Shown here: positions 1-64,000 of the stretch, piece after piece
How positions within the stretch are numbered: position 1 is the first letter of the stretch
How the letters are laid out: each line of letters begins with the position of its first letter
NCBI GenBank assembly: GCA_002269645.1
Contig: NIVC01000497.1
Span: 1-64,000, forward strand
From: Macrostomum lignano
Taxonomy: Eukaryota
Direction: 5' to 3'
DNA length: 64,000 nt
The notes under the pieces: generated by a model
Database searches by the model: none
Seen by the model: the letters and a program-made list of their open reading frames with translations, nothing else
Told to the model about the DNA's origin: nothing
Translations under genes and position numbers: made by a program

Positions 1-2103
1 TTGGCGGTGCGGCCGCACAGGCGGGCGAGGACAAAGCAAACAGGGCAACAGCGGCCACCGCCGAACAGCGTGCGAACTGTACTGGCCGGAAGCGTCGATA
101 GAGCGGCACGAGAAAGTCGTGCAACGGAGTCGAATAGCCTAGAAACTGGATAGCAACAGGTTGGGAGACGCAAATGGCGAGCAGTACGGGCAGCACGAGG
201 GCCAGCAGGCTGAATAGTAGGAAACGAAATCTGGCGCCGCAGTTGGCCGCGACCGCGGGCGGCGTCGGCAGCGATGTCTTCGTGGCAGCGACGCGAGATC
301 AACTGGGGGGAGGGGAGGGGTTGACAGGCTGTGTCTCGATCGATAACACTCAGCATACATGCGCAACCTTGGGAATCACTCGGCCGTTTCTATTGGCAAC
401 ACACACACACACCACACATGAAGTCGCTATTGGCTGAGAGCAGTCACGTGACTACTATTCCGTCAATAGCGACTTACATATGTGTGTGTGTTGCAATAGA
501 AAAGGCGGGTGAATCCCTAGGTTGCGCCAAGTATGGATAACAGGATCTTGAAAGCAACAGGAAGATAATAGATCAACCTCTGATCAACTGAAGACAATGC
601 CTGTCCATGAGCATCTGAAGACAATGCCTCAGTCTATGAACATCTGAAGACACAGTCTCAGTCTATGAGCATCTTGAAGACAATGTCTCAATCTACTAGT
701 CTTGTATGAAATCTTGAGGACGATGGCTCAATCTATGAGCATCTTGAAGACAATGACTCAATCTATGAGCATCTTGAAGACAATGGCTCAATCTATGAGC
801 ATCTTGAAGACAATGACTCAATCTATGAGCATCTTGAAGACAATTCCTCAATCTATGAGCATCTTGAAGACAACGCCTTAATCTGTGAGTATCTTTGAAG
901 ACAATGCCTCAATCTATGAGCATCTTGAAGACAATGACTCATCTATGAGCATCTTGAAGACAATGGTCAATCTACGAGTATCTTGAAGACAATGTCTCAA
1001 TCTATGAGCATCTTGAAGACAATGGCTTAATCTATGAGTATCTTGAAGACAATGTCTTAATCTATGCGCATCTTGAAGACAATGCCTCAATCTATGAGGA
1101 TCGATCTTGAAAAGATGTCTCAATCTGTGAGTATCTTGAAGACAATGCCTCTATATAAGAATACTTGGAAGATGACTTAAGTTTTTTTTAACCTTGCAAT
1201 CGTGCTCAAGCGCATTCAGAGTATGCTGCAGCGTCATCTGAATAGCCTTGTCAATAGTTTTGGCGGCTTCGTCGATCTGATTGACGCAACGAGTCGGCTT
1301 GGCCCGATTGGGATTGTAGATGGTGTGAATGTCGAAGCAGGTCCGATTTAGAGACGGCCATTTGCACACCTCCTGTGGTGATCTGCATCAGCACGCGCTG
1401 TCTGTCAGTTTCGTCGCCGCTCTCGTCGGCTTTACTTAAAAAGAAGACGATTCTGTCACGATCAATCCTATCGCCAATATCTGCCAGGATCTGCATAGTG
1501 CGCTTGCACAGCGCCTGACGATGGGGTCAAAGAAGGCCGAACACTAAATCGGCTTGAACAGCCAGCCAAAGCAGCACCCGTTCACGGTCGAACGCGTACG
1601 ACATTGAGCCGTCGACTAGACGGGCGTGTCAATAAAGGTCACGAGAGCGAATCTTTAGCAATGCTGTCGCACAGCTCTGTGCTCAGATTCGACACTACGC
1701 CGTCAAATTTCCTAGCGGAGCCAGCCTGAGAAACAGGTGCAAAGTGGCGTTGCCGCTAAGCGATTCTCGGCGTTTACCCTGTGTTACTATGGTGATACTT
1801 GCGTCTCAATAGCAACGCCTTCCTTCTGGATCTGTTTCTCAATATACCAATTGATAAAGGCGCTCTTCCCAGCGGAGTGATTGCCAATCAATAAGACTGT
1901 GATTTCTTCCTCGGTGGTAACAGTTTCACATTGACTAGCTGGGCCAGCTTTGCCAGGCCATTTTCTTCGTTGGCGTACAGATGGTGGCACTCCTTTCAGA
2001 ATTCGCTCGTTAGTGGCCGTACTGCCCAGACTGTCAACTATGTCGCTGCGCCTCCTCCGCTGCGCTTGCTGGCAGCTGCGCTCGAATTGGACTTGCTGTT
2101 CGA
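1..2103 (-). CDS. EHD/dynamin-like P-loop GTPase with C-terminal hydrophobic segment; frameshifted in this sequence, 3' end runs off the window
   Basis: Stitching frames gives LLIGNHSAGKSAFINWY (G1), ETQGITIVTQGKRRESLSGNATLHL, VTFIDTPGLVDG (G3), FFDPIGQALCKR and FFLSKADE (G4). Exons about 1193-2103 and 1-302, intron 303-1192. About 8 single-base indels are needed. No clear ATG. Confidence 0.75.
560..1150. repeat. ~30-bp minisatellite (CAATCTATGAGCATCTTGAAGACAATGnCT)n in the GTPase intron
   Basis: Direct tandem copies visible. Confidence 0.95.
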
Positions 2104-2249
2104 CTGGAAACACATTAAAGAAATGTCAAGGATAGACTTCATAATAATGAAACTCGGACGACATTTTCTAAAAACTATTAAAGAATGAAAGAATTTATTT
2201 CTTTTTTATTTCTATTATATTATATTTCTACTATTTTTACTATTACTAC

Positions 2250-2520
2250 CATATGATAGACTTAGCAGACTTTGAGATATTTCTAAGAAAGCTGGCAGAC
2301 TCGGAGACATTTCTAAAAAGATGGCAGACTTGGAGATATTTCTAAGAAAGATGACAGATTTGGAGATATTTCTAAGAAAGATGACAGACTCGGAGATATT
2401 TCTAAGAAAGATGACAGATTTGGAGATATTTCTAAGAAAGATGACAGATTTGGAGATATTTCTAAGAAAGATGACAGACTCGGAGATATTTCTAAGAAAG
2501 ACTTGGAGATGCTTCCAAGA
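2250..2520. repeat. 30-bp minisatellite (TTGGAGATATTTCTAAGAAAGATGACAGAT)n
   Basis: About 8 tandem copies. Confidence 0.95.
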
Positions 2521-2788
2521 AAGTAAATTTAGCTGTTTCTATGAAGTAATATATAATCTCTTAGAAACCGCAAATAAATTAAACAAAATACATGTACACA
2601 CCTTATTTTTATAAAATTGACTCAAACAAACAACCTAAGTTATGTTTTATTTATGCACAATAAATTGTTAACAAGCACAGAAAGTCACTGGCTATCAATC
2701 AAACAGTTACAATATTACACAGATGTCAATCAGTTGAACACAGTTACTAATTAGCCTACAAATCTCATGATGAGATTCCATAGCCAGT

Positions 2789-3479
2789 TTAAAGCCAATT
2801 CCGGTCGCGAAGTAGTTCAATCTTCACGCTTTGTACATCAATCGGAGTTGACGCCGGACGCAATTCGTCAGCTGATCTTCGCTCATGGAGTGTACATATC
2901 AATAAGACGCTTGTCCTTGATTCAGAAAGAAACACGAGCAGCAATAGCAGATAGTAGCTTGGCCCGTCAACAGACAAATGAATGTACTTTAACAGCAACA
3001 GACGATCGGATAAAAGTGCATCAGCCGGAGGAACATGCCAATATGGCAAGCTGGTTCAAGAAGTCAACAATGTGCTGCTGTTTAGCAGACAGTACATCTG
3101 CTACATTGCTCAAACTCACAGGCACGCAGTCGTGCTCAGTAGGATTAGTCGACTCGAGAACAAAATCGTATTCTAATAGTAGCGTCAAGTGCTTGCTATG
3201 GTTACCGTAGTTAATATAGACCTGGTCGCCAGCTTGATAAGCTGTTTAGTGGTTAGCACTAGAGAGCGCGTCTCGGTGTTGAATGAGGTCACCGCGCGAC
3301 ACGGCTGTGCGAGTGGTTGAACAGGTCGAAGTACGGGACCAGGGCGGGCCGGTTCAGGCCGGGGCAGTGGACCACCCTGTGGGCGGCGAGAGGTTGGATC
3401 ATCTGTTGCATGAGCAAATAGACAGACAGGCAGCGGCAGATGGACAGACAGGCAGGCAGGCAGGCAGACAGACAAACAC

Positions 3480-3522
<43 letters not shown>

Positions 3523-3916
3523 GGCAGGCAGGCAGGCAGACAAACACACAGACAGACAGACAGGCAGACAGACAGACACAGACGCTAAGACAGTCAGACA
3601 GACAGCCAGCCGACAGACCGCAGACAGACAGGAACAGGCAGACAGACACAGCAGACGGAAACATAGACAGACAGACAGCGAGACGGACAGGCAGACAGCT
3701 AGCTACAGCGATCAGTCCGCACTCGGTCACAGCAATAAAAGCTTAGCCCGCAGACACAAACCTTGTATTAGTCCAATGGCAGCAAGCCAGCCACATTTGA
3801 TGTCGATTGTGCTGCAGCGCATCTGCAGGCGCAGCGGCCAGCCAATCAGAAGCCAGCGCAGCCAGCCGATCAATCAGCAAATCGGTTGCGTAACCCAGCC
3901 AATCAATTGTTGGTTG
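2789..3916 (-). CDS. SETD4-like (Rubisco-LSMT class) SET-domain methyltransferase, 3' half, frameshifted
   Basis: Exon 3762-3916 ends ...CCHWTNTR. It splices in phase 2 to an exon starting 3376: VVHCPGLNRPALVPYFDLFNHS...GDQVYINYGNH...LLLEYDFV...DGPSYYLL, matching the SETD4-type NTR / PYxDLxNHS / YG / LEYGF motifs. N-terminal exons not found. Confidence 0.7.
3420..3700. repeat. (GACA/GGCA)n microsatellite in the SETD4-like intron
   Basis: Direct observation. Confidence 0.95.
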
Positions 3917-4039
3917 CTGGAAATTACGTGTAAAAAAACACTTTAGTAGGATTCTTAGAAACTGAAAAGTAAATTCAACACATTCTAGAAACTAAAAAGT
4001 ACATTCTACAAACTGAGTCGAAAAGCATTATCTACACAC

Positions 4040-4270
4040 TATGCGACTATCAGATGAAAAGTACATTCTACATACCACAAGATAAAAGTACATTAATAGA
4101 TACCATCACTCTACACACTCATGAGATGAAAAGTACACTACAGTCTACATACTCCATGAGATTAAAAGTACACTCTCACTCTATAAGATGAAAAGTACAC
4201 TCTACACATTCTGAGATGAAAAGTACACTCTACACATTCTATGAGAGTAAAAAGTACATTCTACACATCC
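4040..4270. repeat. Degenerate ~30-bp repeat (GATGAAAAGTACACTCTACAC...)
   Basis: About 7 imperfect copies. Confidence 0.8.
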
Positions 4271-4408
4271 TATAAACTTCTTTATTCCCGCTGTTTGCTG
4301 CCTGGAGTTCAATCTGAAAGGCAAAATGATGATAAGAAATATTGAAATAATTTGAACCGATATCTAGTATAATGAGACATGTTTTCTCAAAACTGATCAA
4401 ACACGCAC

Positions 4409-4505
4409 TCAGAGAGCTGGGTTAATTTCAAATAAACCGCGAAAGCACAAAACACTTTTTTAAAGAATTTGCTACAATCCGGTCTCAAATGTTCAACTTC
4501 ATCAT
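4409..4505 (-). ncRNA. Box C/D snoRNA A1, predicted 28S Cm guide (SNORD35/snR69-type target)
   Basis: Minus strand ATGATGA...AACCCAGCTC-T-CTGA; guide complementary to 28S GAGCUGGGUU. Confidence 0.85.
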
Positions 4506-4693
4506 GTGTTTAGAACGTGAAATGCTTAATAACTAAATATATATAGATAGTTTCGTAATACTTACTTTATAACTTGGAACAGAAGACCGAAAATTTTACA
4601 AGGGAAATCTGAAATAACAAAATTTTTGACGAAAAGTTAAACATTCTAAGAAATCCAATAGGTCTTAAAATAATAATATAAAATCAAAGAGTC

Positions 4694-4795
4694 TCAGAGA
4701 GCTGGGGTTTAATTGCAATTTTTAGCTTTTGGATAAACAAATAGGCTTAATATTTGTCTAGCACTAAAGCAGTTCAAATGTTCAATTGTCATCAT
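4694..4795 (-). ncRNA. Box C/D snoRNA A2 (28S Cm guide family)
   Basis: ATGATGA...TTGAACATTTGA...CCCAGCTC-T-CTGA. Confidence 0.8.
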
Positions 4796-5442
4796 ATTGT
4801 TTTTGTGCAAAAGTAACGTTTTAAAGTGAATCGCACGACAGCCCCTGAACTATTCAATTTTCGTGCACAAACCGCAGGATGGGCCACTCAGCACATTTGC
4901 GTGCAAGCTACTTTCAGTTCAGTAGTAAGTAAGTAGTAAGTAGGAAGTTTATTGGCTCAGTCTTACCCCTCCTTAAGAGCGTAATCCTTCCAACGGCGCC
5001 TTTTCACACTAACCCCCCGCCCGCCCCAATTTTCATTGATTTCTCGGAATTCCAGCCTAAAGCTGCCATGTACATTCAGTAGACTGGCTAATGTACATTA
5101 TTGCTGAACCAATTAGCAAGCTTGTGGGCTTCTAATCTTATCGAAGTTATTTTAGCTGCCTTTATTTTTATAAAATAGCTTATGTATTCTTCTCTACTAC
5201 TGTAGTGAAAGTAGAAAGCTGTTTTGCTAAGCATTCAAGCGGCTTTTTGAATCTTCTTAATACCAAAAACATGGAGTTTTTACAGTATTAAATTACGAGC
5301 GTACTTTCCAAGTTATTAGTATGTCACTTACTTTAACTGTTGAGATCAGTTTCCATCTAAAATTGGATGTTAAAATTACTTGTTAAAAAACACAAACTTT
5401 GACGCGAAAAGATAAAAATAAAAATGAATGAGTAGACAATTT

Positions 5443-5514
5443 TCAGTCTCATTAAATCAGCTTTCGAATGATCATCAGAGATTAAATCACTCAACTATGT
5501 AAATCTTTCATCAT
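5443..5514 (-). ncRNA. Box C/D snoRNA B1, predicted 18S Am99/Am100 guide (SNORD57/snR51-type target)
   Basis: ATGATGA...AGCTGATTTAATGAG-A-CTGA; guide complementary to 18S CUCAUUAAAUCAG. Confidence 0.9.
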
Positions 5515-5708
5515 TTTCAACCATTTAATAACTCAATTTTTTTCATGATTAAAAAATCATTTTTTACTTACTGATATTATCTTTAAATTCCAATTTTCGA
5601 CTTCAGCTTCAATTAATTAGTTCTAAAAGAAATAAAGAAAAAATATCATGAGAAAATGTACGAGAAATGTAGATATTATTAAGTAATGTTATCGCAGAGT
5701 GCAAAATA

Positions 5709-5777
5709 TCAGTCTCATTAAATCAGCTTTAGTGTAAGGTCACGGTTGTGATCAAATATTTAATAAAGTATCATCAT
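5709..5777 (-). ncRNA. Box C/D snoRNA B2 (18S Am99/100 guide family)
   Basis: ATGATGA C box, invariant guide, CTGA D box. Confidence 0.9.
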
Positions 5778-5959
5778 ATTGATATTGGGTTTTGATATTT
5801 AAATAAATTATGAACTTACTTAATTGTTACAAGAGCAATCGAGAAACAAATAAGGCTCCATGTGCGATCTGAAAAATAAACAGCCCTGTGTATTTGGTAT
5901 ATCAAATTTAATTTAAGTATTTTAAATTATTTTAAAAGTTTTATAATACTGTATAATTC

Positions 5960-6044
5960 TCAGAGAGCTCGGGTTTATATCAAAGATAAAAGTACACCAT
6001 TCGCTTGTACGATGAACTTTAGTCAACTGTTCGATTTTCATCAT
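5960..6044 (-). ncRNA. Box C/D snoRNA A3 (28S Cm family, guide with a 1-nt interruption)
   Basis: ATGATGA...AAACCCGAGCTC-T-CTGA. Confidence 0.7.
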
Positions 6045-6254
6045 ATTTTTACGTTTAATGAAGTGAAAAATATATAACGAAATTAAACATGAATAAGAGC
6101 TATTGCTTACACTTTAGCCAATTTCCAATCAAATTTGAGTGTTTTCAGCAAGTCTAAAAAATAGAAATGTTTGTTTATTAAGATCAAATTATTTTGGTTA
6201 CGAAAAGTGCATGTAGCCAAATCAAAAGTACAAAAATATAAGTTCAACGAAAGT

Positions 6255-6322
6255 TCAGAGAGCTGGGGTTAATATCAAATAGTCGGATGGAATCCTGCAT
6301 TCAAATGTTCAAAGGTCATCAT
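6255..6322 (-). ncRNA. Box C/D snoRNA A4 (28S Cm family)
   Basis: ATGATGA...TTGAACATTTGA...CCCAGCTC-T-CTGA. Confidence 0.8.
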
Positions 6323-6519
6323 ATTTGGAAAAATATCGTAGTTAAAAATACAACGAAAAGTATGATCGAACTAACTACTTACAGTAGATCAAATTTATTG
6401 ACTTTCGCAGAATCTTCTCGAAATGAACACTGAGGTCTGCAATAGTAAAAAAAGGAATAGTTCAGTGGCAACGATATTAACAACTTCCAACTCCTAATCT
6501 AAGCTCGTATAAAGAATTG

Positions 6520-6583
6520 TCAGTCTCATTAAATCAGCTTTTGTGTTAATCACAAAAATATTCATGAAATATAAATTCATCCT
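6520..6583 (-). ncRNA. Box C/D snoRNA B3 (18S Am99/100 family, variant C box AGGATGA)
   Basis: Invariant guide and D box; C box has one mismatch. Confidence 0.8.
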
Positions 6584-6767
6584 AAAAATGTTTTAAAAAT
6601 AAAATGAGTACTACTATTTCACACTTGCATTCTTACCTAGTCGATGTCATGAACCATGGTAATTTTTTCTCGATTTCAATGCCTGCAAATGCAAAGGCGA
6701 GACTGTAATGCTCCAAATTTCAAATAGAACAAAATTCACATTCAAAAACCAAATATAAAATCACTAT

Positions 6768-6851
6768 TCAGAGAGCTGGGTGTTATTATCACTTAGAAAA
6801 CAATGAGCCACTAAAAGTGTCCATTGCTATCGAATGTTCGAATGTCATCAC
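6768..6851 (-). ncRNA. Box C/D snoRNA A5 (28S Cm family)
   Basis: GTGATGA...TCGAACATTCGA...ACCCAGCTC-T-CTGA. Confidence 0.8.
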
Positions 6852-7037
6852 TTTTAATACTGAACGGAGTACAGTAGCTTCCAAAAATAACACGGGGCAA
6901 GCTTACCATTGGCAATGAAATAGAAGTACTTCATCAACAAATCTAAAATTGGAACGAATTGCAGAGCTGTAGCGTAACAGCATGTGAATTTTGAATAAAT
7001 ACCTGCGAAAAAATTTTACGAACACAGAAATGCTATT

Positions 7038-7105
7038 TCAGTCTCATTAAATCAGCTTTGGATTGCAATCACATTGCGATCATTTATTGTTTAAAAATTC
7101 ATCAT
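7038..7105 (-). ncRNA. Box C/D snoRNA B4 (18S Am99/100 family)
   Basis: ATGATGA, invariant guide, CTGA. Confidence 0.9.
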
Positions 7106-7272
7106 CAGCAAATCTACGAGTACATTAAATTAAACTTTACCAGAAAAAAACGTATTAGAGTTTCAGATACGCAAAGGGAGAAATTAACCCCGTACGTATT
7201 ATGGGGAATGGAGGTTGTTGTCACTTTAAAACCAGTCACAAGCTATATGCGGATAAAGTAACGCTAGTGGGC

Positions 7273-7723
7273 TAGGGATTGCAATCCCGGGATCCCGGGA
7301 TTTGGGACCCCAAATCCCGAAACTAATTTTTGTTAATATTTTTTACAAAAAGTGCTGTAATATAAACATAATTAGGCCCACAATTAGTTTATTATACTGC
7401 GCTAATTTCCGTTAATTGCCTCACGTCGCGTGGCACCTTTTTAAACCCCGCATCATAGATTTAAATGTGAAATTAATTCCAATTTAAATTTTGATATAAT
7501 TTGCTTTTTTACTACTAATTAGTACATTTATACTACTTACTTTAATGGGTCACAAGATAATGCTGTTTATCATCTACAAATAGATCATTATCTCTATAAC
7601 AATAAAAAAGTAAGCAAAAAAGCGTTTAGCGCATATTTTGCCTTAAAATTTCAACCTAAAAGCATAAAAATCTGTATTATTCTGATCCCGGGATCATAAA
7701 AATCCGGGATTTTGCAATCCCTA
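7273..7723. mobile_element. Non-autonomous TIR element (MITE, possibly hAT-like) inside a snoRNA host intron
   Basis: TAGGGATTGCAA...TTGCAATCCCTA termini with subterminal ATCCCGGGAT palindromes and an AT-rich interior; TSD unclear. Confidence 0.7.
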
Positions 7724-8259
7724 GGGCACAAAATAACCTAAAAATGGGGTGGGGCTTGGCTTGGGGCGACCAACCAAAAAATCGATAACAACACTGACTC
7801 ACTCCGTGCCTTGGGGGCTGTTAGCTGGTGGGGCTAATGGTGGGGGCAGATAAGATAGGGAATTTGGTGGGGTAAGACGCCAGCGAGAAAATCGATAAAG
7901 CTCTCTTACCCATCCCGATTCCACACTCGCTTGCTACAGTAAAATGGGGTTAGCGGAGTGAGGTTGGGTTTAGATAGGGACGGTCGACCATAAAATCGAT
8001 AAATCTTTTACTCACTCACGACTCACAAGGCCTCAGTGGAAAACTGATGCAAAAAGTTAAATAATTAATAACACAGTTAATAGGAAATAAATTACACTTA
8101 CCCTATGACGTGCAATTTAAGCAGTAACTTGATCTTTTACACACAAACTGGTCTTAAAACTGCGACCTGTAACAAAAATAATGGCTGTGCATGAAATTTC
8201 GATTAGCTAATTTCATTAAAATAGGTGTATTAGTACTAGGTTGGGTTCTAAACATTGCT

Positions 8260-8354
8260 TCAGAGAGCTGGGTGTTAATATCAATTCGTAAAACTAATAA
8301 GCCACTTGTTAGGTGTTTATTAATAATTACGTTCTAATGTTCAAGTGTCATCAT
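8260..8354 (-). ncRNA. Box C/D snoRNA A6 (28S Cm family)
   Basis: ATGATGA...TTGAACAT...ACCCAGCTC-T-CTGA. Confidence 0.8.
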
Positions 8355-8554
8355 GTGCTTAAATATCAAACAGTAATTGCTACTGAAGAACAGTAATAAA
8401 AATGAAAAAACAAGCTTACCAGATATCAGTTCCATTACAGCCGAAATCCAATCCTGGAAAAATGAAATAAAATATAAAGCTATTGATTGTTTTAAGTAAA
8501 TGTAATTCAAGAAAATGAGTTCTGTTTGAACAAATAATTGCTACTGATAAGCAT

Positions 8555-8625
8555 TCAGTCTCATTAAATCAGCTTCAGGTTACACTCATAATATTTGAGG
8601 TCATTTATATAGAGATTGTCATCAA
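8555..8625 (-). ncRNA. Box C/D snoRNA B5 (18S Am99/100 family)
   Basis: TTGATGA C box, invariant guide, CTGA. Confidence 0.85.
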
Positions 8626-8822
8626 AGCTGTATTCATAAAATCCTTTGTTCTACTAAATTTAGTAACTAATAATGCAATTGACTTACCTATCTTCTTTAA
8701 CACATGAACCGATAATACACTGTAGAGGTCCTAAAACAAAAGGAGCAGGTTGATAGGAAGATCGATATTAAAAATAGAAGCTACAAACTATATTTATAAT
8801 AAAGTTTCCTGGCTCTAAATAT

Positions 8823-8896
8823 TCAGTCTCATTAAATCAGCTTTAGATTGCAAAAAGTCACGATTCTATTTTTGCATACAATAATTTTATCATCAT
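8823..8896 (-). ncRNA. Box C/D snoRNA B6 (18S Am99/100 family)
   Basis: ATGATGA, invariant guide, CTGA. Confidence 0.9.
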
Positions 8897-8963
8897 TAAT
8901 ATAGGCCAATAACTGTAACATTAAAAGTGGGAATATTAACAAACCTCATCTGGTATTGATAGT

Positions 8964-9061
8964 TCAGACGGTAATTCTTGTTTAATTTCAAGGTACTCAC
9001 GAGCAACTATAAACAAATATAGTCACTCTCTAGACTCAAATTAGACATTCGAGGTCATCAT
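8964..9061 (-). ncRNA. Box C/D snoRNA C1, predicted 18S Um guide (yeast U578/human U627; snR77/SNORD65-type target)
   Basis: ATGATGA...GAATTACCG-T-CTGA; 9-nt complement to 18S CGGUAAUUC; the D-5 position falls on the U of GCGGUAAUU. Confidence 0.65.
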
Positions 9062-9844
9062 TGATAAATCTCTTACTAATAAAAGTTTACATCTAAGCAT
9101 ACAAAACTACTCACAGTTTTAAACAGTCAATCGACGTCTTTTAGCAGCAGTAGACAGACAGATCCAGCCGGTTGAAATTAAACTAATTGAGTCACCATAG
9201 CTATAACAACTAAATACTGCACTGAATATTTCATGAAAAAAATAAATACAAGACTTGTACTACAATTTTAATTAAAAAATGTTTTTTGGTACTTAAATAC
9301 AATAAACTGTGTCAACACAGTAAAAAAAACTACAATAGGTTTGTAACAAACGAATAAAAGAGATATTTATTAAATACATATACAGACATTACAACTTACA
9401 AGTATCTGATATATAAAAAATGTTATGCGTCACAGCCAGTGGACACATGCTACCTATAAGTTCTCTTACTCTTAAGAACATTACCTAGAAAAAATGTAAG
9501 TACTTTAGTCTTGTAAAATGAAACAACACAAAAATAACAATGGACGGAATGGTGGAATGTCTAATGTATAAGATACTTCAAATTGTTTTTAAATACAGTT
9601 GAATTTAATATTCACAACTTAGGTTCGCAACGATTGATTCGGTGCTATAATCTAAAGATATCAGATATCTGCAGGTTTCTAACTAATCAGCTGCGCAAGA
9701 CAATACAATTTATTATGTACGAGTAATTCATGATATTTAGTCAGTTAACTATTTCGTTCTACAATCGATCAAATTTAAAACTTTTAATCTCGCAGCTCAA
9801 GCAACTGGAATTACTGGATATCTGGAAGGCTGTCCCACCAACTG

Positions 9845-10620
9845 AGGATCTGGGATGCTGGTCCAGAAAATGAGGATCTGGGATGCTGGTCCAGAAAATG
9901 AGGATCTGGGATGCTGGTCCAGAAAATGAGGATCTGGGATGCTGGTCCAGAAAATGAGGATCTGGGATGCTGGTCCAGAAAATGAGGATCTGGGATGCTG
10001 GTCCAGAAAATGAGGATCTGGGATGCTGGTCCAGAAAATGAGGATCTGGGATGCTGGTCCAGAAAATGAGGATCTGGGATGCTGGTCCAGAAAATGAGGA
10101 TCTGGGATGCTGGTCCAGAAAATGAGGATCTGGGATGCTGGTCCAGAAAATGAGGATCTGGGATGCTGGTCCAGAAAATGAGGATCTGGGATGCTGGTCC
10201 AGAAAATGAGGATCTGGGATGCTGGTCCAGAAAATGAGGATCTGGGATGCTGGTCCAGAAAATGAGGATCTGGGATGCTGGTCCAGAAAATGAGGATCTG
10301 GGATGCTGGTCCAGAAAATGAGGATCTGGGATGCTGGTCCAGAAAATGAGGATCTGGGATGCTGGTCCAGAAAATGAGGATCTGGGATGCTGGTCCAGAA
10401 AATGAGGATCTGGGATGCTGGTCCAGAAAATGAGGATCTGGGATGCTGGTCCAGAAAATGAGGATCTGGGATGCTGGTCCAGAAAATGAGGATCTGGGAT
10501 GCTGGTCCAGAAAATTAGGATCTGGGATGCTGGTCCAGAAAAAGAGGATCTGGTGGCTGGCCCAGCAACTGAGGATCTGGGAGGCTAGTCCAGAAAATGA
10601 GGATCTGGTGGCTGACCCAG
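9845..10620. repeat. 28-bp minisatellite (GAGGATCTGGGATGCTGGTCCAGAAAAT)n
   Basis: About 25 near-identical copies. Confidence 0.97.
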
Positions 10621-10765
10621 CCGCTGAGGATCTGCAAGATATCAGATATCAGATAGGTGGTTCAACAATTTCAGAATTCAGAATAACTCTGATTAAAAAC
10701 CGAAATAGAACAAAACTCAATATTTTAATTAAAAGCAGTCATAATTAGCACAGTAAAGAAGTCAA

Positions 10766-11479
10766 TCAAGCAATGGTGGTTTGGCCGGCGTTCCTCCTTC
10801 GCAACTCGGTACCCTCGAAGGCATTGTTATAATAGACGTAGCCGTCTTCCCTGGACTCGCCAGACTGATCCAATCCGTCAGCATTGAAATACTCCATCTT
10901 GTGGTGAAACTTCAATGCCTGAACAGTTTGAAACACTTTGATAGTGTACAGGCCCATGATCACTTCTAGCAGTACGAATATGAATTCCACAGAGTGCATG
11001 ACGATCTCGAAGGGATTCACCAGCAGATAATAGTTGAATAGAAAGAAGCAGATAGCTGGCAGCTGTATAATAGTCGTGATAAGCCAACTACCGGCTAAAT
11101 CGGCAATATTCTCCGACAGATTGCCGAAGTAGCCAATGTAAAGCCGGATGAATTCCAGGATGCAATACAAGCAGAACAGGGCGATCAATATTGGCTGATA
11201 GATGTAATTCAGCTGGCTGTACTTGTCAACTATGGACAATAGGAAGCCGACAATCCAGAATGGAGCAAAGAATGCGTTGAAATAATACACAATCTGCAAT
11301 GGCAGGAAGGTGGCGTACTCAAGCCCTGTGCGGCCAGTCTGTAAGCGGATCTTCTCCAAGTCCTGCTTGCGAACTGGGAACATTTGATTGGTCATGCGGC
11401 CCATTGCTGACCGCCAGGTGCCTTGCAGGCGTTGCACAGCCTGGCTGGCTTGCTGCTGCATGCTGTTCATTGTGTTCAT
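10766..11479 (-). CDS. TMEM17: Transmembrane protein 17 (ciliary transition zone, TMEM17/216 family), single coding exon, 237 aa
   Basis: LPLQIVYYFNAFFAPFW...IRLYIGYFGNLSENIADLAGSWLITTIIQLP matches the TMEM17 motif RLYLGYxGNLxExVxxLAGFW; four hydrophobic segments. Confidence 0.9.
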   Translation of the reverse strand: MNTMNSMQQQASQAVQRLQGTWRSAMGRMTNQMFPVRKQDLEKIRLQTGRTGLEYATFLPLQIVYYFNAFFAPFWIVGFLLSIVDKYSQLNYIYQPILIALFCLYCILEFIRLYIGYFGNLSENIADLAGSWLITTIIQLPAICFFLFNYYLLVNPFEIVMHSVEFIFVLLEVIMGLYTIKVFQTVQALKFHHKMEYFNADGLDQSGESREDGYVYYNNAFEGTELRRRNAGQTTIA

Positions 11480-11599
11480 TTGGTCTGCTTGGGTTTCTGG
11501 CGATGCTGCTGTCTAGCGATATCACTGCTTGTCTGCTTCAGTTGTTCGAGCGTAGGCATGAAAAATCATATAAATCACTATTCAGCTGTAACTGCCTGG

Positions 11600-12320
11600 A
11601 ATCTGGGAGCCCAGAAACTGGGGATCTGGGAGGCTGGCCCAGCAACTGAGGATCTGGGAGGCTGGCATAGCAACTGAGGATCTGGGAGGCTGGCCCAGCA
11701 ACTGAGGATCTGGGAGGCTGGCCCAGCAACTGAGGATCTGGGAGGCTGGCCCAACAACTGAGGATCTGGGAGGCTGGCCCAGCAACTGAGGATCTGGGAG
11801 GCTGGCCCAGCAACTGAGGATCTGGGAGGCTGGCCCAGCAACTGAGGATCTGGGAGGCTGGCCCAGCAACTGAGGATCTGGGAGGCTGGCACAGAAACCG
11901 GGGATCTGGGAGGCTGGCATAGCAACTGAGGATCTGGGAGGCTGGCCCAGCAACTGAGGATCTGGGAGGCTGGCCCAGCAACTGAGGATCTGGGAGGCTG
12001 GCCCAACAACTGAGGATCTGGGAGGCTGGCCCAGCAACTGAGGATCTGGGAGGCTGGCCCAGAAACCGGGGATCTGGGAGGCTGGCCCAGCAACTGAGGA
12101 TCTGGGAGGCTGGCCCAGCAACTGAGGATCTGGGAGGCTGGCATAGCAACTGAGGATCTGGGAGGCTGGCATAGCAACTGAGGATCTGGGAGGCTGGCCC
12201 AGCAACTGAGGATCTGGGAGGCTGGCACAGAAACCGGGGATCTGGGAGGCTGGCCCAGCAACTGAGGATCTGGGAGGCTGGCCCAGCAACTGAGGATCTG
12301 GAGGCTGGCCCAGCAAGAGT
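11600..12320. repeat. 28-bp minisatellite (GAGGATCTGGGAGGCTGGCCCAGCAACT)n
   Basis: About 25 copies, homologous to the 9845-10620 array. Confidence 0.97.
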
Positions 12321-13024
12321 AATACTAAAGCTTTCACTAAAGCTAAATTTCGAAAGAACCATAACTAGCAGCGCTTTGATATGTTTTGTCTAAAAATATA
12401 ACAAAACTGAAAATAAAATCTAGAAAGCAACATATTTATTGTGTGTGAATGGTGAACTAGAACACCGGCCGTGCGCAGCTAACAAAGCTTTTGAGTAGAT
12501 TGCTGAATAACGGAAAAATTGCTGTTTGAGTAAATAACAGCCATATAAACACGTCTGACAAGTTAACGGTTAATTATCAAGGACAACAAAAAATTCTAGA
12601 ACAAAATACATAAAAGGTTTCAAAGATGCAAACAAAAATTTTGTAGTAAAAAAGAAAAATTTGACAGAAATTACAAACTTTAAGCTGACAAATCCAGGAT
12701 AATATAGCGCATAAACTATGTACTAACCATGAAGGGACTACGAGCCTGACTCTAGTCGTGTTCGCAACAAGGTACAATTAGTATTGATAATAAGCAGGAT
12801 TTGAAATCCAACAGTGCCTAATATACAGACTTAACACGACGTATTGGAGTGTTGTACATCGAGTTCGAATTGAAAATCTACTAATGTACGCATGCTGCGT
12901 TAGCTAAGGTTAGCTCAATAAATATACAGCATACGTGTAGGAGCTGTTTTGATCTATTTTAGCTCACTCAGGGCCGCTACACCAAAGAAAGACAGGTGGT
13001 GAAAAAATGACTTTTAAGAACTGG

Positions 13025-13026
13025 GG

Positions 13027-13071
<45 letters not shown>

Positions 13072-13132
13072 GGCAGACAGACAGACAGACAGGCACACAC
13101 TAAAACACTGAGACAGCCAGACAGACAGCCAG

Positions 13133-13187
<55 letters not shown>

Positions 13188-13216
13188 GGCACACACTAAA
13201 ACACTGAGACAGCCAG

Positions 13217-13291
<75 letters not shown>

Positions 13292-13523
13292 GCCAGACAG
13301 ACAGGCAGACAGCCAGACAGCCAGACAGACAGACAGACAGACAGACAGCCAGACAGACAAGCAGAGAGACAGACAGACAGCCAGACAGACAGACAGCAGG
13401 CAGACACTAAAACACTAAGACAGCCAGACAGACAGACGGACAGACAGACAGCCAGACAGACAGGCAGACAGACAGACAGACAGGCACACACTAAAACACT
13501 GAGACAGCCAGACAGACAGCCAG

Positions 13524-13586
<63 letters not shown>

Positions 13587-13831
13587 GCCAGACAGACAGG
13601 CAGACAGCCAGACAGCCAGACAGACAGACAGACAGACAGCCAGACAGACAAGCAGACAGACAGACAGACAGCCAGACAGACAGACAGCAGGCAGACACTA
13701 AAACACTAAGACAGACAGACAGACAGACGGACAGACAGACAGCCAGACAGACAGCCAGACAGACAGCCAGACAGACAGCCAGACAGACAGACAGACAGAC
13801 AGCAGGCAGACACTAAAACACTAAGACAGCC

Positions 13832-13876
<45 letters not shown>

Positions 13877-13930
13877 GGCAGACAGACAGACAGACAGACA
13901 GGCAGACAGGCAGACAGCCAGACAGCAGGC
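13025..13930. repeat. (GACA)n compound microsatellite
   Basis: Direct observation. Confidence 0.97.
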
Positions 13931-13938
13931 AGGCGATC

Positions 13939-16900
13939 CTACAGGCCCTGACTCTTATCCGTGGCGCAGCGAAGCACCGCGGCCTGGCCTCGATGAGCCA
14001 CAGTAAAAGTGCACGGACCCTGAAGCCAGGGCTCACCATCCACCTGCACCGGGACGCTGCCGGACCGCAGTACAATCTGCAGATTCGAACCCTGGCCCAG
14101 CCGTATAGCCGGGGCTAATCCCAACTGCAGCTGGGCCATGTGGAAGCTGGAATGCAGCCCCATCAATTCGAATCGGCCGTCGCCGTGCGATTGCGGCCGG
14201 AAATGCAGCTGAGCATCCGGCTGAGCCGCCGAGGAGGCTGGACTCGACATCTTCGCAGACGAGGAATCGTCCGACACGGTCGGAGAAGCCGACGATCCCC
14301 AAGGTCTGCAGCCGGAGCCCCAGGAGGCGATGTTCAGCACGACCAGGCCTTCCAATTCTGGCAGGTTCAATGGTCGGCCGTCGAGAATCACGGTCAATCG
14401 GCGGTGCAGATAGCGGCAGACGCGCTCCCATAGGTCTCGGGTGCCGTAGCCAAAATACCTGGGGATAATTTAAATAGACTACTATTAGTTAGATACAGTC
14501 ACTCGTTAGTCAGTTAGATAAACACAAGCATTAGTGAATTAGATAGACAATCATTAGTCAATTAGATACAGTCACTCATTAGTCAGTTAGATAAACACAA
14601 ACATTAGTGAATTAGATAGACAATCATTAGTCAATTAGATACAGTCACTCATTAGTCAGTTATACTTAGACACTCATTAGTCAATTAAGTACACGCATTG
14701 GTCAATTAGATAAAGACAATCATTAGTGAATTAGATGGACAATCATTAGTGAATTAGATGGACAATCATTAGTGAATTAGATGGACAATCATTAGTGAAT
14801 TAGATGGACAATCATTAGTGAATTAGAATATTAGATGGACAATCATTAGTGAATTAGATAAAGACAATCATTAGTGAATTAGATGGACAATCATTAGTGA
14901 ATTAGATGGACAATCATTAGTGAATTAGATGGACAATTATTAGTGAATTAGATGGACAATCATTTGTGAATTAGATGGACAATCATTAGTGAATTAGATG
15001 GACAATCATTAGTGAATTAGATGGACAATCATTAGTGAATTAGATGGACAATCATTAGTGAATTAGATGGACAATTATTTGTGAATTAGATGGACAATCA
15101 TTTGTGAATTAGATGGACAATCATTAGTGAATTAGATGGACAATCATTAGTGAATTAGATGGACAATCATTTGTGAATTAGATGGACAATCATTAGTGAA
15201 GTAGATACAGACAATCATTAGTGAAGTAGATACAGACAATCATTAGTGAAGTAGATACAGACAATCATTAGTGAAGTAGATACAGACAATCATTAGTGAA
15301 GTAGATACAGACAATCATTAGTGAAGTAGATACAGACAATCATTAGTGAATTAGATGGACAATCATTTGTGAATTAGATGGACAATCATTAGTGAAGTAG
15401 ATACAGACAATCATTAGTGAAGTAGATACAGACAATCATTAGTTAGTTAGATACAGTTACTCATTAGCCAATTGGATACAATCAATCATTAGCCAATTAG
15501 ACGCAGGCACTCATTAGACACATACAGTCACCTATTAGTCAATTAGATACAGTTAATGTCTCACCAAAGCTTATTAATCATCCGACTACCAGTTAGCGCA
15601 GGCAGCGATCGCCTGGCGGAGTCGAAATTCAAGGCAACCAGAGCGTCAACTCCTAGACTGAAGTAATTACTCATAGTAAGCCGTTTCGATCGAGACAACA
15701 GCAGCGATCGGCTGGGCTTCACAGATACAAGCCAACGATCTAATCGATCTACGCTAGCGTTAGCCAAGTTGCTTAACAACGCATCGACGCTATCTAGGTC
15801 GTCGGCGCTCGAACCCGGTCCCCAGCCTAGCACGCGGGACAGATCGTTGCCGGTGCCCAGCGGGAAAATTGCTAACGGAGGCGGCGGACTCAATCCCAGC
15901 TCTTCGATGGCGGACAGCACCCAGCCGACGGTGCCGTCGCCGCCGCACACAAGCAGCCGAGCTGTGACACCTTTGGGTAGGAGGCGGCACCAGCCCAGGG
16001 CCACTTTGGGCGGCACTTCGGACAGGTCCAGCACCTGCGAGAGAAGGTAAGTTTAGAGATTGATTATCATTGTTCAGGGAAATGAAGGACAGTGCTTTAT
16101 AGTGACATGCTTCAGGGCGATTATTCCTGGAAATTGAAGGCCGATTCTTTATGGAATTGAAGACCGACTCTTAATGAAATGATGGAATTAAGGCCGATTC
16201 TTGATAGAATTCACGGTTGATTCTTGGTGGAATTGAAGGCCGATTCATGATGGAATTAAAGGCCGATCTTTGAGGGAATTGAAGGCCGATTCTTGATGGA
16301 ATTGAAGGCCGATTTTTTATGGAATTGAAGGCTGATTCTTTATGGAATTGAAGGCTGATTCTTGATGGAATTAAAGGCCGAATCTTGATGGAATTGACGG
16401 CCGATTCTTGATCGAATTAAAGGCCGATTTCTGACTGAAGGCCGATTCTTGATGGAATTGAAGGCCGATTCTTGATGGAATCGAAGGCAGATTCTTGATG
16501 GAATTGAAGGCCGATTCTTGATAGAATTCAAGGCCGATTCTTGGTGGAATTGAAGGCCGATTCATGATGGAATTAAAGGCCGATCCTTGAGGGAATTGAA
16601 GGCCGATTCTTGATGGAATTGAAGGCCGATTCTTGATAGAATTCACGGTTGATTCTTGGTGGAATCGAAGGCAGATTCTTGATGGAATTGAAGGCCGATT
16701 CTTGATAGAATTCAAGGCCGATTCTTGGTGGAATTGAAGGCCGATTCATGATGGAATTAAAGGCCGATCCTTGAGGGAATTGAAGGCCGATTCTTGATGG
16801 AATTGAAGACCGATTCTTGATAGAATTCACGGTTGATTCTTGGTGGAATCGAAGGCAGATTCTTGATGGAATTGAAGGCCGATTCTTGATAGAATTCAAG

Positions 16901-19515
16901 GCCGATTCTTGGTGGAATTGAAGGCCGATTCATGATGGAATTAAAGGCCGATCCTTGAGGGAATTGAAGGCCGATTCTTGATGGAATTGAAGGCCGATTT
17001 TTTATGGAATTGAAGGCTGATTCTTTATGGAATTGAAGGCTGATTCTTGATGGAATTAAAGGCCGAATCTTGATGGAATTGACGGCCGATTCTTGATCGA
17101 ATTAAAGGCCGATTTCTGACTGAAGGCCGATTCTTGATGGAATTGAAGGCCGATTCTTAATGGAATCGAAGGCAGATTCTTGATGGAATTGAAGGCCGAT
17201 TCTTGATAGAATTCAAGGCCGATTCTTGGTGGAATTGAAGGCCGATTCATGATGGAATTAAAGGCCGATCCTTGAGGGAATTGAAGGCCGATTCTTGATG
17301 GAATTGAAGGCCGATTCTTGATGGAATTGAAGGCCGATTCTTGATGGAATTGAAGGCCGATTCTTAATAGAATTCAAGGCCGATTCTTGGTGGAATTGAA
17401 GGCCGATTCATGATGGAATTAAAGGCCGATTCTTGATGGAATTGAAGGCCGATTCTTGATGGAATTGAAGGCCGATTCTTGATGGAATTGAAGGCCGATT
17501 CTTAATAGAATTCAAGGCCGATTCTTGGTGGAATTGAAGGCCGATTCATGATGGAATTAAAGGCCGATCCTTGAGGGAATTGAAGGCCGATTCTTGATGC
17601 AATTGAAGGCCGATTCTTGATGGAATCGAAGGCCGATTCTTGATGGAATTGAAGGCCGATTCTTGATAGAATTCAAGGCCGATTCTTGGTGGAATTGAAG
17701 GCCGATTTATGATGGAATTAAAGGCCGATCCTTGAGGGAATTGAAGGCCGATTCTTGATGGAATTGAAGGCCGATTTTTTATGGAATTGAAGGCTGATTC
17801 TTGATGGAATTAAAGGCCGATTCTTGATGGAATTGACGGCCGATTCTTGATCGAATTAAAGGCCGGTTTCTGACTGAAGGCCGATTCTTGATGGAATTGA
17901 AGGCCGATTCTTGATGGAATCGAAGGCCGATTCTTGATGGAATTGAAGGCCGATTTTTTATGGAATTGAAGGCCGATTTCTGACTGAAGGCCGATTCTTG
18001 ATGGAATTGAAGGCCGATTCTTGATGGAATTGAAGGCCGATTCTTGATGGAATTAAAGGCCGATTCTTGATGGAATTCAAGGCCGATTCTTGATGGAATT
18101 GAAGGCCGATTTCTGACTGAAGGCCGATTCTTGATGGAATTAAAGGCCGATTTCTGACTGAAGGCCGATTCTTGATGGAATTGAAGGCCGATTTTTTAGG
18201 AAATTTTAAAGCGATTTTATCGGTCTTAAAGGGTGGTGTTTTAAGAATTTTTTTAATCCCTAATTGGCAATTTGTAAGTAAAAAAATCAGGTAGCAACAA
18301 TCCAGTTGGCCGGAGCCTCTCACCTGAGCTGGGTTCAGCACCGCTCGGAATCGCTGCAGCACTTGGTCACCTTCACCACCGCCGCTGTGCCGATTGGCCA
18401 GCACAATCAGGGGCCGCCAAACGGCGGGCAGCCGGGGAGCCCGCACCATCGACAGCAGACTGGGCTGCCGACGGCGCGTCGGCTTCGACAGTTGCACGCA
18501 GTGCGGCGGCACCACCGCATCGGCGTAGCGACCGAAATCGCACAGCCTTGGAAGCTGGCGCCGCTGCGAAGGGTCAGCATTGTTGATTTTGTTGGCTTCG
18601 CCGCCTTCTCTTGTAGAAGTACTGGGAATGCGAATTTAAATGTCATATTACTTAAAAAAGCTAATTTTTTAGACTACTAATAGTAGAAATTAGTGCAGGA
18701 TTGAATTTTTCGCTTGGCGCTACCCGACTTAAACGCTAACGAGACCAAGAAGCGACCCAGAGTCACTTGCGTTGCCCACGGAGTCGTTGCAGGTAACACA
18801 GGTAAAATATAAAAAATTGACTCTCTAAAACACTCTAGACGGCTCTAAAACGAGATGTCACGGTGAGGGCCCAAAAAAGTCGTCAAAGAGTTGCCAAAAG
18901 AGTCGCTAGTGAGTTGTTTGCAATCACGGTTTCCTTCTCTTCCTACTGTACTTTAAAACAGTTGTCCTTGGGCCTCACTCACGCTCCATTGGCAGTCAAT
19001 TCGGCGCAGTCTGGATGCACGCAGCGCTGGCACCAGGCGCACCGCAGGTCGCACAATCGGCCAGCTTCGCCGCAGGCATCACGACAGACGCAGCACATTG
19101 AATAGGCTGGCAGATTGCCTTCAACCCAATGATGCGGTGTGCCTTCTATGTCAGCATCCGATGATGGCGAGGATGACGAAGGTATCAAAGCGACAGGCTT
19201 GCAGGGCACAGCGCGGACTGCAACGGACAGTTCCGAATCGGAAACGCACAAGCCGCAGTGTTGACAGACGGCGCCTTCGAGCATAGCGGCTCCGCCGGAG
19301 ACTCCACAATAGGCTGGCCGATCGAAGTGACCGATTCGACGCCACCGGTGGCCGTTGTTGCTAGGAGCGGCGCCGTCATCCGGGGCCGGCACACTGGGAT
19401 CCGGTAGGCGACGGTGCCGCAGCTTTCTCAGGTAGATTAATAAGTAGGTGAGCAATAGAAGGCCGGCAGCGTATAGTGCCTGCCACGCCCAGTGGGGGGC
19501 CTGCAATAGAGTCAT
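13939..19515 (-). CDS. DGKE: Diacylglycerol kinase epsilon-like; exons 18983-19515, 18324-18546, 15565-16034, 13939-14458
   Basis: N-terminal TM segment, two C1 domains (HHWVEGNLP...C..C...CAWCQRCVHPDC), catalytic NRHSGGGEG, CGGDGTVGWV and PLGTGNDLSRVLGWG, and accessory LPELEGLVVLNIASWGSGCRPW...VPVQVDGEPW. GT-AG junctions are phase-consistent. Confidence 0.93.
14480..15550. repeat. 23-bp minisatellite (TTAGTGAATTAGATGGACAATCA)n, DGKE intron
   Basis: Direct observation. Confidence 0.95.
16130..18200. repeat. 23-bp minisatellite (GGAATTGAAGGCCGATTCTTGAT)n with higher-order variant blocks, DGKE intron
   Basis: About 85 copies; variant patterns recur. Confidence 0.97.
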
Positions 19516-19544
19516 GAGAAGCGACTGCACTAAGATATAACTGA

Positions 19545-20340
19545 CCTAGGCGCTGGATTGGACTGTCTATGGCTGGCCTGGGTGCTGCATTGGACTGTCT
19601 ATGGCTGGCCTGGGTGCTGCATTGGACTATCTATAGCTGGCCTGGGTGCTGGATTGGACTGTCTATGGCTGGCCTGGGTGCTGCATTGGACTGTCTATGG
19701 CTGGCCTGGGTGCTGCATTGGACTATCTATAGCTGGCCTGGGTGCTGGATTGGACTGTCTATGGCTGGCCTGGGTGCTGGATTGGACTGTCTATGGCTGG
19801 CCTGGGTGCTGGATTGGACTGTCTATGGCTGGCCTGGGTGCTGCATTGGACTGTCTATGGCTGGCCTGGGTGCTGCATTGGACTGTCTATGGCTGGCCTG
19901 GGTGCTGCATTGGACTGTCTATGGCTGGCCTGGGTGCTGCATTGGACTGTCTATGGCTGGCCTGGGTGCTGCATTGGACTGTCTATGGCTGGCCTGGGTG
20001 CTGCATTGGACTGTCTATGGCTGGCCTGGGTGCTGCATTGGACTGTCTATGGCTGGCCTGGGTGCTGCATTGGACTGTCTATGGCTGGCCTGGGTGCTGC
20101 ATTGGACTGTCTATGGCTGGCCTGGGTGCTGCATTGGACTGTCTATGGCTGGCCTGGGTGCTGCATTGGACTGTCTATGGCTGGCCTGGGTGCTGCATTG
20201 GACTGTCTATGGCTGGCCTGGGTGCTGCATTGGACTGTCTATGGCTGGCCTGGGTGCTGCATTGGACTGTCTATGGCTGGCCTGGGTGCTACATTGGACT
20301 GTCTATGGCTGGCCTGGGTGCTGCATTGGACTGTCTATGG
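19545..20340. repeat. 32-bp minisatellite (GGCTGGCCTGGGTGCTGCATTGGACTGTCTAT)n immediately 5' of the DGKE ATG
   Basis: About 25 copies. Confidence 0.97.
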
Positions 20341-20935
20341 ATTTATGGATTTATACATGTTTAATTTCGAGAAAATGACGACAACAGTTTAAAAGCAAAC
20401 GAATAAATATCACGTATATTTTAGGATTAAAAAATTCTGAATAATTATTAGAATAAAATAAATACCAGCCGTACAACAAAACTTCAAATTTGTCTGCTTT
20501 CTTAATTCAAATAATAATTCTTAGATTCCGAACAGCAGCGATAAAAAACTGTGTCAGTAACTGGATAAATATCTAAACCAAAGAATTGTCGAATTGAATA
20601 CCAACTGAAAATAAAAACTCAATAATTTACAGGAATAACTGTGTAAGCTTCAATGTATTAATAAGAAGCTTTATTGTCTGCATATTGTATTGCAAGGCAT
20701 CGATAGCACATTAATTGTCATTAATCGGATGCAAATAATAAAACTGCGTTACAACAAAATCGATCGGTAATAAAAGTTATAAACCATATTCTAAGTAGTA
20801 GAGAAAGCATATTTATGCCTACTGTTTTCAAACTACCCTACTATTAGTACAAAAAACGAATCGTAACCGTAATTTTCTGTTGTTTTGTTATTTTTGAAAA
20901 AATTCAACTTCTTTTAAATATTTCCTGATTTCTCC

Positions 20936-23211
20936 TTAACGCGTCGTAACGAACTGCACGCCGAAGTGAGAAAATTTATCGTTAGAGCTGGCCGCAGGCG
21001 GTTTTATCTCGCCTCGCTCAGTGGCCGCCACGTATTGGCCCGGCGTTATGGAGCTCTCCAACAGGAGGAAGTGCTCCATTTGATGCAGCTTGAACCGCGA
21101 CGATGGCGGGGGGCGGCTGTGGTCCTGCTGTTTTGGGGGTGGTCAGACGGGGTAGTCTAGTTTAACTTCTATGTACTGTTACTGGCACGTAATAATCATT
21201 AAACTCATTAGGGGACTCATCAAACTGATTAGGGCTATCATTACACTGAAGGAATCATTAAACTGATTAGGGGAATTATCAAAATGATTAGGGGAATAAT
21301 TAAACTGATTGGGGAATCATTAAACTGATTAGGGAAATTATTAAATTGATTAGGGGAATCAATAAACTGATTGGGGAATCATTAAATTGATTAGGGGAAT
21401 CATTAAACTGATTAGACTTACAACATTCATAGCCACAACGAGATTGCCGCCTTCAATAGCCAAGAAGTTGTTATAATTGGACAGATGAAACCAGCTGCCT
21501 ATCTTAGTGACCAGCCATTTGTTATTGAACACATGCGGCGAGTCCTGGCAAGCAGCGTCAAGCATCAGTCTGCCGTCGGGGCCCTGCACGATCTCTAGGC
21601 TGCGGCCGCTCATGCGAGAGATCAGGATTATCGTGGTGCCTGGAGAGCGAGCGGGTTTCGGATGGTCAGATCCCAGGTTCCCGATACTTTGTAGGGGGTT
21701 GGAGGGCGATTCTTGAGGGGGGTTGGAGGGCGATTCTTGAGGGGAGGGGGTTGGAGGGCGATTCTTGAGGGAGGGTTGGAGGGCGATTCTTGAGGGAGGG
21801 TTGGAGGGCGATTCTGGAGAGGGGGGGTTGGAGGGCGATTCTTGAAAGGGGGGGTTGGAGGGCGATTCTTGAAAGGGGGGGTTGGAGGGCGATTCTTGAA
21901 AGGGGGGTTGGAGGGCGATTCTTGAAAGGGGGTTGGAGGGCGATTCTTGAAAGGGGGGTTGGAGGGCGGTTTTTGAGGGGGGGGGGTCTTGAGAGGGGTT
22001 GGAGGGCGATTCTTGAAAGGGGGGGTTGGAGGGCGATTCTTGAAAGGGGGGTTGGAGGGCGATTCTTGAAAGGGAGGGTTGGAGGGCGATTCTTGAAAGG
22101 GGGATTGGAGGGCGGTTTTTGAGGGGGGGGGGGGTCTTGAGAGGGGTTGGAGGGCGATTTTTGAGGGGGGTCTTGAGAGGGGTTGGAGGGCGATTCTTGA
22201 AAGGGGGGGTTGGAGGGCGATTCTTGAAAGGGGGGTTGGAGGGCGATTCTTGAAAGGGAGGGTTGGAGGGCGATTCTTGAAAGGGGGGTTGGAGGGCGGT
22301 TTTTGAGGGGGGGGGTCTTGAGAGGGGTTGGAGGGCGATTCTTGAAAGGGAGGGTTGGAGGGCGATTCTTGAAAGGGGGGTTGGAGGGCGGTTTTTGAGG
22401 GGGGGTCTTGAGAGGGGTTGGAGGGCGATTCTTGAAAGGGGGGTTGGAGGGCGATTTTTGAGGGGGGTCTTGAGAGGGGTTGGAGGGCGATTCTTGAAAG
22501 GGGGGTTGGAGGGCGGTTTTTGAGGGGGGGTCTTGAGAGGGGTTGGAGGGCGATTCTTGAAAGGGAGGGTTGGAGGGCGATTCTTGAGGAAGGGTTGGAG
22601 GGCGATTCTTGAAAGGGGGGGGGTTGGAGGGCGATTCTTAAAAGGGGGGGGGGTTGGAGGGCGGTTTTTGAGGGGGGGTCTTGAGGGGGGTTGGAGGGCG
22701 ATTTATAATGAAGAAATGGGTTAATTTGCTTAAGAGGGATTAGCTTTTATTCTCTCGGGGAGTGAGAAGACACAATTCAATAAACATTTAAAAGTAGATT
22801 TGAGTTTAACGATTGCGATTTCAAGGGTCTACCTAAGATACAGTTTGAAACAAGTTTTTCAGTTGCAAAGCAGAGCTGTATCAATCATTACGTACCAGAC
22901 ACCAACTGTGACACAATATCCCCGTGAACGCTCCGACTATAGACGCTGCTAGCCTCAGTGGCAATGGAATTGAATCCTTTAGCCACGTCGCGCCCAATGC
23001 TACTAAGCGAGCCGAACAATCCGTGGCTGGTTTTGGGTTTTGGCTGCGGCTTGCTTCCATGCTGCTGCTGTTGCTGGGGCTGCGGCTGATAATAAGGCGC
23101 CGCAGGTGGAGGGGCACCACCGCCATAAGCTGGGGGAGGCGGCCCGTAGCCGGGCGGAGGAGCAGATGGTTCGCCACCCTTGTCATAGCTTGGATACGGA
23201 GGCGTGGCCAT
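20936..23211 (-). CDS. Uncharacterised protein with a Pro/Tyr/Gln-rich N-terminus and a predicted all-beta (beta-trefoil-like) C-terminal domain; exons 22896-23211, 21422-21639, 20936-21127
   Basis: Phase-consistent GT-AG junctions give MATPPYPSYDK...QLVSGTTIILISRMSGRSLEIVQGPDG...RFKLHQMEHFLLLESSITPGQYV...HFGVQFVTTR*. The fold is an inference. Confidence 0.7.
21190..21415. repeat. ~21-bp repeat (GGGGAATCATTAAACTGATTA)n
   Basis: About 10 imperfect copies in an intron. Confidence 0.85.
21695..22705. repeat. G-rich ~27-bp minisatellite (GGGGGTTGGAGGGCGATTCTTGAAA)n
   Basis: Direct observation. Confidence 0.95.
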
Positions 23212-23639
23212 GATGTCTTTAATTTAATAAATCAAAGTTAGAACTTGAAGCATGAAGTAGTGAAATCACGGTTGCTTTTTCAACATGAAATTTTCAGCAT
23301 TGTGAAATGGCAGATTTTTTTGTCTAATGCCCCTTGACACTAGTGTACAATTGTTGCATCTATGTAGGAGAAACTTAAGGGACATGAAACTTCAAGCTGC
23401 ATACATATTGACACTGTCTACAGAAAACTTTATTAAAATTAAATATTCTAAACAATAGAAACTAATATACTTTAAATATGACAAGAAATTCCAAATAGTG
23501 AATATTGTCTTATGCACAAATAATGTGACTACCAGGTGCGCACATTGAAATGTTACACCATTTTTCGCTTTTGTTTTTTGTTTTCATTTTCATGGGCTAT
23601 AAATACAGGCAGGAGTGACATTAGAGAGCCTAAAGTTTG

Positions 23640-24890
23640 TATACAAAATTTGATTCCATTTGCCTTTGAACGAGGAGATTTGCAAAAAGATAGTCAAAAA
23701 GCTTTGCATGGATGAGAAGCTATCGTAAATTGCAAGATGGCTTGGTGTCTCAAGAATGCAAGTCTACTGAACCAAAAAGCTCCTTAACAAGACTGGGGGG
23801 GGGGGGGGCACAAAAGCTTGGCATGGATGAGAAGCTAGCGTCAATTGTAAGATGGCTTGGTGTCTCAAGAATGCAAGTCTACTGAACCAAAAAGCTCCTT
23901 AACAAGACTGGGGGGGGGGGGGGGCACAAAAGCTTGGCATGGATGAGAAGCTAGCGTCAATTGTAAGATGGCTTGGTGTCTCAAGAATGCAAGTCTACTG
24001 AACCAAAAAGCTCCTTAACAAGACTGGGGGGGGGGGGGGGGGGGGGCACAAAAGCTTGGCATGGTGATAGGTGCTCCAGCACATCTTGCACTGCTGCCAC
24101 AATTTGAGCCATAAAACAATGGATTTGTCAAAATCCCAGGAGGAGCATCTGGCAGCTGGCATATGACTTCAGCATGGCTGACTCCACAATGAGGAACCTC
24201 ATCAAAGATGACCTACGCATGCACAGCAGGGCTTTGTTGCCTAGCACAGTGTGTCTACTAACTAGAAGCGCTGTTGTGTAGAGAGGGCCAGAGGTCTGCT
24301 GAACTAGCTGAAGTCCCATGGTCAACTTGTGCACATCTTCTTGGATGAGAAGCTTTTCACCATCAATGCTGTTGTCAACAGGCAAAATGATTGCTGCATC
24401 ATCTCTAGGCCAGTGTCTGAGATCCTAAGCAATGTTCAGGTGATTAAACACTGCAAGCACTTTGCCTCAGTGATGGTTCTAGTCATCATCACATCTGATT
24501 GCCAAAAGTGCCTACTCTGCAATGTACCAGGAGCTGCTGAGGACACAAGTCTTGCCCTGGTTGCAGCAGAGGTATCTAGGAGCTGACTACCTATTTTAGC
24601 AAGATGATGTTTCAGCTCATACAGCAAGGACAATGCAAGCATTTTTGGTAAGCAAATTTAGCAATTTCTAGGACAAGGATATCTGGCCTTCTTCTTTGTT
24701 TGATTTGAACCCTTTAGACTTCTATTTCTAGATGCATGTGGAGAAAGAGCCCTACTGAGTTCAACACAAAAGTGTGGCAAATCTGTGTGCTGCCATCTGC
24801 AAGGCATAGAAAATCTAAACCAGGAGGTTCTAGATTTTTTGGGAGCATCTTCAGAAAGTCATGAAAGCTGGCAGAGGATTTATAGAATAA
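23640..24890 (+). mobile_element. Decayed Tc1/mariner-superfamily (maT/DD37D-like) transposase with a triplicated ~118-bp segment (23700-24060)
   Basis: Remnant motifs IFLDEKLFTI..NRQND, HFASVMV, QDDVSAHTARTMQAFL, DIWPSSLFDLNPLDF; several stops; ends not defined. Confidence 0.8.
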
Positions 24891-25020
24891 CTTTTTAATA
24901 TATATAATAGACTAATATAGAGTACATTTAAATGTAATTGCAAGAAGTCATTTGGTCACTATGCATAAAAATATATTTTTTCTAAAATTGTAACATTCCA
25001 TACAAATAGACAGAACAAAG

Positions 25021-25400
25021 GGGGCCGTAGCCCAGCGGTAGCGCAGCTGCTCTGGTGTGCCAGCGACCCAGGCTCGATTCCAAGTGCAGTCACATTAATT
25101 TGGGGCTGAATTGGAATCTTGGCTTGGCTCTGCTTGTGCAATTAACGGCCTTGAGGGCCAACCCCCTAAGGCGCAATGAAGTATACATGCCTAACGATTA
25201 TATAAAATTAAGGCTGCTGTACACTCCTGTGTGAATGTATGCCTGCGTACATATCCGCGCGCTTGTGTGCCTGCTCAGGGAAGTCGGCGGAATAGGCAGT
25301 AATGCCTCTTGCCGGTTGTGTGTTGATATTGCTTAAAGTGCGCCAGGATGCACACAACCCCCTGCCTCTAATAAAAAATAGGTATAGAACTCCAATCAAT
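25021..25400 (+). mobile_element. tRNA-derived SINE
   Basis: GGGGCCGTAGCCCAGCGGTAG (A box) ... GGCTCGATTCC (B box) followed by a non-tRNA body and an A-rich end. Confidence 0.6.
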
Positions 25401-26944
25401 CAAATGTTTCTATTTCTACCCTTAATACCCTATTTAAACCTTGCATATATGATATATGCTTATAACTATATATTATATAAAATTCATTTCCTTATGGCCT
25501 ACTTGCCTATTAATTATGTTTTGCTAGGCCTAATGTAATTCACTTTATTAGTACTAAGTATAACAAACATTTTTAAATATAAGTGCTTACTACCTTTAAG
25601 TTTCTTACTTACAATTTGTAAATATACTAAAATTCATTTTACTACTAGGGCCTATATTGTTAAATTAATCAACTTTAATAGAATATACCACTAATTTAGG
25701 ATTGCTATTTAAAATATTAATTTATTCAAAAATAAGGTACTATAAAAATAGTTAAAATATTTCATTCTTTTTTAACTAGGGGCCTAGCCTAAATATTTAT
25801 TATATACATTTTATTTAGGTTTTACTTTTTTAATTTTTTATTCCCTTGATTTTATATTATAGTCTGCTTTAGAAAATTAGATATAGCAACTTTTCTAATA
25901 ATAGAACTTAGACTAGACCTAAGAGCTGACTAGAAACAAACAATAGCTAGAACTAGCCTGGTGATTTTCTATATAATTTAATTTATATACATTAGTCATT
26001 ACTAGTTCAAGCCTAAACCTAGATCCTATCCTAGTCTTCTAATACATTAAAAATAAAAATCATATATATGTGGCTTGTAGAGTAATCAATTCAGGGGCAC
26101 AGCTAAAGGGGGGACACTGATAGCATGTCCCCCCCTTTTTTATTTTTATTTTTTAAATAATCCCCCCCTGGAAGGAGGATATTTTTTATTGCCATGCTTC
26201 CATTGCTTCTCTTGGATAGGCCTAGGCCTATGGATTTATGCCTTTGTTCTCCCTGGCATAAATCCTGGGCCTGGCTATGCACCTTAATCAATTATCTTGT
26301 AAATGGGCCAGATTGGGTCAGAATGGGTCAGAAGCTGCATAAGCATAGGTCAGATCAGATGTAGGCCTAGCCCTAGTTTATTCAAAAACATAGATTTTCA
26401 TTTCTTTTAGTTTTTGGCTCCCCAACAGAGGGCATTGATTGCTAGTTTTCTGACTATAGTATAAACATAACTAAACACTATTACTAATACATAGCCTAAA
26501 TTTCCAGGCTCTTTAACTAACTATAGTCTCTAGCCTACTATGCTACTACTACAAGCTACTAGCCTTAGCCTAGGAAAATTGCCATTGTCTATTTATTTAT
26601 TGGACAGTCCCAGACTCTGGAACAAGAAAAGTTGTGGCATGCTGCATACTAACATTAACAAAATAGTAAAAAACTACAATTATGTAATTTGACAATGGTC
26701 TCTACTATCAGTTCAAGTTTGGTAAGGATAAAATGAAACTGAAAACGACTGGCGAATAGAGCCAAACTGCCTGCCTGACCTAATTAATTAAAGTGAATTT
26801 TTAATTAGTAGTAGTGGTAAGTAAGTTGGCTCAGGCAGGAAGCCTGTTTGGCCAGTATACGTCAGTGTATTTAATAAAAATTCAAAAGTAGAAGGAAAAC
26901 TATGCGCATAGTGTATAGTAAGAGCGAGTAGAGACATATCCATT

Positions 26945-27989
26945 GGGTCTCCCTAAAACACGCACCGCACCGCCCCGAACCGCTACACATTATAACATTT
27001 TTTGTCAATGCAGTATACGATTGCAAGAAAAACTATTTGTTGTAAGAGTAATGGAATAAATATCTATAATTATTATTTTAAACATAATTTTTTTTTTATA
27101 TTCTCGTTTTCATTATTAAATTAAATTATTAGGGTGCGTTCGAGTGACTTAAAATGACTTAAACTGCCATTTTAACGTCCTTAGTAAAACAAATGTTAAG
27201 CAGACTAAATGTAAAAATAATCTAGGTAAATGATAGTCAAATTACAATTAAGAATTAATTCAATTTCTAAAACCGGTCTAAGATTAAAAAAACGTCGCCT
27301 ATACTTCTTCCAACTCAACCTGAACGCCTAGGCACCGTTTTAACTTCGCTCGCAATTACCACATTTAAATCGTAATTGAATATTTTGTATTCTTCACCTT
27401 TGTTCTATCATTTGCTTTCACGTCTTTTTGCTCAGTTCGCTGCCCGTCATTATAGTCTTTGAATAATTGCTTAAATATTGTTTATTTATTGAACTGAGCA
27501 AAAAGACGTGAAAGCAAATGATAGAACAAAGGTGAAGAATACAAAATATTCAATTACGATTAAATGTGGTAATTGCGAGCGAAGTTAAAACGGTGCCTAG
27601 GCGTTCAGGTTGAGTTGGAAGAAGTATAGGCGACGTTTTTTTAATCTTAGACCGGTTTTAGAAATTGAATTAATTCTTAATTGTAATTTGACTATCATTT
27701 ACCTAGATTATTTTTACATTTAGTCTGCTTAACATTTGTTTTACTAAGGACGTTAAAATGGCAGTTTAAGTCATTTTAAGTCACTCGAACACACCCTTAT
27801 TATTTTTTAATATTATTATTAATATCACTTCTTACTCACCGAATTTTTTATTTCAAAGTAAAAAAACTAAATTTAATAAAAACTTTGAAGCTTAACAGAA
27901 AACGCATTTTGAACTGTCTTCAGTTATAGTCCAATTTGTTTTAATGTGTAGCACTGCAGGGCGGTGCGGGGCGTCTTTTAGGGAGACCC
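26945..27989. mobile_element. Non-autonomous TIR element with an 8-bp TSD (TATCCATT)
   Basis: TIR GGGTCTCCCTAAAA...TTTTAGGGAGACCC with inner CGCACCGCCC/GGGCGGTGCG; TSD at 26937-26944 and 27990-27997. Confidence 0.85.
27132..27796. mobile_element. PIF/Harbinger-type fold-back MITE (~310-bp arms, short spacer) nested in the previous element
   Basis: GGG...CCC termini, TTA TSD at 27129-27131 and 27797-27799, near-perfect inverted arms. Confidence 0.88.
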
Positions 27990-30900
27990 TATCCATTTTA
28001 AATAATCACTTGTAAAACACGTTTAAACAATATGTTTTAAAAAAGGGACTCCTCAGATGTTATCCCATGTAAGTATTAATTATACTGATTTTATTTTTTT
28101 ATTTATTATTTATTTTTTTAACATATAAGAGCAGTGTGAATCGAACAATCACAGGCCTGGTTGCCAAATCCGTGTGACACCATTTCATATATTTCTTCTA
28201 TAAGGTTTGCTTAGTCAGATCTTCATATTCCATTTAGTCATGTTGTATGACGAAGTGACCAGGAGCAAGGTAACCTTTTTATTTAAATGCATGGTAAAAG
28301 GTGAATAAAAATTCATCTTTGCTTGGTGGTTGGAACCACTTTTGACCGTTGCTGGGTATATTGCAAGTCGTACTTTGAACTACATGCTTCAATCATAATT
28401 AAATAAGTGTGCAATTTATAAATTATTTTTTTCTCTCCTGGCTTCCTGGGGTCAGCCAGGCCGTGGCAAGCATGTGTACGAAGAGTGTATCGCATTGAAT
28501 GGGAAAAGCTGACGTATGTATGGGAAAAGGAGAATAAAGTTTGAAGTGCATTTTTCGTTGGTTTGTCTCGCATTTTTGTCTGCCTACCGAGGTATGACTT
28601 ACAGTAAATTTACTAAAAGTTTTCACTCGTTATAAGCGCTTATGACTTTTCCTAGTTACTCTTTATTCAATGTGCATGATAAGGAAGGAATTACCTAAGC
28701 CAACATATTTTTTCAGGAATCGGTGGCATCAGCGCTTTTTCCCTCAGGGAGTCTAACTCCTATGGCATTTAAATTCTCTAAAGAGTTGAAATTGAGTCAT
28801 TATTTTTACTTACTGGATAAGGCCGATTGATTAAAGCTGTATATGTTTTATTTATTCTTGAGCTTACAAGCACGTCGGCGCGGCCAAATGTTTCCAAATA
28901 AGAAGTTACAAAAAGCGCTGTATTTTTAACGAAACAGCGCATAATTATTTATTAAAATGATTTCAGACTAATTCGGTGTCAAAAAGTTCAGGGTTAGGTT
29001 CGGGGTCGCGTCGGGTTTTGGTACCAGGGTTCGGGCTTCAAAAAATGTTTGGGTCGGGGTTCGGGGTATCCGGGTACCGGGAAAAAATTACCGAAAAATT
29101 TGCCTCCCGAACACCCACAAAGACACCCTGATGACGAAGTGGTAATGACGAAATTACATATGCAATTGTAGGAACAGCCTTTGCATATCATTTGTACATG
29201 TACATTTATTTACATGTGCGATTGACCAATCAAGGACTTTACTTAAGTAGATATATATATACTTTAGTCGTCCTTGCGTACCATGTACACAAGTACGCAT
29301 GTATCTAGCACGTCATGCTATTGCAATTCTGCGTCAATTTAAATCGTGTATGTCGTGCTAATACAACTACGGCGGTGTTACAGCTAGCTAGACCGCGGTG
29401 CTTTATTACGTAAAATAACAATTTAGAGACTGGGACGCATCCGAGACAGCTATCACGCCACGACGCCTCCTGATTTGATTCCGTGTGTGCGGCCACTTTT
29501 TGTGAAGCTTTATTTGCGCACCTAAATTATTGACCAGGGAGTTGCAGCTGCGATCGAATTGACTGCAAGGACCATCCTTACCACTTCTGCCCCTCAAGCC
29601 TCTGCACTGCTCTGGGAAAACCCGCTGACTGTAGAACAGCCATAGACATCTGCGTCTGCCCACAAGCAGCCACAGAAAGACTCTGAGGGCCGTATGCAGA
29701 AAGCCTAGTCCCGACCACAGATTCTGTGGGGGGGGGGGGGCGAAGTCTCGCGAGCGAGGGATTCCAACCATAGACAGTGAGAATTTGGCCTCCACTGAAG
29801 GAATGGAGAGTGAGCCATCTAGTGTTTATAGAATCTGTGGTCCAGACTAGCTTTTCAAGACCGGACTACCCTAGACAGAGCTTTCTTCATACGGCCCTAA
29901 GACTCACTCTTGAAAAACCCGATAGCTGCAGAGTATAGCCACAGATTCAACCTAATGAGCTTAAGCGTGTAAAAAAATGCTGTTTCTTTGATGGCTGCTC
30001 TGCAGCCACAGTAGCCACAGTGGGTTTTCTCAGAGTGAGTGGCAAGGGTGCCGCTTGTGCTGCAGGCCACAGACAGCTGCGGCTGTGGGCATTCAGCGGG
30101 TTTGAAGGTGTTAATTGGTTGTGCGATTTACATGTACATGTACACTCAATGATTGAGCCAACCCCATTATGAGGCACTGAGAGTCGCCACATGCCTGTTA
30201 ATTAGAAAGTCAGGCCGGGCCGCGCTGTACAAATGCATTAAGTACATGTAAGCTACAGTAACCACGCCCATGCATGTCGTCAAGTCAAGGACCACTAAAA
30301 GTACGGAAGAGACAGTACAATGGTAACTTCTACTAGTTGTCCTTTGGTCGTCATAGTCAGCTGAATTTATCCAGATTTGCTTCACTCTGGCTGCATGGTG
30401 GGACGATGTCGCGCCGACGTCAAATTGCGCCAGCTGGGCCGGCACTGCCTACAACAGCTGTATTATAGTAATCTTCCTGTAATTAATGATTTTTTATTAC
30501 TCACAACTCATCTCAGTGACTAATTTCACACCCGCCTCTACAGCTACTTGTTTGCGGCGGTTTTTAGGACCATCTGCACGACTGTACTGCATGCTGCAGG
30601 CTCACTAATGAAAATACTATACGTAAGGAAATGACTATAAGTATTCCTACTCCTGGCGATTCATATGTCACTTTTCTTAGGTAATCTGATAGATAAGATG
30701 TAAAATTATGGCCAGCGCCCTTCCTTCTGTGTCGATCAGGGTGATCGACTTATCAATGTGTTTGGTAGTTACGGACATCGATAAATTTCTTAGGTGGACC
30801 CCTGTCTCTCAGGTACACTTAGGCGCCCCCTTTCACTCCGGGTAGGCGTCCTTGTCTATTGGGCGCCCCCTGTCACTTAGCTAGGCGCCCCCTGTCACTC

Positions 30901-31597
30901 ATGTAGGTGCCCCTGTCACTCCATGTAGGTGCCTCTGTCACTCCAGGTAGGCGCTCCTGTCTCTCAGTTTTGTGAGTTGAACTGCTTCTTAGACTCTTAT
31001 TAGATTGCAGTGATATTGCAGATTCTAACGGCTTTGACTTATACGCGCCCTGCATCGCATAATTAAACTGCTGTCAATATAAGCTTTCGCAAAGCTTCTG
31101 CACACAGCCGGTCTATTGCACTATTCTGAATGCACATTTATTGTTAAGCATCATATAATAGGTTAGTATCGGCTGCCATTCATGAACTCCATTTACTGCT
31201 CAAACTCCAAATCTAATAGTTCAATTCACTCTGTCACACGATCAGTTATTCATCTGCTAAGGCTAATTTGCTGATGGTTGCCCAAACACAGTGATTGGTG
31301 AGGCCGCAGCACTAGAAACTAGAGAGTGCCAAGTCCGTTGCTATGGGCAACTGTCCGATTGTTTTGCTGCCAATACCAAGCAGTGTGCAATGGTATTTAT
31401 ATGACTTCCGTAAGTGAACCCGTGGGCAAACCAGCTGGCTCTCCTCCTAGCAGCTTTTCATAACTACATTGTGTGCCTCGCGCTGACTGATTTGACGAAG
31501 GAGACTCCGCTTTGGCAGAATTAACTACGAGCTACAAAAGCAATTGTTTGACAACCAACTCTGAGAGTCTCCACAGGACAGTCGATCGCGAAGCCCG

Positions 31598-34500
31598 ATG
31601 GAAACAGCTTCGATTCCATCGCCGCCTGGCGCTCCAGACTCAGCGGACCTGATGATGGACGGCCAGGCTCCGCAGAAGCCGAAGAGGTCGCTGCGCACCC
31701 TAGTGATAAACTGGGCTGAGAACACTGGCATGCACGGACTGCCTAACATCACGAGGAATCACAGTCCGGCGAAGAAGACGTTCTGGACGCTTCTGCTGCT
31801 AACTGGCCTGTGTGAGACTTATTCGCTTATCGTTTCGCGAGCGAGATAGCTCAGAGCGTTTGCACTCAACGACTTGAGTGGACACCCAGTGTCCTCTAGA
31901 AACTAAATGACAGCAGCTCAACTTTTCCTTTAAAATGCGACATCCACCGACCTAGAAAGTCATGTAGGTTAGGGGCGCTCACCAAAGGCGGGGGCGCCCA
32001 CCAAGAAAGAGGGGCGCTCACCAAAAGGCAGGGACGCCAACCAAAAAACAGTGGCGCCAGCCATGAGACAGTGGCGCCAGCCATGAGACAGGGGCGCCAG
32101 CCATGAGACAGGGGCGCCAGCCATGAGACAGGGGCGCCAGCCATGAGACAGTGGCGCCAGCCATGAGACAGAGGCGCCAGCCATGAGACAGGGGCGCCAG
32201 CCATGAGACAGGGGTGCCAGCCATGAGACAGGGGCGCCAGCCATGAGACAGGGGCGCCAGCCATGAGACAGTGGCGCCAGCCATGAGACAGAGGCGCCAG
32301 CCATGAGACAGGGGCGCCAGCCATGAGACAGGGGCGCCAGCCATGAGACAGTGGCGCCAGCCATGAGACAGAGGCGCCAGCCATGAGACAGGGGCGCCAG
32401 CCATGAGACAGGGGTGCCAGCCATGAGACAGGGGCGCCAGCCATGAGACAGGGGCGCCAGCCATGAGACAGTGGCGCCAGCCATGAGACAGAGGCGCCAG
32501 CCATGAGACAGGGGCGCCAGCCATGAGACAGGGGTGCCAGCCATGAGACAGGGGTGCCAGCCATGAGACAGGGGTGCCAGCCATGAGACAGGGGCGCCAG
32601 CCATGAGACAGGGGCACCAGCCATGAGACAGGGGTGCCAGCCATGTGGCCTACGGTCTTCTGACGTCACAGACCTGGCGTCACATCACTGATGACGTATG
32701 GGAATTACATGTACATTAAGACAGGGGACGCCACGATACAACATCGGCAATCCGCGAGAGGTGGCAAAAAAGCAGGGCATCCCTAACAGGGCCCAGGCCG
32801 CGGTTAAAAATACACTTTATCTGGCTAAACAATCAAGTTTGAACGGAACGCGTACTCATAGGCTGTAATTATAATTGATTGTTAACCTTTCCATAGCCCA
32901 CTTGGCAAACTTTTTCCTGCCTAAAACTGGTTAGCGGTGGCTTCCTGACGTCTGTGTGTGAACTGTGCTGCCTAATTCTGGAGAATTTGGGGATCTTTCA
33001 TCTGAATTAATTGCTAAATACAATAGTACTCTATCCACCGTTTATTATTGTGCTCAGTGTATCGAATTGACAATCAGAAGTCATCACGACATCACGGGCA
33101 GCTTTTAGCTAAATTGTCCATCGGTACGAACAAAACTGCCTTTCCAACGATAATGAGCAGTAATCGTAAGATTACTTTTTGATTAGACGAATTAAACGGG
33201 AGAATTCCTGACTGTGTTACACTGGTTGCAGCTAATCAATTCGTTAATTAGTAAAATCCTATGGGAAATTGTCGTAATAAGTCGAGCCCAAGGATCGACT
33301 ATCCCAAATAACTGGCTTTCTTAACCCAAGTGAGCTGACACTGCTTTGGCTCAGCTATAGATAAATAATTAAATTTGACAATCCATTCCATCAGACTAAT
33401 GATGTAATGATGTAAATGAGACAAAGTAATACGAGCTAGATATTATTATTTAGTTAACAATTCCACGATTACACAAACATTTCCAGTTTAGATTAAAACT
33501 AGCAATCTTCGCCCCCCCGTTGGGGGACATCTGGATAGAATCTCTGTTCTCTACAAGTAACAAAAAGACAGCCAAAAAAGCCTTCACAAAGACAACAGAC
33601 AAACTGCTCAAATAAAGTGTAATGCAAAAAGAAATCATCCCAAGATAGCAAGCATCCCCCAGATAGCAAGCATCCCCCAGATTGCAAGCATCCCCCAGAT
33701 AGCAATTCAAGCATCCCCCAGATAGCAAGCATCCCCAAAATAGTAAGCATCCACCAGACAATAAGTAGCTAGTGCAACAATTTCCTTAGCTCTATAGTGG
33801 CTCCTTTAAAATTGGCATGACGCTTACTTTTACGTTTGAAATTGTGTATCTTTTATGTTTGACATGGTGGCTCTTTAATGTTTGACATGGTGGCTCTTTA
33901 GTGTTTGACATGGTGGCTCTTTAATGTTAGACATGGTGGCTCTTTAGTGTTAGACATGGAGTCACATATGTTGGACATGGTGGCTCTTTAATGTTGGACA
34001 TGGTGGCTCTTTATTGTTCGACATGGTGGCTCTTTAATGTTCGACATGGTGGCTCTTTAATGTTCGACATGGCGGCTCTTTAATGTTTGACATGATGGCT
34101 CTTTTATGTTTGACATGATGGCTCTTTAATGTTTGAAATGGTGGCTCTTTAATGTTAGACATGGTGGCTCTTTAATGTTCGACATGGTGGCTCTTTAATG
34201 TTAGACATGATGGCTCTTTAATGTTAGACATGGTGGCTCTTTAATGTTTGACATGGTGGCTCTTTAGTGTTTGACATGGTGGCTCTTTAATGTTAGACAT
34301 GGTGGCTCTTTAGTGTTAGACATGGAGTCACATATGTTGGACATGGTGGCTCTTTAATGTTGGACATGGTGGCTCTTTATTGTTCGACATGGTGGCTCTT
34401 TAATGTTAGACATGGTGGCTCTTTAATGTTCGACATGGCGGCTCTTTAATGTTTGACATGGTGGCTCTTTTATGTTTGACATGATGGCTCTTTAATGTTT

Positions 34501-37500
34501 GAAATGGTGGCTCTTTTATGTTAGACATGGTGGCTCTTTAATGTTCGACATGGTGGCTCTTTAATGTTAGACATGATGGCTCTTTAATGTTAGACATGGT
34601 GGCTCTTTAATGTTAGACATGGTGGCTCTTTAATGTTTGACATTGTGCTTCTTCTGTGTTTAGCATTTTGTGTTTTTAAGGTGTTTTAATAAAAAATCTT
34701 TTTGCACTACTAAGATTCGAACCCAGTTAGCAGTCCAGTCTGTTCGCATTTATGCTATCTCTTGTCAATTGGAGAACATGAATTGTGGCCTTTATAATTA
34801 AATTCTTATAGCAAATTGGTTAGAGTAAAAATTTATGACATAGTCAATTTCTCAGTCAGCCAGTATCATATCAGTCTCAATTTAAGTTAGCAATATGGTT
34901 ACGCAATTTCAATCAAGTCTTGTGCGCATTTTTTCGACACTGTTTTCAACTTGTTGTGATGCAATCTTTATCACAACTCATTTTTAGTATATAGGATTGG
35001 CACCGTTCCATTTGATCTTGCCACCCACAGGTATCATGGTCTGGCAGATTGTGGGCATTGTGCAGAAGTACTACTCTTATCCAATCATTGTTCAACGCTC
35101 GGTGGTGACTCTGATGCCCAGACCGTTTCCGGCTGTCTCCGTGTGCAATTTGAATCCGGCTCGAGCCAACAAAGTGGCTGAATCGTTTACCAGCTCGTCT
35201 ACTAGTAAGCTGAGATTAACAAACATAGCTAAACAATGCATTTATTCTGCGCACAATTTTTCAAATAGCCTTGATGTTTAACACCGATTAACGGCACCCA
35301 CTTGTTAGTATGATTGATTGTTTTTTTCAGCTAACAGTAGCAGCAACAGTTCTATGACGGCTGGCCCAACTGCTGGGCCCACTGCAGGTCCTACTTTTGG
35401 ACCCACTGCAGGTCCTACTTTTGGACCCACTGCAGGTCCTACTTTTGGGCCCACTGCAGGTCCTACTTTTGGACCCACTGCGGGCCCAACTGCTGCACCA
35501 ACTGCTGGTCCTACTGTGACATCATGTAAGTGAATATTATGCTCAGCCGCTTAAGGTTCATTCAGGCAATCCTATTTAATATTTTATAGGATATTTATTA
35601 TATTATATTTATATTTTTTAGATTATTTTATTATATTTAGATTATATTTAATATTTTATATTGTATAGTAGAAATCGTTCTAATAGGATACAGTTATTGA
35701 CAGACTGTGACCTAGACAAGTTGTGCCATGGACGGTTTGCTTCCTAGACGGGTAGTACCCTAAGACACATAGGGTAGCCCACAGATGCTATAAACACTAG
35801 ATGGCTCACTCTCCATTCCTTCAGTGGAGGCCAAATTCTCACTGTCTATGGTGGGAATCCCTCGCTCGCGAGACTTCGCCCCCCCTCGCGCCAGCAGCTT
35901 ATAACTAGCGTAGAGCCAGCAAAAAAACTTTTCTCTCACTGATTCTAGCACACCCAGTTCTTTCTCCTGCAACAACTAGATAGAATTATATATTTGACAC
36001 TGAACACCGAAGGCGAAGACCAACAAGCTTCTGGTAATGAACTCAAAAATCTGCTGTGCTGCAGGCTGCAAAAATATAGAATACGTGGGGTAGCCTAAGA
36101 CACAGACGGGTTGTACCATAAACAGTCTATGCCATAGCCGTTTATGTCCTGACGGATTGTACCATAGAGTTTTTAAGGCCCAATCCCCAAGGCGCAGAGT
36201 GTGCACGTGCTTGAGGAAGAGAAATTAAGGGCCGCTGTACATCCTACATCTTGTGCGACCTCGAGCCTGTGCGATTCGTGCATGTACATGAATAAAAAAA
36301 CTAGCAAGCCTAGGTGTGCACTTTTAGAGTGTCTTTCTAATTTTGCTCGTTGTGATATGTTCGATACTCGTACACGAACTAAGACTATATAACTGTAGAT
36401 ACTCGTACTCTTGGTTCCATTTAATCCTTTTTCAGCCACTGCGCCTCCCCCAACGCCTCCGGGGAGACGGAAGCGATCCGCCGATGAGGATCGGCCGCCA
36501 CCGCCACCTTCTGCTGACAAGGTAAGTCAGTTAATTCTGCACCTTAAGCTCATTGTGACAAAATGACTGAATGACTTCTATTCCGATAAAACAAAAAAAG
36601 CTCCGACACTAAAAATCGTTACTTCTTGCAGTTTTCCTGGATGACCGGCAGCATTTACAACAGCTCCTCTTCGTCGAGAAATCTCAGCGCCATGGGACCA
36701 GACGCGATTCCGAAAAGCCTTGGCATCACCTACACCTTCTTGGACTATTATAACTCGCTCACGGGCACCTGGAAAACCAAAGTTGGCACTAAGATTAACG
36801 ACTTCCTTATCGATTGCAGCGTTGGAACGCAATACTGCACGCCGCAGTGAGTTGATGTCTGATTTAGTGTGTAGCGCATATGATAGAACTGATTTCGCCC
36901 CATGAAGAACTGCTTTGTCATCATGTAAAAATCCTGCTTTGTCACCATGTAAAAATCCTGCTTTGTCACCATGTAAACACCTTGATTTGTCACTATGTAA
37001 ACATCCTGATTTGTCATCATGATAACACCCTGATTTGTCACCATGTAAACATTCTGCTTTGTCACCATGAAACACTGCATTGTTAATATGAAGACATCCT
37101 GTTTGGCACCAGTTTGTGCACAGCTAGGGCAATGCATTTCTTTAAAAAACGAGCCTACTTTTTGGCACTATGAATTCACTAGAAAGACCTTTGCATGCAA
37201 GATGTTTACGTCACCTAGCCAACGCTAAACAATTTGACGCCATGCCAACAATAACATTCTTAGGAATTTCTCTCGCTTCCTGCACCCGCTGTACGGCAAC
37301 TGCTACACTTTCAATGCGGCCAGAAGCGACCAAAGCCTTGTGACGGTGCTGCAGCCCGGCCCGCTGCACGGTCTCAAGCTCACCCTGTACGTGGAACAGT
37401 CTCAGTACGTTGGCGCCGTAGCCAATTCTGCCGGTGTTAATGTCGTTATTCACGAGCCGAATAAGCAGCCATTTCCGGAGGATTCCGGCATTAGCGTTTC

Positions 37501-40500
37501 GCCTGGACAAGAGACCTACATTGGAATCAAGGAGGTGCGATGGGGAGAGTTAATTTTGTCGTAGCAGATGAAGGTTAACGGGTACATAAATGGTGACACA
37601 AGTAGAGAGTAGCTTTAGTGCTAGTAGCACCGCTTGCAAGATGATTCGGCGCCACCCTCGCAGCAGGTTTGTGAAAAATTGTTACAGTTCCCTAACGACT
37701 GCTGTGCCCCTTGCTAAAGCCCCTTGTGCTAAAGCCCCTTGGTGCTAAAGCCCCTTGGTGCTAAAGCCCCTTGGTGCTAAAGCCCCTTGGTGCTAAAGCC
37801 CCTTGGTGCTAAAGCCCCTTGGTGCTAAAGCCCCTTGGTGCTAAAGCCCCTTGGTGCTAAAGCCCCTTGGTGCTAAAGCCCCTTGGTGCTAAAGCCCCTT
37901 GGTGCTAAAGCCCCTTGGTGCTAAAGCCCCTTGGTGCTAAAGCCCCTTGGTGCTAAAGCCCCTTGGTGCTAAAGCCCCTTGGTGCTAAAGCCCCTTGGTG
38001 CTAAAGCCCCTTGGTGCTAAAGCCCCTTGGTGCTAAAGCCCCTTGGTGCTAAAGCCCCTTGGTGCTAAAGCCCCTTGGTGCTAAAGCCCCTTGGTGCTAA
38101 AGCCCCTTGGTGCTAAAGCCCCTTGGTGCTAAAGCCCCTTGGTGCTAAAGCCCCTTGGTGCTAAAGCCCCTTGGTGCTAAAGCCCCTTGGTGCTAAAGCC
38201 CCTTGGTGCTAAAGCCCCTTGGTGCTAAAGCCCCTTGGTGCTAAAGCCCCTTGGTGCTAAAGCCCCTTGGTGCTAAAGCCCCTTGGTGCTAAAGCCCCTT
38301 GGTGCTAAAGCCCCTTGGTGCTAAAGCCCCTTGGTGCTAAAGCCCCTTGGTGCTAAAGCCCCTTGGTGCTAAAGCCCCTTGGTGCTAAAGCCCCTTGGTG
38401 CTAAAGCCCCTTGGTGCTAAAGCCCCTTGGTGCTAAAGCCCCTTGGTGCTAAAGCCCCTTGGTGCTAAAGCCCCTTGGTGCTAAAGCCCCTTGGTGCTAA
38501 AGCCCCTTGGTGCTAAAGCCCCTTGGTGCTAAAGCCCCTTGGTGCTAAAGCCCCTTGGTGCTAAAGCCCCTTGGTGCTAAAGCCCCTTGGTGCTAAAGCC
38601 CCTTGGTGCTAAAGCCCCTTGGTGCTAAAGCCCCTTGGTGCTAAAGCCCCTTGGTGCTAAAGCTCCTTGGTGCTAAAGCCCCTTGGTGCTAAAGCCCCTT
38701 GGTGCTAAAGCCCCTTGGTGCTAAAGCCCCTTGGTGCTAAAGCCCCTTGGTGCTAAAGCCCCTTGGTGCTAAAGCCCCTTGGTGCTAAGAAACCTGGCTA
38801 CGCTCCTAATTTCGTTCAATTGAAAGTAGAGATAGACTGAATTGATCGATGGATTTCGGACAAAATAGAAATTTTGCATACCCTGTAGGTAGCTGTATGG
38901 GTATTGTACTTCTATTAACGTAATCAAATAAACTTTCCTGCAGGTTTACACGAAACGCCTCTCCTACCCCTACGCTGAAGATTGTCAAAATGAATTTTTG
39001 ACGGCGAATAAAAAGTACAACATGTACAGCGTTGTGTCCAACTATTCTCTGCCCAGTGTTAACTACTCAAAAACTGTAAGTCTAGCAGAACTAGCTTAAG
39101 TTATGCTCATACGAGCTAAGTAACTATTAAAATGCCTTCACATGCATGTATTTGTTCCAACCATAACTTAATCCAAGGCCTGCATGAAGACTTGCATTCA
39201 AAGAAGGGTTGAGAAACGATGCGTGTGCAGTTCTCCTAATCTACCGATTTCGGATCCAACAGTCGATCCGCTGTACAACAGCAGCTACAGCATCTGCTTG
39301 TACGAGTACAACTCCACTACTTCCACAATCAGCACTCAAGGTAATGAACTTTTTCTTGGTAGTAAAATACTAAAATGTGCTCAGAAGTAAAGCCTTTTGT
39401 TCAAGCATGCGTTGTTGTTGGCCCTTTGTCCTCTTGCCACAAAACAGACCAGGCGCAACTGATGAACATTCCATCCCATAGGGTTTTCGCCTACCCGGCG
39501 GAGCATCGCCTCCTTCTCTGCCCAAAAATAGGCCCAGCGCAACTGATGTACATTCCAACCCATAGGGTTTTCGCCTACCCGGCGGAGCATCGCCTCCTTC
39601 TCTGCCCAAAAATAGGCCCAGCGCAACTGATGTACATTCCAACCCATAGGGTTTTCGCCTACCCGGCGGAGCATCGCCTCCTTCTCTGCCCAAAAATAGG
39701 CCCAGCGCAACTGATGTACATTCCAACCCATAGGGTTTTCGCCTACCCGACGGAGCATCGCCTCCTTCTCTGCCCAAAAATAGGCCCAGCGCAACTGATG
39801 TACATTCCAACCCATAGGGTTTTCGCCTACCCGGCGGAGCATCGCCTCCTTCTCTGCCCAAAAATAGGCCCAGCGCAACTGATGTACATTCCAACCCATA
39901 GGGTTTTCGCCTACCCGGCGGAGCATCGCCTCCTTCTCTGCCCAAAAATAGGCCCAGCGCAACTGATGTACATTCCAAACCATAGGGTTTTTGCCTACCC
40001 GGCGGAGCATCGCCTCCTTCTCTGCCCAAAAATAGGCCCAGCGCAACTGATGTACATTCCAACCCAAAGGGTTTTTGCCTACCCCGCGGAGCCCCACCTC
40101 CTCTGTTCCAAAAAATAGGTATTTTTATTTCAACCTCATCGTGTTTTTCACAACCCCGTTTGTGGAGCCCACTGAACTCATCTAGAATAAAACTTTAGGA
40201 AATAAGCCAAAAATACGTATATAAATATCATTCAACAGTCCGATCTCGTTACATCCCAAATTCCAGCAAAGTGCGCTCAAAGTGCAGAAAAAGACGCCTT
40301 CTCAGATTGCACAGCTTTATGCAAGCAGGATTGCGAGTAAGTAGTTTTCACACGGACACCCAACAAGTTATCGACATATTTGTTTATCATTTATTCGAGA
40401 AATCCACTCGCTCCTTTGTCTCTGCCACCTTTAGCGAGTACGACTACGTACCGTCTCTGTCGCACTCGATGTGGCCCAGCGACGCTTACGAGGTAAGATC

Positions 40501-43500
40501 AATTAATTCATTAATTCATAGCTAGGTAACCACTTTGGTAGCCAGTTTGCAGGTGCGGGGGGGGGGCTTTGGTTACCGCCGCAGTCAAACCATTCCGTTG
40601 ACTCCTGATAATTGTCTTAAATCGGGCAACAAGTTCACACAGGGTGTTCACCGACCCTGACTTTCTCATTGTCACCCCTGTCGTCTCATCTTTCTTATAC
40701 GAGGGGTAGTCAAAAAGTAATGATAAATATTATTTTTCAAAGGACAGAAAGCCATGTCAAGGCTTATTTCTCCACAAAATCTCCATCCAGCTCTAAGCAC
40801 TTCTCCATACAATGGCGCCATCGCTCCAGCCCCGCCCTGAAGAAGCCAGGTGGCTGGGATGCAAGCCACTGCTGGGCTGCTGTTTTCGCCTCCTCCTTGC
40901 CCGAATTTCACACTCCTTTGATTGCTTCCTTTAACTTTGGAAACAGAAATAAATCTGATGGAGCAAGATCAGAGCTGCAGGGAGGTTGGGAGAGAATTTC
41001 CCAGCGAAATTCGCGCCGAACGCCTCGGCAGAGCCGTGAAGTGTGTGCCCGGGCTTTGTCGTGGTGGAAGAGGATGCGCCGGTGGAGCTTACCAGGTCGC
41101 TTCCTGGCTAATTCTGTGCGCAGCTTTTGCAGCACACCTTCGTAGTAGGCCCCAGTGATTGTGCGCTGCGATTCCAGGAAGTCCACTAAGATGACTCCTT
41201 CTGCATCCCAGAAAATGGTTGCCATGACCTTGGCCATAAAGCGGTCGGCCCGGACTTCTTTGGCCCGACAGATCCTTGAGGCAGCTACTCTTTTGACTGG
41301 ATTTTCTACTCTGGATCGTACTGGTAGATCCAGGTCTCATCACCAGTCACCAACCGTTCAAAAAAAATCGTTGGCGTCAGTGTCAAGGCGGTTGAGCAGG
41401 TTCGCTGCGCACTCGCTGCGTTGGGCTTTGTGCTCCGGGCGCAACGCCCGTGGCACCCAACGGGCAATTAGCTTGCTGAAGCCCAGATCGTCTGTCAGGA
41501 TCAAATAAACACTGCTATGGGAGATGCCCAGTTCTTCAACAATAGCCTCAATGGTCACACGCCGGTCCTGCTCAACTTTTCGACGCACAGCAGTAACCAT
41601 CTCTTCTGTGCGCGCTGTGCTCGGTCATCCACTGCGGTCAGCGTCTTCAATGGCCTCCCGACCGGCCTTAAACTCTTGGATCCACCGATAACCGGTGGGA
41701 TTCGGTGGGGCAGCATCCCCGAAGACCTTCTGTAAAGCCTCGAGGATAGCAGCCGGCTTCCAATCCAACCGCGTTAAAAATTTCACATTGGAACGCGCTT
41801 CAAGTTTGAAATTTTCCATTGCTGAAAAGGGGTACTGCGTTTGTACTTCGGCCATGGTTGAACTATACATCCAAACAGAGCGAAAAAGTATTACAACAAG
41901 AAACAAAATATGCTTATTCAAATGAAAAAAGTCTGGGTTCAATATTTATTTTCTGCTTTGTGCAGGAGCAAAATTATCATTACTTTTTTACTTTAAACCC
42001 CTTGGATACAAGACCTCATGTCAAGAATGGCACAAATTAATGTGGCAACGCACAGAGGATTCTACCAGCGTATTGTTAAAGAAAGACGTCAGCCAGCAGC
42101 GGTATCAAAGCTAAAAAGCTCAGACTTACGTTTCAATATATTTGCTCACCTGCTGAGCTCAACGGCGAAAAATTATTGTGAAGCAGATCCATATTTTTAA
42201 AAGACGACAACAGGGAACTCTTACTTCCGCTAGATCTGGCACAAAAGGTTCTTGCACAAATACAATGGAAACACCTGATTCTTTTCAGACGGCTCAATTC
42301 TAAGAAAGTAGCGAGGCTATTGTTAATTTGAGTTAGGAGCGGACCGTCTCTTATCATAGCTAGATCATATTCAGCAGGTGTTGGTTTGTGAACTGCAGCA
42401 GGCACAGCAAATACTTACTTACAACTTACTATTGACGGGGGGCGCAGGCGCCGCGAATAGGCCGCGAGGCCCCTATCGCAACCCCAAGGTAAACAAGACC
42501 ACAAGGATTAACCCTGGGGGTGCGCCCAACCCCCGCCGGTAGTCGGCCGGTTCGCAGAGGAGGCATCGGCGACCCTCATCCGGCCGGTATCCCGGACGAA
42601 GGCGCGAAGGTCACGGATGTGGTCCGGTGTGGTCAACTCGTCTATCCGCTGGGGGTGGCCGAGGTATTTGTGCCGCGCCTTATTGAAGTAAGGGCAGAAG
42701 GTGACGTGATGCTCCGCGGTCTCCTCTCCTATGCCACAGGAAGGACAGGTGGGAGGGCAACCAGTTTGCAACGAGATGTCTCTGGAAGACCGAGGTGCGG
42801 AGATTTCCGCGGGGTTCGCGGTAAGGTCAACCTCCATGTTGGAGGATTGGGGGGTTGACGGACCCCCGGTCGCGGGAATTGTCGGCTCCCGAGCCGTGTC
42901 GGGTGGTTTTGAATTATCCATGCAGAGTAGGCTGGAATGGAGAAAACTGAAATGTAGAAAAAGGGGTGGGTAACCGCGCGGGGGCTGGATCCCCCAGCCA
43001 ACTCCAAGGAGCTACCCTCTGCCACGGTAAACAGCAGAGAAGCTTTGGGTTGCCGACTTACCCCAGGATTGCACCCAGGCGAGGCTCCGGCAGGTCCCCA
43101 GTCCACACTCTGCAAGATCACGGGGCGGGAGGCCGGCTGCAGGTTTGGGACACAAACGCCAGGTCGGGTTGACAGCCGGCGCCCGAGCCCTCCCCCGCAG
43201 GAGCGGCCCTCGAGAACCCGTGTAGTACCAGTTGCAACTATGGGCTGTCGGTGGGTAGTTGGCGCTTAGCCAGCGGCCAACTACTTGGCAGCCACCTGCC
43301 CTGCAAAAAAGCAGCAGGGGGGGGGGGGTCCGTCCTCCACCAGCAGACCAGAACAAGGAAGCTGGTCGCTTCCACGCCAGGCCTGAGCGAAAGAGGAGGG
43401 GGAAAAACCTCAAAAACGAAAAGCTGGCGGATGTCACAGAGTCCCTCGGTTTAAGCTGCCATTGAATTATGGCACAGCAAATAAGTCAGTATTCAAATGG

Positions 43501-44492
43501 CCAAAGAACTGATTTTCAGGACGACTCTCAGCAGCAGATCATGAGCTACAATAAAAATATTAGAGACGCGGTCAATAGACTGCATCATGGTGAGCGGAAA
43601 GAATTTATGAGGTAAAATATTATGCACTAGTTTTTTTATCTGTTTAATAATAAGAAGTTCGAAAAAATTTAAAACACTCTGGTACATTCTTTTAGCAAAA
43701 ACTTTGTCAAAGTTTTGGTCTTTTATGACGATCCCCAAAGGCACACAGTTGTGTCCACAGAGGGCTATCAGATTCTCGACGTGCTGTCCGACATGGGCGG
43801 TCAGGTGAGGCTTCCGATAATCAGTCTCACTCATCAGGGGGAATCGGTCTGGGCCATCAGGGGGAATAAGTCTCACCCATCAGGGGGAATCGGTCTGGGT
43901 CATCAGAGAGAATCAGTCTGGGTCATCGGGAGGAATCGGTCTGGGTCATCAGGGAGAATCGGTCTTGGTCATCGGGGGGAATCGGTTTGGGTCATCAGGG
44001 AGAATCGGTCTAAGTCATCAGAGGGGGTCTGTCTCGCTCATACGGAAGAAAAAATAAACAGTGATTGTAGGTATTAGCTCCGATGGTCATAAGGGTTTGC
44101 TTCGATGATCATTAGGACAAGCTCCACTCAGCCCATCCCCACAAACCAATGACCGTCCATTCAAGGTGGGCCTGTGGCTGGGCCTGAGCGTGCTCACCCT
44201 ATTCGAAATCGTGGAGATGTTTGTTGACTTGGGCCTGCTGCTGTGCAAGAAGACTAGGCGGCCAACCAAGCCAGCGGACGCCTGGAAATGTACCACCGCC
44301 AATGCCATGATTCGAGCTGGCGGTGGAGGCGGAGGCGTTACGAATGAGCCTGCAGTGCCTAACACGATGAAGCAGCCGCTTCCAGCCTCCCCAGTTGACG
44401 GGCAGAAAAACTGGTACGAAGGACCTGCAGCAAACGACGCTACGGAACTGGCAGTGCGCGGCAAACCGAAGGTCAAGACTGCGTTTAGCTAA
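31598..44492 (+). CDS. DEG/ENaC (ASIC/FaNaC superfamily) sodium channel subunit, ~701 aa, 13 exons: 31598-31811, 35031-35204, 35331-35525, 36436-36521, 36632-36846, 37264-37534, 38944-39075, 39178-39340, 40267-40336, 40435-40492, 43520-43611, 43696-43804, 44166-44492
   Basis: [56 protein letters not shown] and [24 protein letters not shown] motifs; all junctions are GT-AG and phase-consistent. Confidence 0.95.
32050..32645. repeat. 20-bp minisatellite (GCCAGCCATGAGACAGGGGC)n
   Basis: About 30 copies in ENaC intron 1. Confidence 0.95.
33860..34640. repeat. 23-bp minisatellite (GACATGGTGGCTCTTTAATGTTT)n
   Basis: Direct observation. Confidence 0.95.
37710..38790. repeat. 16-bp satellite (GGTGCTAAAGCCCCTT)n, nearly invariant
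   Basis: About 67 copies. Confidence 0.98.
39440..40110. repeat. 84-bp tandem repeat, about 8 copies, ENaC intron 8
   Basis: 28-aa period in the spurious ORFs. Confidence 0.95.
40700..42005 (-). mobile_element. Full-length but decayed mariner (DD34D) transposon in ENaC intron 10
   Basis: [26 protein letters not shown] and [15 protein letters not shown] motifs; ~1.3 kb; TIR TA|CGAGGGGTAGTCAAAAAGTAATGATAA with a degenerate partner; frameshifts and stops. Confidence 0.93.
42414..43470 (-). mobile_element. Internally deleted non-LTR retrotransposon derivative with both ends and a 13-bp TSD
   Basis: TSD GGCACAGCAAATA at 42401-42413 and 43471-43483; (GTAA)n-type tail; ORF joins MDNSKPPD... to the ORF2-type [17 protein letters not shown] zinc knuckle. 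Confidence 0.8.
43820..44040. repeat. ~26-bp repeat (GGGGAATCGGTCTGGGTCATCA)n
   Basis: About 8 imperfect copies. Confidence 0.85.
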
Positions 44493-44929
44493 TCGATTGA
44501 GAAGAATCTGAAATTCTTGCCCGGGTTCTAACAAAAACATTAACAATGAACTTTATGATATTTTAATTCTTAGTTCTTATCTGGAACTCGTATAGTTCAT
44601 TACTCGTACTGTCTCATTCTGAGAATGCTTGTACGCCTTCGTGGTGATGCATAAACATGCAATAAGGAACAGCCTGAGCCGCACGCCTAAACTACTCTGT
44701 TGCGTGGCACAAAAGTTAAGCAATATAGCTCGTAATTGGTGATTGACTTGCTGGCCCAAGAATTAAGCAACCGGTTGTTGTTCGGGCTGCCTCGCAGGCG
44801 CTTAGCCAGAGGTGAGAAGCGGCATCTCCCTCGGCTCCGATTGTCGAGCTAAGGTGCAAGGCGCGTCCTTAAAGTATAGCCTAGTTTATAAAGTACGTAA
44901 ACCATAAAGTATAGCCCTGTTGCTGGTGC

Positions 44930-45430
44930 CCCTGGTACTAAAGCAACTGGTGGTAAAGCCACTGGTGCTAAAGCCCCTGGTGCTAAAGTCCCTGGTGCTA
45001 AAGCCACTGGTGCTAAAGCCCCTGGTGCTAAAGCCCCTGGTGCTAAAGTCCCTGGTGCTAAAGCCACTGGTGCTAAAGCCCCTGGTGCTAAAGTCCCTGG
45101 TGCTAAAGCCACTGGTGCTAAAGCCCCTGGTGCTAAAGCCCCTGGTGCTAAAGCCCCTGGTGCTAAAGTCCCTGGTTTTAAAGGCACTGGTGCTAAAGTC
45201 CCTGGTTTTAAAGGCACTGGTGCTAAAGCCACTGGTGCTAAAGCCACTGGCGCTAAAGCCCCTGGTGCTAAAGCCCCTTGGTGCTAAAGCCACTGGTGCT
45301 AAAGCCACTGGTGCTAAAGCCCCTGGTGCTAAAGCCACTGGTGCTAAAGCCACTGGTGCTAAAGCCCCTGATGCTAAAGCCCCTGGTGCTAAAGCCACTG
45401 GTGCTAAAGCCACTGGTGCTAAAGCCCCAG
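44930..45430. repeat. 15-bp satellite (GGTGCTAAAGCCMCT)n
   Basis: About 33 copies; same family as 37710. Confidence 0.95.
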
Positions 45431-46580
45431 CTTAGTAAAATAGCGCGCTGCATTTGACATAAAAGATCCAGGCTGACCCCGACTCCACAACGAGTAACGG
45501 AACTCTTGCATGTTACATTTTACTGAATCACTACCAATGAGCTTTGCTTGGCTTTTGTGCCGTGAAAGCATTAGTTCAGTTGGGGTTTAGCTGTTGGTGA
45601 GCATATATTTACCTTTATGTACATAAGATTGTACATCCATCGCTACTCTTGCAGCCGACTTTTGCCTAGCTAGCACACGATATAAATATTTACCTTCATA
45701 CTACTACTCACTACCTTTTACTTTGATCTGGGTGATACTTTTTGCACAGGTCTTGTTTAAAATGAGTTTTGCACACTTTGAGTAGTATCATAAGTATATA
45801 TGTGGTATTAGCTATTGTATCTTGATTATTTTGTTATTTATAAAACGTCTTTTTCTTGAGCAACTTATTAATGCGCGCAAAACTTTATGAAAAAGCTTGT
45901 TGCCTTCGTTAGACATTCGTGAGTACTTGTAGTTCACACAGCCACCTAATATTACTCAAAAATATTACTCAAAAATGCAACTCTCGTCTCGTTTAATGGC
46001 AATTTATACAAGGTTTTAAGCATTCAACATCGACTCTCTATCTTATTCGCTCTTTTAATGTTAAAAAAATGCAACAATTTTCTTAAGCTGTCTTAAGACA
46101 GGCTCATTCACATCACACTGCCATCAATTTAGCCTCCAAGTCAAAAAAAACCAATGTACATAGGAATCAAATTTGATGTACGCTGTGTGTACAGTGGATC
46201 ACACAAATTTGGCCTTATTTTATGGCGGTGTGGGTGAACGAGCCTTCAGTTAAGGGAGTAAGCTCATTTGCGATTTTTTATTGGCAAAAATAGACAGAGG
46301 CTGTTCAGACTGTACAGTGCATAGAAAACAGACGTACATTGCAGGCTGAGCAAATATTGGGGAGTGGGGCAGGTCTGGACGGGGGGCTGGCTGTCCAGCC
46401 AATCAGCGCCGAGGGAGCAAGACGTGACCCCGCGATAACTAATCAATACTTTAGCTTGTAACAGCCCAATTCAGACCCAGGTCGCCAAAAGCTTATAAAA
46501 AACCCACAGTCAATTTGATTAAAAATATTGTCAAGTATCTTGCAGTGTGCACTGTTTACAAACTAAGATTTTCTTTAAGG

Positions 46581-48825
46581 ATGTCATTAGTACCGATTTC
46601 CTGCTGTTTGCTACTATTCAGCTTGGCTACTGTATGCCCCATTAACGGAGCAGGTAAGTTAGTTTGAAGTTTAAATTAAAGGCAAAACATTTCTATATAA
46701 GTAAAGTCCAAGGTGTATTATAAATCTGAGCAATCAGAGGGATTTTTAGGCTGTAATTTTCTATGCTAGGTGATAAATTTTCTATTTTGTTTTCGGACTT
46801 CAGAAGATTATTTTAAATGAAGCATGCGCTTTTGACAGCAATAAATCACCGAGCTTTTTATATTTACACATTCATTCATTTAAAACTTTTATAGCTAGCA
46901 TTTTCATCATTACTGAACATACAGTAATAATAAGTTTTGCACGCATAAAATGAATAATAGAACTTTAAGCTTTCATAAACTACTCTACTAATAGTAGCAA
47001 TGAAAGAACGAGGATACTAGTAATAAAAATATCACTAATTACACCTGCCCTGATGGGCACCTGTGCAACCGACAGCTCAGCCGCAGCTATTGCGCGGCGC
47101 ATCTGAAGGCTGCGTACGGCTGTTCAGTCCAAGGACTGGGGGGGGGGGGTCGCCACACACAGCCTCAATTACCCCAGCTAATGCAGACACCCGTTTACAG
47201 CTGGGTGAACTGTAGAAATGCAGAGTTAAGAGTCTTGCTCAAGGCCACAAATTGTTCCGAGTGGGATCGGGAATCGAACCCCATACCTTTCAGTCGTGAG
47301 TCCGACGCTCTGACCACTAGGCTACAACCTACTCACTGGTTGCATTACATATAACCATGCCCTGTCCATTCCGCAGCCCTGCCCGGCACCCTGTCCATCG
47401 CTCTGTGCACCCCCGAGAACAGCGCCTGCCAGCTGGCTGGCGATGGCGACCCCACTACCTGCTTCGTTGCGCACAAAATGGAAGAGAACTTCTACTTCGC
47501 CGTGTTCAACCTGGTTGGCCATTTGGTCAAAGTCAGCGAGCTGAAGCTGCTGGTCGGAGGCGCCGGCAGTACTAACTATTCGGTGTCCTTGGCTAGCAAC
47601 GCTCAAGCTCACGAGCTGCGCTGCAAATCGGCTGGGTTGGTGTAACTGCACTGATGTTTTTTTTATTAGCTATCCTTATGGGCATTTCAATGGAGCTACA
47701 AATATTAGAGATGTCCTTCACCTTGGAAACTCCTTCGGGTGAACCTCCTTCGGGTAAACCTCTTTCGGGTGAACCTCCTTCGGGTGAACCTCCTTCGGGT
47801 GAACCTCCTTCGGGTGAACCTCCTTCGGGTGAACCTCCTTCGGGTGAACCTCCTTCGGGTGAACCTCCTTCGGGTGAACCTCCTTCGGGTGAACCTCCTT
47901 CGGGTAAACCTCTTTCGGGTAAACCTCTTTCGGGTGAACCTCCTTCGGGTGAACCTCCTTCGGGTGAACCTCCTTCGGGTGAACCTCCTTCGGGTGAACC
48001 TCCTTCGGGTGAACCTCCTTCGGGTGAACCTCCTTCGGGTGAACCTCCTTCGGGTGAACCTACTGCGGTTGAACCTCCTACGGGTGAATCTCTTGTAGGT
48101 GAACGTTATGCACCTTCTTAGGTTCAAATTTCTCCTGCTGCTTGAACGCTTTAACCTTGCATGCGGTAGGAAATGTTTGCTTTTTATTTTGCGTAAAAAT
48201 TGAAGCTCTAAAAGACTAATAAATTTACCCAACTATGCACCAATCCACTGTCAGAGACGCAACTAAACCCTCAAAGTCTGCGGCTCATTCACTGGACTGC
48301 TTTACAACTGACGGCAGCTCCGCCGGAGAGCTGGAAAACGTCAGCTCGCTGATGATCCGCTCCGAGCCGCTGGTAATCCAAATGCGCCTCCTCGAGGTGG
48401 TCGCGTACTCTGACGACCGGCAGCCGATCCCGTTTGCCTACTGCTCAGTTGCCGAGCCGGGAGTCTGCGGCCGCGCGATGGACGGTCAGCTGGCTTCGGA
48501 CTCTCCAGCGGTTGTGTCCGGTCCAGCCGTCTTTCCCAGCTGGTACGGCGGCTTCAACTCGTCCTCGCAGGCGTCTGTCCCGGTGTCGTCTGTGCGAATC
48601 TACCGGCCAGACAACGGTGGCGCGACCTTCTTCCGGGTGGCCTCGGCCGGCGTGGACTGCATCAGGTCTGGCGAGGCGTCCATCAGCAAAGACGGCGTGG
48701 AGGCCATCGACTTCGCCTGCACCGCCTCTAAGCTGGCGAGCTCTTCCCTAGTCGAAGTGTGGGAGTTGGACGCCGACTTTCTGGTGAACCTGTGCGAGAT
48801 TCAAGTCTTCGGACGAGAGCATTGA
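46581..48825 (+). CDS. Secreted protein with two galactose-binding-like (F5/8C / fucolectin-like) modules; exons 46581-46653, 47377-~47639, ~48277-48825
   Basis: Signal peptide MSLVPISCCLLLFSLATVCPINGA; DGDPTTCF and AMDG motifs; C-terminal LCEIQVFG resembles the F-type lectin LCEVEVFG. The second junction is uncertain. Confidence 0.6.
47035..47330 (-). mobile_element. tRNA-derived SINE with a V/Meta-SINE-like central domain
   Basis: TAGCCTAGTGG A box and GGTTCGATTCCC B box, then CCTTGAGCAAGACTCTTAAC...CACCCAGCTGTAAACGGG core. Confidence 0.75.
47730..48090. repeat. 15-bp minisatellite (GGTGAACCTCCTTCG)n, intronic
   Basis: About 23 copies. Confidence 0.95.
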
Positions 48826-49948
48826 AAGAAGCTTTACAATTCCGACGGGGCAGTATAGATCTCTGGTCTAAGGCGTCAGTTTAACAAGACATAAATTAAA
48901 CAAAACAAATTTGAAAAAGTAATATCGTATTTTTTGTCCTAATTGCACTAGCATCGAACTCTATCGAACTGCAGTAAGTATTGATGTACTTCGAAAATAA
49001 ACAATAACAACAACATTCTTTTTTCTTACAAACTCTCAAAATAAACAGTTTGTTTGAATTTAAGTAGAAATCAATCACTAAATGCTCTGGTCCACCACGC
49101 ACTCCTGTCAGATCGAACACCATAGATGGGATGCTATAGCGAAGAGAGAGGACAGCGAGAGGCACGCAGAGAGACGTTCAAAGGTAAAAATCAGTTAATC
49201 CAGCCATTAGACTAATCCGCCGTCTCCACCCGTGCGAATAACTGGCTCACGAGCTGCCATGTAGGGAACGAGAGGTTTTTTTCCGGGGGTTCTGGCTTCT
49301 CGTCATAAATGTTGTAAGCATCTTTTATCTCGTATTTAGCGCCTAGCATCTCACATCTAGCAGCTGGCATCCTCTAGCATCTAACTTCTAGTGTTTAGCA
49401 TCTAGCATCCAGTGCTTAGCATCTGGAATCTAGCATCCAGTGCTTAGCATATGGCATCTAGCATCCAGTGCTTAGCATATGACATCTAGCATCTAACTTC
49501 TAGTGTTTCGCATCTAGAATCTAGATGGACATGGTATCCACCGGCCACAGAAGACAGGAGCAGGGACGCTCCAACTACATGTAGGAGACAAGGAGGCCCA
49601 AAGAGACAGGGGCGCCCTCCTAAGAGACAGCTAGGGTGCCCTCCTAAGAGACAGGGGCGCCCTGCCAATGGCGGGCGCAGATTGCCGGATGCTATAAAAA
49701 TATCGAGACTTGGGCAGATATTAAAGTTTCTCCAGCAGCTGAGATGGTCCTCCTGTGACCCACTTTGACGTCACTTCCACATCTCCAGCCCTCCCGCATG
49801 GAGAAGAGTTTGATGGAGACGAGAGACTCAGTAGAGAACAGAGATAAATTTCTTTTCTCATTGAACATCTAGAGGTCAGGAATGATCAGTTATGCCGTTT
49901 GATTTGCTAGAGAGTGATTTTGACAAATGAATTGGTTGGCCCCAGTTG

Positions 49949-49984
<36 letters not shown>

Positions 49985-50689
49985 ACTCTCAAGCCCCAGT
50001 CCGACAGCCGTCCCGCATGGGCAGCCCCTGCCGCCAGAGGCAGCAGTCGCGGCTCCGGGCCGCCTCAGACTCCAAGCCGCTCCCAGAGCCTTCGAATGCG
50101 GCCCAGCTCTGCATGCAGTGAGCTGCAGTCAGTTTCACGAGGCCCATCCCCACCGCCTCTGGGAGAGGCAGTCTCTGTTGAAATCTAGAGCTGCCAGGTT
50201 GTCATGGCGACCGCAGCTGCTGTATAACTCATACTTGGAGCTTTTATAGCTCGTATTTGGCTGGCATCATTGCGTAGTATCGGGTGCTGCGGAGTGAATT
50301 TTCGAATAATTGCTGAGAGATCACGGAAGAGTCAGCTTGACTGGTGAGTCTGAGCACGGAGCATGAGCTGGGATTCCGCCCTCTCCTTTCGCGCTCTCCT
50401 TCCGCCCTCTCCTCCGCCCTCTCCCTCCGACCTCTCCTTCCGCCCTCTACTTCCTCCCTCTTCCTCCACCCTCTCCTTCTGCCCTCACCTACCACCCTCT
50501 TTCGACGCAAATGCAACTTTAACCCGACATTCCACACTCAGATCAAATTGGAGCTCCAACCCGACATTCCACAGTCAGATCAAATGCAGCTCCAACCCGA
50601 CATTCCACAGTCAGATCAAATGCAGCTCCTTGGCGAGAGAATCCGCGAGCTCGTTGCTGTGACCGGGTGTCCAGATAGTTCTAATCCTG

Positions 50690-51080
50690 ACAAGAACTGA
50701 TAGAGATTGCACTGCACACTGCACGATTTTTTTCGGTGGCTATGAACTTGATAGCGGCTTGGCTATCAGTGTAAAAATGAATGTTGAAACTTCTGAATTT
50801 CGCCAGGAGCAGTTGCTTGGCACACTGCTTGGCAGGGATGGCGGTCTGGAAGCCCCTCCTGATGTTGAGAGCGGGGAGGCGACTTGTCCATATCACCCGT
50901 GTCGATGGTGGATGTTGATAAGGTCGCGATGGACGAAATCCATATGCGGGATTCGAGTTTTCATTGGCACAAAGCCAGAAGCTTTGTTAATTAATTCTGT
51001 GACTCCGACAAGCCGGGAGGCGGATTTCATAGCCTGAGCCACCCTACTTTTAGGGGTTAAGGCCACAGCTGTCAAAATCC
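50690..51080 (-). mobile_element. Non-LTR retrotransposon ORF2 fragment (RNase H-like)
   Basis: IHFYTDSQAAIK motif typical of LINE RNase H; frameshifted. Confidence 0.55.
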
Positions 51081-51849
51081 GGGAAGTTTCGAAAAATAGG
51101 GCTGAAATCGCATTTGATTGATGGCTGGCCTTTCAAAAAAATGAGAAAAAAGAGCCAGTCACGTGATTCTTTCAGAACCATCTGGCGCTAGTGTTAATGC
51201 GTGACTTCTCTGTGCATTTCTAGTCGAGCATCCCACAGATAAGCTTTAACTAACTTAACTATGATATTTCCCTGAACTAAAACTACTAATAGTAGTGTAA
51301 AAGCTAGAGTTAGTCCTACACTACACTTGAACTGCTTTTTTAGGGACTAGAATTTTTTTAGGAAAATAACTTGAGCCAACTGCGAGCACAGTTAAACAAA
51401 CGCTGTACAATAGACACTCACCGCCTAATCTAATCGCGTTAATAGCCGAAGCTCGTAAAACACGACTTCAAATAGTATTGTATAGAGATATAATAGCCAA
51501 ACCCAAATCTAGTAGACGGTAAAGGTGTTAAATAAAACTAAATGTCAAGCACTGAACGCTTGTTTGCTCACCTTTTATCAGATTTACTCTGCAGTGGCTG
51601 TACAACTAATAACACCCTCAACTTTCGTAGTCTTGAAGTCGAAAATTATAAGGGTAAATACAGTATTGCATAGATTTAACAGTGAGACTTGTTAAACACT
51701 AAATTATGTATATTTAAATTCTAGATGTTTAAAAACAAGCTATATTATGACTGATGTTCATTAGGCAGTTACAGTTGAACAAATTAACTAATATTTTTTA
51801 TTTAGCAGTTTAAAATTCCTAATATTTAGTGCCGCATGGCGGTACACAT

Positions 51850-52420
51850 CTCATTTCAGGTACACATCTCAGGTACTCAACTCAGGTACTCATCTCAGGT
51901 ACACATCTCAGGTACTCATCTCAGGTACTCATCTCAGGTACACACCTCATCTCAGGTACTCATCTCATCTCAGGTACTCATCTCAGGTACACATCTCATC
52001 TCAGGTACACACCTCATCTCAGGTACACATCTCATCTCAGGTACACATCTCATCTCAGGTACACATCTCATCTCAGGTACACACCTCATCTCAGGTACAC
52101 ACCTCATCTCAGGTACACACCTCATCTCAGGTACACATCTCATCTCAGGTACACTTCTCAGGTACACAACTCAGGTACACATCTCATCTCAGGTACTCAT
52201 CTCAGGTACACATCTCATCTCAGGTACACATCTCAGGTACTCATCTCAGGTAAGCATCTCAGGTACACATCTCATCTCAGGTACACATCTCATCTCAGGT
52301 ACACATCTCAGGTACACATCTCAGGTACACATCTCAGGTACACATCTCATGTACACATCTCAGGTACACATCTCAGGTACACATATCAGGTAAACATCTC
52401 AGGTAAGCATCTCAGGTAGA
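51850..52420. repeat. (CATCTCAGGTACA)-core repeat array
   Basis: Direct observation. Confidence 0.93.
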
Positions 52421-52510
52421 CAACGTTCGAATCATATTTATGCTCAGTCAATTATATGTTAAACTTTGGAGTCGTAAAACAGCGCAATTGAATTCGATCA
52501 ACAGCTGCGC

Positions 52511-54738
52511 TCACAGTCGCACCCGATAATAAGCGTCCAGTTGGGCGATGAGGTCGGCTTTCTCCTCTTCCGGCAGGAAGCTGGACCTCGCGGCGCAATA
52601 GTTGGTGCGCACCAGCTCCCAGGGGGGTAGGCCGATGCGGTCCAAGCACATCCGGTATTCCGCATCGAGCCATTGGCCAGTCAAAGTGGGATCGTCCGTG
52701 TTGATGGAGTAGTTGGCCTTGTCGGCTGCCAGCCTCTGGATTGGATGATGGGGCCAGTCCGTGAGCACCGCCGAGGTCAGGTGGCTGGACAGCGGGCAGG
52801 TCTCCAGGTGGACTCGGTCGTGCAGTATGCGCTGGAGATGCGATCGGAGTGTAGCCGTTCGATGAAAATTAAACAATTGGACTTGATTAGAATGACTCTT
52901 AGAAAGGAGCACGACTTAGAAATAGAAGCGATTTTTAGAAGGAAGGGCGATTCTTAGAAATAGAAGCGATTTTTAGAAGGAAGGGCGATTCTTAGAAATA
53001 GAAGCGATTTTTAGAAGGAAGGGCGATTCTTAGAAATAGAAGCGATTTTTAGAAGGAAGGGCGATTCTTAGAAATAGAAGCGATTTTTAGAAGGAAGGGC
53101 GATTCTTAGAAATAGAAGCGATTTTTAGAAGGAAGGGCGATTCTTAGAAAAAGAATCGATTTTTAAAAGGAAGGGCGATTCTTAGAAATAGAAGCCATTT
53201 TTAAAAGAAAGGGCGATTCTTAGAAATACTCGTAGAAAAGGATGGTTTTTTCAAATGATTTTTTCTTAGAAAATGAACTTCTTATAGAAAATGGCACTTT
53301 TAGAAGCAAGAGTTCTTTAAAAAGACAGACGATTTTTGAGATGGGTGAAAATGACTGGGAAAAAGGGGCTTAGTAACAGCACAGCAACAGTATAAAAACA
53401 GCACAGCAACGGCATAGCAACAGTATGAAAACAGCATAGCAACGGCGTAGCAACAGTATGAAAACAGCATAGCAACGGCGTAGCAACAGTATGAAAACAG
53501 CACAGCAACGGCATAGCATAGCCCTACCTGGTACAGAGTCGGATTGTCCAGCGTGTGGTAGCCGTGTCCGATCCGCTCAGCGTGCAGCGAGTCCAGCGCC
53601 TCGGTGACCATCTCTGCGCCCGAGTTCTCGCCGGCGTGCGCCGTTCGGTGAATGCCGGCCTTGTAGGCCTCCTGGAACAGCCGGACAATGTCTGGGTGGG
53701 TACCGCCTCGCTCGCTGTCATAGTCCTCTTTGTCGTCGCCGGCCACGTCGATGCCGACAACGCCGTGATTGGCGTAGGCTTTGGCCAGGCGGAGGGTTTC
53801 GTCGCAGAATTCTGCGGGAACGGCAGAAAAGAATGGAATTGATTAATTGAAATAGATTTGCAATTGTCTGAGTTACAAGTCGTCTCACCGTTTTTATACT
53901 GTTGCTATGCTGTTGCTATGCTGTTGCTATGCTGCTGCTATGCTGTTGCTATGCTGTTGCTATGCTGTTGCTATGCTGTTTCCATGTTGTCGCTATGCTG
54001 TTTTTATGCTGTTTCTATGGCTGTTGCTATGCTGTTGCTATGTGGCTTCTATTATTTTTGCTGTGCTGTTGCTATGGCTGTTGCTATGTTGTTTCTATGA
54101 TTTTTGCTGTGCTGTTGCTATGGCTGTTGCTATGTTGTTTCAACGATATTTCTTCGCTGATATTCCGATGCTAAGACTAGAACTTATCATACAATAAAAT
54201 TTCCAATCTCACCTGGGATAGCTCGAATCGCAATGAGAATCGATCGCACCTTGACGCCGAACCGTTTCGAGCCCAGCTCGAATCCTCGCAGCACAGCCTG
54301 CAGCCCGTCCTCGGCAGTGAAGGAGTCTTTGGCGAACAGCTGCGGCACGTACCTACTCTCGATGTACGCAATCTTGTTCTTGGCGCAGTCCTCGATAAAG
54401 TCCACCGCCAGCTGCACAATGCCGTCTGGATCGCCGGCAACGAAGGACATGAGCACCGGGAAGTAGCTGAGAAACTCGCGCAGCAGCGACGGCTCCTTCC
54501 GGCGCATGAACTCGGCGAATTCTTCCGGCGTAGCTACCGGAAGCTTGTGACCGCGCCGTTTGGCGATGTTGAACACCGTGCTGGGCCGCAGGGCGCCTTC
54601 AAAGTGGCAGTGCAGCTCCACTCGGTGGAGGTCGGACTCTGGATTGGGGTTCGGGTGAGGGTGCACGCGAGCAGTTTGCTGGCATTCTCGGCGCTCGACT
54701 GAGTAGGAAAACTCCACTGGCAACCGGCTGGAATTCAT
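52511..54738 (-). CDS. ADA: Adenosine deaminase, ~376 aa; exons 54213-54738, 53528-53811, 52511-52831
   Basis: VELHCHFEG, YIESRYVP, GIDVAG, HAGE, ERIGHG, ETCPLSS and YSINTDDP motifs; phase-consistent junctions. Confidence 0.93.
52900..53230. repeat. 38-bp minisatellite in ADA intron 2
   Basis: (GGGCGATTCTTAGAAATAGAAGCGATTTTTAGAAGGAA)n, about 8 copies. Confidence 0.93.
53375..53520. repeat. (CAGCATAGCAA)n 11-bp array
   Basis: Adjacent to the ADA exon 2 donor. Confidence 0.9.
53895..54140. repeat. (TTGCTATGCTG)n 11-bp array, reverse complement of the previous array
   Basis: ADA intron 1. Confidence 0.9.
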
Positions 54739-54944
54739 TGGCTACTGATTGATGGGCTACCCAGCTTCCTTACTGCTTAGAAGGTAACGAAGACAATTCA
54801 TTACCATTGGGATATGAGAATAGATTAACACGAACAATATTATTCCGCCCGAAGACTGTCTGTGGCACAAACCAATTCGGGAATTCGATATGTTATTTTT
54901 ATAGGCAGGCATGTCTCGAATCTTGTGTTTCAAGACCAAGGGGC

Positions 54945-55295
54945 GCCAGCACCAAGGGGCTTTAGCACCAAGGGGCTTTAGCACCAAGGGGCTTTAGCAC
55001 CAAGGGGCTTTAGCACCAAGGGGCTTTAGCACCAAGGGGCTTTAGCACCAAGGGGCTTTAGCACCAAGGGGCTTTAGCACCAAGGGGCTTTAGCACCAAG
55101 GGGCTTTAGCACCAAGGGGCTTTAGCACCAAGGGGCTTTAGCACCAAGGGGCTTTAGCACCAAGGGGCTTTAGCACCAAGGGGCTTTAGCACCAAGGGGC
55201 TTTAGCACCAAGGGGCTTTAGCACCAAGGGGCTTTAGCACCAAGGGGCTTTAGCACCAAGGGGCGCAGCACCAAGGGGCGCCAGCACCAAGGGGG
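54945..55295. repeat. 16-bp satellite (AGCACCAAGGGGCTTT)n, reverse complement of the 37710 unit
   Basis: About 20 copies with GGCGCC-type units at both edges. Confidence 0.95.
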
Positions 55296-56039
55296 CGCCA
55301 GCAGCAACGAGAGAGACAGAGGAACAAGACTACGGGAGACATGAAAGTGCCAACTCACCCATGTTAATCTGCGCACACTTATTAGCACTCAAAAATACAT
55401 TGTTTATCTAGTACTGGAACTCTGCTTAAACAACAGGTATAGCTAGCTTCAATCAGACCCAAGTGAACAAAATTGCAATAAGCAGTCCTAGCTGTATAGC
55501 CTTAGCCTGCTAGTAGCTCGTAAATAAATAAAATTTCAACTAGCACCCAGCCAATGCAAGTTCGTTTTCTATTGAGAATAGGGGTAAGGGGTTTTGTACA
55601 ACTGCAGTTTAAGTAGCATTGAACTCACCTTTAACAGATTGACTGTACATCTCACTTGCTGCTGGTTAAGGTACTCTTGTTTGAGATGTAGACTGCAGGA
55701 ATTATTTAGTTATAAATAGGCAAGATGCGAAATAGTAATGGCTTTAATTAGCTGGCTCCAAAGTGACTGCAGTTCAAGCTGCCTCTCAGCTCTTCATGCT
55801 CGTATCAGTTTTACTCTTGGCGTCAGGGGAGGGCCAGTGCGCTCGCTTTACTTATGTGCGCGCAGCTAGTGTACATGACTGCAGCCATGGAGCACTGGGC
55901 CGAACTGCAGCAGAGAGAGATTCTGGTTAGGGAATTTCCGGTTAATACGAGCTCGTAGTTATGCAGCGATAGTGTATTGGAGGGGTCCACCAGGTGGGGC
56001 AACTGCCGAGCGCCATCTAGCTAGGGGGCACCATCGTGG

Positions 56040-56612
56040 GGGGCGCCAGCACCAGGGGCACCATCGTGGGGGGCACCATCGTGGGGGGCGCCAGCACCAG
56101 GGGCGCCAGCACCAGGGGCGCCAGCACCAAGGGGCGCCAGCACCAGGGGCGCCAGCACCAGGGGCGCCAGCACCAAGGGGCGCCAGCACCAGGGGCGCCA
56201 GCACCAGGGGCGCCAGCACCAGGGGCGCCAGCACCAGGGGTGCCAGCACCAGGGGCGCCAGCACCAAGGGGCGCCAGCACCAGGGGCGCCAGCACCAGGG
56301 GCGCCAGCACCAGGGGCGCCAGCACCAGGGGCGCCAGCACCAGGGGCGCCAGCACCAGGGGCGCCAGCACCAGGGGCGCCAGCACCAAGGGGCGCCAGCA
56401 CCAGGGGCGCCAGCACCAGGGGCGCCAGCACCAGGGGCGCCAGCACCAGGGGTGCCAGCACCAGGGGCGCCAGCACCAAGGGGCGCCAGCACCAGGGGCG
56501 CCAGCACCAGGGGCGCCAGCACCAGGGGCGCCAGCACCAGGGGCGCCAGCACCAGGGGCGCCAGCACCAGGGGCGCCAGCACCAGGGGCGCCAGCACCAG
56601 GGGCGCCAGCAC
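56040..56612. repeat. 15/16-bp satellite (GCACCAGGGGCGCCA)n
   Basis: About 36 copies. Confidence 0.95.
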
Positions 56613-57184
56613 CCTGAGGCTTCAGAGGCCCTGACTTCACTGTCTACGCCCCCGATGCATAAAGTTGACAGTTGCAGACTGTTAGACGACTTTGTATAGG
56701 AAAATTGAATTTCTTTTCAAAGTTAAGAACAAGCTTTAGAAAAGAATTATTTTTCCTAATTTGGTAATTAAAGCAAGGCGACAAGAACTTTCCTCTCCAG
56801 TATTTTCTAAATCTAAAATAGGAAACAGAGCTCCACGGAGCGCAGCCTGGGGTTGGGTGGTTGGGTTGGCAGTTCAGGCTCTCCCTCATTCGTCTCTGCA
56901 CTGGCCCAGCTATCAGCCCAGGCCTGTTTATTGCTGACTTGTAACTGGTCCATGTTTATAAAGCAGGCCGTGTGCAGTGGTAAAGGCCAGCATTGGCTTG
57001 GCGGCCTGATAGGTGCGGATTTCCATAACTTCTGGTATTGTGGGTGTGTTTAGTTCTGGTGCCGTTGAAGAGGTCTGCTGTTGTCCAAATTTGAAGCTTC
57101 CTAGAGGCTAAAAAATTCACAATTTCCTTTTTATCCTACTAGAGGTAGAGCAGGCTGAATCGATATGTAAAAATGGAATTCGCT

Positions 57185-57860
<676 letters not shown>

Positions 57861-57934
57861 CTCAATTGAGTCATCCCCCTAAAAGAAGGACAAGCAGCAC
57901 CCGGTTGCCGGGCCGCGCTCTCACGCGGAGTTTA

Positions 57935-58345
57935 CCAAATTGGCGGCAGAATTTAATGAGAAGTAAACAAGCTCTAAATTGGTCTCACTTTCTATCGTTT
58001 TAATTGGAGCGCCTCTATCAGCCAGAGGCAGGTTAGCAAAATCATAATTGGCTGGCCCAGCCCACCTGCAGCGGTTTCAAACTTGAGGGAGAGAAGGGTG
58101 GGGCTGCACTCGCTTCTCAGCCAATAGAAATCGGCGCTCCGACCCCCTCACTGGCTCAGCAGAGCCGTTCGCCCCGGCGATTCCTGCAAGACTGCAGTCT
58201 GTAATCCTGGCGGATATAAAAGCAGGATTTTTGACGCCCAGCAAGTTTACTGGAGCCCAACAACATCATTTAGTTTCTGATTTACATGCGAAAGCTGTCA
58301 CGTCTATTAATCAAAGTTATTTATAGTGCAGCACATCTGGTAAGC
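57935..58345 (+). promoter_or_regulatory. Putative Pol II promoter: several CCAAT boxes, TATAAAA at 58215-58221, candidate first-exon donor GTAAGC at 58340
   Basis: Motif clustering in a GC-richer island; the downstream gene is not established. Confidence 0.4.
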
Positions 58346-58559
58346 CATCTTCAATTATCATTATTGTCTTTTTATAGCTCAAATAAACAGCTTGCACTCT
58401 CGGGTTCAGATGTGTGCCAAGGTCACAGAGTAGAATTCATTTTTATTAATTGGGAAGCTACCGGTGCGGTGCTGTGCGTTTTTCAGTTTAACTTTCATTG
58501 CTAGTTCGACTCTACAGTCACATAGTTCTATAATATCTCAACCCCTCTCACACTCTCTC

Positions 58560-59085
<526 letters not shown>

Positions 59086-59799
59086 CGTGAATGAACTCAG
59101 CAAGTGTGAATTGGGTTAGAAACTGTTTTTGAATTATTTTTCTGCAATTTTCCTGCCAAGCTGCAATCCATCACTCAGAGCAGGCCAGTCGCGGTCGAAT
59201 GGGGCGTTAAGAAATCCTTGGAGACTTAGAAAAGGAAAAGTTTTCTGACTCAGTTTATTTCCAATCTTGTGTTTATATTGCTTGGCGTTAAAACAAGCAA
59301 TCAATCCTTGTTTGACTCAACATCTAAATTTATGGGAGGAAAACATTCTCGTAAAATCTTCCAGAATATCTCAGGCACAGAGATGAGATCCAGGAATATT
59401 CAGATAATTTGAGCTTCGAGAATTGCTCAACAACCATCATTTTGCTTATCTTACAGATAGAATCCAAGGCTTGAAGCCCAGATCGACGCCAACTAATTAT
59501 TTATGAAATCTGGCTTTTCTCCCCCCAAGGGGAGGACCTCGAGCCTCGAAGTGTCTCAGTCTCCCGCTCTCAACATTTTTCAGCTGTCACGAATTGGGGC
59601 ACCGTCTGTCTTTATTAGCTTTAAAAATCCAACTGACTTTTTAGTTCGTCTGACTTCATCTGTTTATAATCTGCATCTTCTCTTAAACTCTAATCTTAGT
59701 ATGTAGCTCCAGATGTGCCTTCACCCATTTACGAGATTAGATGTGTCTAGATGTAGATGTCTGTAGATATCTAAAATCTCTACAATCTCTACAATCTCT

Positions 59800-60380
59800 T
59801 AATCTATCTACACCTCTCTAGATCCATCTACACCTCTCTAGATCTATCTGCAACTCTCTAGATCTATCTGCACCTCTCTAGATCTATCTGCAACTCTCTA
59901 GATCTATCTGCACCTCTCTAGATCTATCTGCAACTCTCTAGATCCATCTACACCTCTCTAGATCTATCCACACCTCTCTGGATCTATCCACACCTCTCTG
60001 GATCTTTCTAAACTTTTCTAGATCTTTCTACACCTCTCTAGATCTATCTGCAACTCTCTAGATCCATCTACACCTCTCTAGATCTATCCACACCTCTCTG
60101 GATCTATCCACACCTCTCTGGATCTTTCTAAACTTTTCTAGATCTATCTACACCTCTCTAGATCTATCTGCAACTCTCTAGATCCATCTACACCTCTCTA
60201 GATCTATCCACACCTCTCTGGATCTATCCACACCTCTCTGGATCTTTCTAAACTTTTCTAGATCTATCTACACTTCTCTAGATCTTTCTAAACTTTTCTA
60301 GATCTATCTGCACCTCTCTAGATCTATCTGCAACTCTCTAGACCTATCTACACCTCTCTAGATCTATCTACACCTTTCTA
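59800..60380. repeat. 20-bp minisatellite (CTCTCTAGATCTATCTACAC)n with higher-order blocks
   Basis: Direct observation. Confidence 0.93.
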
Positions 60381-60999
60381 GTTTTCTTAGAGATGTAGAT
60401 TTTCATCATACTAAATCTCTCAGAATCATTCTGTTTCTCTCCTGGAGTCTCATGATCCCTCACCCTTCAATAGTTCTATCTCATGCCTTTCTACATATAA
60501 CTCTATATTGTCTGGTCTAAATACCTTACTGTCATGGCACGCGTCTTTGGCACCAAGTGCATGCACTGAATGATAAATGCTACACTTTGCACAAGCTCGC
60601 AGCTTAAAAGAAGACAGATTGCTGCCACTCCTTCAAGCAGAGAAGCGAAAGAAACGCAAGAGAATTGCAGATAAGAAATTACTAATAATAAAAATTGGAT
60701 TGATTCGCACTTGAGCAGCCTGTGGATTCCTGGAATTCGCTCGCAACTGGACTTATTCGATTTTGCAGATGGAGCTGAGAACTCCTGAGAACTCTGACTC
60801 ATCGATTTCCCCTCGTTGCGTTTTATCAAGGACGCTTGACAGTCCAGTTCGCCAAGATGTGCCACGAATTAAAAAAACAGTTTCTGAAAAAACTCAAATT
60901 GATCTTGCAGTTCCTATATTTTTCTTTACAATATACTCAAGAACAGTTTACTAGACAATATACATATCTGATATTATCTATGTGGGCCTGACATGAAAT

Positions 61000-61870
61000 G
61001 ACGCATTCCTGACACAAATAAGGCAACAACTGACATGAGATCTGACACTCCTGACACAAATTAGGCAACAACTGACATGAGATCTGACACTCCTGACACA
61101 AAGAAGGCAACAACTGACATGAGATCTGACACTCCTGACACAAATTAGGCAACAACTGACATGAGATCTGACACTCCTGACACAAAGAAGGCAACAACTG
61201 ACATGAGATCTGACACTCCTGACACAAAGAAGGCAACAACTGACATGAGATCTGACACTCCTGACACAAAGAAGGCAACAACTGACATGAGATCTGACAC
61301 TCCTGACACAAATTAGGCAACAACTGACATGAGATCTGACACTCCTGACACAAAGAAGGCAACAACTGACATGAGATCTGACACTCCTGACACAAAGAAG
61401 GCAACAACTGACATGAGATCTGACACTCCTGACACAAATTAGGCAACAACTGACATGAGATCTGACACTCCTGACACAAAGAAGGCAACAACTGACATGA
61501 GATCTGACACTCCTGACACAAAGAAGGCAACAACTGACATGAGATCTGACACTCCTGACACAAATAAGGCAACAACTGACATGAGATCTGACACTCCTGA
61601 CACAAAGAAGGCAACAACTGACATGAGATCTGACACTCCTGACACAAAGAAGGCAACAACTGACATGAGATCTGACACTCCTGACACAAAGAAGGCAACA
61701 ACTGACATGAGATCTGACACTCCTGACACAAAGAAGGCAACAACTGACATGAGATCTGACACTCCTGACACAAAGAAGGCAACAACTGACATGAAATCTG
61801 ACACCCCTTACACAAAGAAGGCAACAACTGACATGAGATCTGACACTCCTGACACAAAGAAGGCAACAAC
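61000..61870. repeat. 42-bp minisatellite (GACATGAGATCTGACACTCCTGACACAAAGAAGGCAACAACT)n
   Basis: About 20 copies. Confidence 0.97.
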
Positions 61871-62412
61871 CGACTCCATAAAAATGAAAGCATTTTGCTT
61901 TTTCAACTCGCAGCTCCTGTAGGCTCTTTCGCTTCCTCTTTCTTCTTTCATCCGCCTCCCTCAGCAATTGATTAACGGCAAACTTGGATCAAATTCAAAG
62001 ACTTCCCCAAGCAGCTCTGAGCTGCCGAAGACTTAATTCAAATTCACCGCTTCCAGCTGGGAAAGATGGAGGAAAGTTTACGATGAACCAGGCGTGGCCC
62101 AGCTAGCTGCTAAAAAGCCATTGCAATAGGGAAGCCGCCAGTCAGGGAAGGGGTTAGCTAGTGCAGTAAGACGGGCCACTGCAACGCTATAAGGGATATA
62201 CCCCCCCCCCTGATTAAATCTCCCATTCTATCCCTTATCGTTGATATCTCCAATTTTTACAGATCTCTTCTTTTAGACTAGAAAAAGCGAAGCGAAAAAA
62301 TACGTAAGCGCTAATGCACAGTCAGTTGGAGTAGAAGGACGTTAAACCGAATTTTCTTAGAACCTTGCTTAAGGTTGCTAAGGCACATATATTCTTAGTG
62401 AATTTGGTGTTG

Positions 62413-62675
<263 letters not shown>

Positions 62676-63751
62676 TAGAGTATGTTATATTCCCTAACGC
62701 TAGTCTAGCTATATCCTTTAAAGCTACACTTTGCGCTGCTCTTCATAGACCAACCAGCTCCTGTAGCGAACTCTGCCATCATGGGGTTTCAGTGCCGCTT
62801 ATTGCAGCTTCCTTTTTCCCACGGGTGGGGCGGAGCATCATGAAAACATGGAGAATACGTGGGAAAAATAAGTTCCTAGGTAAGAAACAAAGAAGAGTTA
62901 AGTTATGGCCCTCCGTCAAGTCTAGAGTCGGCTGTAATTATTCGGGGTTCTCATTTCGAGTAATAAGGGCTGCTGCAGTTGCTAGTGGTGCGAGCGTAAC
63001 ACTACTAGCTGGGTTAGTGACCATGCAGTTGTTCGATGAGTGAGTCACAAAAATTATAACCTGCGGGCTTCCAAGCACCTGAGGCCTTTGTTACTGGTTA
63101 GTGATCTATATAGCTTATACAGTGTATAACTGATATAACACGTATCATTCAGAATAGGCTGTGTGAATAGGCACAAACGAGCTTACACCTCATAAAATGC
63201 AGCAATTATGCTTTTATTCAAATATGCTTTTTCAGCTTTCAATTGTCACCAAGATTACAAAATTCGGTTTACACGCAGTTAAACCAAGCAGGGGCGCATG
63301 CTGGAGTTTTTATTGGAGGAGCCGCTACCTTAGGGAGCGAAATATTTGGTGTTGTAGTGGGTGCCCCTGTCTCATGGTGGGCGCCCCTGTCTCTTGTTGG
63401 GCGCCTCTTGATGGGCGCCTCTGCCTCTTTATGGGCGCCCCTGTCTCTTGGTGGGCGCCACTGTCTAATGCTTGGCGTCCCTTCTCCAGTCTCCAGGCCA
63501 GTGGACGTCACGCCCAAGAGGTGGCAAAAGTGGAGCTCCCGTCCTCCGTCCATTTAGATTTTAGAGGAGCGCAACTTTTGTGAAGCGATTAGGGGGCCTC
63601 CTTGGCTTTCAAAACTGAAGTTAGCTCGTATGACAAGTTTAGTAAAAGGTGACACGTAGACTTGCCTACAATTAGTGTGCAAATTGAAGAACTGCAGTCA
63701 GCCTCACAGTTATTAGCCTGAAGTGCTGCCACTCCAAGTTCCATGCTTTAG

Positions 63752-64000
63752 GCCTTTTTGGACGAGGCCACGGCAAGGGAACCTGTGGCGGTTGGAGGAG
63801 AAGAGGCGATAGCGGGCGAAGTTCGGAATCAAGATTTTTTCCACATCAAGAAGGCCACTGCAGCCAGGTGTAAGGAAATCCGCCCTAATAAGAAGGAAAT
63901 ACGAGCGGATAAATTTGATTGGGGCCGTGCCTGCAGCGGTGATTCACCCAGTCCATTACTGCTGCAGTGTGTAGGCCGCCGCATGCTAAGCCTGGGAAAG
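63752..64000 (+). CDS. Possible coding exon running off the window, unknown product
   Basis: TTTAG acceptor followed by 83 stop-free codons (AFLDEATAREPVAVGGEE...); no recognised motif. Confidence 0.3.

What the first reader, a model, noticed from the sequence alone, without database searches (positions are those of the whole stretch)
4270..9200. Non-coding micro-exon host gene with one snoRNA per intron at a fixed distance from the 3' splice site
Seen: every snoRNA lies between a canonical donor (GTAAG/GTGAG) and a pyrimidine-rich YAG acceptor on the minus strand. In the 12 introns, the D box nearest the acceptor lies 83-101 nt upstream of it (95, 85, 86, 86, 91, 101, 83, 85, 95, 93, 101, 92). 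Internal exons are 25-65 nt and AT-rich. Exon 8102-8166 has stops in all three frames, and AATAAA lies in the last exon. Established: splicing-coupled C/D snoRNP assembly favours a defined distance to the branch point/3' splice site, and vertebrate GAS5/UHG and Drosophila UHG hosts share this architecture. Inference: a dedicated lncRNA snoRNA host, likely missed by protein annotation.
Basis: partly seen in the sequence, partly recalled or inferred. Interest (0 to 1): 0.85.

Follow-up and report, generated by a model that had tools for sequence, protein, structure and literature searches.

The report
Flatworm non-coding snoRNA host gene
This is an unannotated gene of about 5 kb in the flatworm Macrostomum lignano whose 13 tiny non-coding exons appear to serve only to be spliced, so that its 12 introns release 13 box C/D snoRNAs that guide ribosomal RNA methylation; it is a textbook UHG/GAS5-type design, real but ordinary in kind.

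Summary
The window is Macrostomum lignano contig NIVC01000497.1. On the minus strand, 9200-4270 holds 13 exons of 25-86 nt and 12 GTRAG...YAG introns.

The introns carry 13 box C/D snoRNAs:
- six SNORD57/snR51-like copies, with a 13-15 bp guide to 18S;
- six snR69/snoR69Y-like copies, with a guide to LSU GAGCUGGG;
- one extra snoRNA in intron 1, so "one per intron" fails once.

The layout is not chance. It is present in 11 of 11 spacers, against at most 3 in 2000 shuffles and none elsewhere in the 64 kb. Two further copies of the locus in the same assembly (99% and 94% identical) keep the architecture. Between copies the snoRNAs diverge 2.7%, exons 4.4% and introns about 6%. Exon lengths differ by non-triplet indels, and no ORF is conserved.

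Three caveats apply:
- No transcript data were available.
- The promoter is unknown, and read-through from TMEM17 upstream is not excluded.
- The 5' flank is as constant as the 3' flank.

Verdict: a new member of a known kind, first noted for a flatworm in the searched literature. Interest is modest.

The parts
9115..9200 (-). Exon 1; the 5' end is not defined. A YAG sits immediately upstream at 9201.
   Evidence: Donor act|GTGAGT at 9114. The exon is conserved in the two other copies apart from an 18-nt indel in L002.
8959..9065 (-). snoA, an extra box C/D snoRNA in intron 1. C box ATGATGA, D box CTGA at 8967-8964, guide AAGAATTACCGT.
   Evidence: Boxes read. A 64-nt run is identical in the 94% copy. 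The guide pairs 10 bp with 18S GCGGTAATTC in real rDNA contigs. Only weak Rfam resemblances were found.
8818..8900 (-). S57-1, SNORD57/snR51-like C/D snoRNA in intron 1 (8731-9114).
   Evidence: Guide CTGATTTAATGAGA|CTGA. Sub-threshold Rfam SNORD57 match. D-box end to AG is 92 nt.
8688..8730 (-). Exon 2 (43 nt).
   Evidence: Identical in all three copies.
8550..8629 (-). S57-2, SNORD57-like snoRNA in intron 2 (8454-8687).
   Evidence: D-box end to AG is 101 nt. Its D box is deleted in the L002 copy.
8420..8453 (-). Exon 3 (34 nt).
8255..8358 (-). F2-1, snR69/snoR69Y-like C/D snoRNA in intron 3 (8167-8419).
   Evidence: Guide ACCCAGCTCT|CTGA. D-box end to AG is 93 nt.
8102..8166 (-). Exon 4 (65 nt), with stops in all three frames.
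   Evidence: Identical in all three copies.
7275..7730 (.). 456-nt element with terminal inverted repeats, inserted in intron 4 upstream of the snoRNA. It is not part of the gene's function.
   Evidence: Inverted repeat at 7267-7284 / 7712-7729. Absent from L002 and present in L123.
7033..7109 (-). S57-3, SNORD57-like snoRNA in intron 4 (6943-8101).
   Evidence: D-box end to AG is 95 nt despite a 1159-nt intron.
6907..6942 (-). Exon 5 (36 nt).
   Evidence: It is 39 nt in L002.
6763..6855 (-). F2-2 snoRNA in intron 5 (6683-6906).
   Evidence: D-box end to AG is 85 nt.
6637..6682 (-). Exon 6 (46 nt).
   Evidence: It is 59 nt in L002.
6515..6587 (-). S57-4 snoRNA in intron 6 (6437-6636); the C box is the variant AGGATGA.
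   Evidence: D-box end to AG is 83 nt. Identical in L002.
6383..6436 (-). Exon 7 (54 nt).
6250..6326 (-). F2-3 snoRNA in intron 7 (6154-6382).
   Evidence: D-box end to AG is 101 nt. Identical in all three copies.
6111..6153 (-). Exon 8 (43 nt).
   Evidence: It is 41 nt in L002.
5955..6048 (-). F2-4 snoRNA in intron 8 (5869-6110). Its guide carries a C->G change (CCGAGCTCT) in the window copy.
   Evidence: D-box end to AG is 91 nt.
5820..5868 (-). Exon 9 (49 nt).
   Evidence: It is 44 nt in L002. An 8-nt deletion removes the donor in L123.
5704..5781 (-). S57-5 snoRNA in intron 9 (5623-5819).
   Evidence: Best Rfam SNORD57 match, 28 bits, E = 0.011. D-box end to AG is 86 nt.
5572..5622 (-). 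Exon 10 (51 nt), with stops in all three frames.
5438..5518 (-). S57-6 snoRNA in intron 10 (5357-5571). Its 5' half weakly resembles snR60/Z15.
   Evidence: D-box end to AG is 86 nt.
5332..5356 (-). Exon 11 (25 nt).
4689..4799 (-). F2-5 snoRNA in intron 11 (4609-5331).
   Evidence: Rfam snoR69Y alignment shares the antisense CCCAGCUCU. D-box end to AG is 85 nt despite a 723-nt intron.
4566..4608 (-). Exon 12 (43 nt).
4404..4509 (-). F2-6 snoRNA in intron 12 (4314-4565).
   Evidence: D-box end to AG is 95 nt.
4270..4313 (-). Last exon (3' end approximate), with the poly(A) signal AATAAA at 4286-4281.
   Evidence: A 79-nt run, 4343-4265, is identical in L002.
9412..9467 (-). Conserved 56-nt block upstream of the gene, ending at a TATA-like TTTTTTATATAT. 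It is a candidate promoter element only.
   Evidence: 100% identical between window and L002 within otherwise 10%-diverged intergenic DNA. No functional test was done.

Best explanation
The region is a Pol II-transcribed, multi-exon, non-protein-coding snoRNA host gene of Macrostomum lignano (minus strand, about 9200 to about 4260).

Its useful products are in the introns:
- six copies of a SNORD57/snR51-type box C/D snoRNA, predicted to guide 2'-O-methylation of the A in 18S GGCUCA*UUAAAUCAG (human A99 / yeast A100);
- six copies of an snR69/snoR69Y-type snoRNA, predicted to guide methylation of the C in LSU GAGC*UGGGUU (yeast C2948 position);
- one further C/D snoRNA in intron 1.

Proposed mechanism:
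1. Each snoRNA sits about 59 nt from the 5' splice site and about 91 nt from the 3' splice site of a short intron.
2. Most lack a stable terminal stem. Core snoRNP proteins would therefore be loaded in a splicing-coupled, position-dependent way (the Hirose-Steitz / IBP160-Aquarius model).
3. After lariat debranching, exonucleases trim back to the protected snoRNP.
4. The 13 micro-exons are ligated into a 0.6-kb polyadenylated RNA with stops in all frames, which is probably a disposable by-product.

Shown here: the anatomy, its non-randomness, the lack of coding capacity, the guide/target complementarity, and stronger constraint on snoRNAs than on exons or introns. Inferred only: transcription, splicing, the assembly mechanism and the fate of the spliced RNA.
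For: - **Organism and annotation.** The window is NIVC01000497.1 of GCA_002269645.1, Macrostomum lignano. No gene is called over the region in any of the three copies.
- **Anatomy.** There are 12 GTRAG donors, 12 pyrimidine-tract YAG acceptors, exons of 25-86 nt and an AATAAA.
- **Non-randomness.** The pattern occurs in 11 of 11 spacers, against at most 3 of 11 in 2000 shuffles and 0 on the other strand. The same geometry occurs nowhere else in the 64 kb.
- **snoRNA identity.**
  - Paralogue alignments conserve only the C box, D'/C' boxes, guide and D box.
  - The SNORD57 model aligns to all six S57 copies, with 21 of the 22 positions AAAACUGAUUUAAUGAGCCUGA identical.
  - The S57 guide forms 13-15 contiguous base pairs with GCTCATTAAATCAG about 1670 nt upstream of the 18S 3' end in real eukaryotic rDNA contigs.
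  - The F2 guide pairs 8-10 bp with LSU GAGCTGGGTT. It carries the same antisense CCCAGCUCU as the Rfam snoR69Y consensus.
- **Non-coding.** The longest spliced ORFs are 50 and 65 aa, with different starts and stops in two copies and no Pfam hit. Exon indels are not multiples of 3.
- **Constraint.** Window versus the 94% copy: snoRNAs 2.7%, exons 4.4%, intron flanks about 6%, intergenic 9-12% substitutions. snoRNA versus intron gives Fisher p = 6e-6 and 4e-5. The same ranking holds against the 99% copy (0.43%, 0.65%, 1.16%; p = 0.03). All 24 splice dinucleotides are kept in L002, where the distances are 82-99 nt.
- **Position.** The 3' flank is 83-101 nt in all 12 introns and the 5' flank 43-67 nt in 9. 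The C-to-D span varies more, 63-101 nt. All three large insertions, including a 456-nt TIR element absent from L002, lie 5' of the snoRNA.
- **Terminal stems.** They are no stronger than in shuffles for 11 of 13 snoRNAs.
- **Literature.** Human C/D snoRNAs lie about 50 nt upstream of the branch point. Assembly depends on splicing unless long external stems are present (PMC5519232). Drosophila copies lie about 70 nt upstream of the 3' splice site (PMC1821038).
Against: - No RNA evidence of any kind could be obtained: no junction reads, no small-RNA reads, no poly(A) or TSS data.
- The transcription start is unknown, and the proposed exon 1 starts right after a YAG.
- No Rfam family reaches its gathering score (best 28 bits against 47 for SNORD57; 19.4 against 45 for snoR69Y).
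- The F2 guide is short (8-10 bp) and its second conserved element (TYGAACAK) has no convincing target.
- The target of snoA is ambiguous.
- Intron 1 has two snoRNAs, and snoA lies 233 nt from the acceptor, outside the 'optimal' position.
- Individual copies are decaying. S57-2 lost its D box in L002, S57-1 has a guide insertion in L123, F2-4 has a guide mutation here, and the intron 9 donor is deleted in L123.
- The 3' distance is 10-25 nt longer than the published optimum of about 70 nt.
- Because the units arose by duplication, part of the constancy of distances may be inherited rather than selected.
Confidence: 0.8

Rival explanations
1. The micro-exons are not an autonomous gene. They would be the 3' extension of the upstream protein-coding gene TMEM17 (10766-11479, same strand), or a downstream cistron of a polycistronic unit with it. 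In that case the snoRNAs would be released from 3'-UTR introns or from a trans-spliced downstream RNA.
For: - TMEM17 ends 1.5 kb upstream on the same strand, and this order is kept in all three copies.
- The proposed exon 1 begins directly after ttgttatag| (9201), which is conserved in L002. This could be a cis- or spliced-leader acceptor.
- No promoter could be identified.
- In M. lignano about 39% of genes are trans-spliced and about 7% of transcription units are polycistronic precursors (PMC5730564).
- There is a precedent. Drosophila 'dUhg6' turned out to be 3'-UTR introns of the coding gene mfl, used through alternative poly(A) sites (PMC1821038).
Against: - About 800 nt of a hypervariable 28-nt minisatellite separates the two genes. 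It is about 160 nt in L002.
- AATAAA-like signals lie between the two genes.
- The intergenic stretch diverges 9-12%, against 4% in the exons.
- A fully conserved 56-nt block ending in a TATA-like motif lies at 9467-9412.
- TMEM17 has no ribosome-related function that would parallel known coding hosts.
Confidence: 0.15
2. The snoRNAs are made from a polycistronic precursor by endo- and exonucleolytic processing without splicing, as in plants, trypanosomes or yeast clusters. The splice-site-like motifs would then be coincidental or vestigial.
For: - Tandem multi-copy snoRNA clusters processed without splicing exist in other eukaryotes (general knowledge).
- No junction reads were available here.
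- snoA and S57-1 share one intron only 68 nt apart.
Against: - Splice-site pairs occur in 11 of 11 spacers, against at most 3 of 11 in shuffles and 0 on the opposite strand.
- GTRAG occurs 22 times on the minus strand and 7 on the plus strand.
- All GT/AG dinucleotides are kept in the 94% copy.
- The spacing is strict and terminal stems are absent. Long flanking stems are what splicing-independent assembly normally relies on (PMC5519232).
Confidence: 0.03
3. The array is a decaying, non-functional repeat of snoRNA-derived sequences (pseudogenes), and the functional copies lie elsewhere in the genome.
For: - Several copies carry disabling changes in one or another genomic copy: D-box deletion, guide insertion, guide substitution, and a variant C box AGGATGA.
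- No Rfam gathering score is reached.
Against: - Among six ancient paralogues of each family only the boxes and guides are invariant, while everything else has diverged beyond alignment.
- snoRNAs evolve 2-2.7 times more slowly than flanking intron sequence in two independent comparisons.
- Most copies keep perfect C and D boxes and guides.
- Decay of single copies is expected with six-fold redundancy per locus across three loci.
Confidence: 0.02

Closest known systems
Vertebrate non-coding snoRNA host genes (UHG/SNHG1, GAS5, SNHG5 and others)
   Same: - Multi-exon, spliced RNA with no meaningful ORF.
- Box C/D snoRNAs in successive introns at a preferred distance from the 3' splice site or branch point.
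- The snoRNAs are better conserved than the exons.
   Different: - These genes host different snoRNA species in each intron, whereas this one holds six copies each of two species plus one singleton.
- The vertebrate genes have 5'TOP starts; none is evident at the proposed start.
- The 3' distance is about 80-96 nt here, against about 70-80 nt.
- Expression, polyadenylation and NMD sensitivity are untested here.
Drosophila dUhg genes (non-coding hosts with multiple snoRNA isoforms, one per intron) and the mfl 3'-UTR cluster (formerly dUhg6)
   Same: - Tandemly duplicated isoforms of the same C/D snoRNA, one per short intron at a constant distance from the 3' splice site, separated by short non-coding exons (PMC1821038).
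- Evidently built by repeated unit duplication.
   Different: - Different phylum and different snoRNA families.
- dUhg6 proved to be part of a coding gene, which is the open question here for TMEM17.
- The published Drosophila distance is about 70 nt.
Neurospora crassa UHG-like box C/D snoRNA clusters
   Same: - Non-coding hosts with only short ORFs.
- snoRNA-to-5'-splice-site distances are mainly 41-60 nt and 3' distances are similar to those of animals (PMC2780460). This matches the 43-67 nt seen here.
   Different: - The fungal clusters hold different snoRNAs, and alternative splicing of the host was shown experimentally.
- No experimental data exist here.
SNORD116 / SNORD115 arrays in the mammalian SNURF-SNRPN locus
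   Same: Many tandem copies of the same C/D snoRNA, each in its own intron of a long non-coding host with short repeated exons (from general knowledge, not tested here).
   Different: - Those snoRNAs are orphans, imprinted and brain-specific, and the repeat units, exons included, are still recognisably homologous.
- Here the guides match canonical rRNA sites, and the exons and flanks have diverged beyond recognition.
SNORD57 (human) / snR51 (yeast) and snR69 (yeast) / snoR69Y (plants) snoRNA families
   Same: - The antisense elements match: CUGAUUUAAUGAG-CUGA against the SNORD57 consensus and CCCAGCUCU against the snoR69Y consensus.
- Complementarity to the corresponding universally conserved 18S and LSU sites was verified on rDNA contigs.
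   Different: - Outside the boxes and guide there is no similarity.
- Scores are far below the Rfam gathering thresholds.
- In snoR69Y the element precedes an internal box, whereas here it precedes the terminal D box.

Membership tests
Non-coding snoRNA host gene (UHG/GAS5/dUhg class) | Several snoRNAs, each inside an intron bounded by canonical splice sites (one per intron). | tested here: met
   There are 12 GTRAG...YAG introns, each with a C/D snoRNA, and the layout is non-random. One exception: intron 1 holds two snoRNAs.
Non-coding snoRNA host gene (UHG/GAS5/dUhg class) | The spliced exons lack a long or conserved ORF. | tested here: met
   Stops occur in all frames. The longest ORF is 50 aa in the window and a different 65 aa in L002. 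There are no Pfam hits, and exon indels are not multiples of 3.
Non-coding snoRNA host gene (UHG/GAS5/dUhg class) | snoRNAs are more conserved than exons. | tested here: inconclusive
   Substitutions are 2.7% against 4.4% versus the 94% copy (p = 0.07) and 0.43% against 0.65% versus the 99% copy. The direction is as expected, but only snoRNA versus intron is significant.
Non-coding snoRNA host gene (UHG/GAS5/dUhg class) | A spliced, polyadenylated transcript exists with its own promoter. | not testable with these tools
   No RNA data were reachable. AATAAA is present and conserved. TMEM17 read-through is not excluded.
Non-coding snoRNA host gene (UHG/GAS5/dUhg class) | 5'TOP transcription start (vertebrate and Drosophila hosts). 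| tested here: inconclusive
   There is no pyrimidine tract at 9170-9200. A CTCTTTTATTC tract lies at about 9361-9351, downstream of A/T-rich TATA-like sequence. The start site is unknown.
Box C/D snoRNA | C box RUGAUGA near the 5' end and D box CUGA near the 3' end, 60-110 nt apart. | tested here: met
   All 13 have them. Variants are TTGATGA in S57-2 and AGGATGA in S57-4. Spans are 63-101 nt.
Box C/D snoRNA | A short terminal stem brings the C and D boxes together. | tested here: not met
   Flank duplex energies are no better than shuffles for 11 of 13. Only S57-1 and S57-3 stand out. This is common for intronic animal snoRNAs and is consistent with splicing-dependent assembly.
Box C/D snoRNA | An antisense element of at least 10 nt, ending next to the D or D' box, complementary to rRNA or snRNA. 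| tested here: met
   S57 gives 13-15 bp to 18S. F2 gives 8-10 bp to LSU, which is borderline. snoA gives 10 bp including one G-U to 18S.
SNORD57 (RF00274) | Rfam gathering score of 47 bits. | tested here: not met
   The best score is 28 bits, E = 0.011, and there are no hits at gathering threshold. The guide and D box match the consensus nearly perfectly, so this is a functional equivalent or distant homologue, not a scored member.
snoR69Y (RF01198) / snR69 | Rfam gathering score of 45 bits, and an antisense element to LSU GAGCUGGG. | tested here: inconclusive
   The score is 19.4 bits, below threshold. The antisense CCCAGCUCU is shared, and pairing to the LSU site was verified.
Position-dependent, splicing-coupled C/D snoRNP assembly (Hirose-Steitz rule) | The snoRNA lies about 70-80 nt upstream of the 3' splice site, about 50 nt upstream of the branch point. 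| tested here: inconclusive
   D-box end to AG is 83-101 nt in 12 of 12 introns, that is about 78-96 nt from the likely 3' end. YTRAY motifs lie 24-49 nt from the AG in 7 of 12 introns, which gives about 45-65 nt to a putative branch point. This is close to the rule but longer, and the branch points are not mapped.

The most novel reading that the evidence does not exclude
The host RNA is not transcribed from its own promoter. Instead it is the downstream part of a polycistronic TMEM17 transcription unit, freed by spliced-leader trans-splicing at the YAG at 9201. That would make it a snoRNA host lncRNA matured by SL trans-splicing, a combination not described to my knowledge. A smaller add-on: intron 1, with two snoRNAs 68 nt apart, could yield a short snoRNA-capped 'sno-lncRNA'.
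Probability: 0.12. Interest if true: 0.5.

Novelty: new member of a known kind. Interest (0 to 1): 0.3.

Why it matters
- **Annotation.** It adds a real, unannotated gene and 13 snoRNAs to the annotation of a regeneration and stem-cell model flatworm. With the two paralogous loci that makes 39 snoRNA copies. The GenBank annotation of this genome deliberately omits non-coding transcripts.
- **Phylogenetic reach.** In the full-text library searched, no paper links 'snoRNA host' with flatworms. This would extend the UHG-type design and the position rule for intronic C/D snoRNAs to Platyhelminthes (Spiralia). That supports the idea that splicing-coupled C/D snoRNP assembly is ancestral in animals.
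- **Testable predictions.** It predicts two testable rRNA 2'-O-methylation sites.
- **Natural experiment.** The three copies show which snoRNA copies and splice sites are allowed to decay.
- **Limit.** It does not change any concept; the architecture is textbook.

Tried and rejected
1. **Rfam at gathering thresholds** over the whole window gave nothing. Permissive scans gave only sub-threshold C/D matches.
2. **Transcript evidence** was sought by looking up the 50-aa spliced ORF in the assembly and transcriptome index.
3. **Orthologous loci in other species** were sought through the neighbouring TMEM17 protein. Only M. lignano copies were found at E <= 1e-20. The comparison therefore rests on three within-genome copies (L002 at 94%, L123 at 99%), not on other species.
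4. **Second guide of the F2 family** (TYGAACAK before a TNGA box). No consistent rRNA target was found in four rDNA contigs. The 6-7-nt matches to the LSU A-loop UGUUCA or to 18S GUGUUCAAAG are too short to claim.
5. **S57-6 as a double guide.**
   - The snR60/Z15-like 5' half scores E = 1.7 and has no convincing LSU pairing.
   - The internal GATTTAATCT element that looked like a second 18S guide is not conserved in L002.
   - The idea was rejected.
6. **snoA as a SNORD45 or snR55 relative.** The resemblances are only weak, so it is not claimed.
7. **Extra decayed copies in the long introns 4 and 11.** nhmmer profiles of both families found only the 6 + 6 copies per locus. BLAST found no repeats of the inserted DNA elsewhere in the window.
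8. **The constant 3' distance as a unique signature.** This is weakened, because the 5' flank is equally constant.
9. **5'TOP at 9170-9200.** It is not present.

Full report
**Where the window comes from.** The 237-aa ORF at 10766-11479 (minus strand) is found, exactly, on NIVC01000497.1 of assembly GCA_002269645.1. Window coordinates equal record coordinates. NIVC is the Mlig_3_7 assembly of the free-living flatworm Macrostomum lignano (PMC5730564). The ORF is a TMEM17 homologue, Pfam PF09799. The region in question is an AT-rich island of about 32% GC in a window of 45-50% GC that is full of minisatellites.

**Checking the observation.** I read 9600-4000 on the minus strand and recomputed every number.
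- There are 12 donors, eleven GTAAG and one GTGAG, and 12 YAG acceptors behind T-rich tracts.
- From the last base of the D box to the last base of the intron the distances are 92, 101, 93, 95, 85, 83, 101, 91, 86, 86, 85 and 95 nt in gene order.
- Internal exons are 25-65 nt with GC 0.24-0.41. Exon 8102-8166 has stops in all three frames. AATAAA is at 4286-4281 in the last exon.
- The layout is far from chance. All 11 inter-snoRNA spacers carry a pyrimidine-tract YAG 75-105 nt after the D box, then 20-70 nt, then GTRAG. At most 3 of 11 did so in 2000 dinucleotide-preserving shuffles, and none on the reverse complement.
- A detector for 'donor, then 35-75 nt, then C box ... D box, then 70-105 nt, then acceptor' fired only inside this gene across both strands of the 64 kb.

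Two corrections are needed.
- Intron 1 contains two C/D snoRNAs, 68 nt apart with no exon between them. That makes 13 snoRNAs in 12 introns.
- The 5' flank is as constant (43-67 nt in the nine uninterrupted introns, SD 6.9) as the 3' flank (83-101 nt, SD 5.9). The snoRNA body varies more (63-101 nt, SD 12.5).

**What the intronic RNAs are.** Two families are each present six times. nhmmer profiles find no further copies.

*Family S57.*
- D boxes are at 8826, 8558, 7041, 6523, 5712 and 5446.
- The copies share only the C box and the block AAAGCTGATTTAATGAGACTGA.
- Rfam aligns all six to SNORD57, with that block nearly identical to the family consensus. The scores are only 21-28 bits against a gathering score of 47.

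*Family F2.*
- D boxes are at 8263, 6771, 6258, 5963, 4697 and 4412.
- The copies share the C box, a TYGAACAK-TNGA element, a TGAYA C'-like box and CCCAGCTCT-CTGA.
- The Rfam snoR69Y consensus carries the same antisense, AAUCCCAGCUCU (19.4 bits against 45).

*Target check on real rDNA.* To avoid relying on memory for the targets, I fetched eukaryotic rDNA contigs from metagenomes and scanned them.
- The S57 guide forms 13-15 contiguous pairs with GCTCATTAAATCAG about 1670 nt before the 18S 3' end.
- By the fifth-nucleotide rule (PMC10557570), the target is the A of CUCA*UU. From my own knowledge of rRNA numbering this is human A99 / yeast A100, the SNORD57/snR51 site.
- The F2 guide pairs 8-10 bp with the universally conserved LSU GAGCTGGGTT. 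The predicted target is the C, which is yeast 25S C2948, the snR69 site (numbering from memory).

*The singleton snoA* (9065-8959) has perfect C and D boxes and a guide AAGAATTACCGT. The guide pairs 10 bp with 18S GCGGTAATTC in the 530-loop region. A near-identical GGUAAUUCU motif further 5' in 18S is an alternative target. Rfam gives only weak resemblances. I treat this target as tentative.

**Non-coding nature.** The spliced product is 619 nt with stops in all frames, and the longest ATG ORF is 50 aa. In the unspliced region no ORF exceeds 67 aa. Neither the 50-aa ORF nor the 65-aa ORF of the paralogous copy hits Pfam.

**Paralogous copies as a natural comparison.** The TMEM17 cluster has three members, all from M. 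lignano. The contigs of the other two (L002 and L123) carry the same host gene downstream of TMEM17. L123 is about 99% identical and L002 about 94% identical to the window.
- **L002.** All 12 introns keep GT...YAG, with one donor changed to GTAATC. The distances are 82-99 nt and AATAAA is kept. Exon lengths differ by +18, +3, +13, -2 and -5 nt, and the longest ORF changes start and stop.
- **Substitution rates, window versus L002.** snoRNAs 2.7%, exons 4.4%, intron flanks about 6%, intergenic 9-12%. snoRNA versus intron gives p = 6e-6 and 4e-5 in two tallies.
- **Substitution rates, window versus L123.** The same order holds: 0.43%, 0.65% and 1.16% (p = 0.03).
- **Where the constraint lies.** Selection therefore acts on the intronic RNAs. 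The exons behave almost like introns. Conservation of the 48 splice-site bases is only marginally informative at this divergence (about 2.9 changes expected, 0 seen).
- **Single-copy lesions.** S57-2 has lost its D box in L002. S57-1 has a 6-nt duplication in its guide in L123. F2-4 has a guide substitution in the window and L123. An 8-nt deletion removes the intron 9 donor in L123. Such decay is expected when 6 x 3 redundant copies exist. Some indels could instead be long-read assembly errors.

**Mechanism.**
- The introns are compact. Nine are 197-253 nt, whereas the genome average is 1.1-1.4 kb (PMC5730564).
- The snoRNA is held about 59 nt from the donor and about 91 nt from the acceptor.
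- All three large length changes fall on the 5' side: the second snoRNA in intron 1, about 530 nt plus a 456-nt TIR element in intron 4, and about 480 nt in intron 11. The 3' distance stays at 92, 95 and 85 nt. With only three events this asymmetry is suggestive, about p = 0.06 if insertions hit flanks in proportion to length.
- YTRAY motifs lie 24-49 nt from the acceptor in 7 of 12 introns. That puts the snoRNA roughly 45-65 nt upstream of a putative branch point.
- Eleven of 13 snoRNAs have no terminal stem better than shuffled flanks.
- The literature fits this. Human C/D snoRNAs sit about 50 nt upstream of the branch point. IBP160/Aquarius couples core-protein loading to splicing, and only long external stems make assembly independent of splicing (PMC5519232). 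Drosophila copies lie about 70 nt from the 3' splice site (PMC1821038).
- I therefore infer splicing-coupled, position-dependent snoRNP assembly, followed by debranching and exonucleolytic trimming. The spliced exons would be a disposable by-product. The distance here is 10-25 nt longer than the published optimum. Transcription, splicing and assembly are inferred, not shown.

**Rivals.**
- The serious rival is that the exons belong to the TMEM17 transcription unit.
  - *For:* the same strand 1.5 kb upstream, a conserved YAG immediately before 'exon 1', and no identifiable promoter. Trans-splicing and polycistronic precursors are frequent in this species. There is also the precedent of Drosophila dUhg6, which proved to be 3'-UTR introns of mfl.
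  - *Against:* a hypervariable minisatellite and fast-evolving DNA lie between the two genes. A perfectly conserved 56-nt block with a TATA-like end lies at 9467-9412.
  - I give this rival about 0.15.
- Splicing-independent processing and 'dead repeat' explanations are each under 0.05, for the reasons given above.

**Comparison with what is known, and novelty.** This is the UHG/GAS5/dUhg design. It is closest to the Drosophila hosts, which carry several isoforms of one snoRNA one per intron, and to the Neurospora UHG-like clusters, whose 5' distances (41-60 nt) match those here (PMC2780460). Nothing about the mechanism is new. What is new is the instance.
- No gene is annotated at this position.
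- Non-coding transcripts were filtered out of the GenBank annotation.
- The searched library holds no paper combining 'snoRNA host' with 'flatworm', and nothing relevant for Macrostomum plus snoRNA.

I rate it a new member of a known kind, with interest about 0.3.

Noticed in passing
window 7275-7730 (TIRs 7267-7284 / 7712-7729): A 456-nt element with 18-nt terminal inverted repeats (GTGCCCTAGGGATTGCAA) sits in intron 4. It is present in the window and in the 99% copy L123 but absent from the 94% copy L002, so it is a recent MITE-like insertion. It carries an exon-like segment at 7593-7541: a pyrimidine-tract YAG, 53 nt, then GTAAGT. This could be exonised.
   Followed up: partly
window 9850-10640: A 28-nt minisatellite of about 28 copies lies between the TMEM17 stop codon and the host gene. 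At the same place in L002 it is only about 160 nt. L002 has a similar array upstream of TMEM17 (L002 8968-9871).
   Followed up: partly
window 3950-4270: A 28-31-nt minisatellite (unit roughly GAATGTGTAGAGTGTACTTTTCATCTCA) begins directly after the host gene's poly(A) signal. It is also present, with a different copy number, in L002 and L123.
   Followed up: no
window 7745-8030 (intron 4): Three GC-richer repeats of about 105 nt, each containing ...AAAGNTTTATCGATTTT..., lie in intron 4. They are 97.5% conserved in L002, which is more than the surrounding intron. No other copy occurs in the window and their nature is unknown.
   Followed up: partly
window 7142-7236 (intron 4): A possible additional exon: an acceptor-like catatag| at 7237 and a weak donor GTAAAG at 7141 (GTAATG in L002). 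If used, it would give S57-3 a canonical 199-nt intron. The segment also contains a D-box-like CTGA at 7169-7166 and a 59-nt run identical in L002.
   Followed up: partly
L002 12213-12300; L123 12157-12245; window 5970; L123 near window-equivalent 5819-5826: Individual units are decaying in different genomic copies. S57-2 lacks its D box in L002 (8-nt deletion). S57-1 has a TAATGA duplication in its guide in L123. F2-4 has a C->G change in its guide in the window and L123. The intron 9 donor is deleted in L123. Some of these may be long-read assembly indels.
   Followed up: yes
window 6456-6663 and 6196-6333: Runs of 208 nt and 138 nt are 100% identical between the window and the 94% copy L002. 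They span S57-4 with exon 6, and F2-3 with its 3' flank. They are far longer than expected at 6% divergence, which suggests gene conversion between copies or extra constraint.
   Followed up: no
window 5438-5518 (S57-6): This copy has a different 5' half that weakly resembles snR60/Z15 (Rfam E = 1.7) and an internal CTGATGA (adjacent D'/C' boxes). No convincing second target was found. Part of the internal region is not conserved in L002.
   Followed up: yes
window 14000-19530 (-), 52500-54740 (-), 42500-43440 (-): Neighbouring content includes diacylglycerol kinase exons (Pfam DAGK_cat/DAGK_acc) and adenosine deaminase exons (Pfam A_deaminase). An ORF with a CxxC...H zinc-knuckle-like tail, typical of non-LTR retrotransposon 3' ends, has no Pfam hit. 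Much of the rest of the window is minisatellite arrays that create spurious long ORFs in several frames.
   Followed up: partly

What the first reader, a model, noticed from the sequence alone, without database searches (positions are those of the whole stretch)
4409..9061. Unannotated cluster of 13 box C/D snoRNAs built from two amplified guide families plus a singleton
Seen: two interspersed motifs recur on the plus strand, TCAGTCTCATTAAATCAGCTT (6 copies) and TCAGAGAGCT(C)GGG (6 copies). Each is followed 60-100 nt later by TCATCAT or a one-mismatch variant. On the minus strand each unit reads RTGATGA ... guide ... CTGA, 64-102 nt long. The guides and boxes are conserved while the rest of each copy has diverged, the pattern expected from selection on RNA guides. 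Established: these guides complement universal rRNA segments (18S CUCAUUAAAUCAG; 28S GAGCUGGGUU), and the D-5 rule lands on known 2'-O-methyl sites (yeast 18S A100/human A99, snR51/SNORD57; yeast 25S C2948, snR69/human SNORD35 target; numbering from memory). Inference: six-fold redundancy for each of two sites, interleaved as A A B B A A B A B A B B C, is unusual and implies repeated intron-unit duplication.
Basis: partly seen in the sequence, partly recalled or inferred. Interest (0 to 1): 0.92.

Follow-up and report, generated by a model that had tools for sequence, protein, structure and literature searches.

The report
Flatworm snoRNA host gene, 13 guides
This stretch of the flatworm Macrostomum lignano genome is a non-coding "host" gene whose introns carry 13 small guide RNAs for ribosomal RNA methylation; the RNAs are real-looking and apparently unannotated, but fruit flies and mammals have the same kind of gene.

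Summary
There are six exact copies of each motif, with none expected by chance. On the minus strand every copy is the 3' end (guide plus D box CUGA) of a 64-102 nt unit that starts with a C box.

The window is Macrostomum lignano contig NIVC01000497.1. The 13 units sit in 12 predicted short introns of a multi-exon gene with no usable reading frame, a UHG/GAS5-like snoRNA host gene. Eleven introns carry one unit; the first carries two.

- Family A (6 copies) carries the SNORD57/snR51 guide for 18S Am99/100, pairing over 15-17 bp.
- Family B (6 copies) carries the yeast snR69 guide core CCCAGCUCU for LSU Cm2948.
- The singleton fits snR77/SNORD65 (18S Um578/627) with only 9 bp, a weaker assignment.

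A paralogous locus that is 88-91% identical holds all 13 units in the same order. Substitutions are 2.5% in units against 5.7% in the rest of the introns.

The redundancy is also not very unusual, because fly Uhg genes host several copies per guide.

Expression, methylation and the host's own rRNA sequence were not tested. Verdict: new members of a known kind, modest interest.

The parts
8964..9061 (-). Unit C (singleton), 98 nt. C box AUGAUGA 9061-9055. D guide GAAUUACCG(U) followed by D box CUGA 8967-8964.
   Evidence: The guide makes 9 Watson-Crick bp with 18S GCGG[U]AAUUC in 4 rDNAs. Against L001 there is 1 substitution and a 6-nt indel, both outside the boxes and guide.
8823..8896 (-). 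Unit A6, 74 nt, SNORD57-like. Shares intron 1 with unit C.
   Evidence: (RF00274, 22.4 bits).
8555..8625 (-). Unit A5, 71 nt. C box is UUGAUGA. Its L001 counterpart has lost the D box through an 8-nt deletion.
8260..8354 (-). Unit B6, 95 nt, snR69-like. Guide ACCCAGCUCU followed by CUGA.
7038..7105 (-). Unit A4, 68 nt, SNORD57-like.
   Evidence: (26.9 bits).
6768..6851 (-). Unit B5, 84 nt. C box GUGAUGA.
6520..6583 (-). Unit A3, 64 nt. Variant C box AGGAUGA.
   Evidence: (27.5 bits). It is 100% identical to its L001 counterpart.
6255..6322 (-). Unit B4, 68 nt.
5960..6044 (-). Unit B3, 85 nt. The guide has a G at position 7 (CCCGAGCUCU) that breaks the pairing; L001 keeps the C.
5709..5777 (-). 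Unit A2, 69 nt, the best SNORD57 match. Its D' region CCGUGACCUU resembles the SNORD57 consensus CCUGACCUU.
   Evidence: 28.0 bits, E=0.013.
5443..5514 (-). Unit A1, 72 nt.
4694..4795 (-). Unit B2, 102 nt.
4409..4505 (-). Unit B1, 97 nt. It has the longest B guide, 10 bp (AACCCAGCUC).
9115..9150 (-). 3' part of predicted exon 1. The 5' end and transcription start were not determined. The donor GTGAGT starts at 9114.
   Evidence: This rests on a motif only.
8688..8730 (-). Predicted exon 2 (43 nt).
   Evidence: polypyrimidine-AG acceptor and GTAAGT donor. 100% identical in L001.
8420..8453 (-). Predicted exon 3 (34 nt).
8102..8166 (-). Predicted exon 4 (65 nt).
   Evidence: 100% identical in L001.
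6907..6942 (-). Predicted exon 5 (36 nt).
   Evidence: Differs from L001 by a 3-nt indel and 5 substitutions.
6637..6682 (-). Predicted exon 6 (46 nt).
   Evidence: L001 has a 13-nt insertion here.
6383..6436 (-). Predicted exon 7 (54 nt).
6111..6153 (-). Predicted exon 8 (43 nt).
5820..5868 (-). Predicted exon 9 (49 nt).
5572..5622 (-). Predicted exon 10 (51 nt).
5332..5356 (-). Predicted exon 11 (25 nt).
4566..4608 (-). Predicted exon 12 (43 nt).
4265..4313 (-). Predicted last exon, with AATAAA at 4286-4281. The 3' end is approximate.
   Evidence: 100% identical in L001.
7267..7729 (.). MITE-like insertion in intron 4, with 18-nt terminal inverted repeats. It is absent from the paralogous locus and is not part of the snoRNA system.

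Best explanation
The region is a non-protein-coding, multi-exon snoRNA host gene on the minus strand of Macrostomum lignano. It is of the UHG/GAS5/Drosophila-Uhg kind.

Inferred mechanism: Pol II transcribes about 5 kb. Splicing joins 13 tiny exons (25-65 nt) into a roughly 570-nt RNA with no usable ORF. From each excised intron, box C/D core proteins (Snu13, Nop56, Nop58, fibrillarin) assemble on the C/D motif, and exonucleases trim the intron down to a 64-102 nt snoRNA.

Six snoRNAs (family A) are SNORD57/snR51-type guides for 2'-O-methylation of 18S A99/A100. Six (family B) are snR69/snoR69Y/fly-CD3-type guides for the LSU C equivalent to yeast C2948 in helix 90. They also carry a conserved second element that probably makes accessory pairing with the neighbouring A loop. 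One (unit C) is most likely an snR77/SNORD65-type guide for 18S U578/U627.

The array grew by duplication of intron-exon modules, long before the whole locus was duplicated in this polyploid genome. A few copies are now decaying.

Shown here: motifs, architecture, complementarity to eukaryotic rDNA, conservation in the paralog. Inferred: transcription, splicing, snoRNP assembly, methylation.
For: **Boxes and copy number**
- Six plus six exact motif copies, with 0 expected by chance.
- C box present in 13/13 units (11 canonical) and D box in 13/13.
- Invariant alignment columns are confined to the boxes and guides.

**Family A**
- All six copies hit Rfam SNORD57. The hits are below threshold, but the guide is identical to the family consensus.
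- The guide pairs over 15-17 bp at 18S position 98-100 in four real rDNA units; 0 of 300 shuffles reach this.

**Family B**
- The guide pairs over 8-10 Watson-Crick bp at GAG[C]UGGGUU. That sequence is invariant in 16/16 LSU sequences.
- Counting from the A-loop G2922 in my recalled yeast 25S sequence puts that C at C2948, 26 nt 3' of G2922. This numbering is recalled, not tool-verified.
- The published yeast snR69 probe shows the same guide core, CCCAGCUCU, directly followed by a box.
- snR69 guides Cm2948.
- By position, the site corresponds to fly Cm3480: fly Am3478, Cm3480 and Cm3491 are spaced like yeast A2946, C2948 and C2959. Cm3480 is guided by four copies, CD3a-d. This mapping is my inference.
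- UGUUCA, the complement of B's invariant 5' element, occurs only 1-3 times per rDNA unit. One occurrence lies 24 nt 5' of the target, against 0.013-0.028 expected.
- Yeast snR69 is reported to have extra base-pairing adjacent to a D/D' box.

**Unit C**
- 9 Watson-Crick bp on a universally methylated site.

**Host gene**
- 12 introns with GTAAG/GTGAG donors and polypyrimidine-AG acceptors.
- The C box starts 42-66 nt after the 5' splice site in 10/13 units.
- The D box ends 83-101 nt before the 3' splice site in 12/13 units.
- The spliced RNA has stops in all frames, and there is no ORF of 90 aa or more in 3947-10442.
- Exon indels against the paralog are not multiples of three.

**Paralogous locus L001**
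- It keeps all 13 units in the same order.
- Substitutions are 2.5% in units against 5.7% in the rest of the introns, Fisher P=1.4e-5.
- None falls in a C- or D-box core, and only one falls in a guide core.

**Other**
- Module duplication is visible.
- A mini-snoscan of all 64 kb returns essentially only this cluster.
Against: - There is no expression, snoRNP or methylation data.
- The M. lignano rRNA sequence itself was not available. Complementarity was tested only on other eukaryotes' rDNA.
- No unit reaches any Rfam gathering score. Families B and C match no family at all.
- Terminal stems are no better than chance (mean 3.6 against 3.25 bp, P=0.19).
- By complementarity alone, the B and C guides are not statistically unusual. 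Shuffled guides do as well in 6-11% of trials for B and 17% for C. Those target assignments therefore lean on landing on known methylation sites. Unit C has a competing site, GUGG[U]AAUUCU.
- Exons were predicted from splice motifs only, and the transcription start is undefined.
- Long stretches identical between the two loci (208 and 138 nt) could reflect gene conversion, which would inflate the apparent constraint.
- Three copies have defects: the A3 C box, the A5 C box and the B3 guide.
Confidence: 0.85

Rival explanations
1. Partly dead array. The locus is a snoRNA host gene, but only some of the 13 copies yield working snoRNAs. The others are redundant copies drifting into pseudogenes. 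This refines the best explanation and is compatible with it.
For: - A3 has AGGAUGA and A5 has UUGAUGA as C box.
- The L001 counterpart of A5 lost its D box by an 8-nt deletion.
- B3 carries a guide substitution that breaks the pairing, while L001 keeps the intact base.
- B-guide length varies from 8 to 10 bp.
Against: - Ten of 13 copies have canonical boxes and intact guides.
- All copies kept their guide and D box, although everything else has diverged to about 60% identity. Long-dead copies would not show this.
Confidence: 0.4
2. The cluster is not an independent gene. It would be the 3' continuation of the upstream TMEM17 transcription unit on the same strand (ORF 10766-11479), as a long 3' UTR with introns or as a downstream cistron of a trans-spliced operon.
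For: - It has the same orientation and lies only about 1.6 kb downstream of the TMEM17 stop.
- The same neighbourhood is kept in the paralog.
- No promoter or start site could be defined.
Against: - A minisatellite of roughly 0.8 kb and AT-rich spacer lie between them.
- There is an ATTAAA shortly after the TMEM17 stop (read).
- Blocks conserved between the paralogs at 9467-9411 and 9265-9213, upstream of exon 1, look like promoter-proximal sequence.
Confidence: 0.08
3. An orphan or regulatory snoRNA array, like the imprinted SNORD115/116 clusters. The many copies would act on mRNAs or other non-rRNA targets, not on rRNA.
For: - The arrangement is a multi-copy tandem array in a non-coding host.
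- The D' element of family B and the D' guide of unit C have no established rRNA methylation target.
Against: The invariant guides match rRNA at methylation sites known from yeast, fly, plants or human. SNORD115/116 have no such rRNA complementarity (from general knowledge).
Confidence: 0.03
4. A repeat or transposon-derived array with chance resemblance to snoRNAs and no RNA function.
For: - The genome is very rich in minisatellites and TEs.
- Terminal stems are not significant.
Against: - Copies share only the boxes and guides, not a repeat body.
- Each copy sits at a fixed position in its own intron.
- The 21-nt A motif equals the SNORD57 guide.
- There is a selective deficit of substitutions in the units.
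Confidence: 0.02

Closest known systems
Drosophila Uhg (U snoRNA host gene) lncRNAs, e.g. the host(s) of snoRNA:CD3a-d, CD2a-d and CD5a-c
   Same: - They are spliced, non-translated multi-exon genes whose introns are processed into box C/D snoRNAs.
- Eight Uhgs give more than 50 C/D snoRNAs (PMC3396368).
- Guides come in several lettered copies, including four copies (CD3a-d) for the fly site I take to be the family B target, Cm3480 (PMC11014333). The equivalence is my positional inference.
   Different: - Here there are six copies of each of two guides, against up to four in the fly table.
- There are only three specificities in 13 units.
- The 18S A99/100 guide has no counterpart in the fly Nm table.
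- CD3 is listed for both Am3478 and Cm3480, whereas family B fits only the C.
- No sequence homology was tested. That the interleaved multi-copy families share one fly host gene is from my memory of Tycowski & Steitz 2001, not from a tool.
Mammalian non-coding snoRNA host genes (UHG/SNHG1, GAS5)
   Same: A multi-exon gene with no conserved ORF and generally one C/D snoRNA per intron. The snoRNA lies at a constrained distance upstream of the 3' splice site, which fits splicing-dependent processing (general knowledge; PMC2780460 notes the distance constraint).
   Different: - GAS5 and SNHG1 carry different snoRNAs, not repeated copies of the same guide.
- A 5'TOP start could not be checked here.
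- Here the distance to the 3' splice site is 83-101 nt.
Human SNORD57 (Rfam RF00274) / yeast snR51
   Same: The D-box guide CUGAUUUAAUGAG is identical to the SNORD57 consensus and points to 18S A99/A100 by the D+5 rule. In A2 the D' region CCGUGACCUU resembles the consensus CCUGACCUU.
   Different: - Scores are 21-28 bits against a gathering score of 47, so it is not a formal Rfam member.
- The rest of the RNA is unrelated.
- The guide extends to AAGCUGAUUUAAUGAG, which implies a host 18S reading ...AAUCAGCU. That is seen in 3 of 33 surveyed 18S sequences.
Yeast snR69 / plant snoR69Y
   Same: - The same antisense core, CCCAGCUCU, abuts a box.
- The target is the C of GAG[C]UGGG, which is 25S C2948.
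- There is a further conserved element next to a D/D' box. This is the layout reported as the one exception for snR69's extra base-pairing.
   Different: - In N. crassa the guide is listed next to D', and the box that follows the core in the yeast snR69 probe reads UCGA; here the guide is next to the terminal D box.
- No Rfam hit.
- The site has no human guide.
- Which rRNA segment yeast snR69 uses for its extra pairing was not seen.
Yeast snR77 / human SNORD65 (HBII-135)
   Same: Unit C's D guide GAAUUACCG pairs with 18S GCGG[U]AAUUC. That is Um578 in yeast and Um586 in fly and Um627 in human (recalled numbering).
   Different: - Only 9 bp.
- A second site, GUGG[U]AAUUCU, fits about as well.
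- Shuffled guides reach this score 17% of the time.
- No Rfam match.
Imprinted SNORD115/SNORD116 tandem arrays
   Same: Many near-identical C/D snoRNA copies, each in an intron of a repeated unit of a non-coding host.
   Different: Those are orphans with dozens of copies and no rRNA complementarity (general knowledge). Here the guides match canonical rRNA sites.

Membership tests
Box C/D snoRNA (class) | C box RUGAUGA near the 5' end | tested here: met
   Eleven of 13 are exact. A3 is AGGAUGA and A5 is UUGAUGA.
Box C/D snoRNA (class) | D box CUGA at the 3' end | tested here: met
   13/13 in the window; 12/13 in paralog L001.
Box C/D snoRNA (class) | Antisense element directly 5' of D or D' that pairs with rRNA and puts a methylatable nucleotide opposite position 5 | tested here: met
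   Family A pairs over 15-17 bp, B over 8-10 bp and C over 9 bp on four metagenomic eukaryotic rDNA units. Only A is significant on complementarity alone. The host's own rRNA was not available.
Box C/D snoRNA (class) | Short terminal stem bringing the C and D boxes together | tested here: inconclusive
   The best flank helix averages 3.6 bp, against 3.25 for random flanks (P=0.19).
Box C/D snoRNA (class) | Internal D' and C' boxes | tested here: met
   Family B has UNGA after the 5' element and UGAUA (UGAAA or UGCAA in two copies) before the D guide. In family A and unit C they are degenerate or only putative.
Box C/D snoRNA (class) | Accumulates as a stable 60-100 nt RNA bound by fibrillarin, Nop56, Nop58 and Snu13 | not testable with these tools
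   No expression data were accessible.
SNORD57 (Rfam RF00274) | Covariance-model score at or above the gathering score (47 bits) | tested here: not met
   21.3-28.0 bits, E 0.013-0.9.
SNORD57 / snR51 (functional group) | D-box guide for 18S A99/A100 | tested here: met
   The guide is identical to the Rfam consensus. D+5 lands on 18S position 98-100. snR51 guides Am100.
snR69 / snoR69Y (functional group) | Guide CCCAGCUCU next to a box, targeting the LSU C equivalent to yeast C2948 | tested here: met
   The target GUGAGCUGGGUUUAGA is invariant in 16/16 LSUs. The site number C2948 comes from counting in my recalled yeast 25S sequence.
snR69 / snoR69Y (functional group) | Sequence homology to known members | tested here: not met
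   No Rfam match for B4, only generic C/D hits with E of about 1 or more. Only one B copy was scanned in this sensitive mode.
snR77 / SNORD65 (functional group) | Guide for 18S U578/U627 | tested here: inconclusive
   9 Watson-Crick bp at the site, but there is a competing site and 17% of shuffles do as well. No Rfam match.
Non-coding snoRNA host gene (UHG/GAS5/Uhg type) | Multi-exon gene with snoRNAs in introns, usually one per intron | tested here: met
   12 predicted introns: 11 with one unit and intron 1 with two. Prediction is from splice motifs and their regular spacing only.
Non-coding snoRNA host gene (UHG/GAS5/Uhg type) | No conserved protein-coding frame in the spliced exons | tested here: met
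   Stops in all frames, and a longest ORF of about 50 codons that crosses exons with 3-nt and 13-nt indels in the paralog. No ORF of 90 aa or more.
Non-coding snoRNA host gene (UHG/GAS5/Uhg type) | 5'TOP-type start, and a spliced polyadenylated short-lived RNA | not testable with these tools
   The start site is undefined. An AATAAA is present in the last exon (4286-4281).

The most novel reading that the evidence does not exclude
Family B would be a two-handed guide. Besides directing Cm at the C2948-equivalent, its invariant D'-adjacent element UYGAACAK would clamp the ribosomal A loop (UGUUCA, 24 nt upstream), or even direct a lineage-specific methylation there (the U two nucleotides 3' of the conserved Gm). 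The twelve-plus copies per guide in the genome (six in each of at least two loci) would then be kept by dosage selection, to drive otherwise sub-stoichiometric sites such as 18S A100 to full methylation in this highly regenerative animal.
Probability: 0.15. Interest if true: 0.45.

Novelty: new member of a known kind. Interest (0 to 1): 0.27.

Why it matters
- **Flatworm annotation.** Flatworm snoRNAs are almost unannotated. A homology survey of Schistosoma found no unambiguous homologue of any known snoRNA except U3 (PMC2770079). No paper in the searched library that mentions both M. lignano and snoRNA deals with snoRNA annotation. This locus gives three clean, target-assigned guide families and a host-gene model for a regeneration model organism. 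It also provides seed sequences for annotating the rest of the phylum.
- **Evolution of methylation sites.** The snR69-type site, lost in vertebrates, appears to be kept in a flatworm. The SNORD57-type site is absent from the fly methylation table but has a guide here.
- **Limits.** The gene architecture and the mechanism are textbook, so nothing here changes how snoRNAs are understood.

Tried and rejected
- **Rfam at gathering thresholds over the whole window:** nothing.
- **Sensitive Rfam scans of a B unit and the C unit:** only generic C/D noise.
- **A D'-guided target for family B:** candidates were 18S GUGU[U]CAAAG, LSU CUGU[U]UAAUU and 18S GGGU[U]CGAUU. None fits all copies, none is significant, and the 18S site is variable among eukaryotes. 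I dropped these in favour of accessory pairing with the A loop.
- **A D' target for unit C:** 18S CUUA[G]AUGU, 13 pairs with 3 G-U and 1 mismatch. It is not significant and not a known site.
- **Terminal stems:** not above chance.
- **A 5-nt micro-exon between unit C and A6:** rejected, because there is no room for a branch site. The two units share intron 1.
- **The 50-codon ORF in the spliced RNA:** rejected as coding because of frame-breaking indels in the paralog.
- **A weak extra candidate at 24439 (-):** it matches one rDNA only and is probably chance.
- **Supplementary tables of the fly paper:** not held.

Full report
**1.

The 21-mer TCAGTCTCATTAAATCAGCTT occurs six times without a mismatch, at + starts 5443, 5709, 6520, 7038, 8555 and 8823. 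TCAGAGAGCTSGGG occurs six times with at most one mismatch, at 4409, 4694, 5960, 6255, 6768 and 8260. For both, zero matches were expected in shuffled sequence, and neither occurs elsewhere in the 64 kb.

Read on the minus strand, each motif is an antisense element followed by CUGA. A C box lies 64-102 nt upstream. Eleven are canonical RUGAUGA; A3 has AGGAUGA and A5 has UUGAUGA. A thirteenth unit runs from 9061 to 8964 (AUGAUGA ... GAAUUACCGU-CUGA).

Alignments of the six copies of each family show that the invariant columns are confined to the C box, the guide and the D box. Family B adds a short 5' element with a D'-like box, and a C'-like box. Everything else has diverged.

**2. Where the sequence comes from**

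The neighbouring ORF at 10766-11479 (-) is a TMEM17 protein, 98% identical to a Macrostomum lignano protein. The window's own copy lies on NIVC01000497.1 of assembly GCA_002269645.1. A paralogous copy lies on NIVC01000137.1 and was fetched as L001. The organism is therefore a free-living flatworm. M. lignano is known, from general knowledge, for a duplicated genome.

**3. Anatomy of the host gene**

No ORF of 90 aa or more exists on either strand between 3947 and 10442.

On the minus strand, every gap between units holds a polypyrimidine-AG acceptor and a GTAAG donor. These bracket a 25-65 nt segment. With a GTGAGT donor at 9114, this gives 13 exons and 12 introns.

The geometry is strikingly regular:
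- Typical introns are 197-253 nt.
- The C box starts 42-66 nt after the 5' splice site in 10 of 13 units.
- The D box ends 83-101 nt before the 3' splice site in 12 of 13 units.

The exceptions:
- Two introns are enlarged by inserted, TE-like sequence. One of them contains a MITE with 18-nt inverted repeats at 7267-7729 that is absent from the paralog.
- Intron 1 carries two units, C and A6, only 67 nt apart.

The last exon has an AATAAA at 4286-4281. The spliced RNA is about 570 nt and has stops in all frames. Its longest ORF, about 50 codons, crosses exons that differ from the paralog by 3-nt and 13-nt indels.

This is the architecture of a non-coding snoRNA host gene. It rests on motifs, spacing and conservation, not on RNA data. 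The 5' end is not defined.

**4. Comparative evidence from the paralog**

L001 is collinear with the window at 88-91% identity and carries all 13 units in the same order. The amplification therefore predates the duplication of the locus.

Substitution rates against L001:

| Region | Substitutions |
|---|---|
| 13 units | 2.5% |
| Predicted exons | 3.8% |
| Remaining intron sequence | 5.7% |

The difference between units and remaining intron is significant (Fisher P=1.4e-5).

Inside the units, no difference touches a C- or D-box core, apart from a purine swap at the first C-box position of B5. Only one touches a guide core, in B3.

Signs of relaxed constraint on individual copies exist:
- The L001 counterpart of A5 lost its D box by an 8-nt deletion.
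- The window's B3 has a G that breaks the guide, where L001 keeps the C.

One caution: identical runs of 208 and 138 nt may reflect gene conversion.

Within the locus, a 356-nt module [A5-exon3-B6] aligns at 60% identity with [A4-exon5-B5], and [exon7-B4] aligns with [exon8-B3]. This is direct evidence that intron-exon modules were duplicated, and that this happened long ago.

**5. Targets**

I obtained real eukaryotic rDNA from metagenome contigs. Four contigs hold complete 18S-to-LSU units.

*Family A.* The guide pairs over 15-17 bp with 18S, and D+5 falls on position 98-100. No shuffled guide does as well, 0 of 300. All six copies hit Rfam SNORD57 below threshold (21-28 bits against 47), with the guide identical to the family consensus. 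Yeast Am100 is guided by snR51 (PMC5699541).

*Family B.* The guide pairs over 8-10 Watson-Crick bp with GAG[C]UGGGUU, which is invariant in 16 of 16 LSUs. Counting from the A-loop G2922 in my recalled yeast 25S sequence places this C at C2948.
- The published northern probe for yeast snR69 shows that snR69 contains the same core, CCCAGCUCU, directly followed by a box. snR69 guides Cm2948, and snR73 guides Cm2959.
- The N. crassa comparison table lists snR69 / snoR69Y and no human guide for that site. It lists U35 for the snR73 site (PMC2780460).
- The fly map lists Am3478, Cm3480 and Cm3491, spaced like yeast A2946, C2948 and C2959, so I take Cm3480 as the equivalent. It is labelled 'DmYADd' (fly, yeast, Arabidopsis, Dictyostelium; not human or Xenopus) and is assigned to four copies, snoRNA:CD3a-d (PMC11014333).
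- By complementarity alone the B match is not rare; shuffles reach it 6-11% of the time. The assignment rests on landing exactly on this known site and on identity with the snR69 guide core.

*Unit C.* The guide makes 9 Watson-Crick bp with 18S GCGG[U]AAUUC. This is yeast Um578/snR77 and fly Um586, with HBII-135 as the human guide. In human numbering it is U627, by a recalled 18S sequence whose numbering I checked against 27 recalled sites. A second site, GUGG[U]AAUUCU, fits about equally well, and shuffles reach the score 17% of the time. This assignment is only probable.

**6. The second conserved element of family B**

All six B copies keep U-Y-GAACA-K followed by UNGA directly after the C box. 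I found no convincing D'+5 target for it.

Its complement, UGUUCA, is rare, occurring 1-3 times per rDNA unit. One occurrence is the invariant A loop GGAUUGUUCACCC, 24 nt 5' of the family B target. Uniform placement would give 0.013-0.028 such occurrences.

van Nues et al. 2011 describe 'extra base-pairing' next to methylation sites. They name snR69 among the snoRNAs that have it, and call it the one exception in which the element lies adjacent to a D or D' box (PMC3116282).

I therefore favour accessory pairing with the A loop. This is inference.

**7. What argues against, or is missing**

- No unit reaches an Rfam gathering score.
- Families B and C match no family.
- Terminal stems are not better than chance.
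- The host's own rRNA, expression and methylation were not testable.
- A mini-snoscan over the whole window returns essentially only this cluster, so the signal is specific to it.

**8. Comparison with what is known, and novelty**

Non-coding multi-exon host genes with one C/D snoRNA per intron are classical (UHG, GAS5). In Drosophila, eight Uhg genes yield more than 50 C/D snoRNAs (PMC3396368). 42% of the C/D snoRNAs that are hosted inside other genes lie in Uhg lncRNAs, and many guides exist as two to four lettered copies (PMC11014333).

Six copies of each of two guides, and at least twice that in the genome, is at the high end. It is not a new principle.

Flatworm snoRNAs are very poorly annotated (PMC2770079). 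These are therefore new members of a known kind, useful for annotation and for tracing the gain and loss of methylation sites. Interest is modest.

Noticed in passing
window 7267-7729: A MITE-like element of about 460 nt sits inside intron 4 of the host gene. It has 18-nt terminal inverted repeats (GGGCTAGGGATTGCAA...) and internal CCCGGGAT palindromes. It is absent from the paralogous locus L001, so it inserted after the loci diverged.
   Followed up: partly
window 7730-8060 and 7150-7272; 4800-5330: G+C-richer blocks inside introns 4 and 11 are conserved in L001 and make these two introns 1159 and 723 nt long instead of about 200-250. They are probably older transposon fragments. No Rfam hit; they were not checked for H/ACA features.
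   Followed up: no
window 9411-9467 and 9213-9265: Two blocks upstream of predicted exon 1 are 100% identical between the paralogs (56 and 53 nt). The first contains TGACGCA and runs into a T/A-rich TATA-like stretch. They may be promoter elements of the host gene; the start site is undetermined.
   Followed up: no
window 8688-8730, 8102-8166, 4265-4313: Host-gene exons 2, 4 and 13 are 100% identical between the two loci, better conserved than the snoRNAs themselves. This may hint at exon function, splicing signals or gene conversion.
   Followed up: no
L001 12253-12300 (counterpart of window 8555-8625): The paralog's copy of unit A5 has an 8-nt deletion that removes the D box. This is a snoRNA copy caught dying.
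   Followed up: yes
window 9820-10640: A 28-nt minisatellite (about 29 copies of ...CAGCATCCCAGATCCTCATTTTCTGGAC...) lies between TMEM17 and the host gene. Related repeats lie upstream of TMEM17 in L001. The whole window is unusually rich in minisatellites that give long spurious ORFs, e.g. 11538-12362, 12964-13698, 19558-20392, 31896-32669, 39370-40118, 55959-56640, 57131-57874 and 60937-61967.
   Followed up: no
window 4001-10000: The host-gene region has 32-35% G+C, against 44-54% in most of the window.
   Followed up: no
window 10766-11479 (-); about 13900-19530 (-); 52511-54738 (-); 40908-41237 (-): Neighbouring genes are TMEM17 (Pfam PF09799) and a diacylglycerol kinase (PF00781/PF00609). 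ORF fragments at 52511-54738 look like adenosine deaminase, and 40908-41237 looks like a mariner-type transposase remnant; the last two are read from the translations only.
   Followed up: partly
window about 24439 (-): A CUGA preceded by GUUUAAUCAC, with a C-box-like motif upstream, matches a 10-mer of only one of the four rDNA units. It is probably chance.
   Followed up: no
window 9040-9054 (unit C, 5' half): The putative D' guide of unit C (ACCUCGAAUGUCUAAU followed by UUGA) pairs with the universal 18S segment CUUA[G]AUGUYC, making 10 Watson-Crick and 3 G-U pairs with 1 mismatch. That is G1507 in recalled human numbering, not a known methylation site, and the match is not significant against shuffles (6-10%).
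   Followed up: partly
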